Assembly: GCA_037128175.1 (NCBI GenBank)
Contig: JBAXWY010000005.1
Location: forward strand, 40,945 to 104,944
Direction: 5' to 3'
Source of the DNA: Methanothrix sp.
GTDB lineage: Archaea; Halobacteriota; Methanosarcinia; Methanotrichales; Methanotrichaceae
Length of the DNA: 64,000 nt
A program made the translations under genes and the position numbers. The notes below the pieces were generated by a model. That model did not search any database. It had not been told where the DNA came from and worked only from the letters and a program-made list of their open reading frames with translations. Shown here one piece after another: positions 1-64,000 of the stretch. Every line of letters starts with the position of its first letter. Positions within the stretch are counted from its first letter, which is position 1.

Positions 1-584
1 TCATGCCCGGAGAGCCGGTAGATGCTGGACAGGACATCATCCGTCTCGCCCAGCAGGTCGGAAATCAGGACCACCAGGCTGGTCGTCTTGAGGAGCGACT
101 CCACCTGATCGGCAACGGCAAGCAGGCCCGTGCCACCGCGAGGCGTGATCCCATCCAGCAGAGCGATGGTTTGAAAGAGATTTCTTCTTCCCCGCTTGGG
201 CTCAGCCGGATAGAGCTTATTGCAGAAAAGCGATATGGCATACTTCTCATTTTCCATGGTGGCGAGATAGGCAAAGCCGACTGCTAGGCGCGCCGCATAT
301 CCGAACTTTCCCTCGTAATCCATGCTGGCGCTGCCGTCTAAAAGGATGTGCACCACCAGGCTTCTCTCCTCCTCGTGCTCCCGGATGTAGAGCTTCTCAG
401 TTCGACCGTAGACCTTCCAGTCCACCAGCTTGAAGTCGTCTCCCTTGCGGTACTCTCGGTAGCCGACGGGGCTGATGCCGTGACCGAAGCGCAGGGACTT
501 TCTGCCTCCGCTGTAGGCGGTCGATACCCGCTTTTTTACGAGCAGGGAGAACTTCTCCAGCTCTTTGAAGAACTCTGTATCCAT
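1..584 (-). CDS. DUF58 family protein (MoxR partner), 3' end outside window
   Basis: Manual translation from ATG at 584: MDTEFFKELEKFSLLVKKRVSTAYSGGRKSLRFGHG..GYREYRKGDDFKLVDWKVYGRTEKLYIREHEEE..LLDGSASM. These are DUF58 motifs, and the gene lies directly downstream of MoxR. Missing from the ORF track because no stop lies in the window. Confidence 0.9.
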   Translation of the reverse strand, partial: MDTEFFKELEKFSLLVKKRVSTAYSGGRKSLRFGHGISPVGYREYRKGDDFKLVDWKVYGRTEKLYIREHEEERSLVVHILLDGSASMDYEGKFGYAARLAVGFAYLATMENEKYAISLFCNKLYPAEPKRGRRNLFQTIALLDGITPRGGTGLLAVADQVESLLKTTSLVVLISDLLGETDDVLSSIYRLSGH

Positions 585-604
585 GATTTGTCCTGAAGAT
601 TTTT

Positions 605-1561
605 TCAGAGTGACTGGCTCTTCAGAATGTCCGTTACCACCTGGTCGCGGGTGAGTCCTTTTCTCTCTGCCTCAAAGCCCAGGATGATTCTGTGCCTCAA
701 GACAGGGTAGGCCATGACATGTAGATCTTCTTTGGAGACATAATTTCTGCCCTGCAGGAAGGCCCTGGCCTTGGCGGAGAGGATGAGGCCGATGGTGGCC
801 CTGGGGCTGGCGCCGTACTGGACGCCTTCCCACTGGCGCGTGGCCAGCACGAGATTTACGACCGCAGTCTTCAGATCATCAGAGACGGGTATGTCGCGAC
901 ACAGCTGCTGCAGCGCTATCACTTCTTCCTTGCTGACCACCGGCTCCACGCTCGGCTCACCGCGAATGGTATAGCGCTCCAGGATCTCCAGCTCCTCTTT
1001 CTGAGAGGGATATTCCATGAAAATTTTAAGCAAGAATCGATCCAGTTGTGCTTCGGGCAGAGGGAAGGTGCCTTCCATCTCGATTGGGTTTTGCGTGGCC
1101 AGGATAAAGAAAGGCTTATCGAGAAGATAGGTCTTGTTTCCCACCGTTACCTGCTTTTCCTGCATGGCCTCCAAAAGAGCGCTCTGCGTCTTGGGAGAGG
1201 CCCGGTTGATCTCATCCGCCAGGACGATATTGGAGAAGACGGGCCCCGCCTCGAAGCGGAACTTTTTGCCTTTATCGATCTCTTCGATAATGGTGGTGCC
1301 GGTGATGTCGGCAGGCATAAGGTCCGGAGTGCATTGAATCCGGCTGTAATCAAGGCCCAGGCAGGAGGCTGTGGTCTTCACCAGCAGTGTTTTTGCCAGC
1401 CCGGGATTGCTCTCCAGGAGGGCATGGCCTCCGGCCAGGATGGCAATCAGGAGCTGCTCGATGGCCACATTCTGGCCGACTATGACTTTGTCGATCTCGC
1501 GCCGGAGCCTTTTGAAGATCTCCGGTGCCCGGCTATAGACTGCTTTCTGATCCTCCGACAT
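605..1561 (-). CDS. moxR: MoxR family AAA+ ATPase
   Basis: ESNPGLAKT Walker A, IQCTPDLMPADITG, LADEINRASPKTQSALLEAMQE, ATQNPIE..GTFPLPEAQLDRF. Confidence 0.95.
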   Translation of the reverse strand: MSEDQKAVYSRAPEIFKRLRREIDKVIVGQNVAIEQLLIAILAGGHALLESNPGLAKTLLVKTTASCLGLDYSRIQCTPDLMPADITGTTIIEEIDKGKKFRFEAGPVFSNIVLADEINRASPKTQSALLEAMQEKQVTVGNKTYLLDKPFFILATQNPIEMEGTFPLPEAQLDRFLLKIFMEYPSQKEELEILERYTIRGEPSVEPVVSKEEVIALQQLCRDIPVSDDLKTAVVNLVLATRQWEGVQYGASPRATIGLILSAKARAFLQGRNYVSKEDLHVMAYPVLRHRIILGFEAERKGLTRDQVVTDILKSQSL

Positions 1562-1615
1562 TATTCTCTCCTTCTCTCAGCTTGATAATAAAACCCTGGC
1601 GGTTTACGAAATAAT

Positions 1616-1657
1616 ACCACAGAGGCACAGAGCGCACAGAGGACGAACGAACGGAGA
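1616..1657 (+). repeat. Dispersed CACAGAG-rich repeat (copy 1; similar to 37869-37910)
   Basis: accacagaggcacagagcgcacagaggacgaacgaacggaga vs accgcagagacgcagagcgcgcggaggacgaacgaacggaga. Confidence 0.8.
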
Positions 1658-2025
1658 TATTATAAAATAGAAATATACTTTGATATTATTTTTCAATAAT
1701 CTCTGATGGGAATGCTGATCGTCTCTGTGAACTGTTGTGCTTTCCATGGTTAATAATAGTAGCCGAGACCGCCTGGAAATTGAGAGGGAAATGATATATT
1801 GACTGGGCAATGGTTTTGCACCTATACTGCCTGAAAAGGAAGACTTTAGGTCCAGAATCAATTATTATAATTATCAATATATTTATTTGGAACGGTCTAG
1901 ATTTTCATGCATGTATGGGAGCTAGAGTGATACCTGCAAGGTTGTCTTGGGTGCGACGTCCATAACTCGGTTTCATTCTCCTTGATATTGATGACAAATT
2001 TTTTGTAGTTAAAGCCGCAATTACT

Positions 2026-3624
2026 TTGGACAGGAGGATTACTGAGCTGGCATTAGCTTGGGTTCTTATAGCGCTACTATTACTGGTTCCGATATCTCAA
2101 GGATCAGATGATTCTCTGAAGCCAATTCTAGCTAGCGATATTCTGAATGAAATTCAAAAAGGCGAGCCCGTAGAATATGATCACTGCATCATTAAGGGCG
2201 ATCTTAGCCTGTCTCAATATTTGATGAGCTCAAATAAATCATATCTGCCGAAGAAGCATGTCGAGCTACCTACAATTGCTTTTAGCGCGCCAGAGATTTC
2301 ATTCGAACTTTATAACGAGTCACTAGATGCAACGCTCATCGCATCTTCTATAAAAATTAGAGATTCTGTGATTGAAGGATATGTAGATTTAGGAAGATCA
2401 ATATTCTTAAACTCAGTAGACTTCCAGAACACGCAATTCCGGAATGCCGCCTCCTTTAAACGTTCTTGGTTTTATGGAGATGTAAATTTTGGAGGTTCTA
2501 AGTTCTTTTCAAAGACCTCTTTTTTCAGGTGCATGTTCGAAGGAAACGCAATCTTTTATGGTGCCTGGTTTGAGGGTGATACCATTTTCGAGGGATCTCA
2601 GTTTAACAATCCTAAAACATACCACACAACTTTCAGTGTTTGCCAATTCAAGGGAGATGTCGATTTCATGGCATCTCAATTTGAAGGATTACCTGACTTT
2701 AGTGGCTGTCAGTTCAATGAAGACTCAGATTTTAGTGGGTCTTGGTTTAATAATGGGGTTTACTTTAAAAAATCTAAATTCAATGGTATGACGAGGTTTA
2801 GTGGAGCCAATTTCAACAACAGCGCTGATTTTAAAGAGTCGACTTTCAATGGAAATGCCATCTTTTCAGGGTCCCGATTCAACCAAATCGCCAATTTCCG
2901 TGATTCTCAATGGTACAAAGAAGTCACCTTCAATGACGCCATTTTTGAGCGGAATACAAGCTTCAATAACAGTAATTTCAATGGAGATGCGCTTTTTCTG
3001 AATACAACGTTCATGCAAATGCTCGATTTAACAAGAGCTAAATATAATAGATTATATATTAGGTGGGCAAGTATAAACAACAAATTGAATTACGACGACA
3101 CCACATATCTATCGTTGATAAAGAACCTTAAAAGCCTAGGTTATTATGAAGATGCGGATAACAGTTATCTCGAATACAGAATAGAGCGCAGAAGCCATCC
3201 TTGGAACATACCAGGCGAAAGATTAATGAAAACCATCGATTGGCTTTCCGAGTGGTCTTATGGATATGGTGTAAGGCCGATGAATCCCCTGATAATCTCG
3301 TTAGTACTCATTGGGATTTTCGGACTTTACTGGAGATCAAAAGGGATAGGACACGATGATGATGTTTCCGAAGCTAAAGGCCAATTCGCATTTGTATCGA
3401 TTGTTGTGCAGAAGATATTTGATGCATTGGAGCCGTTCATATTTAGCTTCGGAGTTTACATATCAGGTACTGCATTCTTCCGAGAATCTCCGGACCTTCC
3501 GGAGCAATTAAATAGACCTAAATCATGGACAAAGCGTGTTTACAATCTGGAAAGATTTTTGGGCGGGATTTTAATGGCTTTGTTCTTGATCGCACTCAGT
3601 AGCACGATAATCAAGACGGCTTAG
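2026..3624 (+). CDS. Pentapeptide-repeat membrane protein (signal peptide, A-x-F-x-x repeats, C-terminal TM region)
   Basis: Hydrophobic N-terminus, long FxxxxF pentapeptide run (e.g. ADFKESTFNGNAIFSGSRF), YGYG..P followed by TM helices. Confidence 0.85.
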   Translation: MDRRITELALAWVLIALLLLVPISQGSDDSLKPILASDILNEIQKGEPVEYDHCIIKGDLSLSQYLMSSNKSYLPKKHVELPTIAFSAPEISFELYNESLDATLIASSIKIRDSVIEGYVDLGRSIFLNSVDFQNTQFRNAASFKRSWFYGDVNFGGSKFFSKTSFFRCMFEGNAIFYGAWFEGDTIFEGSQFNNPKTYHTTFSVCQFKGDVDFMASQFEGLPDFSGCQFNEDSDFSGSWFNNGVYFKKSKFNGMTRFSGANFNNSADFKESTFNGNAIFSGSRFNQIANFRDSQWYKEVTFNDAIFERNTSFNNSNFNGDALFLNTTFMQMLDLTRAKYNRLYIRWASINNKLNYDDTTYLSLIKNLKSLGYYEDADNSYLEYRIERRSHPWNIPGERLMKTIDWLSEWSYGYGVRPMNPLIISLVLIGIFGLYWRSKGIGHDDDVSEAKGQFAFVSIVVQKIFDALEPFIFSFGVYISGTAFFRESPDLPEQLNRPKSWTKRVYNLERFLGGILMALFLIALSSTIIKTA

Positions 3625-3733
3625 GCGAAACACAGCTGTGCTCTCGCGCAGCGACCTACCAGGTATTACATTTAAAAAATAATCCGTCATATGCCTATGC
3701 ATCACCAGGAGCGAAACCCAGCCCCCAAGCACG

Positions 3734-5245
3734 TTATTTTTCCCCCAGCATTCTCCTCAGCTCGGCCACATTCGCTTTGATCTGGTCTTCCAGTGCCTCT
3801 ATCTTGTCCAGAATCACTTTTGGCTTCTCGTACTCTACCTCTTGGTACTCGATCTCTCTGTACTTCGAAATAGAAAGGTCGTAGCCGTTCTCTTTGATCT
3901 CGCTGTAGGGCACGAAAAAGCACTTGCCCTTCCTGTCCGTGGGGCTCTCCTCGCGCCTCTTTTTGTACCGCTCGATGATATCCGGAATGTCGCCCTTTCC
4001 GTCGATGAAGTTCCTCTTGTCGTCTAAAGAGTAGCCGTCTTTCTCCATTTTGTAGAACCAGACCCGCTCCGTCCTGCCGCCCTTGGTGAAGATCAAGACC
4101 GCCGTGGACACGCCTGCATAAGGCCGGAAGACTCCGGATGGCATGGAAACAATGCCTTCCAGCTGGCACTTTTCCAGCAGGAGTTGTCGCAGTTGCTTGT
4201 GGGCCTTGGAGCTTCCGAAAAGCACGCCGTCGGGCACAATCACGCCGCACCTGCCGCCGTTCTGAAGGAGCTGCGTCATTCTCAGCACAAAGAGAAGTTC
4301 GGTCTTCTTCGTACCCAGTGTTGCTAGACGATCGTTTATGTCGTTTTCGTCGATGCTGCCTGTAAAGGGCGGATTAGCTAGGACCACAGTATATTTTTCT
4401 GACTCGGTGAAACCCTTGGAGAGGGTGTCCACCTGCCGAATCCTGGGACCGCGTATGCCGTGCAGCATCATGTTCATGAGTGATATCCTGACCATTGTGG
4501 AGTCAAAGTCAAAGCCGTAAAATGTCTCATTCCATAGCAGGTCCCAGTGTCTTTTCTCCACTATTCGGTCTCCGGTTAGATTATGGAAAGCGCCCTCCTC
4601 GTCCTGCTCAATTGCGTCCGAGCTGGTATATCTGCGGAGGATGTGATCGTAGGCGTTGACCAGGAAGCCAGCCGTGCCGCAGGCCGGATCGCAGATGCGA
4701 TCGCCAATATCAGGATCGACCAATGCTACTATCATTCTTATTATGTGCCTGGGCGTCCTGAACTGGCCATTCTTGCCCGCGCTCTTAAGCTCGCTCAGCA
4801 GGTACTCGTAGATGTCTCCTTGCGTGTCTCTATTCTGGGCGGTTATGTCCAGGTCGTCGATGATGGCCACTGCCTCCTGGAGGAGCGAAGGCTTGGGGAT
4901 GATGAAGACTGCATCCTTCATCTGCTCTGAAAATAGGGTCTGGTCACCATCATGCAGTTCCTTGATGAAGGGAAAAACCACATCCCGGACGTGGCTTAGC
5001 ATCTTCTCCGCCCGGTAGTTCTTCCAGTTGGACCAGCGGCAGTCTTCGTGACCCTCGAAGGCGGAGTTGTAAGGATGTCCCTGGGCCTGGGCGCGCTTGC
5101 GCTCGATCGCGTCCATGTCCTCCAACCGTTTCATGAAGATGAGGTAAGACATCTGCTCGATGGAGGATATGGGATTGGAAAGGCCGCCAGCCCAGAACCT
5201 ATCCCAGAGGGAGTCGATCTTAGATTTCAATTCATGGGCAAGCAT
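3734..5245 (-). CDS. hsdM: Type I RM methyltransferase subunit M
   Basis: GQFRTPRHII, DPACGTAGFL (motif I), LANPPF (motif IV), HsdM N-terminal domain. Confidence 0.95.
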   Translation of the reverse strand: MLAHELKSKIDSLWDRFWAGGLSNPISSIEQMSYLIFMKRLEDMDAIERKRAQAQGHPYNSAFEGHEDCRWSNWKNYRAEKMLSHVRDVVFPFIKELHDGDQTLFSEQMKDAVFIIPKPSLLQEAVAIIDDLDITAQNRDTQGDIYEYLLSELKSAGKNGQFRTPRHIIRMIVALVDPDIGDRICDPACGTAGFLVNAYDHILRRYTSSDAIEQDEEGAFHNLTGDRIVEKRHWDLLWNETFYGFDFDSTMVRISLMNMMLHGIRGPRIRQVDTLSKGFTESEKYTVVLANPPFTGSIDENDINDRLATLGTKKTELLFVLRMTQLLQNGGRCGVIVPDGVLFGSSKAHKQLRQLLLEKCQLEGIVSMPSGVFRPYAGVSTAVLIFTKGGRTERVWFYKMEKDGYSLDDKRNFIDGKGDIPDIIERYKKRREESPTDRKGKCFFVPYSEIKENGYDLSISKYREIEYQEVEYEKPKVILDKIEALEDQIKANVAELRRMLGEK

Positions 5246-5281
5246 CCAGGATAGACCTCCTCATAATTATTAATTATCGTT

Positions 5282-6190
5282 TTAGATAAATAGTCTAAAT
5301 AAATCATTTTCTGTCTCCTCAGAGATTTTAGCATATCTTCCATATAGGATCGCATCATGATCCTGAATAATGAAAGCTGAATAAGCAATGGCAAGAGAAA
5401 AAGCAAGTAATGCATCGGACTTATTAAGATCTCTAATTGGCGGTTCATATGAGCCAATATGTCTAACGTTTGGATGCTTGTTGGTAAATTCATAATATTT
5501 TTCGAGCGATTCTTTGGCAAGATTGGATGGAAAAATCGTTCCAGATTTATCTAGTGCTTTTCCCAACGTGTTTTCCTTAGTTCTTTCATAAAGAAAATGT
5601 TCAATTAATTTTATAGAATCCTCAATGCAATAGATTTCCTCATAAGATGAATCAATTTTATTTATATGATGCTCCAACATCTTAATACAATCAATTCTCG
5701 ATTGAGAACCCGTGATTTCAGCAAAATGCTTTATATAATTCATCTGAGTCCAAAGCAAACCTTCCAAGGAAAGAGTCAATTTGCAGGGTGGAAATAGTCG
5801 ATACCGTATATTATATTTTGCTAAAAAATATTTTAGATATTCTACATATTCCTCTGCCAATACCTCATTATTTTCTAAGATATAATTATAATATCCTTCG
5901 AAAATGTTTATCGTATCTTCTTCTGTTGGAGGAATTGGGGCATTATAAAATCCACTTCTTGCACTACTTATATCGTTAGCAGCGCTTTGCAGGTCTGAAA
6001 AAATTTTCTTGTGATTTATTAGATCTTCTTCTGTTCTCCCTTCTTCCTTAAAATAATAATCTTCTAAATTAATTAGGTAAGTAGTCAGGAGTACGCAATA
6101 TAGATCGTCTATTGCATTCTTGGATTCTTCTAATTTAGCTGCAATCTCATTGTTAATAATATGCCAATTATGCAATAAAAACATGCTCAT
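5282..6190 (-). CDS. AT-rich hypothetical protein embedded in the type I RM operon; AbiJ/HEPN-like C-terminus
   Basis: 302 aa ORF whose start overlaps the hsdS stop (ATGA). The C-terminal TLGKAL...LEKYYEFTNKHPNVRH resembles the LYGxxxxxxxIRH motif of AbiJ-related proteins. Confidence 0.6.
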   Translation of the reverse strand: MSMFLLHNWHIINNEIAAKLEESKNAIDDLYCVLLTTYLINLEDYYFKEEGRTEEDLINHKKIFSDLQSAANDISSARSGFYNAPIPPTEEDTINIFEGYYNYILENNEVLAEEYVEYLKYFLAKYNIRYRLFPPCKLTLSLEGLLWTQMNYIKHFAEITGSQSRIDCIKMLEHHINKIDSSYEEIYCIEDSIKLIEHFLYERTKENTLGKALDKSGTIFPSNLAKESLEKYYEFTNKHPNVRHIGSYEPPIRDLNKSDALLAFSLAIAYSAFIIQDHDAILYGRYAKISEETENDLFRLFI

Positions 6191-7383
6191 AGTACCAAAT
6201 CTCCTACAAATGCTTTTTGCATAAGAGATGCAAGAAGATCCTCGATTTGTGGATTTGACAGCGCTTGAAGATTTCTTATTTCTTCTACTTGATTGACCTT
6301 TTCCGAAAATTGATTCTGTAGTTCGATTTCAGGCAGGGGAAATTTGATTGACTTAAAAGTGCTAAGATTTATTTTTTGCTGTGCCGCACCTTTTGTGCTC
6401 CTAATAACTTGATTTCTAACATAATCTGTCCTAAAAACCCATAGGATGTAGGAAGCATTTGCTATTCTGGGATTCAATGTAAGCTTGATGCAATCCGCAG
6501 TAATTATGCCAGGCTGAGAATTCTCGGGATATAAAGCAACGTCACCTGGAGGGTCACCCATTTTTGTCATTAAGATGTCCCTTGGATTTACTCGATGAGA
6601 TTTAAGTTCCTCGCCTTTTGATTCATCAATAAATCGGATACCATTTCCTCGAAATTTATTCTCCCTTATATTTTTTACAAATATTAAAGGAACACCATGA
6701 CTTCTATAATCCTTTGCCATTAGGTCGCTTCCAAAGGGGCCTATTGTTATTGCATTCTTATCATCTGATGCGATATCTGTAGGTGTAACCATCTTCCATC
6801 CTTTGATATTTTGCATTGGGTCCCCAAACATTTCTACGAATATGCTAAATGGAAGCTTTTCCGCCAACTCATCCGCCTGGGCTCGTAGCCTCCTGGTCTC
6901 CTCGGCTTTATCGAGAATGGCCACGATACGGCGCTGAGTTTCACGGGGCGGCAATGGAATTTGAATGTCCTTCATTTGCTTCGCTGAAAGATGTTTGACG
7001 GTGACTTGTGGAGTTTTATCTTCTATTTGTTTTAGAATTTTAACTAGTGCTCGATAAGCAAAATCAGGTATTATTTCAGTAGAGCTAAACTCAAGTTTGC
7101 ATATCCTTTGATTGAGAAGTGCCTTTCCGCCATTCCATTTAACAATATTGAATTCACCATCCATCCCTACAAGGATTTCGTCATTATTTACGATATAATT
7201 CTCATCATAATACCCATCATAATACATTTCCGTGGCGCACGAAATTAAATTTCGAATGCGAATAATTGGCAAACCATTTCCATCTGAGTTAAATTTCGAT
7301 GATTCAAAGGGGCATCCGTAGACGAATTTCGCCAAATCCTCCAATTTTCTCCATCTCCACCCCACCGGCAACTTCCCCTCCAT
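6187..7383 (-). CDS. hsdS: Type I RM specificity subunit S
   Basis: LPVGWRWRKL, two TRDs, conserved IPLPPRETQRRIV and FPLPEIELQNQF spacers. Confidence 0.95.
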   Translation of the reverse strand: MEGKLPVGWRWRKLEDLAKFVYGCPFESSKFNSDGNGLPIIRIRNLISCATEMYYDGYYDENYIVNNDEILVGMDGEFNIVKWNGGKALLNQRICKLEFSSTEIIPDFAYRALVKILKQIEDKTPQVTVKHLSAKQMKDIQIPLPPRETQRRIVAILDKAEETRRLRAQADELAEKLPFSIFVEMFGDPMQNIKGWKMVTPTDIASDDKNAITIGPFGSDLMAKDYRSHGVPLIFVKNIRENKFRGNGIRFIDESKGEELKSHRVNPRDILMTKMGDPPGDVALYPENSQPGIITADCIKLTLNPRIANASYILWVFRTDYVRNQVIRSTKGAAQQKINLSTFKSIKFPLPEIELQNQFSEKVNQVEEIRNLQALSNPQIEDLLASLMQKAFVGDLVL

Positions 7384-7386
7384 CCC

Positions 7387-10248
7387 TCACGCCTCCGCAA
7401 ACAGTTCTTTCTCTAGCGAGCCGCAGATCTTGATAAAGCTTTTCAGCTCATCCTCAGAGAACATGGGCATGGGCGCTTTGGCCCCGAAGTTGATGAAGGG
7501 CGCATCGAATAGGTCTCCAAAGTCCAGGTGCTTCTTCTTGGCAAAGACGGATCGAATAGCCCGGATGAAGTTGAGTTGATCCGCCGTATAATTCCGGTTG
7601 TTCTCGATGATGTAGGTCTGGAAGGCGTCCCAGATTCGCTCCTCCGGCTGGGGAAACTCGTAGAGCCCAAGCACCTTCTTGATGAACTGCACCAGCGTCC
7701 CGGCCCGCTGCCGGTAGGTCTTTTGCAGTGTTTCCTCGCTGATGAAAAGCTCCGGGCTGTTTAGCGTCTCCTCTAACCTTCGCAGATCCTGCTCATCCAG
7801 CTCCTCGCCCTGCTTGATCTTCTTCAAAGCCGGATGCTCCTCTGCCAGCTTCTTGATCTTCTCCTCCACCTTCTCTTTGTAAACGGAGACGTAAACCTCC
7901 TGGCAGTCCGGCCCGAAGACGATCGTCTCCCGGCTCTGGATGAGGTCCTCCATGTCGATTATGATCGTTTTGCGCGGCTCTTTGGACATGTACTTCATGA
8001 GGCCCGACAGCTCACTGATGAGCATCTGCGCGTCATCAAAGCTCATATTCTGCCAGAACTCCTCCGACAGCGCGCGCTGCATGAAGGCCTCTTTGGGCCG
8101 GACCAAATCCAGATTGGTGGGCAGGCACTCAATCATCTCCCCAATCTCCGGCTTGAGCTTCTCAATCTCCTCCCCGTCAGCCGTCAGGATGGCCAGGCCC
8201 AGCCGCTCGCAGCGCAAAGTGAAAGAAGCCTCATTCAGGTTCACATCCGGCTTGAACTTCATGAGCGGCGTGATCCTCTCCTTCAGGAACTTCACCGGAT
8301 CAAGGCCCACGCTCTCCCAAAGCCGGGGCGAGAGCGCTTTTTCCACCTCGCGCAGGCTCTCCCGCACACTCACCGAGTCCTTGGGCAGGGATTTGATGTC
8401 TTCCAGAACCTTTGACCTGACAGCCTGCACGCCAACCTCAGCGCCGCTCTTGCGGAAGTGGTCAAGCTGCTTGAGCCTGACCATGAAGATGCGGTTGGTT
8501 ATGGCCTCCTGGCTCTGCTGAATGTCTCCATCCGGGTGCAGATCCCAGAATTCGAAGTTGCGCCAGAAGTCGAAGACCTTAAAATACTCCTTTTTCCCGT
8601 TGGGCAGCCAGTCGCGATGCTTGCAGGTTTGATCCGCGCGGGTGCCACGCCCCAGCATCTGCCAGAACTTGATCTTGGAGAGCACCGGCTTGGCAAAGAC
8701 CAGATTGCAGACCTCAGGAACATCGATGCCCGTGTCCAGCATATCCACGGAGATGGCCACCCTCGGCCACTCCTCCTCTTTGAAAGCCTTAATCAGCTGA
8801 TCTGCCCGCGAGTTAGCGGATACTATTATCCTCGCCAGCAGTCCTTTGTACTCGGGATAAAGCTTCTCGAAAGCCTCCCAAAGCCTCTTGGCATGTTTTT
8901 GAGAGACCGCAAAGAAGATGGTCTTAGCAGGATGATTGCCGGACCTGTCCATCTGGCAGCTATCCATGAACTCCCTGACGATGGCCTCGCTCGTCCCCGT
9001 GACTGCAATCTTCTTCTCCAGCTGTGTTCCCTCGAAATTGATATCGTCCGGATCAATGCCTGCTTCCGCAAGCCTCGTAAACTCTCCTGATGTCAAATCC
9101 TCAGGCTTGATGCCTTGAATCTGAAAATGAGTCTGCGCGCCCAGGATGTTCCTCCGAAAATCGCAAAGAACGCCCTCCTTGACCGCCTCCTCGTAATCGT
9201 AAAGAGCCGTTGGCGCTCCATCCAGGCAATTAAAGAACCTGAAGGTGTCCCTGTCCAAAAGATCAGATGGCGTGGCTGTGAGCCCAATCTGAATGGCATC
9301 CAGATAGGTGAAAACATCCCGCCACTTATTGTAAATGGAACGGTGCGCCTCGTCTGAGATTATCACATCGAACTCGGCAGGCGAGATCATGTACTTGCCA
9401 GAGCTGTCCTTCTTGTTGTAGATCTCCTGGAAGGTCTGAATGGTGGAGACGTACAGCCTGGCGGTCTTATCGAAATTACCGGACAGAATCTTGGACTTGG
9501 ATTCTTCCGGGAGGAATTTCTTGAATCCATCGTCGCTCGCCTGATCCCGGAGCGCTCTTCGATCCGCCAGGAAAAGAACCTTCTGCGCCCGGTTGGTCCT
9601 CAAGAGCACATCGATAATGGCCATCGCCACTCTGGTCTTTCCCGTGCCCGTGGCCATGACCACCAGGGCTTTACGATTTCCTCTTTGAATATGCTCAATT
9701 ACCCGCTTGGTTATCTCAATGCTCTTGGGACGATCAACGATCTTGCTGTTAACCTCGACGTTATTGAGTTCCAATCCCATTTCAACCTGAAAGCGGAGAC
9801 GCTCCAGGTTTTTCAGAGAGAAGAAACCCTTTACCAGTCTGGGACCATAACGTGCTCTATCCCAGAACCACATCTCATATCCGTTAGAAAGAAAGATAAA
9901 AACGTCTTTTCCCGTCTGTGATTTTATGTCATCCGCATATTCTTCAGCTTGCTTTCGGCCCAAGATGGGATCTCTTAATGTGCGCTTTGCCTCCACAACT
10001 GCAATCGGTGCGCCCATACTGTCAAGAAGAAGATAATCTGCATATTTGCTATCCAGGTCATTCCTCAAAGTCTCAGAGATTTCTTTGTAATTTTGAGCGC
10101 GAAAATCAGATTGCTTTGTGTCAACCTCAAGAATTACCTTGGATCTGTCACCAACATTCCAGCCCTGCTCTCTGAGAAGAACGTCGATCTTCTGTTTTCG
10201 AGTCTCGAACTCGTTTAGGTCCCTCCCAGAGTTGGCAATAGGCGGCAT
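7387..10248 (-). CDS. hsdR: Type I RM restriction subunit R (EcoEI/EcoAI-like)
   Basis: ADYLL..VVEAK nuclease motif, MATGTGKT, DEAH, VDMLDTGIDVP, QMLGRGTR, EcoEI_R_C-like tail. Confidence 0.95.
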   Translation of the reverse strand: MPPIANSGRDLNEFETRKQKIDVLLREQGWNVGDRSKVILEVDTKQSDFRAQNYKEISETLRNDLDSKYADYLLLDSMGAPIAVVEAKRTLRDPILGRKQAEEYADDIKSQTGKDVFIFLSNGYEMWFWDRARYGPRLVKGFFSLKNLERLRFQVEMGLELNNVEVNSKIVDRPKSIEITKRVIEHIQRGNRKALVVMATGTGKTRVAMAIIDVLLRTNRAQKVLFLADRRALRDQASDDGFKKFLPEESKSKILSGNFDKTARLYVSTIQTFQEIYNKKDSSGKYMISPAEFDVIISDEAHRSIYNKWRDVFTYLDAIQIGLTATPSDLLDRDTFRFFNCLDGAPTALYDYEEAVKEGVLCDFRRNILGAQTHFQIQGIKPEDLTSGEFTRLAEAGIDPDDINFEGTQLEKKIAVTGTSEAIVREFMDSCQMDRSGNHPAKTIFFAVSQKHAKRLWEAFEKLYPEYKGLLARIIVSANSRADQLIKAFKEEEWPRVAISVDMLDTGIDVPEVCNLVFAKPVLSKIKFWQMLGRGTRADQTCKHRDWLPNGKKEYFKVFDFWRNFEFWDLHPDGDIQQSQEAITNRIFMVRLKQLDHFRKSGAEVGVQAVRSKVLEDIKSLPKDSVSVRESLREVEKALSPRLWESVGLDPVKFLKERITPLMKFKPDVNLNEASFTLRCERLGLAILTADGEEIEKLKPEIGEMIECLPTNLDLVRPKEAFMQRALSEEFWQNMSFDDAQMLISELSGLMKYMSKEPRKTIIIDMEDLIQSRETIVFGPDCQEVYVSVYKEKVEEKIKKLAEEHPALKKIKQGEELDEQDLRRLEETLNSPELFISEETLQKTYRQRAGTLVQFIKKVLGLYEFPQPEERIWDAFQTYIIENNRNYTADQLNFIRAIRSVFAKKKHLDFGDLFDAPFINFGAKAPMPMFSEDELKSFIKICGSLEKELFAEA

Positions 10249-10390
10249 CAGTTATTTAGCTATGGCACATAATATATTTAAGATTAACTTAATAAAATTA
10301 ATTTATAAGACGAAAAACAATTTTTGTTTGTTAAATGTCTGATCCTAGCAAATGATTTTTTATAGGAAGATTTGCAGTATTTATTTTTAA

Positions 10391-10547
10391 AGCAATACCC
10401 CGATGCTTGCATCGGGGATAAAGGGCATGCTTATTCAGCTTAGGTTTGGATCAGCTTAACCTGGTTCCACCTTCATGCGGCGGCGCCTTGGATGCCCCGC
10501 AGCTTGCTGCGCGGGTGCGCCGCCGCCGTTTCACTGAGCAAGGAACC
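10391..10547. repeat. Paired REP-like hairpins (CCCCGNNGC-TT-GCNNCG(C)GGG)
   Basis: Perfect stem ccccgatgc-tt-gcatcgggg at 10398-10417. A second hairpin ccccgcagc-tt-gctgcgcggg is nested in a gcggcggcgc/gcgccgccgc stem (10477-10526). A related copy lies at 61111-61146. Confidence 0.7.
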
Positions 10548-10549
10548 CT

Positions 10550-10858
10550 ATGATACACATGAGCCCAAGAGTTGCCGTCAGCAACACAGGTCCGCTGATT
10601 TCAGCACTACCACACGAGCCGGAAGAAGAGGTGCTATCTGCCACAGACGCCATCCAGGATGCAGAGCAATCGGAAGCTCGCTGGCAGGCCTTTGAAAAAG
10701 GTGAGAAAATGTGTCGAGTGCTTGTCGAGCTGCCGCAGCCTGCCTTCTCCAGACTGGAGAAACTGGCCCTGCAAAGAAAAAGGACCGTGTCTCATCTTGT
10801 AGAAGAGGTCATCACCGGCCTGGTGGACGTTTTTGTTCTTCCTGAAGAAAAAGCCTGA
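10550..10858 (+). CDS. Small chimeric protein: PIN(DUF3368)-like N-terminal fragment plus ribbon-helix-helix-like C-terminus
   Basis: RVAVSNTGPLISAL resembles the start of DUF3368 PIN domains; RVLVELP..FSRLEKLALQRKRTVSHLVEEVI is RHH-like. Confidence 0.5.
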   Translation: MIHMSPRVAVSNTGPLISALPHEPEEEVLSATDAIQDAEQSEARWQAFEKGEKMCRVLVELPQPAFSRLEKLALQRKRTVSHLVEEVITGLVDVFVLPEEKA

Positions 10859-10900
10859 GGCGACCATGGACTATGGCCCCGCTTAATACGTTTTTGCCGG

Positions 10901-12340
10901 TTAGAATTGGGCAGAATTCAATCCTCTGTATACGGAGACCAGGGTTCCAATTATGCATAATATCCCCGCCAGTATCATCACTCGACTTATGGTCAGAGCG
11001 AGTAGCGCTGGCCCGGCCCCCACCAGGGTCCCGTGGTATCCTGCCTGGGCAAGCTGCAGCGATACCAGAACTCCTGAAAAGGAGACCCCCAATGCCATTC
11101 CCAGGTTTCTGATAGTGGCAGTGAAGCTGGAGGCGATGTTAATCTTTGCTCTGGGTAGAGCCCTCATTATCTCGGTGTTGTTAGGGCTCTGGAAGAAAAC
11201 GCCACCTATGCCCATGGACACAAAGGTGAGCATCAACAACCGGGGGTCACAGCCTATGCTTCCCGCCAGATATCCGAGGAGCATCATGGAAATTGCCATA
11301 ATCAACATTCCCAGAGCGGCTAAGTAGCGAAACTGGTGTTTATCGTAGACCCAGCCGGTTACCGGCGCACCAATAACCATTATGGCCGGGACGATAAGGT
11401 AAATCAAACCCACTTGTGATGCCGTATAACCCATCACGCCTTCGAAATAGAATGGCCCCAGTATGGATATCATCAGGTTGGCCACAAAGAATAGTATCAT
11501 GCTGATGCAGGGCAGCACAAACATCCTGTAGCGGAATATGGAGAGGTCCAGGAGCGGGGCCTTATGCCTGGACTCAGTTATCGCAAAAGCCGCCAGAGAG
11601 CCCAGAAAGATCAAGGCCAGGGCAAGAATTCCAGGCTGAAAGGTGAAACTAACAGAAAGTTGGCCTAATATTGCCATCAGAGAAACTATAAAGGTTATCA
11701 GGGTTACTGCTCCGATCCAGTCCACCTCTAAGCTGCGGGCTCTGATGTCCTCGATTCTCATGTACCGGGTAGAGAGCAGCAACTGCATTATGCCGATAGG
11801 AACGTTAATGAGGAAAATATACTTCCAGCCCAATAGATCTACAATAAAACCGCCCAATGTGGGTCCCAACATACTGCCGATAGCGACAGTGGCTCCGATG
11901 TAACCCATGGCCCGGCCCTGCTCACCCCGAGGGAAAGCCTGAAAGATTATGGCCGAGCTTATGGAAAACATCATGGCCGCCCCCGTGGCCTGGATTATCC
12001 GGCAAAGCACAAGGAGGTTCAAGCTTGTGGAAATGCCGCAGGCCAAAGAACTGAAAGAAAAGAGGGCAATCCCGATAAAGAAGAGCCTGGCCTTGCCAAC
12101 GTATTCTGCGACCTTGCCGAAGATCATCAGCAAGCTGGTAAGCGTGACAAGATAAGAGGTCATGATCATTTGTGACTGGGCGATGCTGACACGAAAATAT
12201 GCGGTAATGGTGGGAAGGGCGATGCTGACCACGGAACCATCAACCACTGCCATCAAGACGCCTGTGAGAACAAGCAGCAAAACTATGTAACGATTCTTGC
12301 TACCCGATTCCAGCTCCAAATCCCTTTCTTCAGCGTGCAT
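10901..12340 (-). CDS. MFS transporter, DHA2 (EmrB/QacA) family
   Basis: VDGSVVSIALPTI, GPTLGG...WKYIFLINVPIG, about 14 TM segments. Confidence 0.92.
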   Translation of the reverse strand: MHAEERDLELESGSKNRYIVLLLVLTGVLMAVVDGSVVSIALPTITAYFRVSIAQSQMIMTSYLVTLTSLLMIFGKVAEYVGKARLFFIGIALFSFSSLACGISTSLNLLVLCRIIQATGAAMMFSISSAIIFQAFPRGEQGRAMGYIGATVAIGSMLGPTLGGFIVDLLGWKYIFLINVPIGIMQLLLSTRYMRIEDIRARSLEVDWIGAVTLITFIVSLMAILGQLSVSFTFQPGILALALIFLGSLAAFAITESRHKAPLLDLSIFRYRMFVLPCISMILFFVANLMISILGPFYFEGVMGYTASQVGLIYLIVPAIMVIGAPVTGWVYDKHQFRYLAALGMLIMAISMMLLGYLAGSIGCDPRLLMLTFVSMGIGGVFFQSPNNTEIMRALPRAKINIASSFTATIRNLGMALGVSFSGVLVSLQLAQAGYHGTLVGAGPALLALTISRVMILAGILCIIGTLVSVYRGLNSAQF

Positions 12341-12480
12341 CCCTATTGAGCCTCATTCCTTTTCCCAAGAGTAAATCTCCTTTTCCCGATCAAGAGTAGA
12401 CCTCGCATGGCTACCCTTGATGAACTGGCTTGGCCCGTAAGTAAATTCCGGTTAAGATTGTCATTGGGCAATGTGATATT

Positions 12481-13218
12481 ATGAATGTTCAAGATAAGAT
12501 CGTCATCGTAACTGGTGCCTCATCGGGCATCGGCCTGGCTACTGCCAAACTTCTCGCGGAACACGGCGCGAAAGTCGTCCTCGTCTCTCGTTCCAAGGAG
12601 AAACTGGAGAAGCTCTCCAAGGAGATTCCATTATCTATTGCCATTGATGCCGATATGACGAAGATCTCCGATATAAAAAGGGTGGTAGATCAAACGCAGG
12701 AGCATTTCGGAAGAATTGATATCCTGATCAACAATGCCGGGCAGGGATACGATGCTCCCATTGAAAAGACCAATATCGACACGTTTCATTATATCTTCGA
12801 CCTTGATGTCGTCGGACCGCTTGCAGCCATGCAGCAAGTAATTCCCATCATGAGGAAGCTTGGTGGAGGAGCAATCATCAATATCAGCTCAGGATCGGCA
12901 CTGATGTATCTGCCGAACATGGGTGCCTATTCGGCATCCAAGCGAGCTCTGGCCAATATCAGCCTGACCGCGCGTGAAGAGCTGAAAAAGGATAATATTA
13001 TTATCAGTGTGGTGTATCCCTATATTACACTCACTGATTTTGAGAATAACACCAGAAAAGAGCCTGCAGATAATGGCGGAGAGCAAGCAGGCAATGCCCC
13101 CTTTCCACCAGACTCTGCAGAATTAGTGGCCCATAAGATACTGGACGGCATAGAAAGCGGGGCGGCGGAAATCTTTGCCCATGATTGGATGAAGAAAATG
13201 GGCAGAAGAGAAGAATAA
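12481..13218 (+). CDS. Short-chain dehydrogenase/reductase
   Basis: TGASSGIG, NNAG, YSASK catalytic motif. Confidence 0.93.
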   Translation: MNVQDKIVIVTGASSGIGLATAKLLAEHGAKVVLVSRSKEKLEKLSKEIPLSIAIDADMTKISDIKRVVDQTQEHFGRIDILINNAGQGYDAPIEKTNIDTFHYIFDLDVVGPLAAMQQVIPIMRKLGGGAIINISSGSALMYLPNMGAYSASKRALANISLTAREELKKDNIIISVVYPYITLTDFENNTRKEPADNGGEQAGNAPFPPDSAELVAHKILDGIESGAAEIFAHDWMKKMGRREE

Positions 13219-13310
13219 CATTGCAGCTTTGCATTTTGAGGATACTGGAGAGCGTGAGGCACGATAAACGCCCCGCCCGAACACGCTGGCGCATGGGTCA
13301 CAACTTTACT

Positions 13311-13553
13311 CCGCAGGAAGTGCGCCGCATATTAGTAATCGCGTCTGGAAGATGAGGTTGCCGGAAAACCCCTTAGGCGCGATGACGATTGTCTCCCTCC
13401 CGGCAGCTCTCGATCAGTATCCCTTTGTGCTTCGCCTCCTGGCTCGCTTCATGGGCCGGGGCGGCGATCAGCTCTCCTTACCGCCGGCTCCTGTCCACGC
13501 GCTCGCACCCGGCCCCCGGTCCTCCTATACGGCCTCTGGACAACAGCGGATGG
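13311..13553 (-). pseudogene. Decayed internal/3' fragment of mtxX (matches about 20282-20522)
   Basis: Clear alignment by eye, e.g. ggaagatgaggttgccg..gcgatgacgat..cccggcagctctcgatcagtatccctttgtgcttcg..gcgatcagctc..gtccacgcgctcgcacc; frameshifted. Confidence 0.88.
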
Positions 13554-13565
13554 CCACCTCGCTAT

Positions 13566-14447
13566 CTAGCTTTTTATGTTAGGGGTTGGAAGGTTAAATA
13601 GCACATTTCCGCCCCCTGATCCAATGGGTACATACAAGACGTTAGGGTTGGTCTTTATTCCCTGAACAAATTCCCAGGAAACCAGTGTTGGCGTAACTGA
13701 TTCTCCCTTGATACGGTTTGCCTCAGCAATGCCCTTTGCTTCAATGACCAGTCTCTTGGCTTCTTGCTCGGATTGCTGGATGGTGAACTGCATCTGCTGA
13801 GCTTGTTGCTGCTTCTGCTGTTTAATTGTAATGGCTTCCTGAAGCTCCTTTGGCAGATAAATTCCCCTCAGCCAGACTCTTTCGATGATAATGCCGGTTT
13901 GACCAAGCTCTTGCTTAAGGTGCTTTTCAACATCCGCTTGAATTTCGGTCGACTTGTTTGTGTAAATATCTTCTGCTGTGTATTTTTTGATTTCAGACCG
14001 CAATAGGCCCATGAAAGAGGGGGTCAATTTTGTGTCGACATAGTCTCCTCTTACGGTTCGGTATATTTCGGGAGCTTTAGTCGGATCAAGATGCCAGAGC
14101 ACGCTACTGTCAAGCTTTATTTCAAGACCTTCGCTCGTTAGCGTCCCAGTTACTTCTTTGTATTCTATTTGCTGGGTCTGAGTATTCATCTCATGAACTC
14201 CGGTGAGCGGATCTTTAAAATTGAATCCAGGACTGAGCACGATGTCGGAAACCACTCCGAACCGGTCCAGCACGCCGACATTACCGGCTGGAATTACTGC
14301 TATAAAGGATCCTCCCACTAGTCCAAGCACTATCAGGGATATGATTGCAATTACGAGGAATGCCTTTAACCCAAAAGAAAACGTTGGAGTCTTGGGCATC
14401 TTCTGCTTTATTTTCTCTCTTAATATATCGCTATCTATTCCGCTCAT
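13566..14447 (-). CDS. SPFH/prohibitin (band 7) family protein
   Basis: N-terminal TM, IPAGNVGVLDRFG, LTSEGLEIKLD, coiled coil with EAKGIAEAN. Confidence 0.9.
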   Translation of the reverse strand: MSGIDSDILREKIKQKMPKTPTFSFGLKAFLVIAIISLIVLGLVGGSFIAVIPAGNVGVLDRFGVVSDIVLSPGFNFKDPLTGVHEMNTQTQQIEYKEVTGTLTSEGLEIKLDSSVLWHLDPTKAPEIYRTVRGDYVDTKLTPSFMGLLRSEIKKYTAEDIYTNKSTEIQADVEKHLKQELGQTGIIIERVWLRGIYLPKELQEAITIKQQKQQQAQQMQFTIQQSEQEAKRLVIEAKGIAEANRIKGESVTPTLVSWEFVQGIKTNPNVLYVPIGSGGGNVLFNLPTPNIKS

Positions 14448-14518
14448 CTATTAGAGAATTAGAACGTCTAAGAATTTAGTTCTGTCGATAAGAGTCTCGC
14501 GAAATGAACAAATGCATA

Positions 14519-15415
14519 TCACGCCATCTCTCCGTAAAATTTGAAGACCGTGTATGAGTTTCCAACAACTTGAATCTCTGACATTCCAAAGAACTCCTTA
14601 TTCCAATTCGTGGGCAGATATCTTGCGATCGCTAACATAGCCCCGCTGATCAGCAATACTATGAAGAAGAACAATCTTTTTTCAATGAATGAAAAGGCAC
14701 CGACGAGTAAGCAAATCAAGGACACTATCGCCATTGCATTTCCCCAGCCAATATGTTTCAGTCCGCCCGTTATTTGGATTGTGTTATCATCCACCCTTTC
14801 AGCAAGCAGCATGATATTATTCATGTTGATTGCCATAGATTCTTCCACCCGCTGATTGGTGCCTACCACGTTTGACGGGTTTTCAAAGTCAAATTGCGCC
14901 CCGTTGTCAGTCATAATTACCAAAGGAAGATCAAAGCATCCCAAGAAGTTTCCACTTGTGTGCTTGCCATCAATTACATACTCGGTTACCAGTTCAAGCG
15001 GTTTGATTTTACTAACCAGTGCGACTTTTTCCGAGTCGGATGGAACTTTGACAAGCCTTGCCAAATTAAACAGGTCGCTAGCGGCTTTTGCAGAGTCAAA
15101 ATCCCTTAACCGATTCAAGGCTTCTTTATCGTTGCTGAAAATGAAATCATCAACGACCTCAGGGAAAACGTTCTGCCCAGGGGTCTTGTAGCGATTCTTA
15201 ATTGCTTTTTTCAACTCCCCTACGCTCACCAGGAATACCGGTCCAAGGATTTCTATCTTATTCTCTGTTGTAATAATTTTGGGATTGTGAAGCTTCACTG
15301 CTCTTGCAGAAGCTTTTCCGCCGATCTTTTTTGAAGGTAGATGAGAGGTGGCAGCAAGTGTTATCGCCTCAATCTCTTTATCCATCAAATTGGAGATCTC
15401 TTGGATTTCATTCAT
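14519..15415 (-). CDS. Hypothetical protein with C-terminal TM hairpin
   Basis: 298 aa ORF with two hydrophobic helices near the C-terminus; co-oriented with neighbours. Confidence 0.65.
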   Translation of the reverse strand: MNEIQEISNLMDKEIEAITLAATSHLPSKKIGGKASARAVKLHNPKIITTENKIEILGPVFLVSVGELKKAIKNRYKTPGQNVFPEVVDDFIFSNDKEALNRLRDFDSAKAASDLFNLARLVKVPSDSEKVALVSKIKPLELVTEYVIDGKHTSGNFLGCFDLPLVIMTDNGAQFDFENPSNVVGTNQRVEESMAINMNNIMLLAERVDDNTIQITGGLKHIGWGNAMAIVSLICLLVGAFSFIEKRLFFFIVLLISGAMLAIARYLPTNWNKEFFGMSEIQVVGNSYTVFKFYGEMA

Positions 15416-15419
15416 AGCT

Positions 15420-16019
15420 TCACCGCTCTAGGATGACAACATAAAAGGGACTGCTAATATACACCGTCCCCGTTTGGCGGTATATCCGATCGTCTATCTG
15501 CACTATATCTGGATCGGTTCTGGGCAGGACCTTTAAAGCCTCAGCCGGAGTATCAAGGTCCTTTGTGACATCAGAGTACTTGGGTCCGGTTATTGAGGTT
15601 TCGCCTCCCTTCACGTAGAGCACATCCGGATCTTGGCATGACTGAAAAACCATGTCGCTTTCCGCCAGACTCACTTCAAGATTTTCGGGATTATCTACGT
15701 TGCTGCATGTCAATTGTCTCCCCTTAAAAGATTCGCCGAATCCTGAGATTCTTATCGACAGCAATTCGCTGGCGCCGGCAACCATGATTACTTTTCTTGA
15801 AACAAAGTATCGAATAGGGGAGTGCTTAAACTCGAAATCCTTGCAAGCCGCCAATCGTCTGGCCGTTTCCGGATCGATTTGCCCTTGTCTCGCAATTTCT
15901 ATTAGCTCTTGATTCATCGTTCTCAAGATCGTTGAACCTGCATTTATATCAATTGGAGCCCGTAGAAGATCTATGCCCAATTCCCCTGAGGCCCTATCCT
16001 TTCTATTTTCTAAGTTCAA
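15420..16019 (-). CDS. Hypothetical protein
   Basis: 199 aa ORF with short gaps to its neighbours (4 and 15 bp). Confidence 0.6.
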   Translation of the reverse strand: MNLENRKDRASGELGIDLLRAPIDINAGSTILRTMNQELIEIARQGQIDPETARRLAACKDFEFKHSPIRYFVSRKVIMVAGASELLSIRISGFGESFKGRQLTCSNVDNPENLEVSLAESDMVFQSCQDPDVLYVKGGETSITGPKYSDVTKDLDTPAEALKVLPRTDPDIVQIDDRIYRQTGTVYISSPFYVVILER

Positions 16020-16034
16020 AAAAGATGTGGTGAT

Positions 16035-17387
16035 CTAAAAATAGACCGCCGTTCCTGGTTCCACGTTGATTATCTTCAGGACTCCCCGTTGGAAGAACAT
16101 GGTCTTAGGGTAGTTAAACTGGCCATCATAAACTCTAATGTCATGGTTCTGATTGCCAACAACACTAAAGCTGAACCTTCCGTCCAGAGCATCTCCAATC
16201 GTACCTTCAGTGCCGATTAATGTGCCATCCAAAAATACTTGATATCCACGCATACCTTGGGACACTATTGTTGCAGGCGTGTCCCCATAAGTTGGAGACG
16301 GTGTTGTTACTGGCGGCAGAGTCTGAGTTGGAGGATAGGTAGCAACTGGCGGTTGGTATGGCGGATTGTAGCTCGTAACATCGATGACTATCGAATTACT
16401 CACTTGACCGCCAATAACGAAGAGCAGTATGTGCTGCCCGATTTCACCCGCGTTGAATCCTATCTGGCTGTTTCCAGGGAAGAAGTTGAAGCTGTTCTTG
16501 GACAGTATTCCATTGGGATTTATCTCATATAGGTATCCATTGCCTCCGGGGGAAGTTGTTGCCAAGAGGGACAGACTGGATCCTTGTGGAACTACGGCGT
16601 ACTGCGTCCAGCTTGTGGCACCCCGTATCCACAGAGAATTGCCTCCTGTATATGTGGCATAAGTCTGGTACTGAGAGTATGGCACCTCTTGCATCTGGTA
16701 ACCGAAGTAGAGTGTGGATGGAGCAATCTGTATCGAATATTTCTGAGGCGCGATGATGTGGGTGCTTGCAGCAACCGAAGACGACATAGAATAATACTGG
16801 GAATACTGCAAGATGGAATTCGAACTGATCTTTTGGCCAACTTGCGAGGATGTGCCTTGCTGCATGGTGGCTTGAGTCTGAACTTGACTGCTGGATGTTT
16901 TAGTTGAAGACTGGCTGGTAGATCCAGCAATTATGGTTTGGCCGAGAGATGATGACGTTTCTGTGGTGGCAGTCACCTTTATCGTGCCGCTTATTGCTGT
17001 ATCTATGAGGCTATAAGTGTATTCGCCAGAAGTGCCATAATAAAACGAGAACTTTTTGCCTGCATTTATGACCACCGAATTGAATTGTCCGTTGCTGCTT
17101 AATACATGTACCTTTCCATCCTGGTTATGCCATGTTACAATTGTTCCTTCGGGCACCAGCAGAATTGAGGGCTTGAATGAATCATCCTTGATATTTATGG
17201 TATATGCAGAGCCACCATTTCCAGAGGCATCCGATTCTTTGTCCTTATTTCCAGAGCCACTATTTCCGGGGGAATACGATTGATCTTTGTCCTTTCCATT
17301 ACCTTTGCCCTGATCATTATCCTTGACAGCTATGCTGGACGAGCTAATGACAAGAAGCAACATCAATATAAGCAAATATCTTTTCAT
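16035..17387 (-). CDS. Secreted protein with cupredoxin-like domain, S/T/Q-rich linker and C-terminal beta domains
   Basis: Signal peptide; INIKDDSFKPSILLVPEGTIVTWHNQD..H...GEYTY...GTIKV cupredoxin fold pattern. Confidence 0.75.
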   Translation of the reverse strand: MKRYLLILMLLLVISSSSIAVKDNDQGKGNGKDKDQSYSPGNSGSGNKDKESDASGNGGSAYTINIKDDSFKPSILLVPEGTIVTWHNQDGKVHVLSSNGQFNSVVINAGKKFSFYYGTSGEYTYSLIDTAISGTIKVTATTETSSSLGQTIIAGSTSQSSTKTSSSQVQTQATMQQGTSSQVGQKISSNSILQYSQYYSMSSSVAASTHIIAPQKYSIQIAPSTLYFGYQMQEVPYSQYQTYATYTGGNSLWIRGATSWTQYAVVPQGSSLSLLATTSPGGNGYLYEINPNGILSKNSFNFFPGNSQIGFNAGEIGQHILLFVIGGQVSNSIVIDVTSYNPPYQPPVATYPPTQTLPPVTTPSPTYGDTPATIVSQGMRGYQVFLDGTLIGTEGTIGDALDGRFSFSVVGNQNHDIRVYDGQFNYPKTMFFQRGVLKIINVEPGTAVYF

Positions 17388-17551
17388 TATCCATTCTCCT
17401 ATATAGATTCGCTATATAACAATAATACTCTTACTACTTATAATAGTGGCCTTTATGTGTTGAAGAATCCAAAGATTTAAATGTTGGTATTTCAACCAAT
17501 GAGACAACCATATTTTTCAATTGGCGGACGGATTTTCCATGGTCGTATACT

Positions 17552-17727
17552 TCCCCATCATCCCCGCTCTGGCGCTTGCCGGCATCATCCAGCCCGTCGA
17601 ACCCGCCCCTGGGCCCTACCGGAGTCCATGAAAGATAACTGTCTATCAGCATCGAGCAGCTATAGGGATGCGCCCCGAATTGCGCCCCGAATAATAGAAG
17701 CAGCGTTTAGAAGATGATGTGGCCCGC
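17552..17727 (-). pseudogene. Decayed 3'-terminal fragment of mtxX (matches about 20178-20336)
   Basis: catcccc..ggcgcttgccggcatcatccagcccgtcgaaccc..ggagtccatgaa..gtctatcagca..gccccgaataatag..agcgtttagaagatga aligns to the mtxX end; contains a 12 bp tandem duplication tgcgccccgaat (17669-17692). Confidence 0.82.
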
Positions 17728-17766
17728 GACAAAATTTCTGTTAAAATTTGTCTTTCCAGTCCGGCA

Positions 17767-18339
17767 TTACTTTATCGGCTGATAGCGGAGCCAGACGATT
17801 CCATTCTTGAACGTTCTTGCTTCGAGCAAATTCAGGTTCATCTTTTGTACATCTGCAAATAAGTTCTTGCCTGCACCCAAGATAACGGGATTGACCTGGA
17901 GTATGCATTCGTCAATAAGGCCGAGATTGGCAAACTGTTGTACTATGGTGCCGCTTCCCAATATTGCAATACCTTTGCCCTCTTGCTCTTTCAGTCTAAT
18001 CATTTCTCCCAGGTTAATTTCATGAAGGAGCTTGATGTTTTTCCAACGAGGACCTTCCTCAACGCTTTGCAGGGTCTTTGAAAAGACTATTTTCGGGATA
18101 TTGTTCATGACCTCTGCCATAATGGGATTGTTCTTAATTGCATCAGGAGTGGGCCAGTAACTACTCATCAGTTCATAGGTCGTACGGCCGAAGATCAGCA
18201 AATCACCTGATTTCGGCTGCTCACGGGAAAACTCATCGTACTCATCATCTCTATCAACTTTAAACCAATCTATCTCACCGTGCGGCCCTGCAAAGTAGCC
18301 GTCAACTGTAACATTATTGAATACGACGATTTTTCTCAT
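17767..18339 (-). CDS. Dihydrofolate reductase / RibD C-terminal family protein
   Basis: MRKIVV..VTVDGYFAGP, FGRTTYE, GSGTIVQ..GLIDE..PVILGAGK; start reassigned to ATG 18339. Confidence 0.9.
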   Translation of the reverse strand: MRKIVVFNNVTVDGYFAGPHGEIDWFKVDRDDEYDEFSREQPKSGDLLIFGRTTYELMSSYWPTPDAIKNNPIMAEVMNNIPKIVFSKTLQSVEEGPRWKNIKLLHEINLGEMIRLKEQEGKGIAILGSGTIVQQFANLGLIDECILQVNPVILGAGKNLFADVQKMNLNLLEARTFKNGIVWLRYQPIK

Positions 18340-18468
18340 ATATTCACATCCACACGCACAATGTTTAGTTTTATCTTTATAAATAGATTTTTGCCACCAG
18401 CAAAAATATTGAGTAGATTGCAATGTCTGTAGAAAAATTTAAATACTATTCATATTAATAACCCCTTT

Positions 18469-20139
18469 GTGCACCAGATAACATTTGGCCACAAGATAAG
18501 GCTTTTAATCATAATGGGCGTGCTGTTGTCATCCATCATATTTTCTCAAGGATCTCCATGCACCGAAAATGTGAGTTATGCCTCCTCTGGATCCGTTTTC
18601 GATGCAGTCCGATTACTGCAATGGACGGGGTACGTGGGCGTCGTGCCCTATTGGCCGGGACCGTTGATCTATGTCGAAATTCATAATAATCCTCCAGAAA
18701 TACCGATTATCCCCGTGGGATCGGCCAATGGCGTCCCTGCTGCATCCTATAGCTATTCCACCTTTGCCGTCGATCCGGATGCAGACCAGGTTACGTACAC
18801 CTTCGATTGGGGTGACGCAGCTGAATCGAACACGCCTCTCATCAATTCGGGTGTTGCTGCGAGCGCTAATCACACATGGAGCAAGGCCGGGAAATATAGG
18901 ATCAGAATCATGGCCACCGATAGCAAGGGCGCCTTCTCCGAATGGTCGAAGCCGCTTAACATCACCATAAATACGCCGCCAGGCAAACCCAATGCGCCAT
19001 CCGGCCCAGTTTCAAGCAGGCCTGGCTCTACCAATAATTATACCGTATCCTCCACTGATCCAGACGAAGATCAGATGAAGTACACACTTGATTGGGGTGA
19101 TGGAACTGAATCGATCACCGGCTTTCTCGTCTCCGGTGCAAAAGCGAGCGCGAATCATACCTGGAAGAAAGCCGGAACATACCGGATCAGAGCCAATGCC
19201 GTTGACGAAAGGGGGTCATCCTCCGGATGGTCAGAGGCGCAAAATGTCATCATAAATTCTCCCCCCGATAACCCCTCCAAACCATCCGGCCCCGGATCGG
19301 TCTATGCCTGGGCCGCATATACTTACACTTCATTGGCATCCGACCCAGACGGAGATGAAACCGAGTACATCTTCGACTGGGGAGACGGAAATAATTCCAG
19401 TACGAATCTGATCAGATCCGGCAGCAATGCAAGTGCAGTGCACAGTTGGAGGAATGATGGAGACTACCGGGTCAGAGCCATTGCCAGAGATCGGATGGGA
19501 GCCCCATCAAATTGGTCCGAAAATTTGACAGTAACCGTTATTGCAAACAGCAAACCCAATAAACCAAAGGAGCTATTCGGACCGAGCTCTGGCTACACAG
19601 GGATCGCTCACAGCTACTTTACAATGGCTAAGGATAACGATAGTGACAAAGTTATGTACTCTTTCGATTGGGGTGATGGGACGACCTCTACTACTGAGAT
19701 GGTCGATTCCGGCTCAGTTGAAAGCGCACCTCATACCTGGTCCAAAGCGGGAAGGTTCCGGATCAAAGCCAACGCTACCGACAGCAAAGGCGCATCATCA
19801 GGGTGGACGGATCTTATGAATGTAACTATCAGCGACAATGATCCACCCCATTCACCGATCGTGCCGGCGGGACCGACATCTGGACGAAGCAAGGCCACTT
19901 ACAGATATGCTACATCTGCAAACGATCCCGATGGAGACCGGGTCAAGTATGTCTTCGACTGGGGAGATAAAACCACTTCCTGGACAGGTTTGGTCTTCAT
20001 CGAATCCGGAAAGAAGGAAAGCGTATCTCACAAATGGAGCCAGGCCGGAACATACCAGGTCAAAGCCATGGCCCTCGACGATAAAGGAGCGACATCAGGA
20101 TGGTCGAATTCGCTGGTTATCAATATATCCTCGGACTAA
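18469..20139 (+). CDS. Secreted PKD-domain repeat protein (5 repeats)
   Basis: Five repeats of DPDxDxxxYxFDWGD...HTW...G.Y.....A.D..G..S.WS; signal peptide. Confidence 0.88.
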   Translation: MHQITFGHKIRLLIIMGVLLSSIIFSQGSPCTENVSYASSGSVFDAVRLLQWTGYVGVVPYWPGPLIYVEIHNNPPEIPIIPVGSANGVPAASYSYSTFAVDPDADQVTYTFDWGDAAESNTPLINSGVAASANHTWSKAGKYRIRIMATDSKGAFSEWSKPLNITINTPPGKPNAPSGPVSSRPGSTNNYTVSSTDPDEDQMKYTLDWGDGTESITGFLVSGAKASANHTWKKAGTYRIRANAVDERGSSSGWSEAQNVIINSPPDNPSKPSGPGSVYAWAAYTYTSLASDPDGDETEYIFDWGDGNNSSTNLIRSGSNASAVHSWRNDGDYRVRAIARDRMGAPSNWSENLTVTVIANSKPNKPKELFGPSSGYTGIAHSYFTMAKDNDSDKVMYSFDWGDGTTSTTEMVDSGSVESAPHTWSKAGRFRIKANATDSKGASSGWTDLMNVTISDNDPPHSPIVPAGPTSGRSKATYRYATSANDPDGDRVKYVFDWGDKTTSWTGLVFIESGKKESVSHKWSQAGTYQVKAMALDDKGATSGWSNSLVINISSD

Positions 20140-20163
20140 AAAGCTGTTCGCTTGCATGATATT

Positions 20164-20970
20164 CTATTCCCTATCCATCTCCCTCATCCCTGCCATGGCA
20201 CTCGCCAGCATCACCGGTCCGTCGAACCCTCCCCTGGCCCGGCTGGAGTCCACGAAGACCTTGTCCATCAGCACCGGCGCGCCGTAGGACGAAGCCCCAC
20301 ATAATAGTAATAGCGTTCGGAAGATGAGGTTGCCGCAAATGCCATCGGGTGCGATGACGATGTCGTCTCCCCGGCAGCTCTCAATCAGTATCCCTTTGTG
20401 CTTCGTCGCCAGGCCCGCCTCCTGGGCCCGGGCTGCGATCAGCTCGCCTTCCAGAAGACTTCGGTCCACGCGCTCGCACCGGCCCATGTCCTCCATCCGC
20501 CCGCCCGAGAGCACGGCCCCCTTTGCCGCCAGGTCCATGCCCTGCAGGAATTTCGCTCCTCCCAGCAAGAGCTCCAGCCGGTCCGACACAGTTTCGCCCT
20601 CATCGATGCCCACCGGCCCCAGCAGGAAGGCCCAGCCGGACAGCTCCAGCAGGGCCAGACGCCGCACGCGGATCTGAAACTGCTCTGCAACGGCCCGCAT
20701 GGTCCTTCCTGCTGGCAGGTTTCCCCTCACCGCCCCATCAATCTCGCCCTCGGCCAAAAGGCGCACCAGCTCCTTCCAGGGCTCTTTGCAGGCGACATAA
20801 TCGAGAGCACAGTCGCAGCAGGGATCGCCTACCAGGAGCAGATCGGCATATTTCGTGGCTGACTGGAGGGAAGCGATCAGCTCTGCATCTGCATTCCAGA
20901 TGCCAATGCCGATGCGGGCGTGCCTGGATCTGGCCTTTTCCTGTAGTGAGCGCACAAAGTTAGAGTCCAT
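20164..20970 (-). CDS. mtxX: Methanogenesis marker protein 4 / MtxX
   Basis: IDGAVRG, LGPVGIDEG, LSGGR.ED.GR..RVD.SL, APDGICGNLIFRTL, FVDSSR. Confidence 0.88.
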   Translation of the reverse strand: MDSNFVRSLQEKARSRHARIGIGIWNADAELIASLQSATKYADLLLVGDPCCDCALDYVACKEPWKELVRLLAEGEIDGAVRGNLPAGRTMRAVAEQFQIRVRRLALLELSGWAFLLGPVGIDEGETVSDRLELLLGGAKFLQGMDLAAKGAVLSGGRMEDMGRCERVDRSLLEGELIAARAQEAGLATKHKGILIESCRGDDIVIAPDGICGNLIFRTLLLLCGASSYGAPVLMDKVFVDSSRARGGFDGPVMLASAMAGMREMDRE

Positions 20971-20971
20971 A

Positions 20972-21934
20972 TCAGTGAATTCCGGTTACGCACTCCTTTT
21001 CCAGATCGAAAAGGACAATCTCTTCCGACCCCTGACGAATGACGAGCTTCCTATCCTCCGTCACCCGGCCGATCACCCTTGCCGTCAGGCCGCGCCTTTC
21101 GAACACCTCTAAGACCGCCTCTGCATTCTCAGGTTTAGCGGTTACGACAAAGCCCATTCCGGGATACATCTTCAGCCAGCTTGCCAGATCCAGGCCCGCG
21201 GGAACTGGAATTGCTTCTACATCCACAACGGCGCCCACCCGGCTTGTTTCCAGCAGCATGCCCAGGGTCCCCAGCAGTCCCGGATTGCTGATATCTTTTC
21301 CGGCCTTAACCAGCCTCCTCTCGCCCAGCTCCTGCATACTTCCTAGCTGCATGAGCAGAGTCTTGCTGTCCTTGAAGCTGGTGGAGTCGAAGTTTATAGC
21401 GAATTTGGGATGGGGCCGGCCATCCATATCCGCAGCCGCTACTACTACCTCGCCCGCCCTGGCCGTACTGCTTAGAATGACGCCGCTCTTTTTGGCCTTG
21501 CCAAGGATTGCCACGTCTAGAGCGCTGTAAGGCGTGTCCGGATGCAGGTGGCCGCCGATAATGGGCACATGAAACTTCTCAATTGCGGTCTTCATGCCTC
21601 GCAGGACTTTTTCCATAATCTCCTGGTTGTCCACGGAGAGCACATCCACCATGGCCACCGGCCAGCCGCCCATGGCCGCGATATCGTGCACATTGACCAG
21701 AACGGAACAGTAGCCGGACCACTCCGGATCGACCTCCATGAGCTTGGACCAGATGCCGTCCGCAGCCAGGAGCATGACCTCCTCTCCATCGTCAATAACT
21801 GCCGCATCCTCACCAAAGGAGGCGATGATACGCTCTGACTCTATGGGAAAGAATTGCATGAGGCTACCTATCTGCTTTTTGCGAGTGATGCCTACAAATC
21901 CTCGCAGCTGGGATGCCAGAGACTCCAGATTCAT
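20972..21934 (-). CDS. Methanogenesis marker protein 2 (AIR synthase-like)
   Basis: FVGITRK, FGEDAAVI, LAADGIW, VNVHDIAAMGG, GGHLHPD, KDISNPGLLGTLGMLLE. Confidence 0.9.
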   Translation of the reverse strand: MNLESLASQLRGFVGITRKKQIGSLMQFFPIESERIIASFGEDAAVIDDGEEVMLLAADGIWSKLMEVDPEWSGYCSVLVNVHDIAAMGGWPVAMVDVLSVDNQEIMEKVLRGMKTAIEKFHVPIIGGHLHPDTPYSALDVAILGKAKKSGVILSSTARAGEVVVAAADMDGRPHPKFAINFDSTSFKDSKTLLMQLGSMQELGERRLVKAGKDISNPGLLGTLGMLLETSRVGAVVDVEAIPVPAGLDLASWLKMYPGMGFVVTAKPENAEAVLEVFERRGLTARVIGRVTEDRKLVIRQGSEEIVLFDLEKECVTGIH

Positions 21935-22398
21935 TGCAGAATCTTGCGGCTTTGATCAAAAATAGATGACGCTTTGAGGGGCCGCAAGGTTCTTAAACTC
22001 CCGGCTAAGAATGAAAAGTCCCGCGTTCTGGGGAGAATAATCTCTGCAGGGGAAAACTCCAGTGGAAAAATGTCACAAAGAATTTTTTAAAGTTTCTATA
22101 GCTATTGAAAATCTGCGACTGAATAAATAATAATAATAAATGAATCTAGCTTTATTGCCTGCAAACGATATATGTTGTGGCATCGCCACACGCGAAGCCG
22201 AGGGGTTGGAAGGTAATATATTCTAGTAAGTTGGCACAAAAAAGTATCAAGCGCCATCTTATCGTCAATGAGGTCCCGTTTTAATATGGTCCTTTAAAGT
22301 AGAGAAAAACAGCACTCATTTTCCAACATGCAGAATAACTGCCCTTCGAAAGCATTATGATCTTATGAGACACTGAGGGAGACTGGGGTTGGTTAATT

Positions 22399-22824
22399 AT
22401 GATCAGGGAGTTCAAACAAGGTCGCATTTTTCTTGCCAGGCTCGACCATGGTGCGGATATCATCAGCCAGATCACCAATCTGGCAGAGGAGAATGGAATT
22501 GAGACGGGCGCTTTGAGCGCTATCGGTGCCCTCTCGCGGGCGGAACTTGGCTACTACGATCAGCTTTCTCACGAGTACGGCACGTTTTTCCTGGAAGAGC
22601 CCGTGGAATTGGCCTCATGCTCCGGAAATATATCCATGCGGGACGTTCGGCCCTTTGTGCATGCTCATGCCGTTCTATCGGACAGGACGGGAAGGACCTG
22701 GGGCGGCCACCTGACCTCTGGCACCATCTTTGCCGCCGAGCTTTTTTTGCAGGAGCTTTCCGGCCTGCCCCTGAAAAGAGTCCCTGATTCTATCACAGGC
22801 CTTAACCTCTGGGGAAAAGAATAA
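22399..22824 (+). CDS. PPC domain (DUF296) protein
   Basis: [19 protein letters not shown]...[14 protein letters not shown]. Confidence 0.9.
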
Positions 22825-22858
22825 TGAACGGAAAAGAAGTGGAAGACAAAGAGTCGAA

Positions 22859-25800
22859 ATGAAGAATTCCGAATACTTCGAGCATTTACAACTGGGTCTT
22901 AAAAACGCCATGGACATAGCCCAGGCCGCACGTAGCCAGGGATTGGACCCCAGCACCGAGGTGGAGATACCGCTGGCCGTGGACCTGGCGGAAAGAGTGG
23001 AGAAGCTGATAGGCATTCCCGGCATTGCTGTACGTATTCGGGAGCTGGAAGAGAATGGCATGAGCCGGGAAGAAGCAGCTCTGGCCATTGGTATTGATTT
23101 CGCGGAAGGGCGTCTGGGAAAAGGCGCCACCAAGATCCAGTCCGTGGAAAACGCCATCCGTACATCGGTTGCCCTGCTAACCGAGGGCGTGGTGGCAGCG
23201 CCCATTGAAGGAATCGCTCGCGTGGACCTGGGGAAAAACGATGATGGAACAGAATATCTCAAGGTCTACTACGCCGGTCCCATTCGTTCCGCGGGCGGAA
23301 CCGCCCAGGCACTCTCCGTTCTCGTGGCCGATTATGTGAGAAGGGCTGTGGGCATCTCTCCCTGGAAACCAAGGCCCGAAGAGGTGGAGCGCTATGTTGA
23401 GGAGATCGGCCTTTACAAACGCGTGGCTGGCCTCCAGTATTCCCCCTCGGACGACGAGATTAGAATCATTGTGCGTAACTGCCCCATCTGCATCGAGGGC
23501 GAGCCCACCGAGGAGGAGGAGGTCTCAGGATACCGCGACCTTCCCAGAATCGAGACCAATCGCGTGCGGGGCGGCATCGCTCTGGTCTCAGCGGAGGGTA
23601 TCGCCCTGAAGAGGCCCAAGCTCAAGAAGCATGTCGTAAAACTGGGCATCACCGGCTGGGAGTGGCTCGATTCTCTGGCCAGTGGCAAAAAGGACGGCGG
23701 AGACTCATCCCCCAAGTTTTTGCGAGACCTGATTGCCGGGCGTCCCGTATTTTCTCATCCCTCCCGGCCAGGCGGCTTTCGGCTGCGTTATGGGCGGGCC
23801 AGAAATACGGGCCTCGCTGCCGCCGGCGTCAATCCCGCCAGCATGCTGCTTTTGGGTCAGTTCATGGCTGCCGGAACCCAGATCAAGGTGGAGCAGCCGG
23901 GAAAAGCAGCGGCAGTGGCTCCCGTCAGTTCCATCGAGGGGCCGACGGTGAGGCTATTAAACGGCGATGTGGTTCGCTTCGATTCCGATACGGATATCCT
24001 GGAATGGATGCCCAAAAGCTGCAAGGATCCCAGGACCATTCATGCGGCGCTTAAATCCCGCGTCTCCAATATTTTAGACATAGGCGAAATTTTAATCAGC
24101 TACGGTGAGTTCCTGGAGAACAACCGGTCCCTGGCTCCTGCCTCTTATGTCTTTGAGTGGTGGGCAGAGGAGCTATTGAAAGCGGGCGGGGACCCCGCCG
24201 GCAAAGAGAAGATCAGCGGACAGGAAGCCATAACTTTATCCCGAGAATACGGCGTGCCCCTGCACCCGGCTCATACCTATCTCTGGCATGATCTTTCTAT
24301 GCCGGAGTTTGAGAGTCTTGTCTCTCTGGTATTCTCAGAAGGCCGCCTTGAATCCGGGACCCTCAGGCTTCCCTTGCCTGCCAAGGAATCCCTGGAGACG
24401 CTGCTGGTCCTCCATAAGGTTAGAGTGGGGGAAATAATCATCGAAGATCCGTTGCCTCTCTTGCTCTGCCTGGGTTTGGAGCCGGATGGCGCGGGCCTGA
24501 AAAAATGCAGTCTTCAGACGGCTCTGGAGTGTATCGGAGATGAAAAGTCGGAAGGCGATGATGCAGACGCAGAAAAGAAGGAATCCTCTGCGCTGGACGC
24601 TGTCAACAGACTCAGCGGCCTGGTTGTTCGCGCCCGGGCTCCCACGCGCATCGGTGCTCGCATGGGCCGGCCCGAGAAATCGGATAAAAGGCTGATGCGC
24701 CCGCCGCCGCACGTTCTCTTTCCGGCTGGAGAAGAAGGCGGCAAATCAAGGTCCATTCAAGAGGCTGCCAAGCACTCCACAAGCAATACCACCGGCATCA
24801 TCAATGTGGAGATCGAGCGGAGAATATGCAAAGACTGCGGTAAGGTGGGCTTTGCCTTCCGTTGCGAGTGCGGCGGCCATACAGAAAAAAAGAGAGCCTG
24901 CCCCAAATGCAACATTCCCGCCCCGGATAAGTGCCCCAAATGCGGTAAGGATACGACGGCCGTTGCCAAGATGCAGATCGACGTAAAGAAGCTGTATCAC
25001 CAGGCGCTGGAGCGTTTGGGCGAGCGCGAGCCGGAGTCGCTCAAGGGCGTCCTCGGCCTCTCCTCCCGGGATAAGACACCCGAGCCTCTGGAGAAAGGCA
25101 TACTGCGTGCCAAGCATGGCATAAACATTTTCAAAGACGGCACGGTGAGGTACGATCTCACCGATCTGCCTCTCACTCATTTCCGCTCGGATGAGATCGG
25201 CACCAGCCCGGAGATTTTGTGCAGTTTGGGCTACACAGAGGACATGCACGGCCGACCGCTGTCAGAAGCGGATCAGGTCTGCGAGCTACGCGTGCAGGAC
25301 ATCATTTTAGCCGGGGATGCCGGGGAATATCTCCTTAAAGTGGCCAAGTTCGTGGATGAGCTTCTCGTCAAGTTCTACGGCCTTGCGCCTTACTACAATG
25401 CATTGACTCCGGCGGACCTGATCGGCACTCTCATGGTGGGCCTGGCGCCGCACACCTCGGCGGGGGTGCTCTGCCGCCTCATCGGCTACAGCACGGCATC
25501 AGCCGGCTTTGGCCATCCCTTCTTTCATGCCGCCAAGCGGCGCAACTGCGACGGGGATGAGGACTGCGTGATGCTGCTCATGGATGCGCTGCTTAACTTT
25601 TCCATGTCCTATCTTCCTGCCAAACGGGGAGGGAAGATGGACGCCTGCCTGGTCATGACCACCATTCTCAATCCTTCCGAGGTTGACAAAGAGGCCCATA
25701 ACCTCGATGTGACACGCGTCTACCCTCTGGAGTTTTATGAGGCCACATTGCTGGGGACAAACCCCAAAGACCTGGAGGCGAAATTTGATCTGGTCTCCAA

Positions 25801-26299
25801 GCGGCTGGGTACTGATGCCCAGTACGAGGGCTTCAATTTCAGTCACAGTACCACGGATATAGCCGCCGGCCCCAAGTACAGCGCCTACAAGACCCTGGAG
25901 ACCATGGTGGACAAGATGGATGCCCAGCTGGAGCTGGCGCGCATGATCCGGGCAGTGGATGCGCAGGATGTTGCCGAGCGGGTCATCAACTCTCACTTTC
26001 TGCCCGATCTGATCGGCAATCTGCATGCCTTCTCCAAGCAGAAGGTGAGGTGTGTGAAGTGCGGGGCCAAATTCCGGCGTCCTCCCTTGAAAGAGACCTG
26101 TCCCAAGTGCGGCGGCAGGATAATCCTCACGGTGCATGAGGGCAGCGTTCGCAAATATCTGGAAGTCTCCATTAAGGTGGCCGAGGAGTACGGCGTAAGC
26201 AGCTACACCAAGCAGAGGCTGCAGCTTTTGAAGATTGAGATCAACTCCCTCTTCAAGAATGACAAGGCCAAACAGACGGGCTTGGCTGATTTCATGTAA
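22859..26299 (+). CDS. polC: DNA polymerase D large subunit DP2
   Basis: [42 protein letters not shown] catalytic motif, C-terminal Zn finger and PIP box; no intein. Confidence 0.97.
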
Positions 26300-26377
26300 A
26301 CTGAAACTAAAACTGAATCTAAAAATTTAAATATGAATGGCATAGATAGATTACGGAAATGAAGGGGATGAGAGTTT

Positions 26378-27196
26378 ATGCTTAGAAGGGGGATAATACT
26401 TTTGCTGCTGGCGACACTGCTCGCCGGCAATGCGCTCTGCAATGCAGAGGAAAATGTGACCACCATTACGGCCTCAGAGGATGTTTACATCAGCATGGGA
26501 GAGAATAAAGTAACCGTATACAATCAAAGCGAGATGCTCCTATGTGCCGTCGATGTGACCGGCAATCAGGCCGAAATGGTTCGTTATCCAGGCGCTCCTG
26601 TAATTCAGTTTGATATTTCCGGCCTTAATATCACAGATAACGATGTTGCGATTCTGGTGCTTAAAGCCGCATCCATGCAGAAGCAAAAAGATCCTGTCAT
26701 GGTGGCATTGATGTCCATCGATTCCGATTGGGATGAAAGCTCGGATTACACCACATTTCTGGTCAATATCCTGCCTGCCTGGAATATCATCAAGAAGAAT
26801 GATGCCACTGCCATGAGCAGCAACACCGATGGCGATAGCGTCTTCGCATTTGATGTCTCCCAAAAGCTGAGGGATGCCAGGGCAAAAGGAGACAAAATAT
26901 CCTTCCTCCTGGAGGCGATCAGCAACAGCAGCGCGGAGATTTCTTTCCTGCCACGGGAGAGCGGCCAGGGACCATGCCTGATGATCATGCCCTACCCGGC
27001 ATCAACGCCGGAGGTAGCCGTGCAGCCAGATTTAGCATTGAATTCGAGCTTGCAGACCGATCAGACCTCGGTTCTTCCCGAAAACATCAACCAAACAGCA
27101 CAGCAGACAGACACGCCAACCGATTTGCAGATAATCCTGGCTGGCAAAAAGGTTCCCGTGGCTGGCAGATTGCTGAGCAACCAGAGTATTGAATAA
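26378..27196 (+). CDS. Secreted hypothetical protein (DNRLRE/CBM96-like beta domain)
   Basis: Signal peptide; ASEDVYI..IQFDISGL..FDVSQ..F.PRESGQGPCL pattern. Confidence 0.6.
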   Translation: MLRRGIILLLLATLLAGNALCNAEENVTTITASEDVYISMGENKVTVYNQSEMLLCAVDVTGNQAEMVRYPGAPVIQFDISGLNITDNDVAILVLKAASMQKQKDPVMVALMSIDSDWDESSDYTTFLVNILPAWNIIKKNDATAMSSNTDGDSVFAFDVSQKLRDARAKGDKISFLLEAISNSSAEISFLPRESGQGPCLMIMPYPASTPEVAVQPDLALNSSLQTDQTSVLPENINQTAQQTDTPTDLQIILAGKKVPVAGRLLSNQSIE

Positions 27197-27252
27197 GCAA
27201 TGATCCGAACTTGGGATTCCGGCTATTTCGAGCGGGTAATAGAATAATCGAG

Positions 27253-27294
27253 TCCTCTGTGATTCCTTTGTGCGCTCTGTGTCTGCGGTGGTGG
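27253..27294 (-). repeat. Inverted CACAGAG-rich repeat fragment
   Basis: cctctgtg..tgtgcgctctgtgtctgcggtggtgg, inverted relative to 27341-27385. Confidence 0.65.
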
Positions 27295-27306
27295 TAGTAC
27301 CGTCAG

Positions 27307-27430
27307 CCATTTGGTTATAACCAGTGGCTAACGACTATTCCACCACAGAGACACCACAGCTCACAGATAACGCACAGAGACGAACTAACAACTGGAAAAC
27401 CATAGTAACTAGAAATAGCGAAGAGCCAAA
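27307..27430 (+). mobile_element. MITE-like dispersed element, copy A (inverted copy at 32919-33051)
   Basis: ccatttgg.t.aaccag..ctaacgac..caccacagagacac..gctcacaga..acgcacagagacgaactaa.aactggaaa...gaaatagcgaagagccaaa shared with the reverse complement of 32919-33051. Confidence 0.75.
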
Positions 27431-27493
27431 AATGGCATGCACAATTGCTGGCCACAAGAGGAAAATAGCCCAAATGATCAAGGAAATAATCTA

Positions 27494-28480
27494 ATGGACT
27501 TCTTTTCCCATGCATTGCTGGCCTATATCCTGGGCAGCTTTCTTTGTCTGGATAAAAAGCTTCTCGCAGCCCTGGTGCTGGGCGGCATCGCTCCAGACCT
27601 GGATATTCTCATCTCCTGGATCAATAACGTCTATCCGACCTCTCTTCTCCTGGTGCACAGAGGAATCACCCATACTATTTTCTTTGGATTTTTTTTCGCT
27701 CTGCTTATTTTATATCTCGCCTCTCGGGAGCAGATTAAGAGTTTTCTTGCCCGGTTCATCAAATTCGATCTCGACTTTTCCGCTACCAGCATGGCCTTTG
27801 TCTATGCCGGAGTTCTCCTCCACCTCTTTGTGGACTATACAACGACGAGAGGCGTTCCTCTCTTCTATCCCTGGCAGGCAGTCAGGTATTCGGCCAACAT
27901 TTTTTCCCAGATCGAGCCGATTATGCTGATCGCCAGCCTCCTGGTTTTGGCCGTGCTGGTAAGGGAAAGGCACCTGATAAAGTTTAATAAAAATCTGTTT
28001 ATGGTATTCTTGCTCTTTTTCTTGATCGTGGGCGGGATAAGAATTGAAGGGAAAGCGGCTGCGGGTGGGTTTTTTAACGGCCAGAACGTAGAAATCTACC
28101 CGGATTCCAATCTCTTCTCGTGGGCAGTTTTGGAGAACGACAGCGACCAGTTCCTGGTTTATGGGTATGACTCGCTTATGGGAAAAGCCACCAGCAGCTC
28201 GGCCTTTGCCAAAATGACCGTGGCCTCCAGCATCACGCAGGCGAAAATAGCCATAGGTGCCGCCGAAAATCTGCCTCAAGTCAAGCTCTTTCGCTGGAGA
28301 GCTTATGCCGTGGCCATAAATGCCTCTTCTCAGAACGGCTCCTGGGAAATTGACTACTACGATCCACTGGTCAGGGCGCAGATGGCCAATTCTGGGCGCT
28401 TCTTCTGGCCGGCACTGAAGGGCTACGGATCGGTTCGGGTAAGGGTGGAGGACGGGGTGGCGAGGATTCTTGAATCGTAG
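27494..28480 (+). CDS. Membrane-bound metal-dependent hydrolase (YdjM/DUF457 family)
   Basis: MDFFSH, APDLD, HRGITHT, HLFVD..T..GVPLFYP. Confidence 0.88.
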   Translation: MDFFSHALLAYILGSFLCLDKKLLAALVLGGIAPDLDILISWINNVYPTSLLLVHRGITHTIFFGFFFALLILYLASREQIKSFLARFIKFDLDFSATSMAFVYAGVLLHLFVDYTTTRGVPLFYPWQAVRYSANIFSQIEPIMLIASLLVLAVLVRERHLIKFNKNLFMVFLLFFLIVGGIRIEGKAAAGGFFNGQNVEIYPDSNLFSWAVLENDSDQFLVYGYDSLMGKATSSSAFAKMTVASSITQAKIAIGAAENLPQVKLFRWRAYAVAINASSQNGSWEIDYYDPLVRAQMANSGRFFWPALKGYGSVRVRVEDGVARILES

Positions 28481-28586
28481 ATGGCATGGGGAATCGCATC
28501 ATTAGCAAATCAAATGATAAGGAGATAAAGCAGGTCATGTCCTGTTATTTTATACTCCTCATCGTGTACCTCTTTGGCCCTGGGAA

Positions 28587-30743
28587 TTACAGCTCTTTTG
28601 CTTTGGCGAAGATATCATTGGCTTCAGTGGTCCTTCCGAGGGCATTTAGAGCGTTGCCTTTGTTATTCCAGGCATCGGCACAATTTGGATCTAGCCGGAT
28701 GGCCTCATCGTAATATTTGATGGCATCGGCATAGTTACCCTGGTCATAGAGAGCAATTCCCTTTTTATTCCAAGGCCACGCAAATTTCTGATCTAATTCG
28801 ATAGATCTATCGTAGGCTTTAATGGCTTCATCATATTCACCTAGCTTATGAAGGGCTGCCCCTTTGTAACTCCAAATCATCGACAACTCTTCTGGATCTA
28901 GCTTGATAGCGTTATCGTAGGATTTAATGGCTTCATCATAATTGCCAAGTTCATAGAGAGCGTAACCCTTATTGAACCAAGGCCATGCAAACTTAGGATC
29001 GAGTTCAATGGCCTTATCATAGACTTTTATAGATCCAATGTAATTGCCTTGAGTCGCAAGAGCAGATCCTTTTTTATTCCAGGCTGTTGCATCTTTGGGA
29101 TCAAGCTCGATCATTTTATCATATGCTTTGATAGCACCATCATATTGATCCAGATGAAAAAGAGCGTCGCCTTTATTGTTCCAAGCATCGATAAACTTGG
29201 GATCTAGCCTGACAGCCTCGTCATAAGCCTGAACTGCCTCATCATATCTATTTAGGTTGGCTAAAGCCCAACCCTTATTATTCCAGGCCCAAGCAAACTT
29301 CGGTCTTATCTTGATAGCATTGTTATAGGCTTGAATAGCTTCATCGTACTTTTCAATATTTACCATAACTATGCCTTTGCCATTCCAAGCATCGGAATAC
29401 TTAGGTTTTATCTCAATAGCCTTATCAAAAGCCGCTATTGCATCTTCAAACTTATTTAATCCATTCAACGCAAATGCTTTATTGCACCAGGCATCTGCAG
29501 ACCTGGGATGTATCAATATAATTTTGTCGTAACATGAAATTGCTTCTTCATGCTTCATAAGCTCTGCCAGGGTCACTCCTTTGTTGATCCATCCCAATTT
29601 AATCTTTGGATCTATTTCAATAATCTTATCATAACAGGAGACTGCCTCATCATATTTTTCTTGATCAAAGAAGGTATTTCCTTTCTTGAGCCACGCACTC
29701 GCTTCTCTGGATTTTGCACTTCTTGTTCCAAGTCTAGATTTATCTTCCACTTTAGATATATCTCTCTCCTTAATATCGTTAAATTCTTGGGCTATCTTTG
29801 AGGGAGCAATAGAAAAACCTAGATCTTCGACGTTTATTTGGCTGATCTTATCAGTTATTTTTAATGCAGACTCAAATCTTGTATCATAACCTCTACTAAT
29901 TACGAGTCCACACACAGGATTGCCTTTGGCGATTCTATCTTGTACCCATCCCATGTAGTTGGAGATCTGTCCAAATGTGTTTTGACCGGCTCGGACGTTT
30001 TTCAACTCAATTACTGTGTATCTTTTTAACGTTTTATCATGGCAAAGTAAATCGATACGGCCGCCATTACCTTTGCAAATTAACTGCCTACCAGATTGAT
30101 TCGTAGTATTATCAATATATAATTCCAGATCGTAACCAAATTTTTTTAGTACCTTCAGGTCAGTAGCTAATGCATCTTCAAGTTCTTTCTCTAATTCAAT
30201 GCTTTTTGCCAGGGGTTCCTTTTGGAGATTCTCGATAAACTCTTGATATCCAGGATTATTTGATGCAAGCAATTGATTCAACTTATTCCAATATTCGGAT
30301 GATATTTTGAAATTTCTTCTTTGAAAACTGCATCTAAGAGGGCCCCATTCTTCAAAATAGGGATTTGTACGAAGATCTTTTACATGAATAGGGTGTTCAA
30401 ATTTATATAGCACTTCATAATCACAGCCATAATCCCATCCATGTTCATTATCATCCACAATGGAATACGCGTCACTTTCTGCCTGTATCATATAGCCAAT
30501 ATCCTTCTTTGGCGAGGTCCTCCATAAGAGAACAAGGTCTCCTTCCTTAGTCCCTTTGTTACAGGTCCACCAGCCATCTGAAGCAACTCCGCTGTTAGGA
30601 TCGAGGTCTTCTCGATCATTACCATCTTCATCTAGGTAATAATCAGGGCGGGTTACCCAGAGCCAGTATTGGCGAGCATTAGGTTCTAACATTTCTTCCT
30701 CCTTAGGTCTCCACTCTTCATCATGCTTTAATGTTTCCTTCAA
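28587..30743 (-). CDS. EVE domain + NucS-like PD-(D/E)XK endonuclease + TPR-repeat protein
   Basis: N-terminal YWLWVTRPDYY...WWTC..KEGDLVLLW (EVE/PUA-like), central LEKELED...GRIDLL...VIELK...GQI..YM (DUF91/NucS-like), then about 11 TPRs (AWNNKG..L..L..YDEA). Confidence 0.75.
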   Translation of the reverse strand: MKETLKHDEEWRPKEEEMLEPNARQYWLWVTRPDYYLDEDGNDREDLDPNSGVASDGWWTCNKGTKEGDLVLLWRTSPKKDIGYMIQAESDAYSIVDDNEHGWDYGCDYEVLYKFEHPIHVKDLRTNPYFEEWGPLRCSFQRRNFKISSEYWNKLNQLLASNNPGYQEFIENLQKEPLAKSIELEKELEDALATDLKVLKKFGYDLELYIDNTTNQSGRQLICKGNGGRIDLLCHDKTLKRYTVIELKNVRAGQNTFGQISNYMGWVQDRIAKGNPVCGLVISRGYDTRFESALKITDKISQINVEDLGFSIAPSKIAQEFNDIKERDISKVEDKSRLGTRSAKSREASAWLKKGNTFFDQEKYDEAVSCYDKIIEIDPKIKLGWINKGVTLAELMKHEEAISCYDKIILIHPRSADAWCNKAFALNGLNKFEDAIAAFDKAIEIKPKYSDAWNGKGIVMVNIEKYDEAIQAYNNAIKIRPKFAWAWNNKGWALANLNRYDEAVQAYDEAVRLDPKFIDAWNNKGDALFHLDQYDGAIKAYDKMIELDPKDATAWNKKGSALATQGNYIGSIKVYDKAIELDPKFAWPWFNKGYALYELGNYDEAIKSYDNAIKLDPEELSMIWSYKGAALHKLGEYDEAIKAYDRSIELDQKFAWPWNKKGIALYDQGNYADAIKYYDEAIRLDPNCADAWNNKGNALNALGRTTEANDIFAKAKEL

Positions 30744-31050
30744 CTATTTTGATTTCTGTATAGTCCCAAAGGTTTCGGGATCATGAGGAAGGACTGATAA
30801 GAAAAACATCATCGTCTCCTAGACAGGCGGCTAGGGACAGCTGCCTCTCCTGCATTTCACCAACCAGAAGAAGACCGGCTCGCATGAGCTCAACCCCGTC
30901 CTCATCCGGGCTCAAGCCCAGGCCCCCGGCCTTCCCCACTTGCAGCGGTATTTCCGCACCTAATAGTAATAGTAGTAGTAATTCAAGAAAGCTGTCTTGG
31001 AGCTGCCCGGCGAGTTTCACTTCCGGGTTCACGATACCGCTCAAAAATAT

Positions 31051-32211
31051 TTATTCGCAGATCATTGCTTCATACGTCGGATCGCTTTGAAGCGGCAGAT
31101 CGCAACTGGAGAGAACATCGATCCACCCTAATGCGGCAAGATTGCGAATGGCAACTGCCGCAGCCAGTTCATCCAGCGGTGGCTTTCGCCTCTGCTTCCA
31201 TTTCATAACCGCATCCAGAACTTCTCGCTCCGTTGGCGTGGCGTCCTTAAGCTCCTTTACATCCCCGGCTGCAAAGTGAACCGTTGCCGCAATCTCCGAT
31301 TGAATGGTGGAAGTTCGTAGCAAAAGGTCTGCAACCTTTTCCATGGCAGGCCTCCATTTTTCCAGATCTTCCTGCACCTTTGGCAAGATATCTCTGTATG
31401 CGGCCCCGGTTCGGAGGACGAACATCCTGTCCACCTGCTCTTCTCGAATCAGGTCGCTATTTATGAGCCTGGTAAGAACATTGCCTTTCAGCTCCTCTGC
31501 AAACGGCCCGAAGCTGGAGCGGCGATAGGTCAGGCCAGTGGGTATTCCTAGTGCTGTGGCAAAGTAGGCGATCTTCTGGAACCGGGTCCTTCCTACCGGG
31601 TAATGGTATTGCTCACGCTCGATCATCTCCAGAATGGCAACCAATGCCACCCAGGCAGAGCTTAGCTTTTCCGGAGGCACAGGAGGCACGGGAACGGGAC
31701 CGTTAATGCCCACGGGTGCATCAGCCAGACCCATTACCGAAAGGGCCTGGTCAATGGTCGCACTGGATGGAATGTAAAGCTCTACGGGAATCTCAAATCG
31801 GCTCAAATGCTCATAGAGTACAGGCAGCACAACTCTCCAGTCCAACTGTCCCAACTGGCATCCCAGAGACGGCACGGCGATTGATGTGATCCCCCAACCC
31901 TTATAATGCATCTCAAGATAACGAAGTCCCTGGATTATATCATCAAGGCGAGATACGGACCGCCAGTGGCCTTTTGTAGGGAAGTTGAGGATATTATGCG
32001 ATTCAAATTGCGGGAATAGGTAGGGCTCACCCAGTCGGACCTGTCCTTTTTTGCACCGCCGGACGTAATCCTTATACATGCCTGGGAACCGGTTTTTAAA
32101 CTCCAGAGCCAAGCCCTTGCCCATAATGCCGACACAATTCACGGTATTAACCAGCGTCTGGGCTCTGGATTGAAATATATCTCCTTTTATGACCTTTACT
32201 CGATTCCGCAT
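31051..32211 (-). CDS. darG: DarG antitoxin (macro domain DNA ADP-ribosyl glycohydrolase)
   Basis: GDIF..LVNTVNCVGIMGKGLALEFK, NFPTK.HWR, SIAVPSLGCQLGQLDW; C-terminal DarG domain; 12 bp downstream of darT. Confidence 0.9.
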   Translation of the reverse strand: MRNRVKVIKGDIFQSRAQTLVNTVNCVGIMGKGLALEFKNRFPGMYKDYVRRCKKGQVRLGEPYLFPQFESHNILNFPTKGHWRSVSRLDDIIQGLRYLEMHYKGWGITSIAVPSLGCQLGQLDWRVVLPVLYEHLSRFEIPVELYIPSSATIDQALSVMGLADAPVGINGPVPVPPVPPEKLSSAWVALVAILEMIEREQYHYPVGRTRFQKIAYFATALGIPTGLTYRRSSFGPFAEELKGNVLTRLINSDLIREEQVDRMFVLRTGAAYRDILPKVQEDLEKWRPAMEKVADLLLRTSTIQSEIAATVHFAAGDVKELKDATPTEREVLDAVMKWKQRRKPPLDELAAAVAIRNLAALGWIDVLSSCDLPLQSDPTYEAMICE

Positions 32212-32223
32212 AGCTGAAACGTC

Positions 32224-32844
32224 CTACTTGAAGAATAGATATGTATCTACTACTACATTTATACTTAGTCCTGCGTCGCTGAGTCTTTTATCAAGCAATG
32301 TCTTGCTCTCTTGACATGACACATACGCTTTATTTATATACTTAGGATCTACTTTATCCAAAACCAGCACCTCTGCGCACTTGATAGAGACATGCTCGTA
32401 TTTTTCAATGGGATCTGGTTGATTCCAGTATCTGGCAAAGACTCTGTCTTTATCTACCATCAAAAGCCCATCCGGTATATGCGCGAAGCGAGCGTAATCA
32501 CTTGAAGCATTACGATCGCTGACAACTACTCCTGGTAGATCAATCACCTCAGGGCTGATGCTCAGAACGCAAATTTCGGTGTATCCGCAACTGAATGCAA
32601 GTTTGAACAACATGGGATTTCTGCCGCAGATATACAGATTCACATAGTCGTGCAAAGCTTTGCCCTGCGGAAGGGATTTGGTTTTCCGCTTTTTTTGGAC
32701 AACCTCCGAGGCAACTGATTTATGGGGGAGCCTCGTAGATAGAGCATTGGAGAGAATTCCTCTTTGAATAATTGAGATGATATTATCAAAATGGACGATG
32801 TAATGCAGTTCCGCAAGGTCTTCACGCCTCATGCCCATCCTCAT
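32224..32844 (-). CDS. darT: DarT toxin (DUF4433 ssDNA ADP-ribosyltransferase)
   Basis: LHYIVHFDNI.SI..GILS, LHDYVNLY..RNPML, SDRNA, catalytic AEVLV. Confidence 0.9.
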   Translation of the reverse strand: MRMGMRREDLAELHYIVHFDNIISIIQRGILSNALSTRLPHKSVASEVVQKKRKTKSLPQGKALHDYVNLYICGRNPMLFKLAFSCGYTEICVLSISPEVIDLPGVVVSDRNASSDYARFAHIPDGLLMVDKDRVFARYWNQPDPIEKYEHVSIKCAEVLVLDKVDPKYINKAYVSCQESKTLLDKRLSDAGLSINVVVDTYLFFK

Positions 32845-32918
32845 CCAGTAATTTTTTCAAATTGAATCTCTCATAAATTCTCGAACTCTTAAATATTGTC
32901 CTCGGCGGATGCAAATAG

Positions 32919-33051
32919 TTTGGCTCTTCGCTATTTCCAGTAGCTAACCTGAGTTTATCTTTTCCAGTTTTTAGTTCGTCTCTGTGCGTCCTCTGTGAGC
33001 TCTGTGTCTCTGTGGTGAAAACGTCGTTAGACGCTGGTTGTAGCCAAATGG
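32919..33051 (-). mobile_element. MITE-like dispersed element, copy B
   Basis: Reverse complement of 27307-27430; short terminal inverted repeat tttggct/agccaaa. Confidence 0.75.
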
Positions 33052-33129
33052 TTACAAACTCCCATCATAGTGGAATGGATTTATGTCATTTCCTACTCGA
33101 CATGATGATCTGCGAGCCGCTGCTGTCCC

Positions 33130-33255
33130 TCAAACCTGCCAGATCTCTCGCGGCATATTGGTGAGGCTCACGGCTCCGCCCGGCGTGGTCAAGAAGGTGT
33201 CCTCTATTCCCAGCACACCCTTGTCAGGATAGATTATCTTGGGCTCGATGGCAAC
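33130..33255 (-). pseudogene. Orphan 3' fragment of an M24 (Xaa-Pro) peptidase gene
   Basis: Manual translation VAIEPKIIYPDKGVLGIEDTFLTTPGGAVSLTNMPREIWQV* matches the M24 C-terminal EP...G..IED motif; no upstream coding part. Confidence 0.78.
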
Positions 33256-33517
33256 TCAAGTTGGACTAATAATCTCTCGAGAGATATTAGCCACATGAGA
33301 TGACGCAGTGTGACCCAAGAGCAGATCATAAATGGGAAAACAATATATACATCCTCGAATACATGCTTAAGTTAAAGTATTAGATGGATGATTTATGGGC
33401 TGCAGAGGGAGAAGATGGCTCAGCCGGGAGCCGGGCGCAAAGATTAATGGAGCGAAACTTTCAACACCCTATTGCGAAGAAAGCTGCTAACTCATGAGAT
33501 GCGAGTGGAGGTAACCT

Positions 33518-36500
33518 TTGTACATTAAAGAGGTCGAACTCAAAAACTTCAAGTCATTCGGCAAGAGCGTCAGGGTTCCTCTGAAGAACGATTTTGTGAC
33601 CGTTACCGGGCCCAACGGTAGCGGCAAGTCCAATATCGTTGATGCTCTGCTCTTTGCCCTTTGCCTGTCCAGCTCGCGGGCCATGCGCGCGGAGAGGTTG
33701 CCCGACCTCATCTACCGGGGCGATAACGGCAAGAATCCGGACTTTGCCCAGGTTACTGTTAAACTGGACAATACCAGCCGCCTCTTTCCCCTGGATCAAG
33801 ATATCATTGAGGTGTCCAGGAAGATAAAGGTCAAAGGCGACAAATATGCTTCTTCTTATTATTTTAATGGAAAGTCCTGCGGCCAGGGTGAACTACAGGA
33901 TTTGCTGGCCAAGGCAGGCATAACCCCGGAGAGCTACAACATTGTCATGCAGGGCGATGTGACGCGCATCATCGAGATGACTCCAGTCGATCGCAGAAAG
34001 ATCATAGATGAGATTGCCGGCGTCGCCGAGTTTGATGAAAAGAAGAAGAAGGCCATGGAAGAGCTGGATGTGGTGCGAGAGCGCATTGGTCGCGTCGATG
34101 TGATTTTAGAGGAGGTTGCCTCCCAGCTCGCCCGGCTTAAGGCGGAGCGCGACCGGGCCCATTCTTACCAGGCGCACCGGGAGGAGCTCAAGAGACAGGA
34201 GGCTTTTCTGCTCCTGGCCAGGCTAAGAGAAGCATCAACGGAGCTGGCAAGCCTTGATGAAGAGATCAATTCTCTTGATGTCAAGAATCAGACACTTCTG
34301 GAAAGGTCGGCTGGCAAGAAAACTGAGCTTTCAACACTTGATGAGAAGCTGCGATCCATTAGCTCGGAGATCACCCACAAAGGAGAGGATGAGCAGATCT
34401 CTGTTAAACGCAGGATCGAGGAGCTGAAAGGGGAAATCTCCCGTGAAGCGGCTCGCATCGAGATGACGGAAAAGGCCATATCTGAGATGGATGGGCAACA
34501 GAAGACCTGCTTCATTCAGACGGGGAACCTCTGTGCGGAAACTGAATCTTTAGCCGAAAAGATAAGGGACGCAAGTCTACGCGGCGCCAGCCTGCGAGGG
34601 GAACTGGATGATCAGATAGAGCTTCTGGGAGTGGCACAGTCCAGCCTGTCCCAGGCGGATGCCAAGTTCTCCCTGCTGCGGGATGATCTGGCCCGCGTCC
34701 GGCAGATTCGGGAAGAGTCCAAAACGAAGCTAGGCGACCTGGTACGGGACAGGGACCGGCTGCTTGATGCCACGAGGCGGGGCGGCTTGGAAAGGGAAGA
34801 GCTTTCCTCCGGCATCAAAGAGGCACTTGACACCCTGGCAGGCCTCGATCATGAGACGGAGAAGCTGAAAGTGGAGTTGGCTGCCTTGAACAGTCAGGCC
34901 ATGGTCATGGAGCGGGACCGTGATGACCTGGAGAGCCTGCGCCTGCGGCTTCGCCGGGAGATCTCTGAGGCGGAAAGAGAGATGCAAAGGCTGCAGGGAG
35001 AGTTTGCCAAGAGCGACGGGCGGATGAGGGCTGCCGAGGACAAGGCCGGATACAGCCGGGCGGTGGAGGCGATTCGCTCTGCTATCAAGAGGCAGATGTT
35101 GCAGGGCCTTTACGGAACCATTGCGGAGCTTGGCAACGTGGCATCGCGCTACTCTTCGGCTCTTGAGGTGGCGGCGGGAGCGCGCCTGCAGAGCATTGTG
35201 GCCGACAATGATCTGGATGCCTCTGCTGCCATTGAGTACCTGAAGAGGTCGCAGATCGGTCGGGCCACCTTTTTGCCTTTGAACAAGCTGGACAAAGGCA
35301 GCCTCTCCACCCGGCCTAATCATGCGGGTGTGGTGGATTATGCCCTCAATCTGGTGGACTATGATGCCAAGTACCTGGCCGCATTCTGGTACGTCTTCCG
35401 GGATACCCTGGTAGTAGAGAGCCTGGTTTTTGCCCGTCCGCTCATGGGCCGGTATCGTATGGTCACCTTGGAAGGGGACCTGGTGGAGAAGTCCGGAGCC
35501 ATGACCGGCGGCCACTATCGCTCCAAGATGAAGTTTGCGGCAGAAGAGAAGACGAAGCTTTTGGAGCTGTCCGAGAAGATCGCCAATGCGGAAAGCGATC
35601 GCACCACAAGGCTCGATAAGCTGGATAGAATCGAAGAGCAGATCTCCCGCCTCTCTCGTGAGGTGGAGGATCTGAATCGGGTTATATCCAAGAAGACCTT
35701 CCAGATAGACGAAATCGTCTCTTCGAGACCGCGCCTGGATAAGTCCATTTTAGAGAAGCGAGAGCGTCTGCTGGCCATGGAAGGCGAGTCTTTAAGCTTC
35801 AAGGAACAGCTTGGCCTTCTGGAAGGCGAGATCAGGGTCTCAGAAGAAACATTAGCTGATGTGCAGCAGAAGATCGACAAATTGGATGGCGAGCTGAAGG
35901 GCTCGGAAATTCCCGGACTGAACAAAAAGACGGATGCTGCCAGTTTGGAGATCAAGCGTCTGCAGGAAAGGCTTAATGGCATTGATGCCGAGATTCTCAA
36001 GGACAAGATCCGAGAGGAAGGCGGCAGAGAGAAGCTGGCCGAGCTTGCAGCAAGAAGAGAATCACTGGACGGCCAAAAGGCGGAGGCGCTGGCCAAAAAA
36101 GATACTGCAGCCGCGCTTATCGTGGGCCTTAATAAGTTGCTCGCACTCTCCCAGGCACGCGAGGCGGAGATTGAGGGAGAGCTGCACGGCCTGAAAGGGG
36201 TGCGTGGAGAGCTTCTGGAAAAGACGCTGGCCCTGCAAAGAGAGATAGATCTGGCGGAGAGGGAGGGGGACAGAATCGAGGCCCGCAAGAATGCCACGAT
36301 CTCTGCCCGAGAATCCATCTTTTACAAAGTCAATGATTTACGCATGCAAATTGAGGGCTCGGGCGTTGACTCCTTTGAGGAGCCGCCCAATCGCGAGACG
36401 GTGGCCGAGAAGATCAAAGCTCTGGAAAAGGCCATGCGGGATCTGGAGCCGGTGAACATGCTGGCCATCCAGGAGTATGACCATGTCAAGACCCGCTACG

Positions 36501-37033
36501 ACTTCCTGGCAGAGAGGAGGGCTACTCTCTCCAGCGAACGGGAAGCGATCATCGACAAGCTGGAAAAATATGATCTGATGAAGAGGGAGGCATTCCTGGC
36601 CAGCTTCACTGAGATCAACAAGAACTTCAATCAGATCTTCCGGGAGCTTTCCAACGGCGAAGGCGATCTGATCCTGGAAAATCTAGACGACCCACTGGCG
36701 GCAGGCATGACCATCAAGGCTCGACCTGCCGGCAAGTCCTTCCATCGCCTGGAGGCCATGTCCGGCGGGGAGAAGAGCCTTACTGCCCTCTCATTTATCT
36801 TCTCTATTCAGATGTACCGGCCTGCCCCCTTCTATGCCATGGATGAGATCGACATGTTCCTGGATGGTGCCAATGTGGAGCGGGTGGCCAAATTAATCAA
36901 GAAGATCTCTTCCAAGGCCCAGTTCATAGTAGTGTCCTTACGTAAGCCCATGATACTGCAGTCCAAGTACACATTGGGAGTGACCATGCAGGAGAACAAC
37001 ATCACCACCGTGACCGGCATCTGCACAAGCTGA
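33518..37033 (+). CDS. smc: Chromosome segregation protein SMC
   Basis: NFKSF, GPNGSGKSN, long coiled coils, hinge (GRATFLPL), MSGGEKS, DEID. Confidence 0.97.
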   Translation: MYIKEVELKNFKSFGKSVRVPLKNDFVTVTGPNGSGKSNIVDALLFALCLSSSRAMRAERLPDLIYRGDNGKNPDFAQVTVKLDNTSRLFPLDQDIIEVSRKIKVKGDKYASSYYFNGKSCGQGELQDLLAKAGITPESYNIVMQGDVTRIIEMTPVDRRKIIDEIAGVAEFDEKKKKAMEELDVVRERIGRVDVILEEVASQLARLKAERDRAHSYQAHREELKRQEAFLLLARLREASTELASLDEEINSLDVKNQTLLERSAGKKTELSTLDEKLRSISSEITHKGEDEQISVKRRIEELKGEISREAARIEMTEKAISEMDGQQKTCFIQTGNLCAETESLAEKIRDASLRGASLRGELDDQIELLGVAQSSLSQADAKFSLLRDDLARVRQIREESKTKLGDLVRDRDRLLDATRRGGLEREELSSGIKEALDTLAGLDHETEKLKVELAALNSQAMVMERDRDDLESLRLRLRREISEAEREMQRLQGEFAKSDGRMRAAEDKAGYSRAVEAIRSAIKRQMLQGLYGTIAELGNVASRYSSALEVAAGARLQSIVADNDLDASAAIEYLKRSQIGRATFLPLNKLDKGSLSTRPNHAGVVDYALNLVDYDAKYLAAFWYVFRDTLVVESLVFARPLMGRYRMVTLEGDLVEKSGAMTGGHYRSKMKFAAEEKTKLLELSEKIANAESDRTTRLDKLDRIEEQISRLSREVEDLNRVISKKTFQIDEIVSSRPRLDKSILEKRERLLAMEGESLSFKEQLGLLEGEIRVSEETLADVQQKIDKLDGELKGSEIPGLNKKTDAASLEIKRLQERLNGIDAEILKDKIREEGGREKLAELAARRESLDGQKAEALAKKDTAAALIVGLNKLLALSQAREAEIEGELHGLKGVRGELLEKTLALQREIDLAEREGDRIEARKNATISARESIFYKVNDLRMQIEGSGVDSFEEPPNRETVAEKIKALEKAMRDLEPVNMLAIQEYDHVKTRYDFLAERRATLSSEREAIIDKLEKYDLMKREAFLASFTEINKNFNQIFRELSNGEGDLILENLDDPLAAGMTIKARPAGKSFHRLEAMSGGEKSLTALSFIFSIQMYRPAPFYAMDEIDMFLDGANVERVAKLIKKISSKAQFIVVSLRKPMILQSKYTLGVTMQENNITTVTGICTS

Positions 37034-37040
37034 GGCGAAA

Positions 37041-37706
37041 ATGAGCGACGAGGAATTCGAATTCGGTGAACCGGCCGAGGTTTTAGTGGAGCTGGCCAAG
37101 AGAGGAGAGATCGATCCCTGGGATATCGACATCGCCAAGGCCACAGAGAAGTTCTTGCAGTACATCGACTCCCTGGAGAAGAGGGATCTGCGCATTCCCG
37201 CCAGAACTCTGCTTTACGCCAGCATCCTCTTACGCATGAAGTCCGACTCCATGGAAGGGCAGAAGGAGGAGGAGCCCGAGCCGGAGATGGAGGAGATCGA
37301 AGACGAGCAGGAAGATGAGATCGAAGAGAATCTGCCTCGCCCTCCAGTGAGAAGGCTCACCAAGCGGCCTGTAACTCTGGACGAGCTGATCTCAGAGCTT
37401 AAGAAGGCAGAGATGGTGGGCAGAAGGAAGGCCATGCGAGAGAGGTGGCCAAGCGTCGAGGAAAAAGTCCTGGATGTGTCCCACGACGAGGGAATCGAGG
37501 ACAGAATCAAGGCGCTAGGACCCATCTTGGACGACATGTTCATGGAGACGAAGACCATTACCTTCCAGGATATAAACAGCAAAAACGTCAAGACTGAGGA
37601 TGGGGTTACCAACTACGTCTCACTGCTCTTCATGGCCCAGAGAAAACAGGTCTGGCTGGAGCAAGAGGAGATCTTCGGAGACCTGTTTGTGAGCAGGCAT
37701 GCGTAG
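37041..37706 (+). CDS. scpA: Segregation and condensation protein A (kleisin)
   Basis: IDPWDIDI, LLRMKS, RPVTLDEL, LEQEEIFGDL; directly after smc. Confidence 0.92.
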   Translation: MSDEEFEFGEPAEVLVELAKRGEIDPWDIDIAKATEKFLQYIDSLEKRDLRIPARTLLYASILLRMKSDSMEGQKEEEPEPEMEEIEDEQEDEIEENLPRPPVRRLTKRPVTLDELISELKKAEMVGRRKAMRERWPSVEEKVLDVSHDEGIEDRIKALGPILDDMFMETKTITFQDINSKNVKTEDGVTNYVSLLFMAQRKQVWLEQEEIFGDLFVSRHA

Positions 37707-37868
37707 TGGGGAGGAGCAGCTTCCTTAGTCATCATATCTCCGCCAATCTTTTCCGTTATCCAAGAGCAACGGCAAGGCCGGATCGCCTCGACCGCCTCCA
37801 GGCATGCGCCCGTGCGTGGGTCTTGTTTATTATTATACAATAATTATAATCGTAGAATTACGAATATA

Positions 37869-37910
37869 ACCGCAGAGACGCAGAGCGCGCGGAGGACGAA
37901 CGAACGGAGA
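37869..37910 (+). repeat. Dispersed CACAGAG-rich repeat (copy 2)
   Basis: Similar to 1616-1657, with a shared ggacgaacgaacggaga tail. Confidence 0.8.
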
Positions 37911-38176
37911 CGTCTAAGGACGAAAGCTCTCTTTTCTGGACATCGAGGTAGAAGGCAAGCCCCTGGCTTCCGGCAATCTCGGCTAAAAAGGTTATCAAGA
38001 ATGAAGCAGGCGAGGCTAGAGTGAAAGGAATTTATTGCCGCCTTGAAGGAATAACCAAAGGTCACGGCAAGCCCTCGCATGCTGCAGCCAGGGGCGCGCG
38101 CCCATGCGTGGGGGCCCGGTGGCGCATGGGGGAGCAGGGGCGACGGAGTACGCGGGCATGAGGTGTTTTCGCCGAC

Positions 38177-38341
38177 TTAAACTTCCTCTTTTTTGGATGG
38201 ATTGGCTGTGAGCTTACTAAGAATTAAAACGGTTGCTGAAGTTGCCAGATCGGAAGGCATTAAAATAATGTCTTGGGCAGATTTACTAAACTTCGTTTTC
38301 ATAAGGACGCTGTAAAGCACATTTGTATCGACGAAAATCAC
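38177..38341 (-). pseudogene. Truncated PIN-domain (VapC) toxin
   Basis: GTG start overlaps the antitoxin stop; (M)IFVDTNVLYSVL PIN signature; only 54 codons. Confidence 0.75.
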
Positions 38342-38529
38342 ATCTGGGCCTCTTCTTCAAACGTTTCAAACTCTTCCATAGAACCTTCGCCGAATGCTCC
38401 GCAGAATTTAGAGATGTCGAATTTTTTTACAGTAAGCTTCAATTTCTCTCCCTCTCTAAAGTCAACCTCTTGCAGCGGCCTTAAGACACCACGTTCATAA
38501 ACGCATTCTATGGTCTTAGATGCACTCAT
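38338..38529 (-). CDS. AF2212-like (DUF104) antitoxin
   Basis: TIECVYERGVLRPLQEVDFREGEKLKL. Confidence 0.85.
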   Translation of the reverse strand: MSASKTIECVYERGVLRPLQEVDFREGEKLKLTVKKFDISKFCGAFGEGSMEEFETFEEEAQM

Positions 38530-38582
38530 AATTTTGCCTTCTGTTTTAATGGACTCGTACCAGAAGGCAAGTCCTCTAGCAT

Positions 38583-38780
38583 CTATTCCTCCGAAAAAGT
38601 GCATTCGTCGCTATCTGCGATGTCTCTGGCTATGGCTGGATCAAGCTTGATTATTCCTTTTGTACTTCTAACCGAGTTGCCAATCTCGATATCAACCTCT
38701 TCGCCCGGCTGGAGATTAAGATCCATTAGCGGCTTTAGAACACAATTTTCGTAGATAGCCCTCGTCCTCATCTTTATCAT
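38583..38780 (-). CDS. AF2212-like (DUF104) antitoxin
   Basis: RAIYENCVLKPLMDLNLQPGEEVDIEI. Confidence 0.85.
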   Translation of the reverse strand: MIKMRTRAIYENCVLKPLMDLNLQPGEEVDIEIGNSVRSTKGIIKLDPAIARDIADSDECTFSEE

Positions 38781-38864
38781 ATCATCATTGGAATTGGAGT
38801 TATAAATGGTTTTGGAACAACTCAGAAAAAAAAAACTAGAATAACTTGGTTAAAGAATCTGCAT

Positions 38865-39153
38865 GGCAGTCATTCAAAAGCTTTTTCCCGTTTGCCGCCG
38901 CTAAGCCGTCATCGGGAGGATAATAGTAATTGACCTTGAGCCACAAGTCTCCAAATCTCATTTTAAAGTCCTGCGTTGCCGTTCCGATCTCCCTCATCAG
39001 CCCGGAGCCCCGTTCCCATGCCAGGCCCCGTTCGCTTTTGCCCCGATAATCCCCATCCTATCTTCCAGATGAGGACCGAGCTGGTCTGGGATGGCAAGAA
39101 TGACGAGTACGGCCGCCGTAGCGTGGGACGAAGGCAGGAGCGGCCTGCCCCGG
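38865..39153 (+). repeat. ~290 bp direct repeat (copy 1) containing the 5' remnant of a type III-like DNA methyltransferase
   Basis: Aligns to 39925-40213; encodes MPGPVRF.PDNPHP..QMRTELVWDGKNDEYGRR from 39018. Confidence 0.85.
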
Positions 39154-39255
39154 GCAGAAGATCGAGATCGTGGACCGCAGCCCCGGGAGTGAGGCTCTCG
39201 CCTCCGGCCAGACCACTTAACCACTTATAACCTTCATTCTCCATATGGGTCTTCT

Positions 39256-39876
39256 TCAGAGCCCGACCTTTGCCTTTATCTGGGAGACGTCTGATTCTAT
39301 TCTCATTAACCTCTCGTCAATGGTTTCTTTCATATCAGAGCGTAGCTCTCTAATCTCGTCCACAATTGTTTCACTTGATTCTCTGATATCTACACGCGTC
39401 TCCTTCAGTTCTTCACGAGTGGCTTTGATCTCGCTCTTGAGATCTTCACGCGTCTCTTTCAGTTCTTCGCGAGTGGCTTTGATCTCGCTCTTGAGATCTT
39501 CACGCGTCGCTTTCAGTTCTATCAAAATTTCTTTATTAACAACGATTAGCTCGGTGAGCTTTTCTGCTGCTACATCAAGCCTCTGATCCGTCTCGCCTCC
39601 GCCGGATACAACCTTGAAGAAACCTTCAAAATCGCCTGTTGAAGAAGAATATTCCTTCTTGATGTCGACCACATGGATTAATGTGTTTTTGATATCAAGT
39701 GCTCGGAGCAAGATCTCAAGGTCGATGCTCTCGCCTTCAGCCACCACTTTCACTCGCCCGTCCTCTAAGTTCTGTACATATCCTTTCAGCCTTAAATTCT
39801 GAGCAATGGTGACAACTCTTGCCCTGTAGCCGGACTTCTGTACCTTGCCGGAGACGTAAGCGATTAGCCTCTGCAT
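39256..39876 (-). CDS. Acylphosphatase with C-terminal coiled-coil repeat extension
   Basis: VSGKVQKSGYR, LKGYVQNLEDGRVKVVAEG; start ATG 39876; heptad tail. Confidence 0.85.
   Translation of the reverse strand: MQRLIAYVSGKVQKSGYRARVVTIAQNLRLKGYVQNLEDGRVKVVAEGESIDLEILLRALDIKNTLIHVVDIKKEYSSSTGDFEGFFKVVSGGGETDQRLDVAAEKLTELIVVNKEILIELKATREDLKSEIKATREELKETREDLKSEIKATREELKETRVDIRESSETIVDEIRELRSDMKETIDERLMRIESDVSQIKAKVGL
39393..39520. repeat. 54 bp tandem repeat (about 2.4 units) within the acylphosphatase gene
   Basis: Units start at 39393, 39447 and 39501; encodes ELKETREDLKSEIKATRE. Confidence 0.9.
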
Positions 39877-39924
39877 CACATTCCTTCGTAGCTCTCTTTT
39901 TATATAAACGTTAACCTCTTGGCA

Positions 39925-40213
39925 GGCAGTCATGCAAAAGCTTTTTCCCGTTTGCCGCCAGAAAGCCGTGATCAGGAGGATAATAGTAATTGATGCTCTG
40001 TCCCAAGTTCCAAAAGCTCGCCATACAGTTCTCTTCATTTTCCCTGATCACCTTTCCCAGCCCGGAGCCCCGTCCCCATGCCTGACCCCGTTCGCTTTTT
40101 CCCGGACAATCCCTCCTCTCCCAGATGAGGACATAGTCCGGTCTGGGATGGCAAGAATGACGAGTACGGCCGCCGCCGCAGCGTGGGACGAAGGCCGGAG
40201 CATCTACCCCGGG
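39925..40213 (+). repeat. ~290 bp direct repeat (copy 2) with methyltransferase 5' remnant
   Basis: ggcagtcat.caaaagctttttcccgtttgccgcc..ggaggataatagtaattga...ggtctgggatggcaagaatgacgagtacggccgccg shared with 38865-39153. Confidence 0.85.
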
Positions 40214-41001
40214 CGGCAGATGCCTGGGTAGCGTGCGCCTCGCACAGCAGCCTGGAGTGGAGCTATCTTTACGTTCCCCAGGAAGTCTTTGCCAAGATCG
40301 ATGACATCCGCCTGGAGACGCTCGAATCTCTCTGCGAGCCCGCCAAGCAGAGCCTGATTCAAGAGAAGATTGAGGCCCCACTGAGCCTGGAAAAAGGCAA
40401 TTTGGAAAAGCTCACCACGGACGAGTTTATCGTAGAAAAAGAACTCAATCTGTTGCCGCCCAAATGCAAGAAAGGCATACAGGAAGCCATCGCTCTCTTC
40501 ACGTTCCTGGAAAAGAAGAGCGATGTCTCCTATGCCGCCGTCTTCACGCCTCTCCTGGGCTCCATTGATGAAGCTGCCAGGGCCTTCATCATCTCCGCCC
40601 TGAAAGAGTCCATTCCTGAAGACTCCAAGAAACGGGAGCGCTTCTTCGAGCCGGATCTCACCGTCCTTCATCCCCGCGACCAGAGCTTTTACAAGAGGCA
40701 AGAGAATAACCTGAAGAGGACGCTCATCGAGAATGACTGTGTCATGCCCATGGGGCTCTTGAAGTGGTGCCTGGATTATGCCAAAAATCCAAAAACGCCT
40801 CCTGGCGGGATATTCTCTGCGGTAAAGGCTGCATTTGTCGAAGCGGCAAAAACGGATTTACTGGATACGGTTGACAGAATCTATTCCTTCCGCAACGAGT
40901 ACATCGCCCATCAGGAAAAGGAGCTTGTGGACAGAGAGGTGGCGAGGCAAGCAATGGTGGACTGGATCTTTGGCTTGAGGCGGATCTGGCGGGCAGAATA
41001 A
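40214..41001 (+). pseudogene. C-terminal remnant of a type III RM Res-like subunit
   Basis: WVACAS...WSYLYVPQEVF resembles the end of the type III Res nuclease domain; no helicase part; abuts the Mod 5' remnant. Confidence 0.55.
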
Positions 41002-41205
41002 TTAATCCGACGCTGATGTAGGATTTGAAGGGAAGTGATTATCTCTTGAACACCATTGACCAATGCAGAGATTTCTCTTCCCGAAGAGCTAAGTTATTAA
41101 GCTAAGAGAACAAAAGAAGCACTCCAAAATTCGTATCGCTCGGAAAAAGCATTTATACTTGTTTCTGCGTAAGGGTTCTGGTTTGTTCCTTATCATCTCG
41201 GAGGA

Positions 41206-41679
41206 TTGAAGGATTTGACAACTGTTTACGACGTACCTCCCCATGACTTGATAGCTGCCGTAGCCGAAGAGCTAAAGGCGGCAGGCAAGGTTCAGCCCCC
41301 GGAATGGGCTGAGTTTGCTAAGACTGGGGTAAATAGGGAGATGCCGCCCACAAACCCCGACTGGTGGTTTGTGCGGTGCGCATCAGTACTGCGCAGAATA
41401 TATATCGACGGCCCGGTGGGCGTTTCCCGCCTTAGAAGCTTCTACGGCGGAAAGCATCGCAAGGGTGTAGCTACAGGATTCTTCTGCAAGGGCAGCGGCT
41501 CAGTAGCAAGAGAGTCCCTGCAGCAGCTGGAGAAGGCCGGCTACGTGAAGAAGCTAAAGAAAGGGCGCCAAATGACCCCCGCGGGTCAGGCATACCTTGA
41601 TGGGGTAGCCCATAAGGTGAGAAGCCAGATGCAAGGCTCGGCGGCACCTGCAGCAGAACCTGCTGCCGATTCGGCATAA
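41206..41679 (+). CDS. rps19e: 30S ribosomal protein S19e
   Basis: TTVYDVP, PPEWAEFAKTG, WWFVRCASVLRRIY, GSGSVAR. Confidence 0.95.
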   Translation: MKDLTTVYDVPPHDLIAAVAEELKAAGKVQPPEWAEFAKTGVNREMPPTNPDWWFVRCASVLRRIYIDGPVGVSRLRSFYGGKHRKGVATGFFCKGSGSVARESLQQLEKAGYVKKLKKGRQMTPAGQAYLDGVAHKVRSQMQGSAAPAAEPAADSA

Positions 41680-41703
41680 AGCTTAGCGAGGACTGAAAAA
41701 AGT

Positions 41704-42045
41704 ATGGCTGATGATGAGCTTGCAAATTTAAGACAAAAGAGGATGGACCAGATCCAAAAACAGCAAATGGATTCGCAGATGGCTGCGGCTCAGCAGGAGC
41801 AGGCCCAGCAGGAGATGGAGTCCAAAAAGGCAAACCTGATGCGGACCATCCTAACACCTGAAGCACGGGAACGGCTCAATGCGATACGCATGACCAAGCC
41901 TGAGTTCGTCACTCAGATTGAAGGCCAGCTCATCATGCTTGCTCAAAGCGGCAGGCTGAGGGGCGCAATCACCGACGAGCAACTCAAGGCGATCCTCAAG
42001 CAGGCTCAGCCCACGAAGAGAGACATCACCATAACCAGGAGATAA
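41704..42045 (+). CDS. PDCD5-like dsDNA-binding protein
   Basis: [19 protein letters not shown]; conserved position after rps19e. Confidence 0.92.
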
Positions 42046-42069
42046 AGCGGCTGAAGCTGTAGGCAGTTC

Positions 42070-42726
42070 ATGAAGGTTGCAGTCTTATTTTCCGGCGGAA
42101 AAGATAGCAGCTTGGCGGCTCTTCTTCTCGAACCGTTCTTTGACGAGATAGAGCTTGTCACCTTCAGCTTCGGCCATGATGATACCTGGACGAGAGCGGC
42201 TGATGCAGCACGAGAGCTTGACCATCCCCACAGGAGGATGGTCTTTGAAGATAGCGTCCTGGAGCGGGCCCTGGAGATACTGCTTTGCACGGGCTATCCC
42301 AATGATGCTCTCAATTATGTTCATCCCATTGCAGTAGAAACTGTAGCTAAAGAGTGCGAATTTGTGGCGGACGGGACGAGGCGGGATGATCGCGCACCCA
42401 AAATGGGCTTTAGCGCTATCCGAAGCCTGGAAGACCGGTTGCATATGCAATACTTAAGACCCCTGGCGGGCCTGGGTCAAAAGACGATCCGGGCCATGGC
42501 CTCGCGCTATTTGGACTTCGAGGAAGAGCTATCCGAGAGGTATCCCGCCTCAGACTTCGAGGTGGGCCTGAGATATGCGCTAAAAGAGAGGTGCGGCCAG
42601 GCTAAGGTCGATGAGATCTTCCCCTCCAATCATACGCACACCAGAGTTATCCGGAGGAAGAGATTTGTCCAAGAAATTAAAGGGCAAGAAGATCAGGCTT
42701 GCCAAGGCGTTCAATCAGAATCGTAG
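42070..42726 (+). CDS. PP-loop (AANH-like) ATPase family protein
   Basis: [19 protein letters not shown]; conserved position in this archaeal operon. Confidence 0.85.
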
Positions 42727-42817
42727 GGTTCCCTCCTGGGTCATTGTCAAGACCATGAGGAAAGTAGTCACTCATCCCAAGAGACGACATTGGAGAAGAA
42801 GCAGCTTAGAGAGATAG
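42665..42817 (+). CDS. rpl39e: 50S ribosomal protein L39e
   Basis: [30 protein letters not shown]; TTG start at 42665. Confidence 0.93.
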
Positions 42818-42819
42818 AC

Positions 42820-43086
42820 ATGGCGGACACAGAACGAGTTTACACCATACCCCTGGGTATAGTCAAGTGCGCTCCCATTTACAGAAGGTCCAACCGGGCC
42901 ATAACCGAGATTAGAACCTACCTCGCCCGGCATATGAAGGTGGAAAAGAAAAATATAAAGATCGACCCGGGTCTAAGCGAAGTCATCTGGGCCAGAGGCG
43001 ATATGAAGCCTCCCCGGCGCGTAAGGGTACGCGCGGTCAAGTTCGAAGACGGCGGGGTTGAGGCGGAGTTTGCTGGTGACAGATAA
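42820..43086 (+). CDS. rpl31e: 50S ribosomal protein L31e
   Basis: ERVYTIPL, RAITEIR.YLARHMK, IWARG..PPRRVRV. Confidence 0.93.
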   Translation: MADTERVYTIPLGIVKCAPIYRRSNRAITEIRTYLARHMKVEKKNIKIDPGLSEVIWARGDMKPPRRVRVRAVKFEDGGVEAEFAGDR

Positions 43087-43741
43087 ACGATTAAAGATAG
43101 CAGGAAGCAGCCTTCTCGGTGTATTTGCCAAATGCACGGATAAGGTTCTACTCGTACCGCAGGAAGTGGGCGAAGCCGATCGGCAATTACTCGAGGCCGG
43201 GCTGAAAGTTCCGTCCGTGCGGGTACTGGCCGGTGTAGGCTCCGTCTTGGGGTCCCTGGTCGCGGCCAATAGCAATGGCTTCGTGGTAACCCATCACGCT
43301 GGCAGTGAGGAGCTCAAGGTTCTTCGCGAACACGGCGAGGTCGCAAGACTGCCGGCCAGGATCAATGCCGCGGGCAATGTGATTTTGGTCAACGACAGCG
43401 CTGCTTTGGTCCATCCGGAGCTGTCTAGCAAGGCCTGCGAAACGATAGAGCAAACTTTAGGCGTAAAGTTGGAGAAAGGCACTATCGGTGGCCTGAAGAC
43501 CGTGGGGATGGCAGGAGTGGCAACAAACAAAGGGCTTCTTGTGCACCCACGCATCTCCGAAGAGGAGGTAGCCGTCTTAGAGGGGCTTTTCGGGCTGCCT
43601 GTGGACGTGGGCACAGTGAACCTCGGCTCGCCGCTGGTGGGCTCGGGTGTGCTGGCCAACAGCCATGGTTACTTCGCAGGTACAGGGACTTCCGGCCCAG
43701 AGCTGGGGCGCATCGAGGACGCACTAGGTTTCCTGGTTTAA
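43076..43741 (+). CDS. eif6: Translation initiation factor 6 (aIF6)
   Basis: LGSLVAANSNG, GNVILVND, GTVNLGSPLVGSG, TSGPELGRIEDAL. Confidence 0.93.
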   Translation: MTDKRLKIAGSSLLGVFAKCTDKVLLVPQEVGEADRQLLEAGLKVPSVRVLAGVGSVLGSLVAANSNGFVVTHHAGSEELKVLREHGEVARLPARINAAGNVILVNDSAALVHPELSSKACETIEQTLGVKLEKGTIGGLKTVGMAGVATNKGLLVHPRISEEEVAVLEGLFGLPVDVGTVNLGSPLVGSGVLANSHGYFAGTGTSGPELGRIEDALGFLV

Positions 43742-43770
43742 TGAATGATGAATAGAGTAGGGGTGGAATA

Positions 43771-43959
43771 GTGAGCAAATTCGAGATCAAAGGAAAGTAC
43801 AAGGGAGGACTTGTCGGCAAGACCTGGCTGCCCTTTAGCAAGGTTGTTGAGAGCCAGAACGAGAAAAATGCCGTAAATAAAGTCTATTCCCTCATGGGAA
43901 GCGAACACGGCCTGAAGAGGAACCTCATCACGATAGACGGGGTGTTGGCTGTTGAGTAG
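43771..43959 (+). CDS. rpl18a: 50S ribosomal protein L18a/LX
   Basis: FSKVVE..YSLMGSEHGLKRNLI.I. Confidence 0.9.
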   Translation: MSKFEIKGKYKGGLVGKTWLPFSKVVESQNEKNAVNKVYSLMGSEHGLKRNLITIDGVLAVE

Positions 43960-44416
43960 CGCTCCTGGAGGCGAGGAAGAGGTCAGAAGGCTCCTGGCCA
44001 CATATCAGCAGTATCAGGCTCAAGCGGACGGCATAATGCAACAGCTCAGTCTGACACAGATGACGGCTGAGGGCTTGGAGAGGGCACTCTTAGCAGTAGA
44101 GGCCCTGGCCGAGGCACAGGTCGGACAGGAGATTCTCGTTCCCATCGGATCTGGGTCTTTTATCCACGGAAATCTCGCCTCTAAGGAGAAAGTAGTCTTG
44201 AATGTGGGCGCGGGCGTTAGCATTGAAAAGACCGCCGCCGAGGCTAAGGATATTCTGACTGTCCGAAAGGCAGAAGTTCTTGAAGGATCTAAAAAGCTTA
44301 ATGAAGTGCTTACCAAGATCGATCAAGAGATGCAGAAGATCCAGGCCGTAATGCAGCAATTTGAAGAGAGCGCTAATTCGCATCAGCACGGACCGGGGTG
44401 CGAAGGGGTTGTTTAG
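43952..44416 (+). CDS. pfdA: Prefoldin subunit alpha
   Basis: EILVPIGSGSFI, VVLNVGAGVSIEK, coiled-coil arms. Confidence 0.93.
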   Translation: MSSAPGGEEEVRRLLATYQQYQAQADGIMQQLSLTQMTAEGLERALLAVEALAEAQVGQEILVPIGSGSFIHGNLASKEKVVLNVGAGVSIEKTAAEAKDILTVRKAEVLEGSKKLNEVLTKIDQEMQKIQAVMQQFEESANSHQHGPGCEGVV

Positions 44417-45602
44417 TCGCTTTAAGGAGAAGCTCTCCGGCTTCAAAGAGGCTCTGTCCTCCAAAATTGCCGAGAAGGTCTCCCTGGCCGAGAAGATAGC
44501 TGGAAAGAAAGATGATAAAGAGATAGGCAGCATAGGTAGCCAGACCGAAGCACTCCCTCTCCCTGCGGCAGATAAAAATGCTGCCCTGGAGAAGTCTTCT
44601 GCAACCAATACCAATCTCTCCAGTACAACTCTCTCCAGTGCATCCCCCGTAAAACCTTCTCTGTTTCCAGAAAAGGCCGCTACCGACAACAAGCCTAAAA
44701 GCCGATTCTCCTTCCTGGAAAAGGCTAAGAGCCTGATATTTGAGCAGGAAATAATACTGGAAGAAAAGGATCTTGAGGGGCCCATGTGGGCTCTGGAGAT
44801 GGCCCTTATGGAGAGCGACGTGGCCCTGCCCGTGGCGGAAGAGATCATCAGAGAGGTTAAGAGCGATCTGGTGGGAAAGAAGAGAAAAATCGGTGCAGAC
44901 ACAGGGGCCATCGCCGAGCAGTCTCTGCGAAATGCTCTTTTAACGATTCTTTCCAGGAATTATCTGGACTTTGACGAGTACATCAAGACCAAAGAAAAAC
45001 CCATCAAGATTCTTTTCGTAGGTGTGAACGGCACGGGAAAGACAACCAGCATCGCCAAGGTGGCCCGGTATCTGATGAACCAGAGCTACTCCGTAGTCCT
45101 GGCAGCAGGCGATACCTTCCGAGCCGGAGCCATTGAGCAGCTTGAGGTGCACGGCAATAGCCTGGGCCTTAAAGTTGTCAAGCACAAGACGGGCGGCGAT
45201 CCGGCGGCTGTGATCTTTGACGCCATCGAGTATGCCAAGGCACACAACAAGGATGTGGTTCTGGCGGATACGGCGGGAAGGCTGCACACCAATATCAATC
45301 TCATGGATCAGATGAGAAAGATTGTGCGCGTGACCAAGCCCGATCTGCTCATCTTCGTGGATGAAGCAATAGCCGGAAACGATGCCGTGGAGAGGGCGCG
45401 CCTCTTCAACGAGTCGGTGCCCATCGACGGCTCCATTCTTACCAAGACGGATGCCGACGCCAAGGGCGGCTCCGCGATCTCCATTGCCTACATCACCGGC
45501 AAGCCCGTGCTCTTTTTGGGCGTGGGCCAGACCTATCCCGACCTGGTGAAGTTCGAGCCAGAGTGGCTGGTGGATAGATTGATGGGAGAAGCGGAAGCGT
45601 AA
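44409..45602 (+). CDS. ftsY: Signal recognition particle receptor FtsY
   Basis: GVNGTGKTT, DTFRAGA, DTAGR, TKTD, GVGQ; probable TTG start at 44409. Confidence 0.95.
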   Translation: MFSRFKEKLSGFKEALSSKIAEKVSLAEKIAGKKDDKEIGSIGSQTEALPLPAADKNAALEKSSATNTNLSSTTLSSASPVKPSLFPEKAATDNKPKSRFSFLEKAKSLIFEQEIILEEKDLEGPMWALEMALMESDVALPVAEEIIREVKSDLVGKKRKIGADTGAIAEQSLRNALLTILSRNYLDFDEYIKTKEKPIKILFVGVNGTGKTTSIAKVARYLMNQSYSVVLAAGDTFRAGAIEQLEVHGNSLGLKVVKHKTGGDPAAVIFDAIEYAKAHNKDVVLADTAGRLHTNINLMDQMRKIVRVTKPDLLIFVDEAIAGNDAVERARLFNESVPIDGSILTKTDADAKGGSAISIAYITGKPVLFLGVGQTYPDLVKFEPEWLVDRLMGEAEA

Positions 45603-45724
45603 ACTCTTTTTTGAGTCCGCACCAACATAAAAATGGTTTATCATTTCCGATCGTATCCTGCTCCTGGCAAGTTAGGAACGCAACTTGTTATGGATTGCTG
45701 AAAAAATATGGGATTTTGAAAATC

Positions 45725-47635
45725 CTAATGAATTGCTTTATTGTTCCACTCAATCATCATGATAGCTGGCGCTTTGCTGTTGTACTTCAATGTATGCGTC
45801 TTTCGAGTGTGCACAAATATCTTCAGCAGATATCGATCACCACTCTCATCGGTAAAATACAAATACATGTAACCTGAACCGGCGCCTTTTGGCCCTTGGG
45901 CGTCAACGCTGAGTTGATACTCATATATTCCTGATCCTTTGTCGAGACGAATTCCAAAGACTGCTCCATTGTCGTTTGCGATCATGCAGCTCGACAGATC
46001 CGATTTGCCATTGAGCACTACGGACTCTGTTGGCTGAAGACCCGCCACTGAAACTGCCGACGAGTTCTGACCGCACTTGCCCTTAAATGATCCTCCGACC
46101 ACGCCAGGAATGACTTTGAAATTGACGAAGAGAGGATGCCCTGTTTTAGGAACCTGTCCTGGTGGCAGCCATCCTCCATCCCCGGCCTTTGCCTGGAAAC
46201 TGCTTCCTCCGGAGCAACTATTGGGATAGATGCCCGTAGGGCAGTCAAAACAAAAGACATAATTTGTGCCGTCATCTGCCCGATAAACAACAACAGCATC
46301 TGAACCATGCGGTAGTGGAGTCGAATCTGGATAATCCTGCAACCACAGGGTCGCTTGCGACCTCGCTGCTATATGCTGGGGAAGGTTAATGAAGTGACCG
46401 TGACCAACGTCGCAGCGTGCAAGGGTGAGGTTTTGGTTATTTTGGGAATTGTCGATAAGCACATAACACGAAAAGTCCATGAAAGGCGTGATTACTATTG
46501 ATGTAGTCGGTGCAGGGCAAGCAACGATTGCAAAACTGCCGTCAGCTTGGAGAATGACTTGTTTGATTTCCGTAGTTAAAGAATCCTTATTGACAACTGT
46601 GAAGGAAATGGCTTTTTTCGGCATGTCGGCTGTAGATGGGCACTCGAAGCCAGAGTTTATGTAGCTAACCAGTGACCCCGAGAGTCCTGAGATGGGTGCA
46701 TGAGTGTGACCCATGACCACAACCTGAGCATTGCTTCTGAAGGCCTGGCGTTGCGCAAACCATCCCATATACGAAGCGTCATAATCGGCCAGGGCCGCCT
46801 TTACTGCAACGAGCAGTCCATCTTTACCGCCGCCGCTTTCTGCCACCCACCTGGTGAAGATATCGTTGTACACTGCCTTGACCTCAGTCAGCGTTGTTAT
46901 TGAGCCGTTCGCTAGCAGAATCGGCCATGATTCCGACACACCTTCTTTCCCTGCGATGCCATCAATAAGTGCTGCGGAAATCGATACATCGAAATTCTTT
47001 AGCGCATTTAGGATGATCGATAGCGCGTCTATGCCATTGGGATAACCCTGATCTTTTAATTCCGATACATTTTTGCCAGCTGGCAAATTAGACTGCCAAT
47101 ATGTGGCAATAGTCCGGGTCACAAAGTGTCCAACAGGCAACGGGGCCCACTTGGTAGCTAAATCAGGAGCATTGAACATCGTAAAATCATTGCCATGCGT
47201 CATAAGTATGCGCGAATCGCCTGCAGGATTGTAATTTTTTTGGGAAAACCTGAGATTATGTCCGCCTGGGCTCTTGACCGAGGCGACATCAGCTCCGGTA
47301 ACAGACATGTCATGATTTCCAGGGATGTACGTCACGGCTCCCCCTAGAGCATCGAGGACTCTTGCTAGCCCTCCTTGCAGCCCGAAAACGTTAGGGTTTT
47401 TCGAGGCGATCGTTGCGAAACTTGGCGGTTGAACATTGAACGGATAGGTCCAGGTATCAACAACATCACCTGCCAAGACAAGTTCGCTAACATTCTCGGC
47501 ATTTTCTACAATCCATTTGAGAATTGTCAGCAAATATTGTTCATGAACGCTTTTTTGATACCAACATGTCGGCGAATTGTCACCGATGTGGATGTCGCTC
47601 AACATAACGATTTTATTTTTCATAAAATTCCTCAC
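45725..47635 (-). CDS. Calcineurin-like metallophosphoesterase fused to C-terminal beta domains (aegerolysin-like)
   Basis: SDIHIG, GDVVD, GNHD, HG, GHTH motifs; the C-terminal ~260 aa is beta-rich. Confidence 0.75.
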   Translation of the reverse strand: MRNFMKNKIVMLSDIHIGDNSPTCWYQKSVHEQYLLTILKWIVENAENVSELVLAGDVVDTWTYPFNVQPPSFATIASKNPNVFGLQGGLARVLDALGGAVTYIPGNHDMSVTGADVASVKSPGGHNLRFSQKNYNPAGDSRILMTHGNDFTMFNAPDLATKWAPLPVGHFVTRTIATYWQSNLPAGKNVSELKDQGYPNGIDALSIILNALKNFDVSISAALIDGIAGKEGVSESWPILLANGSITTLTEVKAVYNDIFTRWVAESGGGKDGLLVAVKAALADYDASYMGWFAQRQAFRSNAQVVVMGHTHAPISGLSGSLVSYINSGFECPSTADMPKKAISFTVVNKDSLTTEIKQVILQADGSFAIVACPAPTTSIVITPFMDFSCYVLIDNSQNNQNLTLARCDVGHGHFINLPQHIAARSQATLWLQDYPDSTPLPHGSDAVVVYRADDGTNYVFCFDCPTGIYPNSCSGGSSFQAKAGDGGWLPPGQVPKTGHPLFVNFKVIPGVVGGSFKGKCGQNSSAVSVAGLQPTESVVLNGKSDLSSCMIANDNGAVFGIRLDKGSGIYEYQLSVDAQGPKGAGSGYMYLYFTDESGDRYLLKIFVHTRKTHTLKYNSKAPAIMMIEWNNKAIH

Positions 47636-47897
47636 TCATTCTATATACATAAGCTTTCATCTCAGTTAGACTTTGCAGACATAGCATATATTTTTTTGCA
47701 AGTCTCAGGAAAAACCATCATTGGACATTCATGGAATGCTCCAACATGACGCCATTCAATGCCATCCGCTCCTAACTCAAATCCTCTCTTAGGAGTACTC
47801 TAAGAATGGAGCAAGGAAAAAATGATCAAATGGAGAAAAAAGATTGAAGAGAAATGATGTTTTCCTCCAATCTTCCTGAGGCCTTTGGAACTACGCA

Positions 47898-48695
47898 TCA
47901 ATCCAGGATCTTGATGGCCTCTTCTGCCGTCTTGCCCTTGTTGACAATAGCCGCAATGGCCATGGTCATCTTCACAGGGTCGCTGGCCTGGAAGACATTT
48001 CTGCCGATGGCCACGCCCCGCGCGCCCGCCTGCAGGGCTCCCTCGATCATTTGCAGGAACTCCATGTCCGTCTCGGTCTTGGGCCCGCCGGCAATGACCA
48101 CAGGCACCGGACAGCCCTCCACCACTTGCCGGAAGGAATCTATATCGCCAGTGTAGTTGGTCTTGACGATATCCGCGCCAAGTTCCGCTCCGGCCCGGGC
48201 GGCATGGGCCACGACCTCCACATCATTGGGGTTCAAGATGGCTTTGCCGCGCGGGTACATCATGGCTATGAGCGGCATGCCCCAGAAGTCACAGCGTTCA
48301 CTGACACAGCCCAGTATGCTGAGCTGATCGGACTCTGTCTCAGAGCCGATGTTGATGTGAACGGAAACTGCATCAGCACCCATCTTCAGGCACTCCTCCA
48401 CCAGGCAGACCTGCACCTTGTTGTTGGGATCGGGGCCGAGGGATGTGGAGGCGCTCATGTGCACAATCAGGCCGACATCCCGACCGTAGCCGCGATGTCC
48501 ATGCCGAACCATTCCCTTCTGCTGGAGAACGGCATTGGCTCCACCCTTGGCCACCTTGTTTACCATTTCCGGCAGATCGACCAATCCCTTGATGGGGCCG
48601 ACAGATATGCCGTGGTCCAGTGGAATTATGACTGTGTTCCCGCTGTCTCTGTCCATTATCCTTTCAATTCTTACTCTCTTGCCAATCTCACCCAA
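47898..48695 (-). CDS. aroA': 2-amino-3,7-dideoxy-D-threo-hept-6-ulosonate synthase (DhnA-type aldolase)
   Basis: [33 protein letters not shown]. Confidence 0.85.
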
Positions 48696-48798
48696 ATCGT
48701 ATCATCTCGTGAATGCTAACATGCTCCATGCTAACACGTATCATATTTAAGGATTGCGATTAGCTTGATTACGATTAATAAAAAAATTTTAGAAATGA

Positions 48799-49191
48799 CT
48801 AGCTGCAACCGCAGTCGCCGTGATCGTGCCCGCAGCCGCTGTGGTCATGGTCGTGGTCGCAACTGCTGTGATCATGCTCGCAGCTGTCGACATTGCCACA
48901 AGAACCACAACTTGATACTTCATCTTCTGGACCCCGAATGATGAAACCGGTTCCTCGATCGTCGTCCACATAATCAATTATAGTCTCGCTGAGCATTTCA
49001 GTATCTTCCGGGCTCATGTAGACCTTTATGCCCCGGCTCTCAAAGACCTTGTCACCTACTTCCTCGTCTCCCAAAGCCAGACCATAATTCGCGCCGGTAG
49101 AATCAATAGCCGCCAGGAACATCCTGATCACTTTGCCTTCCACCAGGCTATTCTTTATCATATTGGCTGCCGCCTCTGTAATCTCGATCAT
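48799..49191 (-). CDS. HesB/IscA-like protein with His/Cys-rich tail
   Basis: MIEITEAAA, YGLAL, D.VFES.GIKV, IDYV..GFII, SCGSCG then CEHDHSSCDHDHDHSGCGHDHGDCGCS. Confidence 0.75.
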   Translation of the reverse strand: MIEITEAAANMIKNSLVEGKVIRMFLAAIDSTGANYGLALGDEEVGDKVFESRGIKVYMSPEDTEMLSETIIDYVDDDRGTGFIIRGPEDEVSSCGSCGNVDSCEHDHSSCDHDHDHSGCGHDHGDCGCS

Positions 49192-49302
49192 GAATAACAC
49201 TCCAAATGTGTATCTTCGCAAAACTGGTATTTAAAGCATTATTATCAGGATCTTCAGGCAAGAATGGAGGATTTATCATGGAGGAGCAACAAGGGATAAA
49301 CC

Positions 49303-50313
49303 ATGGGCGTTGATTTGGGAGACCTGCTGCATAGAAAGAAGATCAAGATAAAGGATCTCTCCGGAAGATGGGTGGCGATCGATGCCTTCAACACCCTCTA
49401 CCAGTTCCTGAGCATAATCCGGCAAAAGGACGGCACGCCGCTCATGGACAGCCAGGGAAGGGTGACCTCGCATCTATCCGGTTTATTGTACCGCACTACC
49501 AATCTCATTGAAGCTGGGGTCAAGGTGGCCTTTATCTTCGACGGAGAGCCGCCCTCCTTTAAGGCAGAAACGCTTGCCCAGAGGTCAGAGATAAGGGATA
49601 AGGCGGCAGCCGCCTGGGAAGAAGCAAAGGCCGCCGGCCAGGATGGATTCAAGTATGCCCAGGCGGCCTCCCGCATCAACTCCGAGATCCTGGAGGACGG
49701 AAGAAGGCTTATTTTAGCCATGGGGCTTCCCGTCATTCAGGCTCCATCGGAAGGCGAAGCGCAGGCAGCTCGCATGTGCGCAAGGGGCGACGTCGAACTG
49801 GTGGGTAGCCAGGACTATGATTCGCTTCTCTTTGGCGCTCCCTTGGTAGTGAGGAACCTGGCCATCACCGGCAAGCGGAAGCTTCCCAAGAGGAACGTTT
49901 ACGTGGATGTGGAGCCTGAGATTATCGATCTGGAGGAAGGGCTGGCCCGCCTGGGCATCAGCCGAAAGCAGCTCGTGGAGATTGGCATCATGTGCGGCAC
50001 CGACTACAACAGCGGCTTAACCCGAGTCGGCCCAAAGACGGCTTTAAAGCTGATCCGGGAGAAGGGAGATCTGGAATCCATTCTGGCCGAGCAGGAGGAG
50101 AAGATCGAGAGCTTCGCACAGATCCGGGAATTCTTCCTTCATCCCAATGTTACGGACGATTATGAGGTCAGGATGAAAAAGCCCCGCGTGGATGAGATCG
50201 TCTCTTTCCTGGTAGAAGAGCGGGATTTTGATAGGGAGAGAGTGGAAAAGACAGCGGGAAGGCTGGAGGAGGAATACAAACGTGGCCAGAGCACACTCGA
50301 CCGCTGGTTCTAA
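49303..50313 (+). CDS. fen: Flap endonuclease 1
   Basis: MGV, DAFNTLYQFL, APSEGEAQA, SQDYDSLLFG, GTDYN, PIP box QSTLDRWF. Confidence 0.97.
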   Translation: MGVDLGDLLHRKKIKIKDLSGRWVAIDAFNTLYQFLSIIRQKDGTPLMDSQGRVTSHLSGLLYRTTNLIEAGVKVAFIFDGEPPSFKAETLAQRSEIRDKAAAAWEEAKAAGQDGFKYAQAASRINSEILEDGRRLILAMGLPVIQAPSEGEAQAARMCARGDVELVGSQDYDSLLFGAPLVVRNLAITGKRKLPKRNVYVDVEPEIIDLEEGLARLGISRKQLVEIGIMCGTDYNSGLTRVGPKTALKLIREKGDLESILAEQEEKIESFAQIREFFLHPNVTDDYEVRMKKPRVDEIVSFLVEERDFDRERVEKTAGRLEEEYKRGQSTLDRWF

Positions 50314-51295
50314 CTCCGGCTTCTCCGGCTACGATCTGGACCTGGATAAAGCCATAGATCTTATCCAAAAGAGCGGGGCGCGTCTTGTGGGCGTTCAGGC
50401 TCCGGAGGGGCTGAAGAGGGCCACGCCCGGTTTGGCTCGACATATTGAGGAGAAGACGGGAGCCCGTGTCATTATCTCGGGAGATCCCTGCTTTGGGGCC
50501 TGCGACGTGGATATGCAGCTTTGCATGGAGGTGGATCTGATGCTCCATCTGGGCCATGCACAGCTTTTGGAAGGGCCGGACAATGTCATCTTTTTGGAGG
50601 CCAGGATGAAAGAGGACTTGCGAGACGTGGTCGAGAAGGCAGCCATGGTCCTCAAGGCCAGGAGAGTGGGCGTTACTACTACCATCCAGCATGTGCACAA
50701 GCTCGACCAGGCTCTAGAGGTCCTCAAAAAGCATGGCATCCAGGGCGTCGTCGGGCCGGCAGGGGGCCGGGTAAGGCAAGCGGGCCAGGTTTTGGGCTGC
50801 AGCTACAGCACGGCCCGGGCCCTGGATGTGGAGGAGTATCTCTTCATCGGCACAGGACAGTTTCATCCTCTGGGCATCGCCCTGGCCACGGGCAAGAGAG
50901 TAGTAATCGCAGATCCGGCTACCGGCGAGGTATCGGAGATCGATACCGACCCCATGCTGCGGCGGCGCTTTGGGGCCATCACCCGGGCCGGAGAGGCGAA
51001 GCGCTTCGCCATCCTGGTTTCCAAGAAGCCCGGACAGAAACGGATGGAGCTGGCAACAAGGCTGAAGGCCTTGGGAGAGTCCAGAGGCCGGGAGATGTTC
51101 CTGGTTTATCTGGACAATATCGAGCCGGACCGGCTGCTCAATCTGGGAGCGGAGGCGGCGGTGTCCACGGCCTGCCCCAGGGTTGCGCTCGATGATGCTG
51201 CCAAATATCGAATACCCATTCTTACGCCGCCCGAATTCGAGGTGCTGCTGGGGGAGAGAGAGTGGGAGGAATATGAGTTTGATGAGATTGAATGA
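50282..51295 (+). CDS. dph2: Diphthamide biosynthesis protein Dph2
   Basis: QAPEGLK, PCFGACD, GQVLGC, TACPR (three Fe-S cysteines); start approximate. Confidence 0.92.
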   Translation: MARAHSTAGSNSGFSGYDLDLDKAIDLIQKSGARLVGVQAPEGLKRATPGLARHIEEKTGARVIISGDPCFGACDVDMQLCMEVDLMLHLGHAQLLEGPDNVIFLEARMKEDLRDVVEKAAMVLKARRVGVTTTIQHVHKLDQALEVLKKHGIQGVVGPAGGRVRQAGQVLGCSYSTARALDVEEYLFIGTGQFHPLGIALATGKRVVIADPATGEVSEIDTDPMLRRRFGAITRAGEAKRFAILVSKKPGQKRMELATRLKALGESRGREMFLVYLDNIEPDRLLNLGAEAAVSTACPRVALDDAAKYRIPILTPPEFEVLLGEREWEEYEFDEIE

Positions 51296-51296
51296 C

Positions 51297-52307
51297 ATGT
51301 GTGAATCGAAAACCATCTGGTGGGACGGCGGCCTGTGTCTGATCGATCAGACCCGTCTGCCTGGCGAGCTTTTGCCCCTCTGCATAAAAAGCGTCCGGCA
51401 GCTCATCGAAGCGATCAAGACCCTGCGCGTGCGCGGTGCGCCGGCTCTTGGTGCCGCAGGAGGCTATGGGATAGCGCTGGCTGCAGAGCTCTCCCGGGCC
51501 GCCAACGCCTTTGAGTTGATGGATGAACTGGAGAATGCCGCCCATATGATCAAAGGCTCGCGCCCTACCGCCATCAACCTCTCCTGGGGAGTGGATCGAG
51601 TCATGCGGGCGGCGGCCCTTCAGGAGACGGCGGAAGATATTCGTATGGCAGCTCTTCGTGAGGCGGAGGAGATCGCCCGGGAAGATGTGCAGATCAACAA
51701 GCTCCTGGGCAAGAATGGAGCCCGGCTATTGGATGACGGGGACCATGTCCTCACTCACTGCAATGCCGGAAGGCTGGCCTGCGTGGGCTGGGGAACGGCT
51801 TTGGGCGTCATCCGATCCGCAGTTGCCGCAGGCAAGCATATCCATGTCTACGCCTGCGAGACCCGGCCTATGCACCAGGGATCGCGTCTGACCGCCTGGG
51901 AGCTGACAGAGGACGAAATACCGGTCACGCTCATCTGCGAAGGCATGTCCGGCAGCCTGATGAGGAAGGGCAAAATCGATAAGGTCATAGTGGGTGCCGA
52001 CCGCATCACCAGGGACGTCGTCTTCAACAAGATCGGCACCTACAGTCATGCTGTTTTGGCCCGCTATCACAAGGTCCCCTTCTATGTGGCAGCGCCGCTC
52101 TCCACCTTCGACCGCCTGCACCAGGAAGATGACATTGTGGTGGAAGAGCGCGATGCTGAGGAGATCTGCTCCCTGGCGGGCACGCGCCTCGCGCCCCAGG
52201 GCATCGAAGTCTACAATCCTGCCTTCGATGCCACGCCCCTGGAAATGGTGTCGGCCCTGATCACAGAGAAGGGCGTCTTCCGGCCACCGCTTATGCCGCC
52301 CATCTGA
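51297..52307 (+). CDS. mtnA: S-methyl-5-thioribose-1-phosphate isomerase
   Basis: IDQTRLP, VRGAPALG, RPTAINL, LTHCNAG, ETRP..QGSRLT, GADRI, NKIGT, NPAFDATP. Confidence 0.92.
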   Translation: MCESKTIWWDGGLCLIDQTRLPGELLPLCIKSVRQLIEAIKTLRVRGAPALGAAGGYGIALAAELSRAANAFELMDELENAAHMIKGSRPTAINLSWGVDRVMRAAALQETAEDIRMAALREAEEIAREDVQINKLLGKNGARLLDDGDHVLTHCNAGRLACVGWGTALGVIRSAVAAGKHIHVYACETRPMHQGSRLTAWELTEDEIPVTLICEGMSGSLMRKGKIDKVIVGADRITRDVVFNKIGTYSHAVLARYHKVPFYVAAPLSTFDRLHQEDDIVVEERDAEEICSLAGTRLAPQGIEVYNPAFDATPLEMVSALITEKGVFRPPLMPPI

Positions 52308-52342
52308 AAAGCATTTTAAGACGGGAGGATCAAATTGCTCTT

Positions 52343-53098
52343 ATGAATTTTGATCTGGCCGTCATCGGTGGTGTGGGCTATGCCCTGGAAGGGCTGGCGG
52401 ACGAGGTGGATACACCCTATGGCAAAGTGCCCATTGTCCGCTGCCGAGTGAAGGGACAAAAGATTGTCTTCATCTCCCGTCACGGAGAAGATCACCTGCC
52501 TCCCCACAAAGTCAACTACCGGGCCATAATCTCCGCCGCCAGGATATCGGGCGCAAACACGGTCATCTCCACCAACACCGTAGGCAGCATGGCCGGGCAC
52601 CCCATGGGCAGCATCTTTTTGCCGAGCGACTTTGTGGAGTTCACCAAATGCCGGCCCAATTCCTTCTTTGAAGATAAAGCCGTTCACGTGGATATGAGCA
52701 GGCCCTATTGCCCAAGGCTTCGTGCTTCTCTGGCCGAAGCGGCCGGCTCCATTGGCCAGCAGGTCGCGAAAGGTGTCTACGTCTGTGCCGAGGGCCCGCA
52801 ACTGGAGTCGCCTGCTCAGATCAGGATGATGCGCCAGTTCGGGGATGTGGTGGGCATGACCGGCTATCCTGAGGTAGTCCTGGCCAGAGAGGCGCAGCTT
52901 TGCTATGCATCGCTTTGCATCGTCACCAATCCCGCCGCGGGAATGAAGGGCGGAAGTGTCCTGGCCATCTCTGAGATCGCCGAGCTTATGAAAAAGTGCC
53001 AGGAAACTGTAGGGGAGATAATCTATCTGGCCGCGCAAAAAATTCCTGATCAGAGGTCATGCGGCTGCCAGGATGCCCTCGAAAATGCGGCACTTTAG
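52343..53098 (+). CDS. mtnP: MTAP/MTI-family purine nucleoside phosphorylase
   Basis: TPYG, RHG..H..PPHKVNYRA, EGPQLESPA, VGMTGYPE, VTNPAAG. Confidence 0.9.
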   Translation: MNFDLAVIGGVGYALEGLADEVDTPYGKVPIVRCRVKGQKIVFISRHGEDHLPPHKVNYRAIISAARISGANTVISTNTVGSMAGHPMGSIFLPSDFVEFTKCRPNSFFEDKAVHVDMSRPYCPRLRASLAEAAGSIGQQVAKGVYVCAEGPQLESPAQIRMMRQFGDVVGMTGYPEVVLAREAQLCYASLCIVTNPAAGMKGGSVLAISEIAELMKKCQETVGEIIYLAAQKIPDQRSCGCQDALENAAL

Positions 53099-53113
53099 GG
53101 CACTGCTGATAAC

Positions 53114-53473
53114 TTATATTTTCAATTTCGCAATCTCTTCTATGAACGTTTTTGATTTTTCCATAAATTTGCGTGCCATTTCGCGTTTAATATAATAAGA
53201 TAATCTATAATCCGCAATCTTTCTTTTTTCCTTAAGATCTATTAATCTACCACTTAACTCATCATCGCCATACATATCATCGAAATCTTTTAGCTTTTCG
53301 ATAACATCTTTATGATTTGCATATTCGCCCATCTGCAAGTGCTCTCTAGCAACATGAAATGCTGCATAATATGCTCTGCTAATTGAGCACCTGTAACCGA
53401 TTTCCTTATCGCAGCGGGTTGGATCATGTGCCCATTCGGCAAATTCTAAAAATTCGCTTGCATCTATCGGCAT
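53114..53473 (-). CDS. HEPN domain protein (putative toxin)
   Basis: SISRAYYAAFH ... LKEKRKIADY, typical of UPF0332-type HEPN proteins. Confidence 0.8.
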   Translation of the reverse strand: MPIDASEFLEFAEWAHDPTRCDKEIGYRCSISRAYYAAFHVAREHLQMGEYANHKDVIEKLKDFDDMYGDDELSGRLIDLKEKRKIADYRLSYYIKREMARKFMEKSKTFIEEIAKLKI

Positions 53474-53481
53474 TATCCTCT

Positions 53482-54024
53482 CTAATCTACAATGATATAT
53501 ACAAATTTATGAATTCTCTGGATGGTTGCGCGGGGCATTATCTTTCTTGCGTCGGTGGATTTATAAAATTCTTTGGTTGCTTTGCTTGCTTTTCTCCAAA
53601 TTTCGGAATTAAGCGAATAGTCATCCAATTTTATCTTAATGTCAGCATGTTTCCATTTTGGATTATCCTCGTCAGATTCTAATGCTACTTCAACACGACC
53701 TGGGTTTTCATATTCATCAAATATATTATTTATTATTTTTAATATGTTATATAACACATAATTAAAATGCCTATCCCCAGATAATAACTCTTTGATTTCT
53801 GCCTTAATGTTTAGCTTCGTGCCAAACGAGTCAGAAATTATTGGTATATCAGACATGATAGATTCATTAACATTACTATCCGTATTCTCGGATTTGCCAA
53901 CTGTGATTGTGCTCTTAATCCCGACTGGATCGAATTCTAACTTATAATCAGGCGATTTATTTGAGATAAATTCGACTCGGATCTGCTCGGAACTCACAAA
54001 AGATTTGCCCACATCGTCCCCCAT
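53482..54024 (-). CDS. AT-rich hypothetical protein, probable HEPN partner
   Basis: Ends 8 bp upstream of the HEPN gene on the same strand, with matching low GC. Confidence 0.55.
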   Translation of the reverse strand: MGDDVGKSFVSSEQIRVEFISNKSPDYKLEFDPVGIKSTITVGKSENTDSNVNESIMSDIPIISDSFGTKLNIKAEIKELLSGDRHFNYVLYNILKIINNIFDEYENPGRVEVALESDEDNPKWKHADIKIKLDDYSLNSEIWRKASKATKEFYKSTDARKIMPRATIQRIHKFVYIIVD

Positions 54025-54231
54025 ATCAGTCTCCTTCTTGATGCGTAATACCGTTGTAACACCCGGTATTTACATCTTGTGATGGCAGACTCACATGGAA
54101 ATCTGATAATGTAATGCACCGAATCGGGACTTTGGGTGCAAACACGACTTGATTTGCAGAACCTTACTTTACATGCAAAGCCCGCGTCATCAATAGCTTT
54201 ATATATTAATTTATGCAGTTAAACATAATCT

Positions 54232-54789
54232 ATGTATTCGAAACGTTTTGCCGGATTGCTTTCCTTCGTGGGAGCCTCTCAATTTCTCATCTTTATGCTC
54301 ATCTGTGAGGCACTTTATCCCGGCTACAGCATGTCCAATAATATGATAAGCGATCTTGGTATCGGCTCCACGGCTGGGTTCTTCAACAGCTCCATCATCG
54401 TCCTGGGTCTGCTGATCACTCTCTCGGCAATTACATTTCATTCTTTTCATAGAAATAAAATATTCACTATTCTCTTGATCTTGACCGGCATGGGAGCGAT
54501 GGGCGTCGGCCTTTTCCCTGAAAATATGAAGCCTTACCACGAGATCTTTGCCGGCATTACTTTTGTATTTGGCGGATTATCTGAAATCTTATCCTTTGCC
54601 TTGCTAAGATTTCCCATGTCTGTCGCGGTTATCTTCCTGGGCGGATTGACTTTAGGCTCCCTGGCATTGTTTGTGCTTGGAATCCACCTGGGACTGGGGC
54701 CGGGCGGCATGGAAAGGATGATCGTTTATCCGGTGATCCTCTGGGGAGCAGGCTTTGGAGGATATCTGATGGCCTCGGAAAGAAGATAA
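54232..54789 (+). CDS. DUF998 family membrane protein
   Basis: YPGYS..NNMISDLG, GVGLFPE, H, GGMERMIVYP. Confidence 0.85.
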   Translation: MYSKRFAGLLSFVGASQFLIFMLICEALYPGYSMSNNMISDLGIGSTAGFFNSSIIVLGLLITLSAITFHSFHRNKIFTILLILTGMGAMGVGLFPENMKPYHEIFAGITFVFGGLSEILSFALLRFPMSVAVIFLGGLTLGSLALFVLGIHLGLGPGGMERMIVYPVILWGAGFGGYLMASERR

Positions 54790-54791
54790 GA

Positions 54792-55574
54792 ATGCCTGAA
54801 CTTCCTGAAGTGGAGATGGCTCGCAGGTACTTGCAGGCCACAGCTCTGCACCAGACCATTCAAGCGGCCAAGGTCAAGGACGGGCGCATCCTGGCCAGGG
54901 TATCGGCGAGGGAGTTAGAGAAGGCCCTGGCCGGGAAAGAGTTTCACTCTGCTTCGCGGCACGGCAAGAGGCTCTTTTTGAAGTTGAACGATTCGCTCTG
55001 GCTGGCGCTTCATCTGGGCCTCACGGGAAGCCTGATCTATCTGGAAAGCGGGGCAGAGGAGCCGCGTCACACCCGCCTGCTGATAGCTTTCGAAAACGGC
55101 CACCGACTGGCCTTCGATGATCCCAGGATCTTTGGCGAGGTAGGCCTCACAAAAAGCCCCGCAGCCTTTTTAGTGGAGCGAAAGATCGGGCCGGATGCCT
55201 TGCTGCTTGAACGGGATGGCTTTATAAAGATCATGAGCGGCAGAAATGGCCTGATCAAACCGGCTTTACTCAATCAGAATCTTGTGGCAGGTCTCGGTAA
55301 TCTTTATGCGGATGAAGCACTTTTTCAGGCGGGCATCTGTCCGAAAACTCGCGGCCTGACAATTGAGCAGCTTATAGACCTCTATTCATCCATTCAGGAG
55401 GTGTTGAAGACGGCCCTTTTCACAGATGCCGATCTATCAAAGCTGCCCGATTCCTATCTCCTGCCCCACCGCCATCCAGGGGGCACGTGCCCTCGGGACG
55501 GTGCTCTTCTCCAGCACGAAAAGATCGTCGGTAGGACCAGCTACTTTTGCCCGGAGCATCAGAAAAAGGAATAA
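54792..55574 (+). CDS. mutM: Fpg/Nei family DNA glycosylase
   Basis: MPELPEVE, RHGK, HLGLTG, DPRIFG, LLNQ..VAGLGNLYADEAL, GRTSYFCP. Confidence 0.92.
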   Translation: MPELPEVEMARRYLQATALHQTIQAAKVKDGRILARVSARELEKALAGKEFHSASRHGKRLFLKLNDSLWLALHLGLTGSLIYLESGAEEPRHTRLLIAFENGHRLAFDDPRIFGEVGLTKSPAAFLVERKIGPDALLLERDGFIKIMSGRNGLIKPALLNQNLVAGLGNLYADEALFQAGICPKTRGLTIEQLIDLYSSIQEVLKTALFTDADLSKLPDSYLLPHRHPGGTCPRDGALLQHEKIVGRTSYFCPEHQKKE

Positions 55575-55661
55575 AGTTAAGGATAAATAGTACGAAACAA
55601 GTAAGATACCTGTCCAGCAGCTCTTGCAAAAATCGCGGCTGCGGGCGGGGAGGGAAGGAGA

Positions 55662-56054
55662 ATGAAAGAAGGAGGAGACGTTTTCTGCGATGTGATCGAC
55701 CGGTCGGTGCTGGCCAGCCTTCGAGAACTGCAAGATGAGGGAGATCCCGATATAGTCGCCGAGGTGGGTGGTCTTTTCATCAAGCATTCGCCGGATAAGA
55801 TAAATGCCATTATGCAGTCTGTAGAAAATGGGGACGCTAAGGGGCTGCACATGGCTGCCCACAGTCTGAAGTCGAGCAGCGCTTACGTAGGTGCTATGCG
55901 TCTTTCTGCCATGGCCAAGGAACTGGAGATGATGGGGCGGTCCAATTCATTGGGAGGGGCAACAGAGTTGTCGCAAAGGCTGAAAACGGAGTTTTTGCAG
56001 GTTATGACTGTTCTTGAAGCGGAGATCAATGAGCAAAGCAAAGGCCGTTTGTGA
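55662..56054 (+). CDS. Hpt domain phosphotransfer protein
   Basis: AAHSLKSSSAYVGA motif. Confidence 0.88.
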   Translation: MKEGGDVFCDVIDRSVLASLRELQDEGDPDIVAEVGGLFIKHSPDKINAIMQSVENGDAKGLHMAAHSLKSSSAYVGAMRLSAMAKELEMMGRSNSLGGATELSQRLKTEFLQVMTVLEAEINEQSKGRL

Positions 56055-56712
56055 TCGCGTCTATGTGGTAGGTGGATCGGACCTCTCTGCGCCCGAAGAC
56101 GCTTTTGTCTATCTGGTGGATGCCGGATCAGAGTTGGTGCTCATCGACTGCGGAGTAGGCGATGGGATGAGAAGAATCGAGGACAATATCCGGTCGCTGG
56201 GCTTTGAGCCGGCCGGCGTCTGGAACATAATTGCCACTCACTGCCATATCGATCATATCGGCGGCCTTTTCGCCTGGAAGGAGCGATACGGTTCTAAGAT
56301 AATTGCCCACGAACTGGACCGGGCGGGAATTGAGGGCGAGAATAACGTTCTTACTGCGGCCAGTATGTACGGTGTGGACTACAGACCAGTCTTGGTAGAC
56401 ACGCTCCTCAAGGGCGAGGCGGAAAAGCATACCTACGGTGATTTGGAGTTTAATTTCCTGCACACGCCTGGGCACACGCCCGGCAGCATATCGGTTTACA
56501 TCGATACTAAGGACGGGCGGGTCTTATTCGGGCAGGACATTCACGGGCCGTTCTCGTCTGCCTGGGGATCGGATCTAAAGAAGTGGCGCGTTTCCATGCA
56601 AAAGCTGCTGGCTCTGCGGGCGGATGTGCTCTGCGAGGGGCATGCGGGCATTTACCGGGGCGAGAAGGTAGGCAAGTACATCAAGTCGTTTTTGTTGAGA
56701 TACGAGGTCTAG
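56029..56712 (+). CDS. Metallo-beta-lactamase fold hydrolase
   Basis: THCHIDHIGG, HTPGHTPG, CEGH. Confidence 0.9.
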   Translation: MSKAKAVCDRVYVVGGSDLSAPEDAFVYLVDAGSELVLIDCGVGDGMRRIEDNIRSLGFEPAGVWNIIATHCHIDHIGGLFAWKERYGSKIIAHELDRAGIEGENNVLTAASMYGVDYRPVLVDTLLKGEAEKHTYGDLEFNFLHTPGHTPGSISVYIDTKDGRVLFGQDIHGPFSSAWGSDLKKWRVSMQKLLALRADVLCEGHAGIYRGEKVGKYIKSFLLRYEV

Positions 56713-56721
56713 ACGGTTGAG

Positions 56722-57297
56722 GTGATGCGCATAACCAACAAGTCGTGGCTTATAATAATTGCAATGGTACTGATCGCAGGTGCAATCTTTTTTTCCGAGG
56801 CTCCCAAATCTTCGCCATTCAGAGAGAGCTATAACTCGGCAGGCATCCCTGATAACTATTATTTAAGCCAGCCGGCCGCCGACATGGACAGCCCCATTGA
56901 ACTGGTCCGTTTTGCCACCAGCATCAAACCGGATGCAAGGAGCCTGAATATCCCCATGAAAGCTGCCTACTACCAATGGTATCTGAAGAATCGGGGCTTT
57001 AATGTGAGCTTTGCCTACAGCGATAATTTCCGAAATCAGGGCAATAGCCATGTCTGGCTCCTGGTAAAAAATCAGCAGGGCGAGAGCATGTATGTGGATC
57101 CCAGCGCCGATATGATGAAAGCCGATTCCATCTGTCCCACAATGCCCGAGTACAAGAGCTATCAAAGGACGTTTAAAGACATCAATGAGCTGTGCAGCAG
57201 TACGGGTGGAGTTGATAAATACGCCTGGTGGAATACGGGCAGCGGCAAGGAGCTGTTTGAGAACAGCGTTATGTTGCTGAAAAAAGAGCAGCTTTAG
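56722..57297 (+). CDS. Hypothetical exported protein
   Basis: N-terminal hydrophobic anchor; HVW..YVDP transglutaminase-like H/D pattern. Confidence 0.6.
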   Translation: MMRITNKSWLIIIAMVLIAGAIFFSEAPKSSPFRESYNSAGIPDNYYLSQPAADMDSPIELVRFATSIKPDARSLNIPMKAAYYQWYLKNRGFNVSFAYSDNFRNQGNSHVWLLVKNQQGESMYVDPSADMMKADSICPTMPEYKSYQRTFKDINELCSSTGGVDKYAWWNTGSGKELFENSVMLLKKEQL

Positions 57298-57325
57298 TCC
57301 GGAACTCTAGATTCCGGCCCACAAT

Positions 57326-57625
57326 CTATCCGCGAAACCCAAGCTTCTCGATTTCCAGGTTGATTCGCATCTCTTCCTCGGTCAGGTCCGGCTGTTCCAG
57401 GGCTTCTACAGCCTTACGGATGGCCACGCCCACCAATATGCCTTTCAGAAAAGCGTGTCGATTTTCTTCTTCGATGGTGTTGATGACACCGTTCATGTAC
57501 CGCTCAATGGTGGTGCCGGGATTCGTCCTGAAGGAATCGAGTTCGTCTGAAACCGCATTCAGTTCTTCCTCATCGAAACCAAAGCCCTTCAAGAATGCTA
57601 ATAGATCATCGTCGTCGCCGCTCAT
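57326..57625 (-). CDS. Small acidic hypothetical protein
   Basis: 99 aa ORF with core-like codon usage. Confidence 0.6.
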   Translation of the reverse strand: MSGDDDDLLAFLKGFGFDEEELNAVSDELDSFRTNPGTTIERYMNGVINTIEEENRHAFLKGILVGVAIRKAVEALEQPDLTEEEMRINLEIEKLGFRG

Positions 57626-57686
57626 GTATTGGATATTACGCGCTCAAAGTAGTTCTTCTTTTCGAATCTCTACGGATAAGAAAACT

Positions 57687-57758
57687 TGCGGCTGCCGGGA
57701 TTCGAACCCGGGTTACAGGCTTGGGAAGCCTATGTCATAACCGCTGGACCACAGCCGC
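57687..57758 (-). tRNA. tRNA-Gly(CCC), no encoded CCA
   Basis: GCGGCTG acceptor stem, anticodon arm ATAGGC-TTCCCAA-GCCTGT, T-arm CCGGG-TTCGAAT-CCCGG. Confidence 0.95.
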
Positions 57759-58258
57759 TCTATGACTTTGATATTTTGTGTGCCTAACATCGGTTTCTAA
57801 TTCTTTCTCTGCGTTTGTTGTAGAAAGTGAGCATGTTTTAATATATGAATCTTCTCGATAATTGACACACTTTTCTGTAACCTTTGGCTGTTGCCATAAT
57901 CATGATAAAGCAAAGCTCGTGCATATAAATGATCATAGAAATATACACAAAGGAAGAAAAAAGACGATGGAATAGAATCTCATCACGGAGTTGCTTGATT
58001 CAACTTTTTTGCCTACTGCTTCAATTGGTTCGCAGCATAACGATTTGTTGCGATTCATGTTGCTTTCTCTTTTTTTTTGGCTGAGCATTCTGTAACGTTA
58101 TTAATACTTCTTACCGAATTGATGCGTGTTCTGTCACCAATATTTAATATATTTTTAATATTCACACATATTTATAAATAATTTTGGAGTTTCATATGTA
58201 GAAAATTCTATATCCTTAAAAGACCAACGTGTTGAAAACCAGTATTATTAAACATAAT

Positions 58259-58423
58259 TACGTAATATACGTAGTAAATATAATATAAAGTACTAATGAA
58301 CATACTTCGACGATTTATCGCTTTTTCCCTTTATTCCTTAATTCCTACGTAGACTACGTAACAGCGTTGCTACATAGCGGTTTCGACTACGTAAGAGCTG
58401 AATTAGGGCTACGTAGATACGTA
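58259..58423. repeat. Cluster of seven TACGTA palindromes in an AT-rich non-coding region
   Basis: TACGTA at 58259, 58268, 58346, 58355, 58388, 58410, 58418 (plus TACATA at 58371). Confidence 0.8.
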
Positions 58424-58504
58424 ATAGCATCTATCTACTCATTTCAATGAACCTTGAGCAAAATTTAGAACCAGATATCTTATACTTTCCAAATAACTAT
58501 CTTA

Positions 58505-58540
58505 CAAAAAGGGGGCACGGCCAGAACCGAGCCTCTCTTT
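58505..58540 (-). terminator. Hairpin plus T-tract downstream of the oligopeptidase gene
   Basis: Minus strand aaagagaggctcggttctggccgtgccccctttttgt. Confidence 0.5.
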
Positions 58541-58546
58541 GCCCAT

Positions 58547-60493
58547 CTAGCTTGCTTTCCCTTTATCCAGATCTTCAAGCTGATTCACTCTGAGCTTCAC
58601 CATGTCCATGGCATCTTCGAAAAGCTTCCTGTTGATCTCGATGCCAAAGTACTTTTTGAGCTTTTCGGGCGGAGTCATGGAAGTGCCTGCCGACAGATAA
58701 GCGACATATTTCTCGTTGAACTCCGCTGGATCCTCCTTATACATCTTGAAGAGTGACAGGGTTATGGCCTCGGATAGAGCATAGTTGAAGGTGTAATAGT
58801 TATCCGTGAAGTAGATGTGGCTTACATAAGTCCATCTGGGCTCGCTCTGCGGGTAATAGGCAACCTTATCGCTCTTATACTCATTCTCTAGGCTTGTCCA
58901 AAGGACGTTCAGATCCGAACCGCTCACGTTGCCATTCTGGCTGACAAGCTGATGGGCCTTGTGTTCGAACTCGGTGATCATGGTCTGGAAGGTGAATAAA
59001 TTGACATAACCGCTGATATGGTTGGCCAGAATCGCTATGGCCGTATCTCTATCGTAGTTCTTGATGACATAATCGACGAAGAGCTCCTCATTGAAGGTGG
59101 ATGGTATCTCCATTTCATAGATCGTGCCTCCGCAATAGAGATAATCCACAGACTGTCCCATGAGGTAAAAGTCGATTGCATGGCCCATCTCATGAGCTAT
59201 AGTGGATTTGTCATCTATCAGCCCATTATAGTTCAGGAATACGAGCGCAGGGCGCTTCAGAGCACATAGATCTTGAGCATACTGTATGGATTGTTTTCCA
59301 TGATCGGGATTCGGATAGACATCCACAGATTTACTGGTGACGGTCTTTATAAAGGTCTGGTCGAATGCCGGGTCCATTTGGGCAAGGGACGCCTGGATTT
59401 CCTTTAGGGCATCCGTGTAGTTAGTTTTCTTGTCAGGGTTCTTCATGAGCTGGAGGAATAAGTCGTAGGGCGCCAGCCGATCCACTACCATCTTGGCCCT
59501 TCGGAACTCATAGTATCCATCGAAATCTCCTTTTCGCTCCTTGAATACATGGTTCATATCATCTACTTGTGATGCATTTAGATATGAGTCAAACATCATG
59601 GCATCATAGGCATCGGAGTAGTTCAGCTCCTGGGCGTACTCATCGTCAAGTTTCGATTTATTGACGTAGACGGCTCCCATCCCGGCAGACTCATTGAACA
59701 GATGATAATATCGCAGGTCATAGCACTTTTTCCTGTCGTTTCTGTCTGCATTCGTCATGAGAAGATCGTAATAAGACGAGGAGTTAATGGCAAACTGCTT
59801 ACCGTTGCTGAGAGTTATGTTCCCTGCTTGGGTTACATTATTGGTGATCAGCTTCTCGGCGTTGGTATCAAGTTTCATGAGCTGATTTGAGAGGTCTGCC
59901 AGATATGCAGCCTGAGTCTCGTTCTTGGGACGGTGATCAATATACCGTATGTAGTGGGCTTCCAGATATGGTCGGTATTTCTCCAATAAGGGCTCCTCTG
60001 CAAAGAGTCTGTCCCATTTCGATCTCGGCAGCGATTTCAGCAACACATCGGCAAAGGAGGTGGCCTTAGTGTATTCAGTTGACAGATTCTGGACATCGGA
60101 GAGGAAGGCCTGGAAGAACTCGTCATTAACGTTCAGGCTGTTCTGTGCATTGGCATAAGCGTATAGAACGCTCAGTGATTTGGAAAAGTTTTCATCACTC
60201 TCGATGTAATCAAGAAGCACGGTCCCGGTCAGGTTATCAAACTTTGATCGGAAAGTCTGGTTGATCTGCTCGTAGGCCAGGTTCTGCCTCTGATACTCTG
60301 CCTTTGCAGCGTCTTTGTCCTGGTAGAGAAATGATAGGTCCCAAGAGGTGGTGATATTGCTGACATTAAGACTTTGGGATGTAATATTTCCGGAGGTATT
60401 CAAAGACGGAGCGGCTTCTACCGGAGCTGCAAGGATAGTTGCTGCAGCGATAGATATGACGGCTATCATGCCGACAAGTGTAATGCAATTCAT
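58547..60493 (-). CDS. Secreted M3B oligoendopeptidase F-like metallopeptidase
   Basis: WDLSFLY, LAPYDL, HEMGH zinc motif, EIPSTFNE, HIY..YYTFNYA; signal peptide. Confidence 0.88.
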   Translation of the reverse strand: MNCITLVGMIAVISIAAATILAAPVEAAPSLNTSGNITSQSLNVSNITTSWDLSFLYQDKDAAKAEYQRQNLAYEQINQTFRSKFDNLTGTVLLDYIESDENFSKSLSVLYAYANAQNSLNVNDEFFQAFLSDVQNLSTEYTKATSFADVLLKSLPRSKWDRLFAEEPLLEKYRPYLEAHYIRYIDHRPKNETQAAYLADLSNQLMKLDTNAEKLITNNVTQAGNITLSNGKQFAINSSSYYDLLMTNADRNDRKKCYDLRYYHLFNESAGMGAVYVNKSKLDDEYAQELNYSDAYDAMMFDSYLNASQVDDMNHVFKERKGDFDGYYEFRRAKMVVDRLAPYDLFLQLMKNPDKKTNYTDALKEIQASLAQMDPAFDQTFIKTVTSKSVDVYPNPDHGKQSIQYAQDLCALKRPALVFLNYNGLIDDKSTIAHEMGHAIDFYLMGQSVDYLYCGGTIYEMEIPSTFNEELFVDYVIKNYDRDTAIAILANHISGYVNLFTFQTMITEFEHKAHQLVSQNGNVSGSDLNVLWTSLENEYKSDKVAYYPQSEPRWTYVSHIYFTDNYYTFNYALSEAITLSLFKMYKEDPAEFNEKYVAYLSAGTSMTPPEKLKKYFGIEINRKLFEDAMDMVKLRVNQLEDLDKGKAS

Positions 60494-60689
60494 CTTCTTG
60501 CTCCCTATTAAATTAAGTATCGGATTTTTGATCTGTGAGTGCTATAGTCGTTTCTTCTTAAAACCTTTTGGCTAGATGGTTGCAGAAGGATCGGGGTAAG
60601 AGATTAATGTAATGAGTTCCGGAAGGCTCACGAAGTGCATCTCAGGATATGAAATCTAATGCCAATGGAACCAGAAGAGAGGCGGAGCC

Positions 60690-60812
60690 ATGTTATGTCT
60701 TGTCTGTAATGGCTCTGGCAAAGTGATAACTGGCTATGGAGTTGTTTGCACTGAACTCGTGGAGAAGGTAGAGAAATGCCCTGAATGCAAAGGCAAGGGC
60801 TATTTGGACTAA
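60690..60812 (+). CDS. 40 aa DnaJ-type zinc-finger microprotein
   Basis: Manual translation MLCLVCNGSGKVITGYGVVCTELVEKVEKCPECKGKGYLD*; two CxxCxGxG motifs; GGAG RBS upstream. Confidence 0.7.
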   Translation: MLCLVCNGSGKVITGYGVVCTELVEKVEKCPECKGKGYLD

Positions 60813-60922
60813 ACAAGGAACGCTAAAAGTATTCATTAGACCCCGTCCTAGGATTAGACCGAGGTCTATTCAAGGATGCAGATCCATTTTTATAAGGAGT
60901 TAGCCTTTCCACTCCGGCCTCC

Positions 60923-61108
60923 TTATAGCTTCAAGAACTGATCGTACCTCTCACGTTTGGCTTCATCGGCTAGATGCAGGTATCGCATGTTTGTCTTTAT
61001 GTCGTTATGGCGGAGGACGTGCTGGATAGTTAAGAGATCGCAGCCATTTTGGACCATTATTGATGCTGGCGTGTGCCTAAATAATACGTGGGCACCACCA
61101 GGCTTATT
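60923..61108 (-). pseudogene. C-terminal remnant of a second tyrosine integrase
   Basis: NKPGGAHVLFRHTPASIMVQNGCDLLTIQHVLRHNDIKTNMRYLHLADEAKRERYDQFLKL* is paralogous to the C-terminus of 62741-63616. Confidence 0.88.
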
Positions 61109-61110
61109 TC

Positions 61111-61146
61111 TAAAAGCAATACCTGAAGCTTGCTGCGCAGGTGCGC
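61111..61146. repeat. REP-like hairpin remnant related to 10391-10526
   Basis: aaagcaatacc..agcttgctgcgcaggtgcgc; sits at the truncation point of the integrase remnant. Confidence 0.65.
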
Positions 61147-61213
61147 TGTTTGAATTCCGGTAGCAAAAAAAAAATGCGACTAATCGGCAGCTTAAACGAG
61201 ATATATTGACTGC

Positions 61214-61921
61214 CTATACGCTGGATTCGTCCAGGGCTTGCCCAGGAAGTTCCTTTGCCTTGGCGTATGCAGCCTCCGATCCGGTCTGGTTGCCCAGTGC
61301 CTTCAAGATATCGCCCCTGTGAATCCAACCTATCGAATCTAAGGGTGTTAGCTCCAGAGCTCTGTCTATGTACTGGAGGGCTTCATCATTCTTACCAAGT
61401 TTTTCCAGAGCAACTGCCTTCGTGTCAAGAGTCGCTGCAAGGTCTTCGTTTAGAAGCTCAATTGCTTTATCGGCGTAGTTTATCGACTCCTCGTACTGAT
61501 CCTGCTTGTAGAGTAACCAGGCTTTATCGTTCCAGGCCATGGCATTGTTGGGATCTATCTCAAGTGCGATATCGTAAGCGTTTCTTGACCCATTGAAATC
61601 GCCCAGACCGTGGAGGGCAACGCCTTTGCCGACCCATGCCCTGACGTAGTTCGGGTCTAGACTCAAGGCTGTGTCAAAGCTTATTATTGACTCGTTATAC
61701 TTGCCAATCTTCCAAAGGGATTCGCCTTTCCCAGCCAGTGCGGCTATGTGCGATTCATTGATCTTAAGGGCCTTATCATAAGCCTGGATGGAATCATTGA
61801 ATTTATACTGCTGTAGGAGCTCATTGCCTTGGGCGGTCCAATACACGCTGGTGTTGTCTTCTTCGCTTGTTGCCAAGGAGATAGATATGGCCAACATAAC
61901 TAAGATTAAGAGGGCTTTCAT
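61214..61921 (-). CDS. Secreted TPR-repeat protein
   Basis: Signal peptide plus about 6 TPRs. Confidence 0.85.
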   Translation of the reverse strand: MKALLILVMLAISISLATSEEDNTSVYWTAQGNELLQQYKFNDSIQAYDKALKINESHIAALAGKGESLWKIGKYNESIISFDTALSLDPNYVRAWVGKGVALHGLGDFNGSRNAYDIALEIDPNNAMAWNDKAWLLYKQDQYEESINYADKAIELLNEDLAATLDTKAVALEKLGKNDEALQYIDRALELTPLDSIGWIHRGDILKALGNQTGSEAAYAKAKELPGQALDESSV

Positions 61922-62059
61922 AAATTCACCTTAGTGCTTATTTAGGGTTGTTCGGTAGAAAAAGTTTATGGTAAATGTGTTTAGTTGTTTTACTTTTTCT
62001 TTAATGTTTGGATTCGAAACATTACTGGATTCAAAATAGCCAAGCCAGCTCATTATCCA

Positions 62060-62584
62060 CTAAAATCCAACTCTTTCAACATGAACAGAGTCCAGCATGG
62101 CCTTGACGTCTTTCATTTCCCAATTTTGGTTGCCCTGCATTTCGATTAATGTGCTAGCATTAGTTATCCAGTAGCCAGATGCCCAGTGCAGATTGCCAAA
62201 AGAATCTTTGCTTGTTACCAGAAAACCTTGATGACCATCAATCGTTTTATTATTTTGTGTTACGGATGCATATGTCATGTTTTCATAAGAGGATACTATG
62301 AATGATACAAGATTATCCAGATTAATTTGTGAAGATGTTGGCCGATAGAATGTGCAAATCTCGATTAGACCACACTCATCTCCACTTTGGTTGATTAAGC
62401 TCAAATTATAAATAACATGGTTTGCATAATAGGTGGGATTTAATCGAGAAATATTCATTTCTTCGGTCGTGGTTAGGTCAAAACTGACCAAATAGGGTCC
62501 GCATTTTTGACTCTCCAACACCGCGAAAGCTGGCAATGTCAGTGCCATAATCGATAAAAGAACCGGAATAAGAGAGCGACTCAT
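62060..62584 (-). CDS. Secreted hypothetical protein
   Basis: Signal peptide from ATG 62584; GPYLVSFD..TIDGHQG..SVHV pattern. Confidence 0.65.
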   Translation of the reverse strand: MSRSLIPVLLSIMALTLPAFAVLESQKCGPYLVSFDLTTTEEMNISRLNPTYYANHVIYNLSLINQSGDECGLIEICTFYRPTSSQINLDNLVSFIVSSYENMTYASVTQNNKTIDGHQGFLVTSKDSFGNLHWASGYWITNASTLIEMQGNQNWEMKDVKAMLDSVHVERVGF

Positions 62585-62740
62585 ATGATAGGATCCTCGC
62601 CACAATTCGTTGGGTCTGGGTCTGTCCATATCGCATTACAAGAGTTAAGCATTGGTATATTCCTTCTTAGATCCTCTTTGCCTATTTGAGCCTATCGCAA
62701 GGTGAATCTCTCGAATCTACCATAATTGGATCGTTTCCAA

Positions 62741-63616
62741 TCAAATCTTTAAATATTGACTGTGTTTTTGTCTCATGACCTCATCACTAATGTGGAGATA
62801 TCTTGCAGTCGTTGTGATGTCCTTATGCCTCATTAGACCTTTTACGGTCATGATATCACATCCATTCTTTATCAGAATGCTAGCAGGTGAATGTCTCCCG
62901 AATACATGAACCCCACCGACTTTATCAACTCCTGCTTTTTTCTTATAAATTGTAAACATTCGGTGAACGTCTGCACGATGCCATCGCCTCATGTAGTCTG
63001 TTATGAATAGCGGTTTTTTGTTATCTATTATTATGGTGGGTCTAATGGCTAGGTATTCTTTGACTACCCTTGCGACTTCTGGATTTAGCGGAATCAATGC
63101 TTCTCTTCCCCATTTACCATCCTTTATTCGTAAGGACATAGCTTTGAAATCTACGTCTTCGTCATTCAAGTTGCAGAGTTCAGAGACGCGCAAACACTCA
63201 TAGAACATAGTGACAAGCATTGCATAATGCTTTACGTTTCCGCATGCACAAAAGATCTTATTTACATCTTCTTCATCGAAATAGAATGGAATGGTGTCAT
63301 TCGGTTTGAGATAATTGAACTCAACCGGCCTCCCTATCATCAGATGATATTTGCGTGTCGCGAAGCCATAATTATTCATTGTATTTCTTGCTAATCGCTT
63401 ATCTTGGAGGTAATCGCGAAACTCGGCAAAGTTTTTTTCTGTTGGTTGATCTGTTTGCGAGAACTCCAAATATTTCTTGCATCGAAATAGATAGCTCTCA
63501 ATTGTTGGAGTACTAAAGCCCAAATTTTCTAAATAGCGTTGAAATTTCCGAAGTGCTGGTTCAAGATCGGCCTTTTTAGCATCTCTGCTCCAATCTACCT
63601 TTAATTGTTTTCGCAT
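62741..63616 (-). CDS. Tyrosine recombinase/integrase
   Basis: N-terminal SAM-like domain; LRVSEL (R), GKWG (K), HVFGRH, RH, TARYLH (Y); probable start ATG 63616. Confidence 0.92.
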   Translation of the reverse strand: MRKQLKVDWSRDAKKADLEPALRKFQRYLENLGFSTPTIESYLFRCKKYLEFSQTDQPTEKNFAEFRDYLQDKRLARNTMNNYGFATRKYHLMIGRPVEFNYLKPNDTIPFYFDEEDVNKIFCACGNVKHYAMLVTMFYECLRVSELCNLNDEDVDFKAMSLRIKDGKWGREALIPLNPEVARVVKEYLAIRPTIIIDNKKPLFITDYMRRWHRADVHRMFTIYKKKAGVDKVGGVHVFGRHSPASILIKNGCDIMTVKGLMRHKDITTTARYLHISDEVMRQKHSQYLKI

Positions 63617-63693
63617 TATATGTCGCCACCCATATAACGCAGAGAAAGAGAATTCCGTAACCCTTTTAGGATGTTTGAGCAAAAACCGATATC

Positions 63694-63768
63694 TGGTGCG
63701 GCTGCCGGGATTCGAACCCGGGTTACAGGCTTGGGAAGCCTATGTCATAACCGCTGGACCACAGCCGC
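63694..63768 (-). tRNA. tRNA-Gly(CCC) with encoded CCA
   Basis: Identical body to 57687-57758, followed by CCA. Confidence 0.95.
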
Positions 63769-64000
63769 TCTATGACTTTGATATTTTGATGTGCCTTTAG
63801 CAGTGGATAGTGATTCTTGCTTTTTCCTGATTCGCTGCCATTTTAGGCGATGCAGCTTCTCGTATTTAAAGGTTCTAGCTACCAGATTTAAAAGCTGTGT
63901 CATATTGCTCTAAAATTTTGCATAATATGCGATTGTGCAGCTATCATCCTACATTCCGCACTTTCAATCCATCCTGTAATAATTTTCGCATTCTCGGCCC

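Follow-up and report, generated by a model that had tools for sequence, protein, structure and literature searches.

Decayed copies of mtxX in a variable gene region of Methanothrix: possible homology anchors in a flexible genomic island

Integrons and chromosomal cassette arrays hold accessory genes, including toxin-antitoxin modules, at a fixed platform and are characterized by intI, attI and attC hairpins. Direct repeats can be amplified or lost by unequal crossing-over, and circles can be inserted Campbell-type via a shared segment. Prophages e14 and 21, found in icd of E. coli, bring a replacement 3' end for that gene. In archaea, integrated elements have been reported to form tandem arrays in tRNA genes or in the 3'-distal portion of protein-coding genes, with att sites of up to 69 bp and a median of 45 bp (Krupovic et al. 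2019, PMC6563490), while flexible genomic islands are exchanged by homologous recombination at their conserved flanks (Lopez-Perez et al. 2014, PMC4033161). Here we examine a gene array downstream of mtxX in a Methanothrix genome. Neither mtxX as an integration target nor a link between Methanothrix, integrase and genomic island was found in titles or abstracts of the literature.

The window, i.e. the whole stretch of DNA analysed, comprises 64,000 nucleotides of this genome, which is designated G000; other G numbers denote genomes of the genus and L numbers metagenome contigs. Intact mtxX (Mmp4; 20164..20970, minus strand) is an open frame of 268 aa, and its product scored 193.7 bits against TIGR03270 (cut-off 190), placing it within the family. 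Mmp2 (methanogenesis marker 2; 20972..21934, minus strand; TIGR03267, 419.5 bits) adjoins it on the upstream side, and the synteny of the two was kept in every relative compared, as part of a conserved order YdjM-CBM96-PolD-Mmp2-mtxX. The far border, 18.6 kb from mtxX, is a MoxR AAA+ ATPase gene (605..1561, minus strand; PF07726), which also ends the arrays of G012, G016, G013, G042, L066 and G001, is 95-99% identical and single-copy, and gave one full-length match per array locus. The gene content between these fixed borders differed among G000, G012, G042, G016, G013, L066 and G001, so that the interval has the constant position and the variability in close relatives of a flexible genomic island. 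Most of its 1-kb bins had a GC of 0.38-0.52, compared to 0.56-0.60 for mtxX, Mmp2 and PolD. Intact mtxX reads as the origin of the copied sequence described below and as the left anchor of the island.

A preliminary description of this DNA had divided the genes downstream of mtxX into three blocks of cargo, and Pfam agreed with the names it gave them. The first block contains a PKD-repeat surface protein (18469..20139, plus strand; PF18911, PF00801), convergent with mtxX, and a RibD_C (DHFR-like) protein (17767..18423, minus strand; PF01872, E 3e-20). The second holds a 450-aa protein with a weak cupredoxin-like match (16035..17387, minus strand; PF13473, E 7.6e-5, below the cut-off), together with a 199-aa protein, a 298-aa protein and an SPFH/Band 7 protein (13566..16019, minus strand), the first two without a Pfam family. 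The gene for the 450-aa protein comes after a remnant of mtxX and a 45-nt tail in G000, G012 and G042, while the location of the 199-aa/298-aa/SPFH block differs among G000, G042 and L066. The third block, an SDR (12481-13218, plus strand; Pfam) and an MFS transporter (10901-12340, minus strand; Pfam), had been placed after remnant B. SDR-MFS (10901..13218) is a 2.45-kb insertion within a remnant and not a unit with remnants as its borders, separating remnant B from the flank found directly after the same copy in G012 (2453 nt in G000 vs 82 nt in G012), and one metagenome contig joins position 10867 to remnant-type letters (compared by eye). The "p-flank" (10535..10867, minus strand), which follows remnant copies R2, R4 and R1 in G012, G016 and G042, had weak traces of a ribbon-helix-helix/PIN-like pair (RHH_5, E 0.003; DUF3368, 23.9 bits; both below the cut-off). 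Next to it lies a type I restriction-modification operon (3734..10248, minus strand; Pfam, PADLOC) consisting of HsdR (7387-10248), HsdS (6187-7383), a 302-aa protein (5282-6190) and HsdM (3734-5245), all on the minus strand; G013, G016 and G042 keep only a C-terminal fragment of HsdM, which forms a fusion with remnant R3 (joint at gene nt 700). Across species the island content included PKD, S8 and giant adhesin-like proteins, hicAB, type I restriction-modification, SPFH, SDR and MFS. No tRNA gene or Rfam family that could be the actual target was found in window positions 1-32000.

Blastn of mtxX against the window confirmed the two partial copies that had been described downstream of the gene, in its orientation and between accessory genes. 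Remnant B matched at 13322-13525 (mtxX 20294-20494; 80.4% over 204 nt, E 1e-47) and remnant A at 17546-17724 (mtxX 20172-20334; 69.8% over 179 nt, E 1.7e-13), both on the same strand as mtxX and both frameshifted. The match ranked next in the window had an E of 0.003 and all others E ≥ 0.15, and A and B were the sole extra mtxX DNA matches at E ≤ 0.01 in the whole assembly (2.96 Mb, 98 contigs). Counted from the ATG (nt 1-807), the pieces are 3' or internal parts of the gene: remnant A (17546..17724, minus strand) corresponds to nt 637-799, with firm homology from about nt 655-690, and remnant B (13322..13540, minus strand), of R1/R2 type, to nt 477-677. Judged against a sister-species copy, remnant B reaches about 13540; its protein-level match is spread over two frames and its 3' side is truncated by the SDR-MFS insertion. 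The overlap of A and B, previously put at about 55 bp, does exist but measured 41 nt (nt 637-677). Since the copies in this genome are 70-80% alike and share only these 41 nt, they are by now too diverged, with too short an overlap, to recombine, and the process discussed below is historical in this genome. We rejected A and B as halves of one copy split by the second cargo block: along the gene's direction the 3' piece precedes the internal piece. Remnant A continues into a 45-nt tail (17500..17545, minus strand) that is common to the relatives' copies R4, R4' and R1 and absent from every intact mtxX; from the alignment we take it for the C terminus of a longer, alternative form of the allele that was copied. 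A search of the genus found this tail in G012, G042 (twice) and G016, and also in G001, there without mtxX-like sequence upstream.

Nine of the 59 genus genomes contained decayed mtxX pieces, with up to four in sister species; in several related species they are again found downstream of the gene, pointing the same way and separating gene blocks of variable content. The site is empty or differently filled in other relatives: G043, with a 95% identical MtxX, and 45 other mtxX-bearing genomes had no pieces and different downstream genes. Decayed pieces of the adjacent core gene Mmp2 were observed in none of the 59 genomes. Both results count in favor of the preliminary description. The copies ranged from 100 to 520 nt with a likeness of 70-85%; the complete ones all stop at nt 799-803 of the gene, with 5' ends that vary (about 1, 243, 286, 526 and about 655). 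A junction at nt 283-286, together with filler and a hicB flank, was common to G012 R2, G013 R3, G016 R5 and the G051 remnant, and partly to the R1 copies. The remnants of the clade formed a single group (UFBoot 88), split from the clade's intact genes at a support of 99. The shared junctions, the shared 45-nt tail and this monophyly point to a small number of events instead of a series of independent ones, although gene conversion could produce monophyly and mask independent origins. The G051 remnant has 91% likeness to the mtxX of its own genome, but its junction is that of the other clade. G051 mtxX itself had a likeness of 79% over nt 1-242 and of 87% over nt 286-804 (short segments), a difference considered, with that of G043 below, as a possible rise in substitution density of the core gene at the island border.

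Several observations show that copies were joined to one another. One copy in G013 is a hybrid, R2-like (94%) to about nt 360 and R3-like beyond, that has lost the stretch separating R2 and R3 in G012. In G042, R1 is followed by the flank of R2, and hicAB is gone. Remnant A is, by comparison of the letters, a chimera, with a body unlike that of its positional counterpart in G042: the two are about 65-75% alike, with indels, down to about window position 17560 and about 95% alike from there, and both bodies are in register with mtxX. Recombination among the copies is thus evident from the hybrids and the in-register switch. The sole mappable breakpoint lies near nt 785, within the last 20-25 nt of gene-like sequence, and this single switch position also fits a site-specific core. 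Among metagenome contigs, joints of 4239 to 13548, 17652 to 17766 and 17643 to 18371 resemble the arrangements of G042 and G012. A joint of 13398 to 20371 (remnant B to mtxX) was seen in one contig with a 28-nt side and 90% likeness in a mixed metagenome; it may be a relative's copy, and we do not score so weak a joint as a deletion variant. The order of events is only reconstructable with assumptions, as no single series of steps over G000, G012, G042, G016 and G013 places both the 199-aa/298-aa/SPFH block and SDR.

The explanation we favor, with moderate confidence, is that the interval is a flexible genomic island, with a small number of mtxX duplicates serving as homology anchors. The two mtxX-like pieces would be pseudogene debris of extra mtxX copies that arose a few times in the ancestor of the sister-species clade (G000, G012, G042, G016, G013). 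Their junctions fall into three classes or more: a copy that had originally been complete, a copy beginning at nt 243, and a copy that begins at nt 286 next to a hicAB module. Being direct repeats of a conserved anchor gene, such copies would have been multiplied, fused and deleted by ordinary homologous recombination, which may also have linked different gene blocks in register at mtxX-like sequence. Possible routes are unequal crossing-over, Campbell-type entry of copy-bearing circles, or exchange with other strains, and other genes probably came by unrelated insertions. We infer both this order of events and the role of homology rather than a dedicated recombinase; homology-driven recombination had been the fallback of the preliminary description and fits best.

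It is possible, if somewhat unlikely, that the copies took no part, and that one or a few extra copies of mtxX (from tandem or segmental duplication, or a transferred second copy) decayed in a tolerant region while the cargo turned over by illegitimate insertion, MITE activity and deletion. The position of SDR-MFS inside a remnant, rather than at its end, is consistent with this, as are the dispersed MITE-like repeats (99 matches in the genome, 39 of at least 100 nt) that abut the junctions of R3, R5 and the p-flank. So are the monophyly of the remnants, the limitation of arrays to one small clade plus G051 among the 59 genomes, and the existence of a copy that was once full length: R4 of G016 includes gene nt 1-22, 72-98 and 537-802 in that order, retains its start codon, and is preceded by AT-rich sequence of its own that is unlike Mmp2. 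Other genes of this genome also have fragments near their parent genes (e.g. C4:34006-38173; C24:32563-32952 with 39602-39773); a crude genome-wide screen for gene fragments by open-frame cover missed remnant B and gives no usable rate. The hybrid copies and the in-register switch at remnant A, however, show copies joining in rearrangements, and complete copies stop at the same place despite variable 5' ends, while Mmp2 next door left no debris. Tandem duplication of mtxX nt 286 through hicB was rejected as the sole origin, since it predicts a second hicAB after the nt-286 copy, which is absent in G012 and G051.

The preliminary description had itself read the 3' end of mtxX as an attachment site: every integration would bring in a fresh 3' end and push the previous one aside, so that a tandem, integron-like array builds up, with the recombinase acting in trans or lost. 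We consider this improbable. What stood of it is the recurrence of pieces in the gene's orientation, complete ones reaching its 3' end, the absence of Mmp2 pieces and the in-register switch, the only one mapped, near that end. The G012 flanks are distinct for each copy (RA by tail and cupredoxin gene, R1 by hicAB, R2 by tail and p-flank), as it should be if every flank had at one time adjoined whatever was then the 3' end of the gene, a pattern that fits the favored explanation as well as serial displacement. In addition, G043 mtxX is 82.7% like that of G000 over nt 701-804 and about 94% elsewhere (short segments), with a different downstream region, and in three further species a 90-130-nt fragment of the mtxX 3' end lies elsewhere in the genome, following a MoaA-like gene. 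Archaeal elements are known to integrate in the 3'-distal part of protein genes and to form tandem arrays (PMC6563490), and the genome holds six tyrosine-recombinase matches elsewhere. The nearest such matches (PF00589; 60962-61081 and 62783-63280) are more than 40 kb off, on the other side of mtxX. No integrase or transposase family (Pfam) was found in 21, 57, 62 and 19 ORFs of the window and the relatives' arrays, and the claim that no recombinase is encoded locally held for the 21 ORFs of at least 120 aa in positions 1-32000 and 15 short intergenic frames, scanned along with 4 ORFs of relatives. In all, arrays of 10 or more genomes and contigs lacked a recombinase in or beside the inserts. 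Twelve metagenome loci matched a 19-nt junction motif (three of this lineage, L066, L068 and L069, and nine chance matches), with no free element or integrase at any of them, and three pattern matches to MtxX in viral contigs included no relative. The proposed check for circular cargo joined at mtxX gave none evident in the contigs of four public runs, to which it was confined.

The copies themselves also argue against displaced attachment sites. They are far longer than the att sites given in PMC6563490, and A and B share too little for a common core in this genome. Junctions shared among copies mean that the events were not independent, and R4 of G016, with its start codon, is not a displaced 3' end. 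Remnant A is the copy nearest mtxX yet the most diverged (70%), which is opposite to the prediction of simple newest-inside stacking. PKD, RibD_C, MFS and S8 blocks flank mtxX in remnant-free species too, including PKD homologues in G015 and G004, and the R5-S8 block of G016 is collinear with mtxX-S8 of G002, a point in favor of the homology-anchor explanation. As for an integron, the boundaries are mtxX-derived direct repeats with no integrase, where an integron would have intI, attI and attC hairpins, and the blocks are not single-gene, promoterless cassettes of one orientation: PKD and SDR lie on the opposite strand, and there are one four-gene block and one four-gene restriction-modification operon. 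Weakest is the more specific proposal that mtxX has in its 3' half a site dedicated to recombination, with circles of the mtxX 3' segment and a convergent toxin-antitoxin pair or other block moving between genomes of the genus and inserting at mtxX by crossover in the last 20-25 nt through a recombinase encoded elsewhere, an archaeal integrase-in-trans counterpart of a cassette array, which we regard as highly improbable.

The interval from mtxX to MoxR stands out as a gene-turnover hot spot in a lineage of abundant acetoclastic-type methanogens. Under the favored explanation it would offer a concrete picture of island change without an integrase, with leftover copies of an anchor gene supplying the homology; were mtxX a dedicated recombination site, it would be a new kind of cassette platform in archaea. 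The decayed copies can be used as strain-typing markers, and they are a warning for annotation and assembly around mtxX, a methanogenesis marker gene.

Compared with known systems, integrons likewise place an array of accessory genes, toxin-antitoxin modules among them, beside a fixed platform and differ in content from one relative to the next, but here there is no intI, the blocks are multi-gene and of mixed orientation, and the repeats come from a housekeeping gene. Unequal crossing-over and Campbell insertion explain why hybrid copies exist, why hicAB is gone from between R1 and R2, why several copies have one junction in common and why joints are in register, but alone leave the source of new gene blocks and of the first copies unexplained. 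The archaeal arrays of integrated elements, as described in PMC6563490, are alike in their same-orientation 3' pieces between gene blocks, the intact gene that is kept and the empty sites in relatives; they differ in that this locus has no integrase, repeats of 100-520 nt rather than tens of nt, shared junctions, one copy with a start codon, and neighboring genes that look vertically inherited. The flexible islands of PMC4033161 are likewise fixed in position between conserved genes (here Mmp2-mtxX and MoxR), differ in gene set between relatives, are rich in surface-protein and defence genes, and, as may be the case here, carry signs of recombination ending in a flanking core gene. The difference is that at this locus decayed partial copies of the flanking core gene have piled up within the island and recombine among themselves; on such copies the abstract of PMC4033161 is silent.

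The window carries one intact mtxX gene (20164-20970, minus strand; NCBIfam TIGR03270, 193.7 bits against a cut-off of 190) with Mmp2 directly upstream (TIGR03267, 419.5 bits). A blastn comparison of mtxX with the window confirmed two decayed pieces downstream on the same strand: remnant B (RB; 13322-13525, matching 20294-20494; 80.4% over 204 nt, E 1e-47), whose reading frame is broken and split over two frames, and remnant A (RA; 17546-17724, matching 20172-20334; 69.8% over 179 nt, E 1.7e-13). Numbered from the ATG, remnant A corresponds to gene nt 637-799 and remnant B to nt 477-677, an overlap of 41 nt rather than the roughly 55 bp of the preliminary description, whose cargo gene names were upheld by Pfam. 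No other match in the window was better than E 0.003, and the 98 contigs of the assembly (2.96 Mb) yielded no extra copies beyond these two. Neither tRNA genes nor Rfam families were detected in window 1-32000.

When the MtxX protein was searched against 59 genus genomes, mtxX was found in 54, and decayed extra pieces in nine (the window's genome G000, and G012, G042, G016, G013, G051, G056, G048 and G035), several of which bear out the recurrence of such pieces downstream of mtxX in related genomes. Genome G005 was left out of this count, its two pieces being adjacent parts of one gene broken by a TGA. These overlapping pieces (L013 / L046 18589-19387, aa 1-189 and 180-266, in-frame TGA) lie in a nearly complete genome and may reflect a gene that is frameshifted or disrupted, or an assembly error. 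The same search found decayed Mmp2 copies in none of the 59 genomes, so remnants were not equally common for this other core gene; the extra Mmp2 matches were full-length paralogues of at most 33% identity, contig-end splits, and one 43-residue piece beside its own gene (G060). MoxR gave a single full-length match per array locus, with no fragments at those loci.

On the upstream side the order YdjM, CBM96, PolD DP2, Mmp2, mtxX is kept across the genus, and the genes downstream of mtxX vary, with RibD_C and PKD in G004, MFS and PKD in G015, an S8 peptidase in G002, hicAB in G051, and a 3020-aa PKD-rich ORF in G042 (L063 1408-10470). This ORF directly follows mtxX, with a 66-nt mtxX piece (gene nt 401-467) in front of it, 46 nt past the mtxX stop. 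In the clade of sister species G000, G012, G042, G016 and G013 the far end of the island is MoxR, 95-99% identical in G012, G016, G013, G042, metagenome contig L066 and G001. Most 1-kb bins of the island have a GC content of 0.38-0.52, versus 0.56-0.60 in mtxX, Mmp2 and PolD. A complete type I restriction-modification operon lies inside the G000 island, and the C-terminal third of its hsdM (window 3728-4255) remains as a fragment in five relatives (L033 5263-5798; L034 about 11400-11928; L064 5879-5997 and 13001-13524; L077 8943-9581). These fragments have one common breakpoint (window about 4251-4255), where they are joined at gene nt 700 to the mtxX copy R3; that of G001 has a different breakpoint, aa 293.

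The more distant species G014, without mtxX remnants, also has a hicA fragment after mtxX (L041 7488-7607, convergent, aa 26-65), 67.5% identical to HicA of G051, which suggests that hicAB beside mtxX is an old arrangement. A MITE-like dispersed repeat, some 220 nt long and bearing inverted ends, was also observed (window 1583-1657, 27245-27409 and 32922-33058; G016 locus L033 11130-11350), with 99 BLAST matches in the genome (39 of at least 100 nt, 17 of at least 180 nt); its copies adjoin the 5' junctions of copies R3 and R5 in relatives. Another short dispersed repeat (window 10390-10535, 14-37 genome copies) sits directly beside the p-flank (window 10535-10867, minus strand), the sequence that follows copies R2, R4 and R1 in G012, G016 and G042; contig depth peaks at 10390-10535 in public runs, at 136 and 180 versus about 10-30.

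The layouts of relatives are given here with gene nt in brackets. In G012, mtxX is followed by PKD, partial RibD_C, RA (693-799), a cupredoxin-like gene, R1 (286-492, 632-702), convergent hicA and hicB, R2 (286-767), the p-flank, R3 (243-360, 486-527, 600-803), two more genes and MoxR. The order in G042 is mtxX, the 66-nt piece, the giant ORF, PKD genes, a block of 199-aa, 298-aa and SPFH genes, an HsdM fragment, a transporter, SDR, R4' (526-795), the cupredoxin-like gene, R1 (286-802), the p-flank, R3, the HsdM C-terminal fragment and MoxR. G016 has R5 (286-755), an S8 peptidase, R4, the p-flank, R3, an HsdM fragment and, further on, MoxR, while G013 and contig L066 share SPFH, RB, hicAB, a hybrid copy, an HsdM fragment and MoxR. 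In G051 (MtxX 87% identical), mtxX, hicA and hicB precede a copy of nt 286-660.

Several features point to few origins for these copies. R2 of G012, the second copy of G013, R5 of G016 and the G051 copy have the same 5' junction at nt 283-286, including some 25 nt of filler and the hicB flank, and both R1 copies retain the last 25-30 nt of this junction; the R3 junction differs, lying near nt 243 beside the MITE-like repeat. A 45-nt tail after nt ~790 is common to RA, R4, R4' and R1 of G042 and absent from every intact mtxX, and leads in one set of copies to the p-flank and in the other to the upstream region of the cupredoxin-like gene. R2 of G012 lacks the tail region in the alignment yet has the p-flank that follows it, and in G001 the tail, with no mtxX-like sequence upstream, is followed by the p-flank, an HsdM fragment and MoxR. 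A maximum-likelihood tree of 18 intact genes and 14 copies, built on nt 286-803, placed all clade copies in one group (UFBoot 88), which attaches basally to the stem leading to the clade's intact genes (support 99), and made the G051 copy sister to the mtxX of G051 itself (support 100). R4 of G016 holds nt 1-22 (19/22 matches, ATG included) and nt 72-98 (25/26) directly before nt 537-802, with the larger internal deletion bounded on both sides by an 11-nt sequence repeated in the gene, and its upstream region is AT-rich, unlike Mmp2. Because R4 keeps the gene start, this lineage of copies, at least, originated from a complete gene rather than a displaced 3' end.

Exchange among copies was also evident. 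The second copy of G013 matches R2 of G012 at 94%, flank included, up to about nt 360, and beyond that has two internal deletions typical of R3; all sequence between R2 and R3 of G012 is missing. G042 lacks hicAB, and its R1 leads into the flank that R2 has in G012. Remnant A of G000 and R4' of G042 occupy the same place before the tail and the cupredoxin-like gene; their bodies, both in register with mtxX, are about 65-75% alike with indels, and likeness between the two genomes rises to about 95% from window ~17560 on. This in-register switch indicates that the upstream part was replaced in one lineage by a crossover inside mtxX-like sequence near the 3' end. Every copy in G012 has its own different flank, which fits a series in which each was formerly the 3' end beside that flank. 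The R5-S8 block of G016 and mtxX-S8 of G002 are collinear, and their S8 proteins share 82.8% identity, in line with other orthologue pairs of these lineages (G000-G002: MtxX 85%, Mmp2 86.5%, PolD 88%).

The most economical account, to which we give an even chance, sees the locus as a flexible genomic island, with Mmp2-mtxX and MoxR as its anchors, that homologous recombination has reshaped through mtxX duplicates. A few duplicates would have supplied direct repeats, at which ordinary homologous recombination could multiply, fuse, delete and exchange blocks, with other insertions (SDR-MFS, the MITE-like repeats) contributing as well. That the mtxX copies are mere bystanders is a tentative reading with a smaller share of our confidence. 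Self-comparison of G000 gave 91 low-copy local similarity pairs, and since a few other genes have nearby fragments (e.g. C4:34006-38173; C24:32563-32952 with 39602-39773), such fragments are not unique to mtxX; a multi-species fragment stack was found at none of the other loci looked at. Further part-gene repeats within 1-10 kb (C28:22399-23437 with 33441-33693; window 38865-39162 with 39925-40221), sometimes in intergenic DNA, may be the same kind of debris.

The preliminary description had read the locus as an integron-like array with mtxX as repeated target; recurrence of the pieces stands, and integrase-type serial integration is improbable given that no recombinase family was found in the arrays scanned, that the repeats are long and that the origins were few. 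Some observations favor such integration: complete copies all end at nt 799-803 with variable 5' ends, the sole switch that was mapped falls within the final 20-25 nt of gene-like sequence, and mtxX of G043, with a different downstream region, is 82.7% identical to that of G000 over nt 701-804 versus about 94% elsewhere. A 90-130-nt mtxX 3' fragment also adjoins the stop of a MoaA-like radical SAM gene away from mtxX (L054 492-581 in G056, L055 880-969 in G048, L056 12193-12326 in G035). It starts at about nt 664-681 and reaches the stop-codon region in G035, where an accessory AAA ATPase follows; over 90 nt, the G056 and G048 fragments match clade-A mtxX at 89-93%. All three species are more distant ones; the MoaA-like gene of G000 lies at a contig end. 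Against serial integration, no integrase, transposase or casposase family was found among 21 window ORFs, 57 and 62 ORFs of relatives and 19 short frames, in agreement with the earlier statement that no recombinase is encoded locally, and no MtxX relatives were found on viral contigs. Six tyrosine-recombinase matches occur in G000; the two nearest (PF00589; window 60962-61081 and 62783-63280, one of them in a 332-aa open frame) lie about 40 kb upstream of mtxX, on the side away from the array. The mtxX-derived repeats are 100-520 nt long, whereas a thaumarchaeal survey gives att sites of up to 69 bp (median 45 bp), with 14 of 68 elements in 3'-distal parts of protein genes (PMC6563490). Remnant A, the copy closest to mtxX, is the most diverged, and PKD, RibD_C, MFS and S8 homologues also lie beside mtxX in species without copies. 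Between remnant B and the p-flank, SDR and MFS occupy 2453 nt in G000 where G012 has 82 nt, and a metagenome contig runs from window 10867 into remnant-type sequence (match judged by eye), so that this cargo was inserted into an mtxX copy.

Our full-text literature search, covering main texts, found no description of mtxX as a recombination or integration target. The island as proposed here, anchored by Mmp2-mtxX and MoxR, resembles the replacement islands of aquatic microbes, for which exchange by homologous recombination is described (PMC4033161), and differs from them in its stack of anchor-gene debris.
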